A stretch of DNA of 27,188 nucleotides, from contig CAXHAT010000104.1 of NCBI GenBank assembly GCA_964014485.1, positions 1 through 27,188 on the forward strand, in the 5' to 3' direction. Below the pieces are notes generated by a model. It saw nothing but the letters and a program-made list of their open reading frames with translations. It did no database searches and was not told where the DNA came from. Positions within the stretch are counted from its first letter, which is position 1, and each line of letters starts with the position of its first letter. The translations under genes were made by a program, and so were the position numbers. This document shows positions 1 through 27,188 of the stretch, one piece after another. The DNA comes from an uncultured Deferribacteres bacterium. Its GTDB lineage: Bacteria > Zhuqueibacterota > Zhuqueibacteria > Zhuqueibacterales > Geothermadaptataceae.

Positions 1-44
1 CACCAAGAAGCTCGTCGGCAGCGTCAGATGTGTATAAGAGACAG
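1..44 (+). other. Illumina Nextera adapter remnant (end of P5 + 8-nt i5 index + Read 1 adapter with Tn5 mosaic end); sequencing artefact
   Basis: 12-44 = TCGTCGGCAGCGTC-AGATGTGTATAAGAGACAG exactly. 1-3 CAC matches the P5 3' end, and 4-11 CAAGAAGC sits in the index position. Confidence 0.98.
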
Positions 45-46
45 GA

Positions 47-1096
47 AAAAAAGAGTTAGAAAAAGTCTTGCTGCGCCGATTTTTTCCGCTCTATCGCGGC
101 AAAGTCGACGAACCTTTATTCCGCGCCCGCCTCTTGACCTGCCTTCACGCAAATATTCGACAAGACGAAGCTTTTGAAACGCTAAAATTTTACTTGCTCC
201 AGCAGCCGGCCTTGACTTCCGCACTTGTCGATCTTGCCGAAACGCTGCATGAACATCGTCCGCAAGACGATGCAATTATTGCGTTTATGACCCAAAAATA
301 TCTTGTAGATCGGCAGCGTCATTACCGTGCGGAATATTTCTACACGCAAAGTTTGAGCGCGGAAAACAACGCCGCCGTCGATGAAATTTTGGCTTTGAAC
401 CTGGAGCGAACTTTGAAGCAGCGGCGAAAAGACGTTTTTGCAGCCTGGCTCTATTTTCGCGCCTTCGAACGCAGCGGCGAGACTACAAGCTCCGCTCTAT
501 CGGAGCAAATCTATCACACGTTTGTTGAGCTCAAAGCCGTGCACGGCGACGCTCCTGTGATTGCAAGACTCGCGAGCGCCATCGAACATTTCGACGTACG
601 CGAAATCGAACAATGGAAGGTTGAACAGAAAGAGCGAGAAGAAAAGCGGCTGGCGGCGAAATTGGCGCGGGGCGGATACTTTATCCGTCAGCAAGGGCTG
701 TATATTTGGGACGTCATCTTGCGGAACCGAAAATACGTTTACTATGCCGGAGGCGCGGCGGCCTTCTTATTGATCATGTATTTCGCAATTCCAGAGAGGC
801 GGGAAACGCCGGTGGAGCAAGCCGCAAAAGTCGTCGCCCCGACGCCTGAGCCGGAAGCAAAGTTTGCCTTACAAGTCAGCGCTCTGAAAAGCGCCGGGCG
901 TGCGCAACAAGAAGTCGCTCGCTTGAACAAGGAAGGTCAGGAAGCCTATCTTGTCAATCCATCGGGGAGAAGCCGTTACTATCGCATTCACGTGGGTAAG
1001 TTTTCCAGCAAGAGTGAGGCGGAAATCGAAGGCAACAACCTGCGTCAGAAAAAAGTGATACGCGATTTTTTTGTGGTGAACTACGCCAAAAAATAA
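47..1096 (+). CDS. SPOR domain-containing membrane protein, 5'-truncated
   Basis: Frame is open back to the adapter (KKELEKVLLRRFF...). Helical N-terminal region, one TM segment (YVYYAGGAAAFLLIMYFAI), Pro-rich linker, then a SPOR signature FALQVSALKS...A...L...G.EAYLV...YYRIHVGKFSSKSEA. Confidence 0.85.
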   Translation, partial: KKELEKVLLRRFFPLYRGKVDEPLFRARLLTCLHANIRQDEAFETLKFYLLQQPALTSALVDLAETLHEHRPQDDAIIAFMTQKYLVDRQRHYRAEYFYTQSLSAENNAAVDEILALNLERTLKQRRKDVFAAWLYFRAFERSGETTSSALSEQIYHTFVELKAVHGDAPVIARLASAIEHFDVREIEQWKVEQKEREEKRLAAKLARGGYFIRQQGLYIWDVILRNRKYVYYAGGAAAFLLIMYFAIPERRETPVEQAAKVVAPTPEPEAKFALQVSALKSAGRAQQEVARLNKEGQEAYLVNPSGRSRYYRIHVGKFSSKSEAEIEGNNLRQKKVIRDFFVVNYAKK

Positions 1097-1335
1097 AGAG
1101 GCGCTTCGCTCCTTGACGCTTTTTTGTAAACTGCATTTTTGAGCCGTCGAAAGGCCTCGTTTTGTCACTCTGAAAAGCCAAGGGCCGGCGAAGCAAAATC
1201 TTTGTTATCGCTCGTTACAGACCATGCTCAAAAATTCAAGGGTCGGATCAAAAAATATGCTTCCTGCATGACAATTCCGGCCTTTTTCGCCAGCTTCAAT
1301 AACTTCTACAACAGTCTCAGGTTGCGAAAGAGTCT

Positions 1336-2223
1336 TCACGAATTTTCTTTATTCCTTCGTCGATTTGAAATGTCCTGAAGTTGCTTTTTCTCTCGCGACG
1401 TCAGGCTTTCCATCCCGCTGCTATTGATCTTGTCCAGGATTTTGTTCAGCAGTTCTTCCTCTTGTCGTTCCTTTTCTTCAGCGCTTTTGGTTAGGCGCAT
1501 CCTCTTTTGCAAAGCCTCAAAATTTTGTGCATCCGTCACCTTGCGCTGAGACCTGGCAGGCTTTTCTCCGCTGAGGTAGAGCGGCTTTTTGTACAAATAA
1601 ATAAGAATCGCAATAGAGCCGCCCATAATGAGGGCGTACAATCCCGGGCTGGCGACGATGATTCCAGGGTGAAAAAGCGTCGTCACGGCAAGCCCGACAA
1701 TCGCGCCGCCGAGATGAGAATCGTGGCCGATATTGCCGACTTGTCGACGCATTGCCCAAAACGACCCGGCGATGAAAAGAATGGCGTAAATGCTGGCGGG
1801 AATCGGGATAGGCAGCGGGAAAAGGTAAATACTCATGCCCGGATGAAGAAAAATGGCGGCGAAAATCACCCCGCAAACGCCGCCGGAAGCGCCAAGCGCA
1901 CGGTATTCGTAATGGCGATGCAGGTAGAGCGCGAGCAGGCTGCCGCCCAAAATGCTCGAAAAATAAATCACGCCCAGCAAGAACCAACCCGCGCCGCCGC
2001 TTTTTTCAATCGCTTCGCCGAAGACGAACAAACTGAACATGTTAAAAAACAGATGCAGCCAGTCAGCATGAACGAAGCCGCTTGTCAAAAGACGGCTGTA
2101 TTCTTTCTCGCGAAAAATGCGTTCGGTGGAAAACACGCATCTTTCCATAATGCCGGGGTTTTTAAATCCCTGCCACGAAATGTAGACTGTTACAGCAACA
2201 ATTGTGAGCGTAAGAAGCGCCAT
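1336..2223 (-). CDS. Rhomboid family intramembrane serine protease with C-terminal DUF6576-like helical domain
   Basis: HADWLHLFFNM, catalytic GASGG and HLGGA motifs, about 6-7 TM helices. Tail LNKILDKINSSGMESLTSREKKQL. ATG at 2223 overlaps the upstream stop (TGATG). Confidence 0.93.
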   Translation of the reverse strand: MALLTLTIVAVTVYISWQGFKNPGIMERCVFSTERIFREKEYSRLLTSGFVHADWLHLFFNMFSLFVFGEAIEKSGGAGWFLLGVIYFSSILGGSLLALYLHRHYEYRALGASGGVCGVIFAAIFLHPGMSIYLFPLPIPIPASIYAILFIAGSFWAMRRQVGNIGHDSHLGGAIVGLAVTTLFHPGIIVASPGLYALIMGGSIAILIYLYKKPLYLSGEKPARSQRKVTDAQNFEALQKRMRLTKSAEEKERQEEELLNKILDKINSSGMESLTSREKKQLQDISNRRRNKENS

Positions 2224-3812
2224 CAATCAGATCTTTTCTTATGAAGTTTGAGCGTTCTGCCCGCCAATTCACCGGTAAATTCTTCGTCCAGCATCGCGGC
2301 GCGCCCGTTGACAAAAACATGCACGACGCCTTCCGACAATTGGTACGGTTCGGTAAAAGTGGCGCGGTCGCGCAATCGTTCCAAGTCAAAAACTACAATG
2401 TCCGCAAAAGCGCCTGAACGCAGAACGCCGCGATCAGCCAAACGGAAAACTTGCGCCGGCAGGCTCGTCATGCTGCGAATCGCGGCGGCCAGACTGACGA
2501 CGCCTTCTTCGACAACGTACTTCCTGATCTTTCGCGGAAACGCGCCAAACGCACGCGGGTGCGGCGAACCGACGCCCCATTTTGGCTGCCTGCCGTCCGA
2601 CGAGGTCATCATCCACGGCTGCGTCATAAGAGTACGGACGTCATCGTCATGCATATTGAATGAGACAATGCCAGGCTCGCCTTGTTGAAACATTTTCACA
2701 GCAGTTTCTATTGGCGTCATTTTGCGTTCAGCAGCGACTTCGCTCAAAAGCCGTCCTTCCACAGACTGGTCTTCGGCAAAATAGCGAAATTGAATGCGAT
2801 CCGGACCACCGCGACGAGCAAGGTTTTCCTTCATCGCAGCCAGAATTTCACGCAAAGCATTTTGATTTTGCAGCCGCGCCGTCAGGGAGTCGCGCCCTCC
2901 CGCTTGCGCCCAGCGAGGCAGCAACGCAGCCGCGAGGCTGGTTGCCGAAGCAGTATAAGGATATTGATCCGCATAAATTTGCAATCCCTCATCTCGCGCA
3001 CGTTCGATTCGCCGTACAAGCGCCTGAGAAAAGCCCCAAACAGGAGGGCCTAACGTTTTAATATGGGTGATCACGCCTGGAAGGTTTGCTTCGCGCGAAA
3101 TTTGGATAACCTCATCCACCGCGGCAACGACGCCGATCGTGTAATTCGACTCATCGCGAATATGGCTTGTATAAGCGCCGCCAAACTGTGCCGCGATTTT
3201 GGCGAGAGCGACGAGTTCCGCTGTGTCTGAATAGCTCCCAGGCGCGTAAAAAGGCCCGCTTGAAAGCCCAAAGCCGCCGTCCAGCATGCCTTGGCGAACG
3301 AGCGCTTTCATGCTCTCAAGCTCATCAGGATTCGCGAGACGATTCGCCATGCCCAGCACCTGTCGTCGGACGCCGCCATGAGGAACAAGCTGGGCGGCGT
3401 TTACGCCCAAGCCGTCTTTTAGCAAATCCTTTTGTTGTTCGGCCAAATCAACCGGGCCGCCGCCGTCGGGATTAATGAAAACAGTTGTTACGCCTTGTGT
3501 CAGCAGACCATGAGCGCGGCTGCGATCAGGTGAAGCCAATCCGTCTGCAGCGTGTGAATGGCTGTCTATAAAACCGGGCGCAATGTAGAGATCATTGGCG
3601 TCGATTTCGCGCTGACCTTTTACGTCGTGTAAATCGCCGATTGCAACAATCCGATCTCCTTGAACGGCTATATCTCCCCGGAACCACGGATTTCCGGAGC
3701 CGTCGAGAACCCGGCCGTTTCGGATGATAATGTCAAATTGGTTTTGCGCTAAGGCGGGCAGGCTCATCACCAAAATAGTGGCGAACGAAGGCAATTTTCG
3801 AAGAAAGCTCAT
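2223..3812 (-). CDS. N-acyl-D-amino-acid deacylase (D-aminoacylase) family amidohydrolase with signal peptide
   Basis: DIIIRNGRVLDGSGNP, PGFIDSHSH, SHIRDE, ADQYPY, SDG and HPRAFGAFPR motifs. N-terminal Sec signal ending ALA|Q. Confidence 0.92.
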   Translation of the reverse strand: MSFLRKLPSFATILVMSLPALAQNQFDIIIRNGRVLDGSGNPWFRGDIAVQGDRIVAIGDLHDVKGQREIDANDLYIAPGFIDSHSHAADGLASPDRSRAHGLLTQGVTTVFINPDGGGPVDLAEQQKDLLKDGLGVNAAQLVPHGGVRRQVLGMANRLANPDELESMKALVRQGMLDGGFGLSSGPFYAPGSYSDTAELVALAKIAAQFGGAYTSHIRDESNYTIGVVAAVDEVIQISREANLPGVITHIKTLGPPVWGFSQALVRRIERARDEGLQIYADQYPYTASATSLAAALLPRWAQAGGRDSLTARLQNQNALREILAAMKENLARRGGPDRIQFRYFAEDQSVEGRLLSEVAAERKMTPIETAVKMFQQGEPGIVSFNMHDDDVRTLMTQPWMMTSSDGRQPKWGVGSPHPRAFGAFPRKIRKYVVEEGVVSLAAAIRSMTSLPAQVFRLADRGVLRSGAFADIVVFDLERLRDRATFTEPYQLSEGVVHVFVNGRAAMLDEEFTGELAGRTLKLHKKRSD

Positions 3813-3930
3813 GGCAATGGCTTGGATGACGTCTATACTTTTCGTGGGCTGTAATCGATGGTAATTTCGTTATCTGTGAAAACTAAGAAAAATAGTACAG
3901 GCGATGATCCGGCGTTTCAATGATCCGCCT

Positions 3931-3946
3931 TGCCGAAGCGTCGGCA
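3931..3946 (-). terminator. Short hairpin just downstream of the 533-aa gene
   Basis: TGCCGA-AGCG-TCGGCA perfect 6-bp stem 3 nt after the stop. No U-tract, so weak. Confidence 0.3.
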
Positions 3947-3949
3947 TTC

Positions 3950-5551
3950 TCAATTTTTCTCAAGCATAGCCATCTCTCTTTCCAATTTGTAGATTCTCCC
4001 CATAATTCGAAGGCACACCCTCAGGTTTGAAAACAGCGTTTTGGCTAGCGACGCCCATTTAGCGAACGCGCTGTTTAGAAGTGCTGACAAAATCAAAGCG
4101 CAGAGCCGAGCCGCGAGGCAAAAACGCTCGGCGTCAAGGCGCAAGAACGCGACAAGTCTGTCCCCGGATTTCAAGTCCGCTCTTGTTGAATAGCCAACAA
4201 CGACGTCGCCGTCAATCGATACTTTCACAAAAGCTGTTTTTTCTTCGTTTTTAAGAACCGATCCATCCAGCGTTGCAAAAGCTTTGACAATCACTTTCAC
4301 GGCTTTCTTGACCACATCAAAAGCGCGCTGTACACAATTGAAAAAGAAACGGGCGATGTTTTGCGCCAAATCCAAAATCGAGTCGACGGCTTTACGAAAA
4401 AGTCTGCCGATCCATCGCAGAACGCGCTTGACGCCGTCCCAAATGCGCAGGTGCAGCTTGCGGCCTTTCTGCAAGGCGTTTTCGAGCTGGGCTTGATCGG
4501 TCAGCCTGTTTTCCAACTCTTCTCGTGAACTCTCATCTTCTTCCGCCTCCGCCGCTTCATGCAGCGCAATAAAAAAGCCGGGCGTCAGCTTCTTATTCCA
4601 CTTATTCTTCGATTTGCCGGAGAGCTTTGCGAAGTCTTCCAGGCATTTTTTCAACTCTTTTGAGCGCGAGATTTCACCGCTTCTGTCAAACCCGTGAAGA
4701 GGGTAAGAATATTTTCTTAGCAGATTGATTTCGTATCCCATTAGCCAAAACTCGATTTGGGTCAGGCGTATGAGGAAGGCGCGAACCTCCTGCTTGTGAG
4801 ACCAACTCTCAAAAATTGGTCTGTAGCTAAAAAATCGTTTTCCGTTTTTTACTTTGTTGGCTTTCGCGGCGGCAGCGATAAGGCGATCCTGATCCAGCAG
4901 CAACGACAGATATTTTTCATTCGGACGAGCGTTTCTTAAGAATGCGCGTATTTCCGACTCCGGCGTTTCAATCGCTCCCAACGCCATGGCGATAAGCAAA
5001 AACTTGCGCAAGGCTTCGAGCTCGACGCCTTGAAAATCCTTGCCAGGCCTTCTCGAACTTAAGCCAAGAACAAACAATCGGCATTGGGCGGCGCGCAAAA
5101 TCGCACGGAATTTTTCCGGCGCTTTCAGCCATTCCTTGTCCAACTCGTCGCATTCGAAGCTGACGAGATTGTGCAAGGCGTTCCAAGTCAGCACGCCCGG
5201 CCACCTGTCGACTTTTAACTTCATCTCTTTTTGAAACAATTCAACGGCGTCCAGAACGGCGCCGCGATTGTCTTTGAACGCCGCACGCGCCTCTTTTTTG
5301 TCAGCCGCTTCAAGGTAACCCAGAAGCCAAAGGCGCTCAGCGATAACCTGCCCTCGACGGTTAAACGGCATGTTTTCAGAAGCTTCCGGGCTGTCCGGCA
5401 AGGCTTCCATTAGCGGCAGATCGCCATTGACCGGCGTTTCAGCAGCTGAGAGAAGCTGATCAAATTTTGCGTACTGTTCCAAAGCATCCGCCGACCGCCA
5501 GGTATTTGGATCGCCGAGATTGTCCGGATAGGCAGGCAAAGTCCCGCTCAT
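3950..5551 (-). CDS. Hypothetical protein with N-terminal peptidoglycan-binding-like (PG_binding_1) domain(s) and amphipathic/hydrophobic C-terminus
   Basis: aa ~66-130 ERLWLLGYL...DAVELFQKEMKLKVDRWPGVLTWNAL fits the PG_binding_1 pattern (L..LGY...AV..FQ...L.VDG..G..T..AL). ATGA overlap with the upstream gene. Confidence 0.75.
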   Translation of the reverse strand: MSGTLPAYPDNLGDPNTWRSADALEQYAKFDQLLSAAETPVNGDLPLMEALPDSPEASENMPFNRRGQVIAERLWLLGYLEAADKKEARAAFKDNRGAVLDAVELFQKEMKLKVDRWPGVLTWNALHNLVSFECDELDKEWLKAPEKFRAILRAAQCRLFVLGLSSRRPGKDFQGVELEALRKFLLIAMALGAIETPESEIRAFLRNARPNEKYLSLLLDQDRLIAAAAKANKVKNGKRFFSYRPIFESWSHKQEVRAFLIRLTQIEFWLMGYEINLLRKYSYPLHGFDRSGEISRSKELKKCLEDFAKLSGKSKNKWNKKLTPGFFIALHEAAEAEEDESSREELENRLTDQAQLENALQKGRKLHLRIWDGVKRVLRWIGRLFRKAVDSILDLAQNIARFFFNCVQRAFDVVKKAVKVIVKAFATLDGSVLKNEEKTAFVKVSIDGDVVVGYSTRADLKSGDRLVAFLRLDAERFCLAARLCALILSALLNSAFAKWASLAKTLFSNLRVCLRIMGRIYKLEREMAMLEKN

Positions 5552-5886
5552 TTTATCAAGCCTTTGAACATTTCAACCAATCCCTGCCTGTGCCGCAAAC
5601 CGGCTGCGACGGCTTCTTTGTGAATCGTGACCACCTGGTCCGTCGCCAAGTCCGTGTCGATAAAATTGAGCGAGTCGCCGTCGAACTTTATTGTCGTATC
5701 GAGCACCAGCTTAAGGTTCGCGTTTGCTGCATCGTCTCCGTCGGGCTTGAGCAATGCTTCCAAATTTTCCAAGCTTTTGGTTTGCAAGACGGCGGTCACG
5801 TCTCCAGAAACTGTTTGCACTCTCAATTCAGACAAATCTTTGATTTCTTCACCAATGGCTTTAATGGCGTTTGTCAGGTTACTCAT
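5548..5886 (-). CDS. Hypothetical 112-aa protein (DGD beta-hairpin motif, C-terminal amphipathic helix)
   Basis: Strong RBS AAGGAG 7 nt before ATG. Stop overlaps the next start (ATGA). Protein-like composition. Confidence 0.85.
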   Translation of the reverse strand: MSNLTNAIKAIGEEIKDLSELRVQTVSGDVTAVLQTKSLENLEALLKPDGDDAANANLKLVLDTTIKFDGDSLNFIDTDLATDQVVTIHKEAVAAGLRHRQGLVEMFKGLIK

Positions 5887-6148
5887 TTACGTTCTCCTTA
5901 TGATTTATGAGTTTAGAAATGATATTGATCCAGGATGAGATCGTCTGAGACGGTTTGCGGATTCGCGGCGTCTGACTTTCAAGCTTCGTTTCCACTTCGT
6001 TGATCGCCTCTTCCCGCTCTAAATCGCCCCCTTGCCTGATGATATTTTGAATTTCTTCTTTGCTCGCCTTTGAAAAAAGCTTCGCCTTTAAATGTGATTC
6101 GGTGGTGAGGATTTCGTACAGACGATACGCCGCTGACCTTAGCGCCAT
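5879..6148 (-). CDS. Hypothetical ~89-aa helical protein, first gene of 3-gene operon
   Basis: ATG at 6148 (alternative TTG at 6172). Stop overlaps the start of the 112-aa gene (ATGAGTAA). Lies just downstream of a candidate promoter. Confidence 0.55.
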   Translation of the reverse strand: MALRSAAYRLYEILTTESHLKAKLFSKASKEEIQNIIRQGGDLEREEAINEVETKLESQTPRIRKPSQTISSWINIISKLINHKENVNE

Positions 6149-6201
6149 GCTTTCAACCCCGTCTTCAGGCAAGAATTATTACGGAATTTTGTGTTTCTCA
6201 A

Positions 6202-6229
6202 AAAATAGAATTATAGCGGAGCTTGTCAA
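6202..6229 (-). promoter_or_regulatory. Candidate sigma70-type promoter for the 3-gene operon
   Basis: Minus strand TTGACA (6229-6224)-N16-TATTTT (6207-6202). A perfect TATAAT also lies within the spacer (6215-6210). Confidence 0.45.
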
Positions 6230-6298
6230 CAGAAAGGGTGTGGAGTCGCGTGTGGATCAATGAATGGTTTGAGTAAGGTTGAACGAATTTCGCAGCAG

Positions 6299-7090
6299 CT
6301 ACATCAAGCCGTGATGCGCACCGCCGTCAACCTGGATCGTCGTTCCAGTGATGTAGCTTGCTCTATCGGAACTCAAAAATGCAATCAGCGCGGCGAGTTC
6401 TTCCGGACGGCCCATGCGCTTCATTGGCACGTCGCCGACGATCTCGGCTTCAATTTCGTCCGTCGCTTGGCCGCTCTTCTGCGCGCGCGCCTCAAGGATT
6501 TCACCGACGCGTTCGGTGCTCGTCCAGCCGGGGCAGACGTTGTTTACCGTGATTCCCTGCGTTGCGACTTCATCCGCCAAAGACTTTGCAAAACCAACCA
6601 GGCCGGGACGGATGGCGTTGGAGATCAGCAAACCGGGGATGGGCTGTTTGACCGAAATGCTCAAAATATTGATAATTCTTCCCCACCCGTTCTCCTTCAT
6701 GCCGGGCAGAACCTGACGAATAAAACGCACCGCGCTCATCATCGTCAAATCGAAGCCGTTTTGCCAACCTTCATCATCAAGGTCGTCGAAAAAACCGGCG
6801 GGCGGCCCGCCCGCATTGGTGACAAGAATATCGATTCCGCCAAACTTTTGCCGCACGTCATTGACGAGACGCTCAACGTCGTCCATTTCCCGGACGTCCG
6901 CAACCGAGGCGAAAACCTTATTGCCATGCCGCGATTGAATTTTTTGCGCCGCTTCATCAACTCGCGCTTGGTCGCGGCTGCAAATCGCGAGATTTACGCC
7001 TTCCGCCGCCAATTCGTTAGCCGCCGCGAATCCGAGTCCCTTGCTCGCCGCCACGACCAGTGCGGTTTTGCCTTCAATGCCAAAATTCAT
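6299..7090 (-). CDS. SDR family oxidoreductase (BKR/3-oxoacyl-ACP reductase-like, atypical active site)
   Basis: AASKGLG Rossmann motif, DILVTNAGGP, VNNVCPG, ASYITG..IQVDGG. YxxxK is replaced by SNAIR. RBS GGAGG. Confidence 0.92.
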   Translation of the reverse strand: MNFGIEGKTALVVAASKGLGFAAANELAAEGVNLAICSRDQARVDEAAQKIQSRHGNKVFASVADVREMDDVERLVNDVRQKFGGIDILVTNAGGPPAGFFDDLDDEGWQNGFDLTMMSAVRFIRQVLPGMKENGWGRIINILSISVKQPIPGLLISNAIRPGLVGFAKSLADEVATQGITVNNVCPGWTSTERVGEILEARAQKSGQATDEIEAEIVGDVPMKRMGRPEELAALIAFLSSDRASYITGTTIQVDGGAHHGLM

Positions 7091-7107
7091 CCGACCTCCC
7101 TAAAACT

Positions 7108-7132
7108 CCGCCGCTGTTTTGAAAAGCGGCGG
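7108..7132 (-). terminator. GC-rich hairpin between the RmlC-like gene and the SDR gene
   Basis: CCGCCGCT-N9-AGCGGCGG perfect 8-bp stem, followed by AGTTTT on the minus strand. Confidence 0.4.
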
Positions 7133-7143
7133 TTATGTTGAAT

Positions 7144-7602
7144 CTATGTGATTTCCTGCGACTTCAGCCAATCATACCCAATTTCCGGATCGTCGTGCGG
7201 AATCCGTCCTTCTTCCTCGGGATCGTAGGTAATGCTCGTGATATAAAAAAGATGCGTGACGCCGCCCAAAACTTTGCAGCCGTGCGCAACGCCCGGCGGA
7301 ATTTTGACAACCTTGGCCGGATAACTTTCGCCGAGCAGGATTTCCTGCAGTTCGCCATGCGTCGGCGAATCCTTCCGCATATCTTTCAGCCCAAGACGCA
7401 AATTGCCGATCGGCACGTACCACCAGTCAACTTGCGTTTTGTGAATGTGCCAGGCTTTTGCCACGCCTGGGTACATCATCGAGTGGCTGAATTGGCCGAA
7501 TCCCTCGCCAAAAAAGCCGTCCGTCACGCGAACGATTTCTCTGAAAAAGCCTCGTTCGTCTGGAAACGTTGTCAATTCCTTAATCTCAACGCCGTCAATC
7601 AT
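7144..7602 (-). CDS. dTDP-4-dehydrorhamnose 3,5-epimerase (RmlC/SpsL-like cupin) family protein
   Basis: DERGFFRE, KAWHIH..Q.DWW, D.RKDSPT.G, IPPGVAHG and YDPEEEGRIPHDDPEIGYDW motifs. RBS AGGAG. Confidence 0.9.
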   Translation of the reverse strand: MIDGVEIKELTTFPDERGFFREIVRVTDGFFGEGFGQFSHSMMYPGVAKAWHIHKTQVDWWYVPIGNLRLGLKDMRKDSPTHGELQEILLGESYPAKVVKIPPGVAHGCKVLGGVTHLFYITSITYDPEEEGRIPHDDPEIGYDWLKSQEIT

Positions 7603-7633
7603 GCTGCGATCTCCTGAAATTCTTCGTCCTTGT

Positions 7634-7649
7634 TGAGTTACTTAACTCA
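7634..7649. promoter_or_regulatory. Palindromic candidate operator upstream of the RmlC-like gene
   Basis: TGAGTTA-CT-TAACTCA perfect dyad about 30 nt upstream of the ATG at 7602. Confidence 0.35.
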
Positions 7650-7752
7650 TGTTACGCGCTTGCCAATAACGCATGCCGTAGATTGGTTTCCGGCTGAGTC
7701 GAGTGTTGCAATTGAAAATAAAGCTGTTTGACCCCCAAAATCGTTTTTCACG

Positions 7753-7778
7753 GTCATTCCTGCTTCCGCAGGAATGAC
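7753..7778. repeat. REP/dRS3/RPE-like palindromic element
   Basis: GTCATTCCTGC-TTCC-GCAGGAATGAC perfect 11-bp stem. Resembles the widespread GTCATTCCCGCnnnnGCGGGAAT repeat (translates VIPAEAGMT). Confidence 0.6.
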
Positions 7779-7856
7779 GCGTAGAACAAAGCTTTTAGTC
7801 AAATGCCATATCATTGGCCAGTCGCATAACATCAGCTAATTAATGTTCCGATTTGG

Positions 7857-7882
7857 AAAACGTCAATGATAAGGAATTGACG
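7857..7882 (-). terminator. Putative intrinsic terminator of the amidohydrolase gene
   Basis: Minus strand CGTCAAT-N8-ATTGACG followed by TTTT, about 40 nt after the stop at 7921. Confidence 0.45.
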
Positions 7883-7920
7883 GGTTTTTATCAAAGAGTT
7901 CTTCGTTTGTTCCCGGAAAG

Positions 7921-9153
7921 TTAAGGCGAAAAACTCGCCCGATTCACCGCAACTTCACCGTTATTCACAACCAGCAAAAGATCATGCAAAGCGCCAATAT
8001 CTTCCAGTGGATTACGCTCGCAAGCGACCAAATCAGCGTCAAAACCTGCAGCGAGGCGGCCGGTTTGTTTTTCAATGCCGAGAAGCTCCGCCGCATTCAC
8101 CGTCGCCGTCTGGATCGCTTCAAACGGCGTCATGCCGATGCGTACCATTTCTTCAAGCTCCAAAGACATGCGCAACGTGCTTTCCGGGCCGTAACCCGTG
8201 TCAGTCGCCGCCGCGATTTTAACGCCCAGTTCGTGCGCGTTGGAAGCGGTCAAACGGATGCGAGGAAGCATGTGGCGTCCGCGCACTTCGAGCAATGGGT
8301 TGTCGTAATCGCCGCCGGGCATGGTTAAATCGGAAACGACGGCGATGGTGGGCACGAGAAAAGTGTCTTTTTCTACCATGAGCTTCAAAGTCTCTTCGTT
8401 GAGGTACGTCCCGTGCTCAATGCTTTTGACGCCTGCCGCGACTGCTGAATAACCGCCTTCTTCGCCGTGTGCGTGCGCCGCCACCGGAACGCCGGATTTG
8501 GCGGCTTCTTCAACCAGCGCCCGCAGCTCGCTTTCCGTATAAAACGGTTTTCTTGGATCGGTGTGCGGCAGACCGGCGCGCTCCGTCGCATTGGTTTTGA
8601 TCCAATTCACGCCGTGTGAAATCATCGCCTGCGCCAGCGTGCGCATCGCCGCTGCGCCCTTGGCCTTCGACTCGAGCAAACCGGCATGCTCAGGATGATT
8701 GATGAAAAAATCATCGGCGACTTGCGGACGAACGTGGTAACCCGCCGCAAAAATCTCCGGCGATTCAATTTTTCCCGCTTTCGCCAAATCACGCAACCCC
8801 ACATCGACAAAATGCGACACGCCCATGCTCCGCGCCGTGGTGACGCCTGAATGCAAAGCGCGTTTTGCGGCGGCAAATCCGCGAATATGAACGTGGCAAT
8901 CAATAAATCCGGGCAGAAGATAACGCCCGCGCAAATCGATGGTTTCCACGCCTTCCGGCGCAATGAATTCGCCCGATTCGACTTTATCGATTTTGCCGCC
9001 CGAAACGACGACGGTTCGTCCGCGCTGGACTTTGCCGTCCACGCCGTCGATAACGCTGGCGTTGGTAATCACCAAATCTTGTGCGATAAGCATCGTGCTG
9101 CAAAGCAACCCGAAAGCCAAGCCGGTAAAAAAACGTGAACTGAACTTCGACAT
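7921..9153 (-). CDS. Metal-dependent amidohydrolase (imidazolonepropionase/Xaa-Pro dipeptidase-like) with signal peptide
   Basis: PGFIDCHVH, WIKT, AHAHG, IEHG, TDTG motifs. True start MSKFSSRFF at 9153 with GGAGGGAG RBS. The longer ORF overlaps the YqaA gene. Signal ends LIA|Q. Confidence 0.9.
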   Translation of the reverse strand: MSKFSSRFFTGLAFGLLCSTMLIAQDLVITNASVIDGVDGKVQRGRTVVVSGGKIDKVESGEFIAPEGVETIDLRGRYLLPGFIDCHVHIRGFAAAKRALHSGVTTARSMGVSHFVDVGLRDLAKAGKIESPEIFAAGYHVRPQVADDFFINHPEHAGLLESKAKGAAAMRTLAQAMISHGVNWIKTNATERAGLPHTDPRKPFYTESELRALVEEAAKSGVPVAAHAHGEEGGYSAVAAGVKSIEHGTYLNEETLKLMVEKDTFLVPTIAVVSDLTMPGGDYDNPLLEVRGRHMLPRIRLTASNAHELGVKIAAATDTGYGPESTLRMSLELEEMVRIGMTPFEAIQTATVNAAELLGIEKQTGRLAAGFDADLVACERNPLEDIGALHDLLLVVNNGEVAVNRASFSP

Positions 9154-9173
9154 ACTTCTCCCTCCGAATAAAT

Positions 9174-9587
9174 CTACAAGAACGGCCAAATCAGTAACAA
9201 ATAGCGCAAAACCCTCAAAGGCAAAGCAACGAGAACGAAAACAGCGAACGGGATGCGAAAAGCGCCGGCTAAAATCGTGATCGGATCGCCGACGAAAGGC
9301 GCCCAGGAAAGCAGTAGCGCAGACCAGCCATATTTTTTCAGCCACAGAAAAACGCGTCTTTTCTCAAACCGCTGCAGATATTTTTCTCGCATAAGTGCGC
9401 CGAGAAAATAGTTGAGCACCACTCCCAGGCAATTGCCCAGCGACGCCCAAAAGAGCGCACGGCTTGGCTTAAAATCCAATTCTAAAGCGCCAAAAAGCAG
9501 CGCTTCCGAACTCATTGGCAAAATAGTCGCCGCGAGGAATGCGCCGACAAACAGACCGATCAAACCATACTCATCGACCCAGTTCAT
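9174..9587 (-). CDS. YqaA/DedA (SNARE-associated/VTT) family inner membrane protein
   Basis: LFVGAFLAATILPMSSE, GNCLG..LNY.LG, LLLSWAPFVGDPITILAG, RY motifs. Confidence 0.9.
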   Translation of the reverse strand: MNWVDEYGLIGLFVGAFLAATILPMSSEALLFGALELDFKPSRALFWASLGNCLGVVLNYFLGALMREKYLQRFEKRRVFLWLKKYGWSALLLSWAPFVGDPITILAGAFRIPFAVFVLVALPLRVLRYLLLIWPFL

Positions 9588-9667
9588 GATTGTGTTTTTG
9601 AGAGTTGAATTAAAATGCGGCAGGCCAAGAGAGAATGCAACGAGAAACCCGGCTTCAATTTAAGCGC

Positions 9668-12600
9668 CTAATTCCCGCGAATGCTGATGTTCACGTTGAT
9701 CCCGAATTCCTTGATGGACACGTCTCCGGCAATTGTGGATGACGTTTTCCCCACTTCGAAGAACGTCCCGCCTTTAACGCGGTTGCTAAAGCTGTAGGTT
9801 ACGCTCGGCTTAAACGTCCAGCGCGACGTCTCCTGCGAAACGACGTACTTGTTCTCTTCGCCGCTGACGTTTTGTTCGGTCACGGTTTTGTTCATGTTAA
9901 AATTCACTGAAAAATCGATGCTGTTATTCAGCTTTTTCTTGCTCAAGAATGGCAGTGGAATTTTAAAGCCGGAGCGCTTGCTGTAAGTTGTTGTAAATTG
10001 AATATCTTGCTGGCGTTGGCGTTGACCGGACGCGATGGCGATGCGCATAAAAATATCGTCTTCGTAAATCGGATTCAATCGGTTGTTAAATCCGGTTGTT
10101 TTGTTGATTTGCACGTTCGTCACCATGCCGTTTTTCCAGTTCATGCTGACGCGGATGAGCGGGCGGAAACTAAAGGAAAAATCCTGTTTTTGCTGGTTGA
10201 TAATCGTGTCTTCCCACGCGATGGTGTTTTTGCCGGAAAGATTGCTGCTGACCGTCATGCTTTTGGCGACCGGCTTGAAAATGGGAATCAATTTTTCCAG
10301 CCCGCTAACGCTTAGAGTGATTTCGGGAAAGGGAATCGGGTCGCCGTCACCGATTTGTATGGCCGATTTGGAGAAACTGCCGGATCGCCGACTGGTCAGA
10401 TTGTTTTGCTCGTCGCGAGTATAAGCCACCTTGAGATCGATGCCGCGAGAAAGCTGCCAGCCCGTGTCGAATCTAAGTGTTTTATTGCGCGCCTCAGTTG
10501 AAAGAATCCCGGTCAACGTCGTGTCAACAAGGCCGATTCCAGGATTCGTGGAGAATCCGAAAATGTAATTTCTGTCGATGGCGCCGAGAGAATCGAGACC
10601 GCTGTTGGTGTAATTATTTCCGTCCTGGTAGGTGATGCGGATATCGTTGATATCGCCAAGTTTGTTTTTGACGAACTTGAAAATCGAGCCCGGGCCAAAT
10701 CCGCCGCCTTTCTTTTTTTCTTCCTTTTTCTCTTCTTCTCCAGCCTGCTGACCCGGTTCGCTCGTCCGCCGCCTTGGCGTGTTCCTCCGACGACGCGCCG
10801 TCCCCGCACTGCTGCGCGTCGTGCGCCCTTTTTTAAAAAGCTGGGAGACGCGGACCGTCATGTTCGCGTTGATGTTGGTATTTGCGCCGACGTCTCTGCC
10901 GCGCTCCGGCTGAGCAATGTTGTTACGGTATCTGAAGCTCGAAGTGTAGCCAAATTTGTTTTGAATCCAGCTAACGATTTGCGGCGAATAATCGACTTTA
11001 AAATTTTGAGATTTGTCGCTGTCTTGAAATTCGCCGCTGAACAATCCCTGCCACTGACGTTCGCGGAAATCGCCTTTCCAGGTTTTGGCCAAACTTGCGG
11101 TGAGATTGTCGAAAACCTTGTGATTCAAATTGTAGCTGCGCGTAAGAAAATAGGTGTCGCTGTTGGTAACGGCGCCCTGCCGCGTTTCCTGGAACGATTT
11201 CGCTGAATTACCCTGCAACTTGCCGCTAAAAGAACTTGGCGTGTAGTAGAATCGCGTATTCGCCGCGTTTTTGATGAGAGGAATGCTCTTTAAAAACGTA
11301 AACGGCTTGAAGTAATTGTTGCGGCCAAAATTGAGACTGTAGTCAACATTTCCGCTCCAGTTTTCGCTGTTCGCCTCTTTGATGTTTTCGCTGGATCGCT
11401 CGTCGCGGGAGTGGCTCAGGCTGGCGCGAATGTTGTCGACAGTGTTCCGAATAAAGAAGTTTTTTGATTTCGTTCTTTTGCTCGCCGAAACGCTAAAGCC
11501 TTGCTTCGTCCCTAACGTTTGCGCCAACTGAATTTGCTCTAACGGCGTCGCTTCCGTGATTAAAATATCCTGACCGGGAAAACGTTTGGGCGTAGAACGC
11601 GTTTCCGCATAATTTACAGTCACCGGAATAGAAAGTCCCCAACTCGAAGGGAAAAATTTGTCCAGGCTCATGCTGCCGTTCACCGAATAATCACGACGAT
11701 TGTCCTGGTTGCGGTTAAACCGTTCCTGCACGTTGTGAAAATCCGCGTCCCGGCGATTGACCTCGGCGTTGACCTTGATAAAATCGGACAGCGACAAATC
11801 CATGCGTGCGCGCATGGCAATGCCTTTTTCTTTCTCAACCTGCGAAAGGCGCAACTCATTGAGCCAGACTTCGCCGTTGAAATTGTCGAAATCCGTGTGG
11901 CCGTTGCGCTCATTGCGCAAGTGCTCGACGCCAAGCGTCAGCAGGCGAATGTTGGTAATTGAAGGCCGTCCCTTGATGCGATACCATTGCGTCGGGTTGG
12001 CCTGGTATTCAAAAAACTCCGGGGCGCTCGGCGTGCCGAGGGAATCGATGTAGGCGACGTATGCCGAGTCGAATTTCAGATTGGTCAACTGCGCAAGATC
12101 GATGTCCATTTCATTTTTGCCGTCCCACGCCAGACTGTCTGAGCTCTCGCCGCCGAAAACCAATTCGCGAAATTCGTAATAATCGTCTTCATTCGAACCA
12201 AAACGCAGAAAGAACACCATGTCGCTCTTGGTCGTGTCTTCATCTACCGCTTCTTGTTCTGAGGTTGGTTGAATATGGCGCTTGTCCGGCGAACGGTCAA
12301 TGGCGTGAACAAACATCCGCATCCGCTTGTAGTGAATATAGTCCTGCGGCGTAAAAAACGACTTTCTCGCCGTAACCTGGCCGCCAGGCTCAAGATCGTT
12401 GACTTGTAAAACCAACGCTTGCTCTCTCGCACGCGCCTGGGTAATTCGATCGATGACGCCGCTGACGCCAGGCGGCTGGATGTAAACTTCGGCGTTTTCA
12501 TGCGTATTGAGCACAGTCACGGCCAAGCGCGTATCTTCGCGATCCGTCTCTTGCCATTCGCTGCCGACCAGACTTATGTCCGCAATCGAAATGACGACTG

Positions 12601-15600
12601 AATCTTCATTGGCGACCCCGTCAATCCAGATTCTCGCATATTCAATCGAGTTCAGCCGAGGATCGCCGACTTTTTCCATAAAATCAAACAGTGGAATGCG
12701 AAACAAGCGCCAGCCGTTTTCGCCGCCGCGAACATAGCGCTGCTCATCTTCAAAACTGGCGAGGTCAAAAGTGTATTCGAAATAGTTGTTGACGAAATCA
12801 GTCGTTCTGTTGCCGTTCAAGTCTTCCGAATCCGGCAAGCGAATGCCGTCATTCGAGCTGTTTTCCGTGCCGTTGATAAAATTGTAGAAATTCCGCGTTT
12901 CCACCGAACGGTCGTCGTACCGCCAGTTATCATTGCTAAACGGCTCCCAGTCTTGCTTCACGCCGTCATTGTTAATGTCCCAGAAATCGCCGCCCGCCGC
13001 GATGGCTCTTGGATCATTGTCCGCCATTTGATCCAGGCCCCGATCTTCATTGACAATTGTGCCGTCATCCAACTCCAAATCGAGATCGAGATTGCCGTTT
13101 CGAAAGCCGTTGAGCGCAAAATCTTCAGTGTCGTATTCGTCGTTTGGAATGACGTCTTCGGAGACTTGGCCGAGATCGACATGCACCACGCCCTTGTCGC
13201 CGCGCACCATAACTTCAATAAACTTGCTTTCCGTCTGGTCAAAAAAACCGGAAGATAAGCCGCGCATAATGCCGCCCCAAGAGTCAGGTTGCCCGTTCTT
13301 CGGCTTAAAAACCATGGTCAGAATATCGGTCACCTGCGCCGTTTGCGCCGTCACTTCCTGATTTGGATAGATCGAGCGAATCGGCACGCCGCCAAACGGA
13401 TTGAACCAGTAAAGCTCTCCCATATTTTGCACGCTCTGGCCGTAAAGCGGATCTTGACGGCTGGAACCTAACTGGTACTGAACCGGAACGGAAGCCAACG
13501 TCCAGCCCTTCCGCTGAATGCCAAGAGGCGTCGTACGCTTGCCGCCTTCAAAATCATCGATGTAAGCGACGCCGTCGTTATCACCGGTGTCTTTATTATT
13601 CAATGTGTTGGGGTTCGGAAGAATTTGCGCAATTTCACCTTCAAATTTCAAGCTCGAAGGCTGCGTCGCATCAATGAAGGGCAGGGCGTCGACGGCTCGT
13701 GTCAGGAAATTCGGCGTAAAATTAAGCGCCGTGTTGACGTCCCAGATCATGTTTCGGATCGGCCCGCTGCCGACGCGAATTTTTTGATCTAACGTTCGTT
13801 CGTTCAAGTAGAGAAAGGTCGCGCCAACGAAAGAATTCTGGTTGATTTGATAGCGTGCGTTGGTTCCGAGAATCGTCTTTTTCTGCAATTGAAAAAGCTG
13901 ATTGCGCTCGTAGGTAATATCGAGTCCTGCGTTCTGCCCTTTGGCTTCCTCGTTCAAAATCGTCAGCGTTCCAGACCAATAATCGATCGTATAATCCGCA
14001 CCGCGCACAAGTTCTCGCCCGTTCAAACGGACTTCTTCGGAGTTCTCGATGACGTTAAAACCAAGCTGGTAGGTCGAACTCGCGCTGGAAGAGGTCACCT
14101 CAATCGAAAACTTCGAGGCTTCGCTGATTTCAGTCTGCAAAGTGCTGGTGTAAATTCTTTCCAGATCAGTGTAAGCGGGAATATCATCGTCAAAATGCGA
14201 GGTCAAAACATTCTGATTATTAACCCGAACCGTGTCTCGCGCAAAAGGTCGTAAAAAAGGTAAAATCAATTCGCCGCGCTCAAGGTTGACGATTCCCTCA
14301 AGCTCGATTTTCCCGTCAGGCTGCGGGTCGCCAGTCACATTGTCGCGGATATCAATCCCAAAAATTTCGAGATATGTTTTTGGGCCTTTGCTTTCCTGAG
14401 CGGTCTGCGAACCGACGGCATTGAGTAAAATTCTGATTTCCAGACCGTCTTCAGTCAAGCGCGTGCCGCCGAGATCATAGACGTTTTTCCATTCCAAATT
14501 CCAGGTGATAAACGTCGGCAAGGGCTGCTGCGCCTTAATCAACTTTAGCCGAATCGGTTCGCCGCTGGTTGGATTGTAATTGACGTCCCCGTCCCCGCCC
14601 CCGGCGGCGTCGCGATAAGCCACCGCCAGCACGTCTCCCTGATTGACCGGCGTGCGCATCCGCAAATACCCCAGAATCGGGAACAGCGTATAATCGACGT
14701 CCGGCTCTAAACGGCGAAAAACGCCTTTGTAGAATTCGCGCGTATTTCCCTCGCCGTTGTCGTTGATCGGATCCGGTGAAGCAATACCGTCAAATGTCTC
14801 GCCGGTGCGCTGGGCGCCCGGGGTGGAGATATAAACGACAATATCCCGAATATCCGGCACCGAGCTTTGGTGCTGCCATTCAAAACGGTAATCGCGCCAA
14901 TTTTCACGGTAAGAATAATCGAGAAAAAAGTAGGTGTTTCTTTTGTATCGATGGTCGGGGATGAGATCAGTATTGCTCGTTGAGCCTGCGTCCACAGTCA
15001 GGCGCTCGCTTTCGCCCTTTTCCTGACTGGCAATCGTGGTGAATTGCAGGTCGCCAAGCTGGGCGTCCATTTTCAGCCCGAAAAGCCCGGCGCTTTTGCC
15101 GCCAAAGGTGACGAAACGCGTTCCAGGCAGCGAGAGCGAGACGCTCCCGGCTTCGATGCTTTGGATAACTTCGTCTTCGAAGCCTTTGTAGTTGAGCTTG
15201 ATATTATTTTCAAATTCGAGCTGACGCTCGGAGTCCTGATCCACGTTGACGGTTACTTTTTCACCAATCTTACCAGTCACTGTAAACCGCTGCTGCTGGT
15301 TCATTTTAAAATTGGTGTTCGACCCTTGCGCCAGCGAGGTGCGCTGCTCACTGCGATTTTCGTTGCGAAAACCGCCGTCAATGCGAATTTCCCCTTGCAC
15401 GTTCAGGCCGACTTTATCGCCGCCAAAAATCCTTTGGAACGCCTGGTTTTTGATTTCTACCGGCAGCTCAATGTTCAGCCCTCCTGAGCCGCTTCGTCTG
15501 CGGGCTGCTGCGCTGAAATTTCTTGTGACCCCTTCCCGCCAAGCTTTTTGCAGGGTGTACTCAGTGAAAAAGTCGCGGTATTCTTGCAGCGTCACGATGC

Positions 15601-15952
15601 GCATCGGGCGAACGTGGTTACCCATGAAAGTCTCGTTCGCAACAACAAACTGGCCTGTTGAATCGACCGATACTTTGTGCACCCAATTGCGAAAGCCTCT
15701 TTTACCCAGAAACCCGGCCAGACCTTCTGCTGTCAACCCTTGATAGCCGAGTTCAGCTTCCGTGAGAAGGCTTGCTCGCGGGTCAGGAACGACGATTTGT
15801 AGACCTGCGCCGTTATTCGCGGTAACCTTGTTGCCGATTTGGGCCCAAGCAGGTTTTATAAACCCGAGAAGAACCAACAGCGCAACGCAGCGCGAGGCGT
15901 TTATAAAATTATGCAAAGAGAACTTGGAGTTTAAGAAGATGGAGTTGTTCAT
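9668..15952 (-). CDS. sprA: Type IX secretion system outer-membrane translocon SprA/Sov
   Basis: 2094 aa with signal peptide. Motifs VTGKIGEK...DSER..EFEN.IKL.Y.G.EDE.IQSIEAG.VS..LP, GLFG.K, AYIDDFEG, DSEDLNGN, WRLFRIPL, GEVWLNELRL. Long C-terminal beta-barrel of alternating strands. Confidence 0.93.
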   Translation of the reverse strand: MNNSIFLNSKFSLHNFINASRCVALLVLLGFIKPAWAQIGNKVTANNGAGLQIVVPDPRASLLTEAELGYQGLTAEGLAGFLGKRGFRNWVHKVSVDSTGQFVVANETFMGNHVRPMRIVTLQEYRDFFTEYTLQKAWREGVTRNFSAAARRRSGSGGLNIELPVEIKNQAFQRIFGGDKVGLNVQGEIRIDGGFRNENRSEQRTSLAQGSNTNFKMNQQQRFTVTGKIGEKVTVNVDQDSERQLEFENNIKLNYKGFEDEVIQSIEAGSVSLSLPGTRFVTFGGKSAGLFGLKMDAQLGDLQFTTIASQEKGESERLTVDAGSTSNTDLIPDHRYKRNTYFFLDYSYRENWRDYRFEWQHQSSVPDIRDIVVYISTPGAQRTGETFDGIASPDPINDNGEGNTREFYKGVFRRLEPDVDYTLFPILGYLRMRTPVNQGDVLAVAYRDAAGGGDGDVNYNPTSGEPIRLKLIKAQQPLPTFITWNLEWKNVYDLGGTRLTEDGLEIRILLNAVGSQTAQESKGPKTYLEIFGIDIRDNVTGDPQPDGKIELEGIVNLERGELILPFLRPFARDTVRVNNQNVLTSHFDDDIPAYTDLERIYTSTLQTEISEASKFSIEVTSSSASSTYQLGFNVIENSEEVRLNGRELVRGADYTIDYWSGTLTILNEEAKGQNAGLDITYERNQLFQLQKKTILGTNARYQINQNSFVGATFLYLNERTLDQKIRVGSGPIRNMIWDVNTALNFTPNFLTRAVDALPFIDATQPSSLKFEGEIAQILPNPNTLNNKDTGDNDGVAYIDDFEGGKRTTPLGIQRKGWTLASVPVQYQLGSSRQDPLYGQSVQNMGELYWFNPFGGVPIRSIYPNQEVTAQTAQVTDILTMVFKPKNGQPDSWGGIMRGLSSGFFDQTESKFIEVMVRGDKGVVHVDLGQVSEDVIPNDEYDTEDFALNGFRNGNLDLDLELDDGTIVNEDRGLDQMADNDPRAIAAGGDFWDINNDGVKQDWEPFSNDNWRYDDRSVETRNFYNFINGTENSSNDGIRLPDSEDLNGNRTTDFVNNYFEYTFDLASFEDEQRYVRGGENGWRLFRIPLFDFMEKVGDPRLNSIEYARIWIDGVANEDSVVISIADISLVGSEWQETDREDTRLAVTVLNTHENAEVYIQPPGVSGVIDRITQARAREQALVLQVNDLEPGGQVTARKSFFTPQDYIHYKRMRMFVHAIDRSPDKRHIQPTSEQEAVDEDTTKSDMVFFLRFGSNEDDYYEFRELVFGGESSDSLAWDGKNEMDIDLAQLTNLKFDSAYVAYIDSLGTPSAPEFFEYQANPTQWYRIKGRPSITNIRLLTLGVEHLRNERNGHTDFDNFNGEVWLNELRLSQVEKEKGIAMRARMDLSLSDFIKVNAEVNRRDADFHNVQERFNRNQDNRRDYSVNGSMSLDKFFPSSWGLSIPVTVNYAETRSTPKRFPGQDILITEATPLEQIQLAQTLGTKQGFSVSASKRTKSKNFFIRNTVDNIRASLSHSRDERSSENIKEANSENWSGNVDYSLNFGRNNYFKPFTFLKSIPLIKNAANTRFYYTPSSFSGKLQGNSAKSFQETRQGAVTNSDTYFLTRSYNLNHKVFDNLTASLAKTWKGDFRERQWQGLFSGEFQDSDKSQNFKVDYSPQIVSWIQNKFGYTSSFRYRNNIAQPERGRDVGANTNINANMTVRVSQLFKKGRTTRSSAGTARRRRNTPRRRTSEPGQQAGEEEKKEEKKKGGGFGPGSIFKFVKNKLGDINDIRITYQDGNNYTNSGLDSLGAIDRNYIFGFSTNPGIGLVDTTLTGILSTEARNKTLRFDTGWQLSRGIDLKVAYTRDEQNNLTSRRSGSFSKSAIQIGDGDPIPFPEITLSVSGLEKLIPIFKPVAKSMTVSSNLSGKNTIAWEDTIINQQKQDFSFSFRPLIRVSMNWKNGMVTNVQINKTTGFNNRLNPIYEDDIFMRIAIASGQRQRQQDIQFTTTYSKRSGFKIPLPFLSKKKLNNSIDFSVNFNMNKTVTEQNVSGEENKYVVSQETSRWTFKPSVTYSFSNRVKGGTFFEVGKTSSTIAGDVSIKEFGINVNISIRGN

Positions 15953-16427
15953 TATCCAGTGAACAAGGTTCGATCGAATTCTACAGTTCTGCGCTTAGAA
16001 AACAAGCAGTTTAAAATGTGAACTTGTAGCAAAAACCGATAATGAACTCCGTGATTGGTTGGGCGCCTGTAAGTCCCTGAAAAAGTTGGCTATGGTAAAG
16101 AATTAATGCTGAAAAGGCAAGTGAAAACTCGCTCTCAACACGCCCGGTCAAACGCGATTTTCAGGCGTGAGGTTCCCTAAAAAACGAAAGCGCTGCATCA
16201 TAAAACATGTGAACAATCATGCTTCAGTGCAGCGCCTTTAACGCAACTTCAATCTTTATATACGCGCTTTGGCGAATTATGGAGAAAATCAATTTTGATG
16301 AAATGCAAGATGATTCATCATATGACGAAATGAAACGGATCATCACGGCGAAAACGCGCGTTAGATGGAAAGCGATTGGCTTTGAAGGCCAAGCCGATAT
16401 ATTGACGCTAAACTTTGACACGAATCT

Positions 16428-18965
16428 ATGAACGCCCAAAAACTATTCCTTTCCATTCTCGTTTTGCTTGGACTGAGCACGGCGACACATGAAAAGCCGC
16501 CCCAATACTTGCGAAACGGCGAGCAACTCTCCGGCGCCAGACGCGCATTGGACCAATTGACGGCCGTTAGAAGCTACCCAAACGCCGCGATCCCCAAAAC
16601 AGGGATTGCGGACGGTTTTCGCAAAATGCGAGCGCAGCAGTCGGCGAAGTCAAAAAGCAAAAATTCAGTTGGAAACTGGCGGGCGCTTGGCCCGAAAAAC
16701 ATCGGCGGCAGAACGCTCGCCCTTGCGATCCATCCTGAAAATCCAGACATAATTTTTGCTGGTTCAGCAAGCGGCGGCTTGTGGAAGACGGAAAAAGCAG
16801 GCGTCGGCTCAAACGCTTGGGAATATGTTCCGACCGGCTTCCCCGTTCTCGCCGTTGCGGATATTGCTATTTCACCGCATGATTCTGACCTTATATTTTT
16901 GGGGACGGGCGAAGTCTACGGCCACCCCGCGTCGCACCCCGGCGTCAGCGACCGGCGCACGCGCGGCAGCTACGGAATCGGCATTTTAAAATCGACCGAC
17001 GGGGGCGCGACGTGGGAAAAAAGTCTCGATTGGTCGCAAGACCAGCACACCGGCGTACAGAAAATCAAAGTTGACCCACAAAATCGCAACAACGTATGGG
17101 CGGCCACGACTGAGGGCGTCTTCGTCTCTCGCGATGAAGGCCAAACCTGGGCGCAAAGCTTAGATGTCGTTATGGCCACCGATCTCGTGATACATCTCGA
17201 AAATCCGGCAATTATCGTCGTTGCTTGCGGCGGCATGGGCAGTCCGGGGCGCGGCTTGTACCGCACAATCAACGGCGGCGAAACTTGGGCAAAAGCAGAC
17301 ATTGGCGCGGAACCGCAGGAGTTTCAGGGCAAGGCCATGCTCGGCATGTCAAAATCCGATCCCGACATTATTTACGCCGGGCTCGGCAACAACGACGGGC
17401 GCTTGATCCCTTCGAGCTACAAAACGTGGCTGCTCAAATCCGAAGACGCAGGCGCATCCTGGAACCTTGTCTCCGCTTTCGATTATTCACAGTGGCAGGG
17501 TTGGTACTCGCACTACATTGGGGTGCATCCTGAAAACCCGGACGAGCTTTATCTTGGCGGAACGTTTCTCAGCAAATCTTCGGACGGCGGCGCAACAGCC
17601 AATTTCCTCCCGCCGACGCACGCTGACAACCACGACGTCGCCTTTGTTGAAAGCAATCCCAACATCGTTTACTTCGCCAATGACGGCGGGGTTTGGCGCA
17701 CGACCGACGGCGGCGTCACCGTTGAATGGTGCAGCGGCGGACTACAAACGACGCAGTTTTACAACGGTTTCACCTCTTCTCCAAATGATTCATTGCTGGC
17801 TTTTGGCGGCTTGCAGGACAACGGCTCAATTCTCTTTACCGGCAACGACGATTGGCTCTTCGTCTCCGGCGGTGACGGCGGCTGGACGGCGCTAAACCAT
17901 GACGATCCGAATCAAATTTTCACATCTTTGCAATGGCTCACTTTGTTCCGCCTCGATCTTGCCGCGCAAAGCTTGATCGAAATCACGCCGGATCGCCGAG
18001 GCGTGATTAATTTTATTGCGCCGTTCATACTGAGTCCCGTGGATAACCGGACGATTTACGCAGGCGGCAGTCACGTTTATAAATCCGCCAATCTCGGCGA
18101 TTTCTGGGAGATCATGAATAACGGTGAAGAGCTCGACGGAAATCCAATCATGGCGATGGCGGCGTCTGAAATTCGGGTGAACACAGTCTACGCCGCGACC
18201 TCCCCGTTCGTGGGGCGCGGCAATGTTTTTCGTTCACTTGACGGCGGCGAATCCTGGCAAAATATCACCGGCAACCTGCCTGACTTGTTCCCGACCGACA
18301 TTGCGCTGGCGCCGTTTGATGATGAAAAAATCTATATCACTTTCGGCGGCTTCGGCGGCCCGCACATCTTCTTTTCTAACAACGGCGGCGAATCCTGGCA
18401 ATCTCTGGACAACGGCCTGCCGGACGCGCCAACCTGGTCAATCGCCGTCGATCCATTTATTTCCTCACACATTTATCTAGGAAACGATCTCGGCGTTTTT
18501 GCTTCAACGGATAACGGCGCTTCGTGGGAACCGTTTATGGAAGGATTGCCAGAAGCCGTCATTGCTATGGATTTGAGCGTCTCAAGATCGAATCGCACCT
18601 TGCGCGTAGCCACACATGGCAACGGCGCTTACGAACGTCCGCTTTTGAGCACCCCACTTTCAATTCCTAAACCGCCTGGCTTGCCGTCTGATTTTACGCT
18701 CGAGCAAAATTACCCCAATCCGTTCAATCCGTCCACGACGATCCCCTATTTTCTACCGCAAAATTCACACGTGCGCATCACCATTTTCGACAATTTGGGT
18801 CGTGAAGTGAAAACGTTGATCGACGAATTTCAAAGCGACGGTTGGCGGGAAGCGCAATGGGCTGGAACGGACAGAAACAATCGAATCGTCGCTTCCGGCG
18901 TGTATATTTATCGACTCGAAGCGAACGGTGAGATATTTTCCCGACAGATGTTGTTCTTGCGATAA
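16428..18965 (+). CDS. T9SS-sorted BNR/Asp-box beta-propeller protein (VPS10/GH74-like) with C-terminal FlgD-Ig type A sorting domain
   Basis: Signal peptide, W..LGP.NIGGR, repeated S.D.G.(T/S)W Asp-boxes, HADNH, GGLQDNG, GGDGG. CTD FTLEQNYPNPFNPSTTI.Y...I.D.LGREVKTL...W.G.D....VASGVYIYRL...MLFLR. Confidence 0.9.
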   Translation: MNAQKLFLSILVLLGLSTATHEKPPQYLRNGEQLSGARRALDQLTAVRSYPNAAIPKTGIADGFRKMRAQQSAKSKSKNSVGNWRALGPKNIGGRTLALAIHPENPDIIFAGSASGGLWKTEKAGVGSNAWEYVPTGFPVLAVADIAISPHDSDLIFLGTGEVYGHPASHPGVSDRRTRGSYGIGILKSTDGGATWEKSLDWSQDQHTGVQKIKVDPQNRNNVWAATTEGVFVSRDEGQTWAQSLDVVMATDLVIHLENPAIIVVACGGMGSPGRGLYRTINGGETWAKADIGAEPQEFQGKAMLGMSKSDPDIIYAGLGNNDGRLIPSSYKTWLLKSEDAGASWNLVSAFDYSQWQGWYSHYIGVHPENPDELYLGGTFLSKSSDGGATANFLPPTHADNHDVAFVESNPNIVYFANDGGVWRTTDGGVTVEWCSGGLQTTQFYNGFTSSPNDSLLAFGGLQDNGSILFTGNDDWLFVSGGDGGWTALNHDDPNQIFTSLQWLTLFRLDLAAQSLIEITPDRRGVINFIAPFILSPVDNRTIYAGGSHVYKSANLGDFWEIMNNGEELDGNPIMAMAASEIRVNTVYAATSPFVGRGNVFRSLDGGESWQNITGNLPDLFPTDIALAPFDDEKIYITFGGFGGPHIFFSNNGGESWQSLDNGLPDAPTWSIAVDPFISSHIYLGNDLGVFASTDNGASWEPFMEGLPEAVIAMDLSVSRSNRTLRVATHGNGAYERPLLSTPLSIPKPPGLPSDFTLEQNYPNPFNPSTTIPYFLPQNSHVRITIFDNLGREVKTLIDEFQSDGWREAQWAGTDRNNRIVASGVYIYRLEANGEIFSRQMLFLR

Positions 18966-19119
18966 GACCTTCGTCCGCCGATACGCTCGATACCGTTTCT
19001 CTTGATTTTCCGCGGTTAAGACATGTCATTCAGGAGAACTCTATTTTGCCTATCCCCTGAAATTGGCGCAACAGACTCGCCCTAAACGACACTTGAGAAA
19101 CTGATTTAAGCGGAAGACC

Positions 19120-20628
19120 ATGACAAACCCTGCCAGCCCTCAAACGACTCAAAACAAAACGTCTCTCACTCGCCAACTCGGCCTCATGGGGTTAGCCGCC
19201 ACCGGCATTTGCTCCATGCTTGGCGCCGCCATCAACGTTATTCCGATCATGATTCAACGCAGCGTTCCCGGCGTCGGACCGTATGTTCTGCCCGCTTATC
19301 TTTTTGGCGCCATTCCCGCAATTCTGGCCGCGTTAGCCTACGCCATGCTCGCTTCAGCCATGCCGCGCGCGGGCGGGAGCTACATCTACGCCAGCCGTTC
19401 TCTCAGCCCATACCTCGGATTTGTCGCCAGTTTTTCGCAATGGTTTGGACTCAGTATCGCCATTGGCGTGGTCTCCTACGTGCTCGTGCCGTTTCTGCGA
19501 GACGTCGCGGAACCGTTGGGCTTGCATGGATTGGCGCAAGCGTTGGACACAGGCTTTGTTCGCGTCAGCGTGGCGTTAGGATTTCTCTGGTTTTTTGCTT
19601 TTGTCAACATGCGCAGTCTGAAACTCTACGAGCGCACGCTTGTACCGATGATGTTCATCATGTTTGCCCTCGGCGCCATCGTCATTGTTGCGGGATTCTC
19701 GTTTAACCAGCAAGAATTCGCCGCCGCCGTACTTGAACGCGACGGTCAGCCCATTCCGACGATGGAGACGCCGCCCTTCCGATTCGGCGTTTTCTTCGCA
19801 GCGTCCGCACTGCTTTTTTCCAGTTTTATTGGATTTGATTCAATTGCGCAAGCTGGGGGTGAGGCGAAGAATCCGAATCGAACCTTGCCGATAGCCATCG
19901 GAATCGCGGTCGTGACGGTCGGGACGTTTTACATGCTGTTCACCGCCGCCGTTTATAACACCGTGCCGTGGCAATTCGTCGCCGAACAGGCGCAAACGCG
20001 CGATTTGACGGCCCCGGGACTTTTGGGCTACTTGCTCTCGCCCGGCTGGACCGTCGCCATTGTCGCGGGGGCGGCGATTGCGTTGATTAACGATCTTCCG
20101 GCCATGCTGCTGGCGGTCTCGCGGCTCATGTTCGCCTGGGCGGAAGACGGCGTTTTCCCACGCCGCGTCGCGGCGATCAACAAGAAATCGCATACGCCGA
20201 ACGTTGCTATTATTTTGAGCGCAAGTATGGCTTCCGTCGGCATTTTGGGCAGCCATTTCGCCGGAGATTTTTTCCTGGGCGTGGATATTCTCGTGACCTC
20301 CATGCTGGTCAATTTTCTGCTCATGTGCGTTTCTGTTCTCGCCCTGCCCAAACGCAACCCCGAGATCGCCAAAGACGTGCGCGTCATTCCTTCGCGCAAA
20401 CTGCAAATCCCGCTGGCGTCGCTTGGTATTCTCATTTTGGGCGGTTTTCTCGTGGTGCACATTTGGAAAGATCTTTCCGCCGAAATGAGCGCATGGTACT
20501 TCCACTCCACGCCGCTCTGGATCGCCGTCATGGGCCTCGCGTCGATCATCTATTTTCGCGAAAAGCAGCAATTGAAAAAATCAGGCGTGGACTTAAAGAA
20601 GCAATTTTCCACCCTCCCCCCGGAGTAA
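19120..20628 (+). CDS. APC family amino acid permease
   Basis: About 12 TM helices. L.RQLG, MPRAGGSYIY, FIGFDSIAQAGGEAKNPNR, SRLMFAWAEDG.FP, TP.VAI motifs. Confidence 0.93.
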   Translation: MTNPASPQTTQNKTSLTRQLGLMGLAATGICSMLGAAINVIPIMIQRSVPGVGPYVLPAYLFGAIPAILAALAYAMLASAMPRAGGSYIYASRSLSPYLGFVASFSQWFGLSIAIGVVSYVLVPFLRDVAEPLGLHGLAQALDTGFVRVSVALGFLWFFAFVNMRSLKLYERTLVPMMFIMFALGAIVIVAGFSFNQQEFAAAVLERDGQPIPTMETPPFRFGVFFAASALLFSSFIGFDSIAQAGGEAKNPNRTLPIAIGIAVVTVGTFYMLFTAAVYNTVPWQFVAEQAQTRDLTAPGLLGYLLSPGWTVAIVAGAAIALINDLPAMLLAVSRLMFAWAEDGVFPRRVAAINKKSHTPNVAIILSASMASVGILGSHFAGDFFLGVDILVTSMLVNFLLMCVSVLALPKRNPEIAKDVRVIPSRKLQIPLASLGILILGGFLVVHIWKDLSAEMSAWYFHSTPLWIAVMGLASIIYFREKQQLKKSGVDLKKQFSTLPPE

Positions 20629-20634
20629 CCGCAG

Positions 20635-20666
20635 GCCGGATTAAGCGACAGCGAATCCGGCTTTTT
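20635..20666 (+). terminator. Intrinsic terminator of the permease; left copy of the 31-bp inverted repeat flanking the RM gene
   Basis: GCCGGATT-AAGCGACAGCG-AATCCGGC-TTTTT, 6 nt after the permease stop. Confidence 0.8.
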
Positions 20667-20817
20667 GCGTTCCCTTTTCATCTTTCTGCTCGCCCCTTTT
20701 CAACAAGGCAAAATAAATTATTGACATAACCTTTCCGCACATCCCGCATCTCATTCCTGTGATGATAATTGCATAAAAACTCCTTCGGGGCAATTAAACA
20801 TCTTTTGGGCGTGCATC

Positions 20818-23800
20818 ATGGTTAGTTTTAATCTCAAACCTCACCACAAGCCTGTTCGAGAATACTACACTTTATTAAAAACGCTTGATCGAAAAGACTT
20901 GCAAGCAGAAGGTCAAGTGGCGCCTGCTTTCGCGACTCTATTGCGACATTGCGGTAAAAAGCTTGATTGGACTTTGGCGGAGCAGTTCTCGTTTCCCTCC
21001 AAAGATCGAACTTTGAGGCTTGATGGAGCGCTGCTGGATCAATTCAATATGGTTCGAGGCGTTTGGGAAGCAAAGGACGTTTTCGATAACCTTAATCTGG
21101 CCATAGAAGAGAAGTTCAAAACCGGTTACCCAAGAGAAAACATAATTTTTCAAACGCCAAAGCATGCGGTCATTTGGCAGAATGGTCGAGAGGTCTGGGA
21201 CAGAAGTCTTGCTAAACCAACGCGGCTTGTTGAAGCCCTCGAAATATTTTTCAGCTATGAAGCTCCGCAACAAAAGGAATGGGAGCGTGCAGTTGAAAAA
21301 TTCAAAAGCAAGATTCCTGAATTAGGCTCGCGGCTTCTTGAAAAAATTGAGACTGAAGCAAAAGAGAACAGCACGTTTTCGGAAGCTTTGGAATATTTCA
21401 CTCAGCTTTGCCGCGACAGCCTCAATCCAAATCTTTCATATAAGGCCGTCGAGGAAATGCTCATTCAGCACTTATTGACTGAGCGCATTTTTCGCCGCGT
21501 TTTTGATAATCCTGATTTTGTAAAACGCAATATTATCGCCCAGGAAATCGAAAAAGTCATCGCCGCTTTAACTTCTCGGGCTTTCAATCGCAACGAATTC
21601 TTGCAAGAACTCGATCCCTTTTACACTGTTCTTGAAAAGACGGCGCGTACTATCCATGACTTCTCGTTAAAACAGAGTTTTCTTAACACGGTCTACGAAA
21701 AGTTCTTTCAGGGCTTTTCTATAAGAGTCGCTGATACACATGGCATTGTTTACACGCCGCAACCGATTGTCAATTTCATGGTGCGCTCTGTTGATGAGAT
21801 TTTGATAAAGGAGTTTGGTCGTTCTCTCTCAGACAAAGGGGTGCATATCTTGGAGCCGTTTGTCGGTACCGGCAACTTTGTCATTAACATTATGCGTCAA
21901 ATAAAAAAGACTGCTTTGGAGTACAAATTTGCGGAGGAATTGCATTGCAATGAAATCATGCTTCTGCCGTACTATATCTCTTCGATGAACATTGAGCATG
22001 AATACTACAAAGCAACGGGAAAATATAAAGCTTTTGAAGGCATTTGCCTGGTCGATACTTTTGAATTGGCGGAAGGTCGACAAGAACGTTTTGATTTTAT
22101 GAACGCAGAAAACTCAAAACGGGTTAATAAGCAGCAAAAGACGCCGATCTTTGTCGTTATCGGCAATCCGCCTTACAATGTTGGACAAGCCAATGAGAAC
22201 GACAATAACAAAAACCGCAAATACGATGTCATAGATCAGCGCGTCCGGGAGACATATTCAAGAGCTTCAAAGGCAACGAACAAGAATGCTCTTTCTGACG
22301 TCTACGTAAAAGCGTTTCGCTGGGCGTCCGACCGTGTGTTGCGAAACGGTGAAGGCGTGGTGGCTTTTGTTTCCAACAATAGTTTTCTGAACGATTATGC
22401 TTTTGACGGGATGCGCAAATGCTTGGAGAAAGACTTTGATCGTATCTATATTTTGGACTTGGGCGGCAATGTTCGAAAAAACCCAAAACTTTCCGGAACG
22501 ACGCATAACGTTTTTGGCATTCAAGTCGGCGTAGGGATAAGTTTCTTGATAAAAAGCAAATCGCCTTCAAGCGAATGCAAGATTTTCTATTCAAGAGTTG
22601 ATGAATATTGGCGCAAGGTTGAGAAGTATGATTATCTCGATGAAAAGAGAGATTGGTCAGAGATAAGCTGGCGAGAAATTACTCCTGATTCCAAGCATAC
22701 GTGGCTCACTGACGGACTGAACCCGGAGTTCAATAATTTTTTGCCTTTGGGGACAAAAGATGAACCCGAAAATTCAATTTTTCATTTAGTAAGTAACGGC
22801 GTTAAGACAAATCGTGATTCATGGGTTTATAATTTTAATCGTACCGTTCTAGCTCAAAATATCAAGAGCTTTATCGAAACCTACAACAAGCAAGTTTACG
22901 AGTATTCACGAATCCGCCCGCATCCTCAAATCGATACCTTCGTGATTTCTGATGATACGAAAATAAAGTGGAGTAGAGACCTAAAACTGGATTTAAAACG
23001 GGGCAGAACGGCGGAATTTTCTGAAGCCAAGATTCGTCAATCGCTCTATCGCCCATTTACAAAAACGAATTTATTCTTTGATCCTATCTTGAATGAAGAA
23101 GTTTATCAATTTCCAAATATCTTGCCTACACAAAAAGTTCAATCCGAAAATCGAGTTATCTGTTTAAGTGGTGTTGGCAGTAGTAAACCATTTCAGACCC
23201 TTGTCGTCAATTTTCTTCCATGCTTGGATTTACTCGAAAAAACCCAATGCTTTCCGTACTATGTTTACAGTGAGAATGGAGGTAAACGATACGACAACAT
23301 CGACGATTTAGCGCTAAGGATGTTTAAAGCCCACTATAGCGACGCTCAGATCAACAAGTGGGAAATCTTCTACTACGTTTACGGTATTCTACAACACCCT
23401 CTCTATTGTGAAAAATATGCCGCAAACCTTCGGCGAGAACTCCCAAGAATTCCACTCGCGATAGATTTTTGGCAATTTAGCAAAACAGGCAAAGAATTGG
23501 CTGAATTGCACATTGGGTATGAAAATCAGTCCGAGCACAAGCTTGATTTCGTTGAAGCCGAGGATAAACCGCTGAATTGGCGCGTCGAAAAAATGAAGTT
23601 TTCAAAAGACAAAACAGCAATCATCTACAACGATTTTCTAACCTTGAAGGGAATTCCGCCTGAAACGTTTGATTATCGTCTCGGCACGCGCTCAGCATTA
23701 GAATGGATTGTCGATCAGTATCGAATTAAAACAGACAAACGCAGCGGCATCGTCAACGACCCCAACCGTAGCGATGATCCGCAATACATTGTTCGGCTAA

Positions 23801-23874
23801 TCGGCAAGATAATCACTGTGAGTTTGAAGACTGTCAATCTTGTGAAGTCTTTACCCGAGTTGAAGGTCAATTGA
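20818..23874 (+). CDS. Single-chain restriction-modification enzyme (N6-adenine MTase with N-terminal PD-(D/E)xK-like nuclease and Type ISP-like C-terminal specificity domain; Type IIG-like)
   Basis: LDG...WEAKD nuclease motif, GIVYTPQPIVNFM, motif I EPFVGTGNF, motif IV GNPPY, HNVFGIQVGV, YRPF, LRRELPRIP, Y.LG.RSALEWIVDQY, D.RSGIVNDPN. Visibly AT-richer than flanks. Confidence 0.9.
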   Translation: MVSFNLKPHHKPVREYYTLLKTLDRKDLQAEGQVAPAFATLLRHCGKKLDWTLAEQFSFPSKDRTLRLDGALLDQFNMVRGVWEAKDVFDNLNLAIEEKFKTGYPRENIIFQTPKHAVIWQNGREVWDRSLAKPTRLVEALEIFFSYEAPQQKEWERAVEKFKSKIPELGSRLLEKIETEAKENSTFSEALEYFTQLCRDSLNPNLSYKAVEEMLIQHLLTERIFRRVFDNPDFVKRNIIAQEIEKVIAALTSRAFNRNEFLQELDPFYTVLEKTARTIHDFSLKQSFLNTVYEKFFQGFSIRVADTHGIVYTPQPIVNFMVRSVDEILIKEFGRSLSDKGVHILEPFVGTGNFVINIMRQIKKTALEYKFAEELHCNEIMLLPYYISSMNIEHEYYKATGKYKAFEGICLVDTFELAEGRQERFDFMNAENSKRVNKQQKTPIFVVIGNPPYNVGQANENDNNKNRKYDVIDQRVRETYSRASKATNKNALSDVYVKAFRWASDRVLRNGEGVVAFVSNNSFLNDYAFDGMRKCLEKDFDRIYILDLGGNVRKNPKLSGTTHNVFGIQVGVGISFLIKSKSPSSECKIFYSRVDEYWRKVEKYDYLDEKRDWSEISWREITPDSKHTWLTDGLNPEFNNFLPLGTKDEPENSIFHLVSNGVKTNRDSWVYNFNRTVLAQNIKSFIETYNKQVYEYSRIRPHPQIDTFVISDDTKIKWSRDLKLDLKRGRTAEFSEAKIRQSLYRPFTKTNLFFDPILNEEVYQFPNILPTQKVQSENRVICLSGVGSSKPFQTLVVNFLPCLDLLEKTQCFPYYVYSENGGKRYDNIDDLALRMFKAHYSDAQINKWEIFYYVYGILQHPLYCEKYAANLRRELPRIPLAIDFWQFSKTGKELAELHIGYENQSEHKLDFVEAEDKPLNWRVEKMKFSKDKTAIIYNDFLTLKGIPPETFDYRLGTRSALEWIVDQYRIKTDKRSGIVNDPNRSDDPQYIVRLIGKIITVSLKTVNLVKSLPELKVN

Positions 23875-23884
23875 ATGGTAACTC

Positions 23885-23915
23885 AAAAGCAGGATTCGCT
23901 GTCGCTTAATCCGGC
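23885..23915 (-). repeat. Right copy of the 31-bp inverted repeat; overlaps the kinase stop codon
   Basis: Reverse complement GCCGGATTAAGCGACAGCGAATCCTGCTTTT versus 20635-20665 GCCGGATTAAGCGACAGCGAATCCGGCTTTT (30/31). Confidence 0.9.
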
Positions 23916-24862
23916 TTAAGAGCGGTGTATTTCACAAATTCAAATCCTAACAATGCCGCCCCCACTTCAGGCGGATGTTTTGGCGGAACAATTTCAATCG
24001 GCAGGCCCTTTTCTTTCAAAAAACTTTCAAACGGCATCAAATAGAAAGCTTTGTTTTTAAAAAGATTACCGTACAACGCCAGCGGCCAGCGCTCGCCTTC
24101 CGGCATTTGTTGACAAAGCGCATCGACCAACTCAACAAGCGCTGAAACGGCGTTTTTCAAGATATTTTGTGCGACGGCGTCTCCGGTTTCAGCGGCGGAA
24201 AAAAGGATCGGCGCGAACTGCGCCATGTCGCCGCGCCGGGCGAATTTCGCATAAACTTCTCCGACCGCTTCGTCAATCGACTCCACCTGAAAAAACGCCT
24301 CCAATTTTTCCCGCAAAATCGTTTTCTCGCCGCGACCGTCAAAATGTTTCAGTGCGTGAATCAGTGCTTGTCGCCCCAAATCGTAGCCGCTGCCTTCGTC
24401 CCCAAGCAGGTAGCCCCAGCCGCCGCAGCGCAGCGTTTTACCGTCAGGTGTTTTTGCAAAAGCAATCGAGCCGGTTCCGGCGATGACAATGATTCCCGGT
24501 TCGCCGTCGAATGCGCCGTGCAAAGTCGCTGCGGCGTCGCTTTCGGTGAAAATATGATTGGCAAGATTGGCTTTTTTCAGCGCTTCTTCAGTCAATATTC
24601 GTGCGGAAGCGCGTCCCAGGCCGGAGAGACAGGCGGAAACAACAAGGCGGGCGTTTGCAGGAATTGGAGATTTTTCGAGCAGGACGGTTTTGGCTTTTTC
24701 GATTTCAGCGACAATGTACGGCACGACGTCTGCGCGAAAATTGGTCGGGCCGACGACGGTTTGCGCCAGCACCTCCCCGTTTTCATTTATCAAACAAACA
24801 TTCGATTTCGTGCCGCCGCCGTCAACGCCAATCGCGAAAATCGGGGCGCGGCTCAATCCCAT
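23906..24862 (-). CDS. BadF/BadG/BcrA/BcrD-type N-acetylglucosamine/N-acetylmuramic acid kinase
   Basis: IGVDGGGTKS, SDA..TL.GA, VIAGTGSIA, RCGGWGYLLGDEGSGY.LG motifs. Likely start MGLSRAP at 24862, overlapping the upstream gene end. Confidence 0.9.
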   Translation of the reverse strand: MGLSRAPIFAIGVDGGGTKSNVCLINENGEVLAQTVVGPTNFRADVVPYIVAEIEKAKTVLLEKSPIPANARLVVSACLSGLGRASARILTEEALKKANLANHIFTESDAAATLHGAFDGEPGIIVIAGTGSIAFAKTPDGKTLRCGGWGYLLGDEGSGYDLGRQALIHALKHFDGRGEKTILREKLEAFFQVESIDEAVGEVYAKFARRGDMAQFAPILFSAAETGDAVAQNILKNAVSALVELVDALCQQMPEGERWPLALYGNLFKNKAFYLMPFESFLKEKGLPIEIVPPKHPPEVGAALLGFEFVKYTALKPD

Positions 24863-25860
24863 TCTCCCTTGCGGATTTTGCCGTAAACTTCGCCCAGCAG
24901 GTCCCAAACGTGCTTGGGATTGTCGCACTTGATGTAGGACATGTATTCCGAGCCGCTAAAACTCGAAGCGGCGAAATTGCGAATTCCTTCGGCGTAAGCA
25001 ATCGCAATCGCTTCGAGAATTTCCGGCTCGCGACCGGTCGGGATTTTGAAGTTTTGAATCCAGATTTGCGGCTCGACCCCGAATCGTTTGGAGAGATTCA
25101 TCAGGCGGGAAACGTAGTCGCCGAAAAATCTCAAATCGCGGTTGAGGAACACCCAGTAAGGGTCAGTCGCCAAAATATCGAGCTCCGGCAGACGGGCGAT
25201 TTTGCTCCAATCCGAAACCCCGGCGGCTTTTTCGTTGATCGGCAGCAGACAGACGGCGTTGCGCGCACCTTTGGATTTGCCGTATGAGCAGAGCGTCGCC
25301 AGAAAGTCGACCATTGAATCTTCGCGGAATTTGAACAGGTCGTCGTTGACCGTTTCCGGGAATCGTTCGCCGTAGAAAATGGCGTATTTTTTCCGGCAGC
25401 TCTCGCAGCAGCAAGACCAGTCCTGCGCCTCGTCGTTTTCGCTCCAGACGTTGTAAAAATGCGGCTCGTTCCAAAGCAAAACGTTCGCGCCGATCTGAAC
25501 CGCGTCATCGATCCAGCCCATCATAAAATCGACGAAACGGGGGTTGTTCAGGCAGGAGGCCGGAGCGGTTTTGCCGGAAAACATTTGCTGGCAAGTGTCG
25601 AGATTTTTCAAGGCAAAGCTCGAAAACGCCTCGCCGCCAAACACACGCCCGACGCCCCAGGGCTCCAGGTAAACCTCCAAGTCGGCCTTCTTTGAAAGCT
25701 CAACCATCTCGCGCATGGTCGCCTGATAAAAAAGCTGGTCGTTCTCGGAAAACGTATGTACGATGAAGTTGCAGTTGTGCGAGATAATCTCCTCCAAATC
25801 GACCAGAAAATGCCGCGGATTGCGATTACCAAAATAACTAATGCCGGTTTTTGTTCTCAT
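24853..25860 (-). CDS. Putative glycoside hydrolase-like TIM-barrel protein (GH42/clan GH-A-like, Cys cluster)
   Basis: CLNNPRF..F..WI, LWNEPH (NEP-type acid/base motif), CCCESC..KY...YG (like the GH42 Zn-binding C.C..C...F), TDPYW. Coupled to a sugar kinase. Confidence 0.6.
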   Translation of the reverse strand: MRTKTGISYFGNRNPRHFLVDLEEIISHNCNFIVHTFSENDQLFYQATMREMVELSKKADLEVYLEPWGVGRVFGGEAFSSFALKNLDTCQQMFSGKTAPASCLNNPRFVDFMMGWIDDAVQIGANVLLWNEPHFYNVWSENDEAQDWSCCCESCRKKYAIFYGERFPETVNDDLFKFREDSMVDFLATLCSYGKSKGARNAVCLLPINEKAAGVSDWSKIARLPELDILATDPYWVFLNRDLRFFGDYVSRLMNLSKRFGVEPQIWIQNFKIPTGREPEILEAIAIAYAEGIRNFAASSFSGSEYMSYIKCDNPKHVWDLLGEVYGKIRKGEWD

Positions 25861-25902
25861 GAAATTCTCTGTGAAGTGTTATGATCAAGAATGCGTTAAG
25901 CA

Positions 25903-26238
25903 TTAATTCTCGTCAAATAGATCAGGAAGCTTGCTGTAGGCTTCAAAAATTTTTAGCCTTTCCTCTTCGCTCAATATTCCTGTAAACGGGCTTGAAGAGC
26001 GCAGACGAATACAATCTTCCGAATCGCCTTCCAATACGGCCAGAATTTCTTCGCTGCTTTTATTGGTTAGAATGTTTTCCCATTCCTGAGATGCAGACCA
26101 GAGGCGCCCTCTGTTTTCTTTCCATCTTTTTAAATTATTTTTGGGCACTTCCCACAATCTTGGGTTTTCCCTGAGCTTCTTTGCAATCTCTTTATGGAGC
26201 GCCGCTGATCTAAAATTCGCTCTGATTTGCATATTCAT
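25903..26238 (-). CDS. Helical partner of the DUF6036-like nucleotidyltransferase (putative antitoxin/toxin)
   Basis: LH..IA.KL..NP...NL.RW...W..IL...L...SE...RLR.SSPF.GIL...ER pattern, recalled as recurring next to DUF6036 genes. ATGA overlap. Confidence 0.7.
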   Translation of the reverse strand: MNMQIRANFRSAALHKEIAKKLRENPRLWEVPKNNLKRWKENRGRLWSASQEWENILTNKSSEEILAVLEGDSEDCIRLRSSSPFTGILSEEERLKIFEAYSKLPDLFDEN

Positions 26239-26816
26239 TTTGAAAAGCCCCGGCTAATTTGTTCACGGATAAGTTTTTTGCGTTCGTTGGAAATTTTTGT
26301 TTCAGTCAGCCTTGTTGCTAAAGTTCGTTCGGACAATAAACCCAATTCTACGACTGCGCCGAAAAACTCAAAATCTTTTGGGCGACCTGCATAGAGTTTT
26401 GCAATGATCAAGTCATGAATATCGAGGCACAAGCCCGAGACGCCGTTCGTGTTTTCATTACATATCTCAACTAAACGAGCTTCCCAGCCCTGAGGCAGTG
26501 TTGAAGTCGTCAAATCAACGCCCTGGGCATAATAACCAAAAGTATTATGAAAGGCGGAAAGTTCACCGAGCATCGCATCAACCAAATTTGTTTTTTCAGC
26601 GGAATCGGGAATCATCACGTCCGCTTCGTTGGATCGATACAGAACTTCTCGGCTCAAGGCTACTGAACGCTTTTCAAAAGAACTTGCTGTCAAATTGTAC
26701 GTTTGCAGACGAGGAAACTGGGCTAAGATTGCCTGGCTGCCGAAAATAAAGATTCTCTTGGTGCTCGCGATTTCTCCGGCGGCTCTAATAATATGTTCAA
26801 GTTCCGTTCTCTTCAT
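26235..26816 (-). CDS. DUF6036-like nucleotidyltransferase (Pol beta superfamily)
   Basis: MKR.ELEHIIRAA, GSQAIL, S.EAD, GELS.FH.TFGYYAQGVD, LP.GW..RL, HDL...KL.AGR.KD motifs. AT-richer than flanks. Confidence 0.8.
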   Translation of the reverse strand: MKRTELEHIIRAAGEIASTKRIFIFGSQAILAQFPRLQTYNLTASSFEKRSVALSREVLYRSNEADVMIPDSAEKTNLVDAMLGELSAFHNTFGYYAQGVDLTTSTLPQGWEARLVEICNENTNGVSGLCLDIHDLIIAKLYAGRPKDFEFFGAVVELGLLSERTLATRLTETKISNERKKLIREQISRGFSK

Positions 26817-26874
26817 GCCCTAAAACTCTGCAACGCAAAATGGTGGCTCGAAAAGCTTTTTCCAAATCGTGCCA

Positions 26875-26903
26875 ATAATACAAATCCCGGTAACGAATGT
26901 CAA
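26875..26903 (-). promoter_or_regulatory. Near-consensus sigma70 promoter for the DUF6036 cassette
   Basis: Minus strand TTGACA (26903-26898)-N17-TATTAT (26880-26875). The -35 overlaps the amidohydrolase stop. Confidence 0.65.
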
Positions 26904-27133
26904 TTTGCAGCATCATCGAGACTGAAAACAACTTTACCATCGACGATTGTGTAGAGAATTTGCGTTTTGACGATGTCATTGGCCGGGATGGTGAAAATGT
27001 CTTGTGAAAGCACGACTAAGTCGGCGAGTTTGCCGGGGATGATCGAGCCTTTGAGATGCTCGTCGAACGCGGCGTAGGCGGAATGAATGGTGTAAGCTTC
27101 AACGGCTTCGGCGACGGTGATTTTTTGCTCCGG
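26900..27133 (-). pseudogene. 3' fragment of a YtcJ-like amidohydrolase (not in the ORF track), interrupted upstream
   Basis: Manual translation [70 protein letters not shown]...*. In-frame TAG at 27149-27151 and no start codon. Confidence 0.8.
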
Positions 27134-27188
27134 GTCACTAGTGTCCCGCTATAAGTCGAATAAATTCAATTGATTACGCGAGCGGGAG
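27131..27188. mobile_element. Possible IS/MITE terminus (IS630-like CTAGTGTCCCG end) at the contig edge
   Basis: Coding similarity stops at a near-perfect palindrome CGGGTCACTAGTGTCCCG centred on CTAG. TCCCGCT...AGCGGGA inverted pair follows. The contig ends here. Confidence 0.4.

What the first reader, a model, noticed from the sequence alone, without database searches (positions are those of the whole stretch)
3950..6229. Candidate new system: coupled 3-gene operon (89 aa / 112 aa / 533 aa PG-binding-like, membrane-active-looking protein)
Seen: own candidate promoter, ATGAGTAA and ATGA overlaps, insertion between housekeeping SDR and D-aminoacylase genes, no signal peptides and no recognisable catalytic domain. 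The large protein combines PG_binding_1-like repeats with long basic amphipathic helices and a hydrophobic C-terminal helix. Inference: a multi-component envelope-targeting module, such as a bi/tripartite alpha-pore-forming toxin released by lysis or non-Sec export, an abortive-infection membrane effector, or a membrane-remodelling polymer. I recognise no named system with this layout. This is the best candidate for an undescribed system in the window.
Basis: partly seen in the sequence, partly recalled or inferred. Interest (0 to 1): 0.8.

Follow-up and report, generated by a model that had tools for sequence, protein, structure and literature searches.

The report
Peptidoglycan-binding protein with small clamp partner
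A previously undescribed pair of genes, found side by side in many marine and sediment bacteria, encodes a cell-wall-binding protein with a hidden membrane-seeking tail and a small acidic partner predicted to cover that tail; it probably breaches the cell envelope on demand, but this is untested.

Summary
Only two of the genes form a conserved unit. The 112-aa gene lies directly upstream of the 533-aa gene in 56 of 59 genome loci, and the 3 misses are cut or degenerate. It also does so in 47 of 61 metagenome loci, where the other 14 are cut. Starting from the 112-aa protein, 36 of 38 loci have the large gene next. The 89/97-aa ORF has no homologue.

The large protein has no signal peptide. It has three PG_binding_1-type repeats. 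Its C-terminal module has no convincing fold match, and contains a cationic amphipathic helix and the family's most hydrophobic helix. The acidic 112-aa protein is predicted to clamp this module (ipSAE 0.69, best control 0.00).

Pfam gives only PG_binding_1, in relatives; NCBIfam, PADLOC and PHROGs give no significant match. Twelve of 56 loci carry adjacent PG hydrolases, lipases or a protease, mostly without signal peptides. Two loci head a contractile-injection operon.

Best reading (about 0.4): a latent membrane-breaching, wall-gripping effector held in check by its partner. The function is untested.

The parts
3950..5551 (-). Large subunit, 533 aa, net charge +16, no signal peptide. Layout: N-terminal helices (1-48); PG_binding_1 repeat 1 (49-135, canonical); degenerate repeats 2 (136-232) and 3 (245-366); cationic amphipathic helix (369-392, with the invariant WDG..R motif); long helix 393-429; three-stranded beta-meander 432-454 with invariant D447/D449; long helix 460-492 carrying the hydrophobic stretch 477-495; helices 498-532.
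5548..5886 (-). Small partner, 112 aa, acidic (net -6). It has an N-terminal helix, a conserved strand (DLSxLxVQTxTG), an FDGD motif and a C-terminal helix with invariant H89 and R100. It is predicted to bind the C-terminal module of the large subunit.
   Evidence: It lies directly upstream of the large gene in 56 of 59, 47 of 61 and 36 of 38 loci. Alone it folds poorly, pLDDT 51. In the complex its pLDDT is 70-74, ipSAE 0.69 against 0.00 for controls. No Pfam family among 50 members. The family is acidic in 46 of 50 members.
5879..6172 (-). Upstream ORF (97 aa from TTG at 6172, 89 aa from ATG at 6148), overlapping the 112-aa start by 8 nt. It is lineage-specific and its membership in the module is unproven.
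   Evidence: No homologue but itself among 5.8 billion clusters. ORFs of 78-115 aa at the same position in 12 other loci (11 genome, 1 metagenome) form a hand-picked set that resembles the N-terminal half of the 112-aa family (hhalign Prob 95%, E 3e-8; reversed control Prob 0.1%). The window's ORF alone does not (Prob 0.5%).
6202..6229 (-). Promoter-like site (TTGACA, 16 nt, TATTTT) upstream of the small ORF.
   Evidence: Consensus scan, 10 of 12 matches. Not evidence of function.

Best explanation
This is a self-contained, translationally coupled two-gene module.

Anatomy. The large protein is made in the cytoplasm without a signal peptide. It combines three peptidoglycan-binding (PG_binding_1-type) repeats with a C-terminal module. 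That module has the hallmarks of a latent membrane-insertion device: a strongly cationic amphipathic helix, followed by a long helical hairpin whose second helix is the most hydrophobic stretch of the whole family. The small acidic protein is its obligate partner. In the predicted complex, the partner's strand extends the beta-meander at the tip of the hairpin, and its C-terminal helix lies along the hydrophobic helix. It also touches the N-terminal helix, so it clamps the protein in a closed, soluble state.

Proposed mechanism (inferred, not shown). On an unknown trigger the partner is lost. The amphipathic and hydrophobic helices then insert into the inner membrane from the cytoplasmic side and breach it. 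The PG-binding repeats gain access to the sacculus and grip it. In lineages where PG hydrolases or lipases without signal peptides are encoded next to the pair, these enzymes would use the same breach, which is the holin-endolysin logic. The outcome would be programmed permeabilisation or lysis of the producer. The purpose is open: release of cytoplasmic cargo such as contractile injection particles, or suicide on infection or damage.

Shown here: gene linkage, domain anatomy, a confident fold, and model support for binding. Inferred: membrane insertion, lethality, the trigger, and use by neighbouring enzymes.
For: Linkage. The mid gene lies directly upstream on the same strand in 56 of 59 genome loci. 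It does so in 47 of 61 metagenome loci; the other 14 have under 300 nt upstream. The reciprocal test gives 36 of 38. The gap between the two genes is <= 30 nt in 49 of 53 loci. All-against-all clustering of flanking ORFs finds no third family shared across lineages.

Binding. ipSAE was 0.68/0.69/0.70 in three runs, with the best of 3 controls at 0.00. Partner pLDDT was 70-74, and the runs agree in >= 90% of contacts. The mark was reached by 116 of 157 solved complexes and 2 of 215 mismatched pairs. The interface is large-protein residues 23-35 and 418-489 against partner residues 2-31 and 84-111. The partner alone folds poorly, pLDDT 51.

PG-binding repeats..

Latent membrane element. The most hydrophobic 19-residue window maps to reference positions 470-507 in 118 of 137 members. 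The median Kyte-Doolittle value is 1.76, and 104 of 137 reach >= 1.6. The strongest amphipathic helix is 369-392, with hydrophobic moment about 1.0 and net charge +5; the family median net charge there is +5.

No signal peptide in 137 members.

Neighbours (195 ORFs, the two nearest on each side of 56 loci). PGBD-CHAP in L008 and L040. PGBD-Amidase_2 plus PGBD-KAP NTPase in L030. GH108-PGBD in L035. PGBD-phage lysozyme in L050 and L058; L060 by homology only. Lipase_3 in L007. Patatin in L036, L049 and L054. Trypsin_2 in L006. That is 12 of 56 loci. Of the 12, the CHAP, GH108, lysozyme and patatin products (9) have no signal-peptide-like N-terminus; the trypsin has one, the Lipase_3 has a hydrophobic N-terminal stretch, and the L030 amidase is unclear.

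Contractile-injection genes. Sheath, tube, Pvc16 cap and AAA ATPase genes lie directly downstream in L038, and sheath, tube and one further gene in L064.
Against: No experiment or expression data exist, and no RNA run was listed.

The hydrophobic helix could simply be the buried core of a soluble helical domain. The AF2 model is compact (pTM 0.91), and a Kyte-Doolittle value of 1.8 is borderline for a transmembrane helix.

Most loci (44 of 56), including this window, have no lytic enzyme next to the pair. The enrichment was not tested against a background set.

No genome-level link to contractile injection systems was found. Pvc16_N occurs in 16 of 51 module genomes, against 9 of 50 unrelated environmental genomes (Fisher p 0.17) and 17 of 60 relatives without the module.

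The family was not found in phages: 0 of 50,697 records, and none in IMG/VR with two peptide patterns. Classical lysis cassettes come from phages.

The protein is far larger than any holin.

The complex used unpaired alignments of my own, so the calibration counts hold only roughly.
Confidence: 0.4

Rival explanations
1. Exported antibacterial or anti-eukaryotic effector with a dedicated chaperone. The large protein is a toxin that binds the target's wall and inserts into its membrane. The small acidic protein is a secretion chaperone that shields the hydrophobic helix until delivery by a contractile injection system, a T6SS or lysis.
For: The partner is small, acidic and encoded upstream, and it is predicted to cover the hydrophobic helix. 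The pair sits at the head of contractile-injection operons in L038 and L064. Neighbouring PG hydrolases and lipases without signal peptides resemble co-delivered effectors. Language-model features place the partner nearest to phage tail assembly chaperones, 0.92-0.93; this is a lead only.
Against: No secretion-system genes lie next to the pair in the other loci. There is no genome-level enrichment of Pvc16_N. No immunity-like gene is conserved. Length and architecture are uniform along the whole protein, without the swapped C-terminal toxin domains typical of polymorphic toxins.
Confidence: 0.2
2. Non-lethal envelope function: a cytoplasmic or membrane-peripheral sensor or scaffold. It would bind peptidoglycan precursors or recycled muropeptides through its repeats and dock on the inner membrane through its amphipathic helix, with the small protein as a regulatory subunit.
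For: It is synthesised in the cytoplasm with PG-binding repeats. Most neighbourhoods are housekeeping and are not defence islands. It is single-copy in its genome. R153 and R158 in repeat 2 are invariant and could bind carboxylates of a stem peptide; this last point is inference.
Against: The distribution is patchy, which is not what a core function predicts: not found in 9 of 9 same-family genomes, and only weak partial matches in 3 of 60 relatives. Lytic enzymes recur next to the pair. Toxin-antitoxin pairs lie nearby in 4 loci.
Confidence: 0.2
3. One reading: a three-component alpha-pore-forming toxin (ClyA/YaxAB-like) or a PspA/ESCRT-III-like membrane-remodelling polymer made of all three products.
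Confidence: 0.07

Closest known systems
PG_binding_1 (PF01471) domains of spore-cortex and phage lytic enzymes (SleB N-terminal domain 6tci; C. difficile 5tv7; L,D-transpeptidase 4lpq)
   Different: Here the domain is followed by two degenerate copies and is attached to no enzyme. The protein has no export signal, and the window's own copy is below Pfam's cut-off (14.2 against 23 bits).
Phage holin-endolysin (and holin-antiholin) lysis cassettes
   Same: The logic is the same: a cytoplasmically made membrane-breaching protein encoded beside signal-less PG hydrolases (7 of 56 loci), with a small protein that could hold it back.
   Different: The protein is 500-560 aa and largely soluble in the model, with at most one candidate membrane helix; holins are small integral membrane proteins (recalled). 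It was not found in 50,697 phage records. Most loci lack an endolysin. The partner is a soluble acidic protein, not an N-terminally extended holin.
Pore-forming colicin / Bcl-2-type 'inside-out' domains (recalled, not tested)
   Same: A hydrophobic helix is buried among amphipathic helices in a soluble form, which is a known way of storing a membrane-insertion element.
   Different: No such chain appeared in the fold searches. There is a beta-meander in the hairpin. A separate partner covers the helix.
Small acidic chaperones of secreted effectors and phage tail assembly chaperones
   Same: The size is about 110 aa, the charge is acidic, the gene lies directly upstream of its client, and it is predicted to cover a hydrophobic helical segment. 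ESM-feature neighbours include Phage_TAC_5, TAC_13 and TAC_1 clusters at 0.92-0.93.
   Different: No TAC family appears in Pfam scans of 50 members. The client is a compact globular protein, not an extended tape measure. No frameshift product was examined.

Membership tests
PG_binding_1 (PF01471) | Sequence match to the family profile above the curated cut-off | tested here: inconclusive
   The window protein scores E 0.053, 14.2 bits, against a cut-off of 23. However, 85 of 90 relatives match at E <= 0.01, the best at 2.2e-13, and the family profile hits PDB PG-binding domains at E 1.9e-6.
PG_binding_1 (PF01471) | Three-helix PG-binding fold | tested here: met
PG_binding_1 (PF01471) | Binding of peptidoglycan | not testable with these tools
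   This needs a sacculus pull-down or a muropeptide binding assay.
Holins | Small integral membrane protein with one or more transmembrane helices | tested here: not met
   The protein has 533 aa and a compact, mostly soluble model. There is one candidate hydrophobic helix, Kyte-Doolittle 1.82 over residues 477-495.
Holins | Encoded beside an endolysin in a lysis cassette | tested here: not met
   Not in this window. PG hydrolases are adjacent in 7 of 56 related loci. No phage record carries the family.
ClyA / YaxAB alpha-pore-forming toxins | Elongated helical-bundle fold with a beta-tongue or hydrophobic head, and paralogous large subunits | tested here: inconclusive
   No such chain is among the 50 listed VIA rows or the Foldseek rows. 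Whole-protein searches can miss single domains. The subunits here are not paralogous large proteins.
PspA / Vipp1 / ESCRT-III | ESCRT-III helical hairpin fold and a family profile match | tested here: inconclusive
Known anti-phage defence systems (PADLOC-DB 2.0) | Match of any component to a defence-system model | tested here: not met
   0 families for all three products at E <= 1. Only 8 of 149 neighbouring ORFs match at E <= 1e-10, mostly through generic helicase, ATPase or methylase domains.
Phage tail assembly chaperone / tape measure pair | Profile match to TAC families, and an extended helical tape-measure client | tested here: not met
   No TAC family among 50 members. The client is compact, pTM 0.91. 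Tape-measure rows in BFVD have E >= 0.14 and TM about 0.1. The only support is the ESM-feature lead.

The most novel reading that the evidence does not exclude
A bacterial, NOD-like 'wall-damage' suicide switch. The cytoplasmic PG-binding repeats would sense muropeptides that enter the cytoplasm when a phage, a lytic enzyme or an antibiotic damages the wall. Ligand binding would release the acidic clamp protein. The freed C-terminal module would then insert into the inner membrane and kill or lyse the cell. This would be a new class of two-component sensor-effector with a new membrane-active fold, recruited in some lineages to fire co-encoded signal-less hydrolases or to release contractile injection particles.
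Probability: 0.12. Interest if true: 0.85.

Novelty: new variant of a known kind. Interest (0 to 1): 0.66.

Why it matters
The pair is a widespread family: 275 clusters at 50% identity. It occurs in Gammaproteobacteria, Zetaproteobacteria, Bacteroidota, Desulfobacterota, Acidobacteriota, Verrucomicrobiota and other diderm phyla.

In the one annotated RefSeq record I looked at, both genes are 'hypothetical protein'. No Pfam, NCBIfam, PADLOC or PHROG family covers its C-terminal module or its partner.

About three quarters of the large protein is modelled with high confidence, yet it has no convincing fold match.

If the module breaches membranes, it would be a non-phage route to programmed lysis, and a way for signal-less wall hydrolases, lipases or injection particles to leave the cell. 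How such particles are released is, from memory, poorly understood in most species. If instead it senses wall fragments, it would be a new kind of intracellular sensor. Either way it is directly testable with two genes in a laboratory host.

Tried and rejected
Family libraries. Pfam, NCBIfam, PADLOC and PHROGs on the three products gave nothing significant.

Homology between the partner and the C-terminal module. hhalign aligned only the two DGD motifs, Prob 1.4%. Rejected as unsupported.

Phage or plasmid origin. 0 phage records; 0 IMG/VR contigs with two peptide patterns; 1 plasmid record, a 325-kb Fulvitalea replicon.

Genome-level link to contractile injection systems. Not supported. L064, which has injection-system genes adjacent, was among them.

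Shared downstream amidohydrolase. The window and L164 each have one, but the two are unrelated beyond the fold, so this is coincidence.

PGBD-neighbour enrichment test. A home-made repeat-1 HMM was too insensitive (3 hits against 0 in controls) and was discarded.

L053's 630-aa ORF. It looked like a domain swap, but it is a frame artefact or degenerate copy.

The 197-aa protein conserved upstream in 5 Bacteroidota loci. No Pfam family, no PDB relative and no likeness to the partner.

Expression. No RNA holder was listed.

Earlier findings of this scan. Nothing was held for this place, these sequences or these words.

Literature. Four full-text searches found no description of this pair. In two papers I read only passages found by term search, PMC7159879 and bioRxiv 10.1101/2025.01.14.632903, and they do not cover it.
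Full report
THE OBSERVATION

The minus strand carries three ORFs:
- 3950-5551, 533 aa
- 5548-5886, 112 aa
- 5879-6172, 97 aa from TTG, or 89 aa from the ATG at 6148

The junctions are ATGA (4-nt overlap) and ATGAGTAA (8-nt overlap), and an AAGGAG word precedes the 112-aa start. A sigma-70-like site lies at 6229-6202; the region has 5 such sites against 2.1 +/- 1.4 in shuffles, so this is weak. The flanks are an SDR and an Amidohydro_3 enzyme. Base composition across the block (GC 0.49-0.51) does not differ from the flanks.

WHICH GENES BELONG TOGETHER

The large protein. It has 10 relatives in the 90%-clustered collection. An exhaustive search gives 275 clusters at 50% identity with E <= 1e-3 (183 at <= 1e-10). 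Nearly all are 460-630 aa long and match along the whole length.

Loci in named genomes. An alignment of the first hits retrieved 59 loci. They come from Gamma- and Zetaproteobacteria, Bacteroidota, Desulfobacterota, Acidobacteriota, Verrucomicrobiota, Latescibacterota, Zixibacteria and others, mostly marine or sediment MAGs and isolates such as Kordia, Aureivirga, Alteromonas and Mariprofundus.

Co-occurrence, starting from the large gene. A profile of the 112-aa family finds its gene directly upstream on the same strand in 56 of these 59 loci. The three misses are two contigs cut at the large gene (L046, L047) and one degenerate copy (L053). In 61 metagenome loci it is there in 47; the other 14 all have fewer than 300 nt upstream.

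Co-occurrence, starting from the 112-aa protein. Of 38 loci, 36 have the large gene next. One contig ends too early and one match was not confirmed.

Spacing. The gap between the two genes is <= 30 nt in 49 of 53 loci and zero or negative in 20.

No third conserved gene. Clustering of all flanking ORFs shows no third family shared across lineages.

The 89/97-aa ORF has no homologue other than itself.

Small ORFs at the same position elsewhere. ORFs of 78-115 aa sit at the same position in 11 of the genome loci and 1 metagenome locus. I picked these by position and size and partly by eye, leaving out ones that looked spurious (L019, L036, L040, L044), so the set is biased.
- As a group they resemble the N-terminal half of the 112-aa family: hhalign Prob 95%, E 3e-8, same register. 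Without the window's row the value is Prob 94.9%; a reversed control gives Prob 0.1%.
- Two zetaproteobacterial ones reach Prob 77-78% on their own.
- The window's ORF alone does not: Prob 0.5% against the 112-aa family, and 3.7% against the small-ORF set.
A fast-evolving third gene is therefore possible in some proteobacteria but unproven here.

ANATOMY OF THE LARGE PROTEIN

Model. With a 137-row alignment, AlphaFold2 gives pLDDT 92.5 and pTM 0.91.

Further repeats. Profile-profile comparison of segments shows two further degenerate copies: repeat 1 against repeat 2, Prob 83%, E 1e-5; repeat 1 against repeat 3, Prob 92%, E 8.5e-7.

C-terminal module. It comprises the following elements:
- The most amphipathic helix of the protein, 369-392, with Eisenberg moment about 1.0 and net charge +5. 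The family median is also +5. It carries the invariant D372 and G373 and near-invariant W371, R376 and W380.
- A 37-residue helix.
- A three-stranded meander with D447 (near-invariant) and D449 (invariant).
- A 33-residue helix carrying the hydrophobic stretch.
- Two closing helices.
The most hydrophobic 19-residue window of 118 of 137 members maps to reference positions 470-507. The median Kyte-Doolittle value is 1.76, 104 of 137 reach >= 1.6, and the window's value is 1.82 at 477-495.

Signal peptide. No member has a signal-peptide-like hydrophobic run.

THE PARTNER

The 112-aa family has invariant D17, V23, G28, D69-G70-D71, H89 and R100. It matches no Pfam family in 50 members, and it is acidic in 46 of 50. 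Alone it folds poorly, pLDDT 51.

In the complex prediction its pLDDT is 70-74, and ipSAE is 0.68, 0.69 and 0.70 in three runs, against 0.00 for the best of three controls. That mark was reached by 116 of 157 solved complexes and 2 of 215 mismatched pairs. The counts hold only roughly because my own unpaired alignments were used.

The interface joins partner residues 2-31 and 84-111 to large-protein residues 418-489 and 23-35. In other words, the partner's strand pairs with the meander (residue 24 with 451), and its C-terminal helix lies along helix 467-481, which overlaps the hydrophobic stretch. The model supports binding; it does not show it.

Language-model features place the partner nearest to viral hypothetical proteins (0.94) and to phage tail assembly chaperones (0.92-0.93). 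This is a lead only.

CONTEXT

I scanned the two nearest ORFs on each side of 56 loci, 195 ORFs in all, against Pfam. Most are unrelated housekeeping genes. Twelve loci, however, have an adjacent envelope-degrading enzyme:
- PGBD-CHAP: L008, L040
- PGBD-Amidase_2 followed by PGBD-KAP NTPase: L030
- GH108-PGBD: L035
- PGBD-phage lysozyme: L050, L058, and L060 by homology only
- Lipase_3: L007
- Patatin: L036, L049, L054
- Trypsin_2: L006

The CHAP, GH108, lysozyme and patatin products have no signal-peptide-like N-terminus. The trypsin has one, the Lipase_3 has a hydrophobic N-terminal stretch, and the L030 amidase is unclear. Non-redundant metagenome loci add a patatin (L186) and a PGBD-M15 peptidase (L179).

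In two zetaproteobacterial loci the pair, preceded by a GerE-type regulator, heads a contractile-injection operon. L038 has sheath, tube, Pvc16 cap, AAA ATPase, CIS tube and tail-X genes. L064 has sheath, tube and one further gene shared with L038.

Toxin-antitoxin pairs lie nearby in four loci.

I could not test this enrichment against a background set. From general knowledge, signal-less PGBD hydrolases are rare outside prophages, so 7 of 56 looks high, but that is an inference.

Results against a simple story:
- PADLOC models hit only 8 of 149 neighbouring ORFs, mostly through generic domains, so there is no defence-island signal.
- Pvc16_N is no more frequent in module genomes (16 of 51) than in unrelated environmental genomes (9 of 50, p 0.17) or in relatives that lack the module (17 of 60).
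- The family is absent from 50,697 phage records and was not found in IMG/VR.

The tallies over relatives include genomes flagged as unpublished (G016, G023). They are used only as counts.

IN THE HOST

The pair is single-copy. It was not found in 9 of 9 genomes of the same family; among 60 relatives there were only weak partial PG-binding-domain matches in 3. In five same-family genomes the SDR is present, with the epimerase beside it in 3 of 5, but neither the module nor the amidohydrolase lies downstream. The block sits at a synteny break, and the distribution is patchy, as expected for horizontally moving accessory genes. DNA of the window is held by runs of one marine metagenome study, and no RNA run was listed.

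HOW IT MOST LIKELY WORKS

The anatomy is a PG-gripping N-terminal half and a C-terminal half that stores a cationic amphipathic helix and a hydrophobic helix in a soluble fold, with an obligate acidic partner predicted to cover exactly that helix. This is how latent membrane-active proteins are usually kept safe.

Because the protein is made without an export signal, its PG-binding repeats can reach the wall only after the inner membrane is breached, or else they bind cytoplasmic wall precursors or fragments. The recurrent signal-less hydrolases and lipases next to the pair face the same access problem.

I therefore favour a partner-restrained membrane-breaching and wall-gripping effector, used for programmed permeabilisation or lysis (confidence about 0.4). 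The trigger and the purpose are unknown.

COMPARISON AND NOVELTY

The only family membership that holds is PG_binding_1, for the first repeat. The module works like a holin-antiholin or effector-chaperone pair, but it meets none of the defining features of holins, ClyA/YaxAB, PspA/ESCRT-III, tail chaperone/tape measure pairs or any PADLOC system. RefSeq annotates both genes as hypothetical in the one record examined, and four full-text searches found no description.

I rate it a new variant of a known kind: a restrained membrane-active envelope effector, built from a new C-terminal module and a new partner family. The boldest reading that remains open is a cytoplasmic wall-fragment sensor coupled to a suicide effector.

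Noticed in passing
L038:1851-12676 and L064:174-8087: In two Zetaproteobacteria the pair, preceded by a GerE/LuxR-type regulator and (in L038) a small partner-like ORF, is the first gene pair of a contractile-injection operon. L038 has sheath, tube, Pvc16_N cap, AAA ATPase, CIS tube and tail-X genes. In L064 the large gene is broken into three frames.
   Followed up: partly
L030:5200-8607: Directly downstream of the pair lie a PG_binding_1-Amidase_2 protein and a PG_binding_1-KAP-family P-loop NTPase (798 aa; PADLOC PDC-S20/PifA/QatA-like at E 1e-23 to 1e-18). The NTPase begins with the PG-binding domain and has no signal-peptide-like N-terminus; the amidase's N-terminus is unclear.
   Followed up: no
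L021:6957-7547, L025:7046-7636, L027:7022-7633, L032:7047-7640, L034:7010-7615: Five Bacteroidota loci have a conserved 197-204-aa protein directly upstream of the pair, with no signal peptide and no Pfam or PDB relative. Its invariant H141...S156-x-G-C159 stretch reminded me of L,D-transpeptidase-type active sites (recalled, not tested).
   Followed up: partly
G000 contigs C12:1979-2539, C49:8081-8602, C117:3543-4076, C3:88275-88835: The window's own genome has four matches to the Pvc16_N cap domain of contractile injection systems, none of them on the window's contig.
   Followed up: no
window 20500-24000: GC falls to 0.39-0.43, against about 0.50-0.55 elsewhere, over a 1018-aa ORF (20818-23874, + strand). 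This may be a foreign gene.
   Followed up: no
window 9668-15952: A 2094-aa ORF lies on the minus strand. It was not examined.
   Followed up: no
window 1336-2226: A 296-aa hydrophobic ORF with a GASGG motif and later histidines looks like a rhomboid-type membrane protease. The label is recalled, not tested.
   Followed up: no
L019:6461-8317 and L048:9551-11839: In two Desulfobacterales loci a Lon_C-domain protease (with an AAA-lid or AAA domain) lies convergently, 14-48 nt after the large gene, and a GNAT acetyltransferase lies upstream.
   Followed up: no
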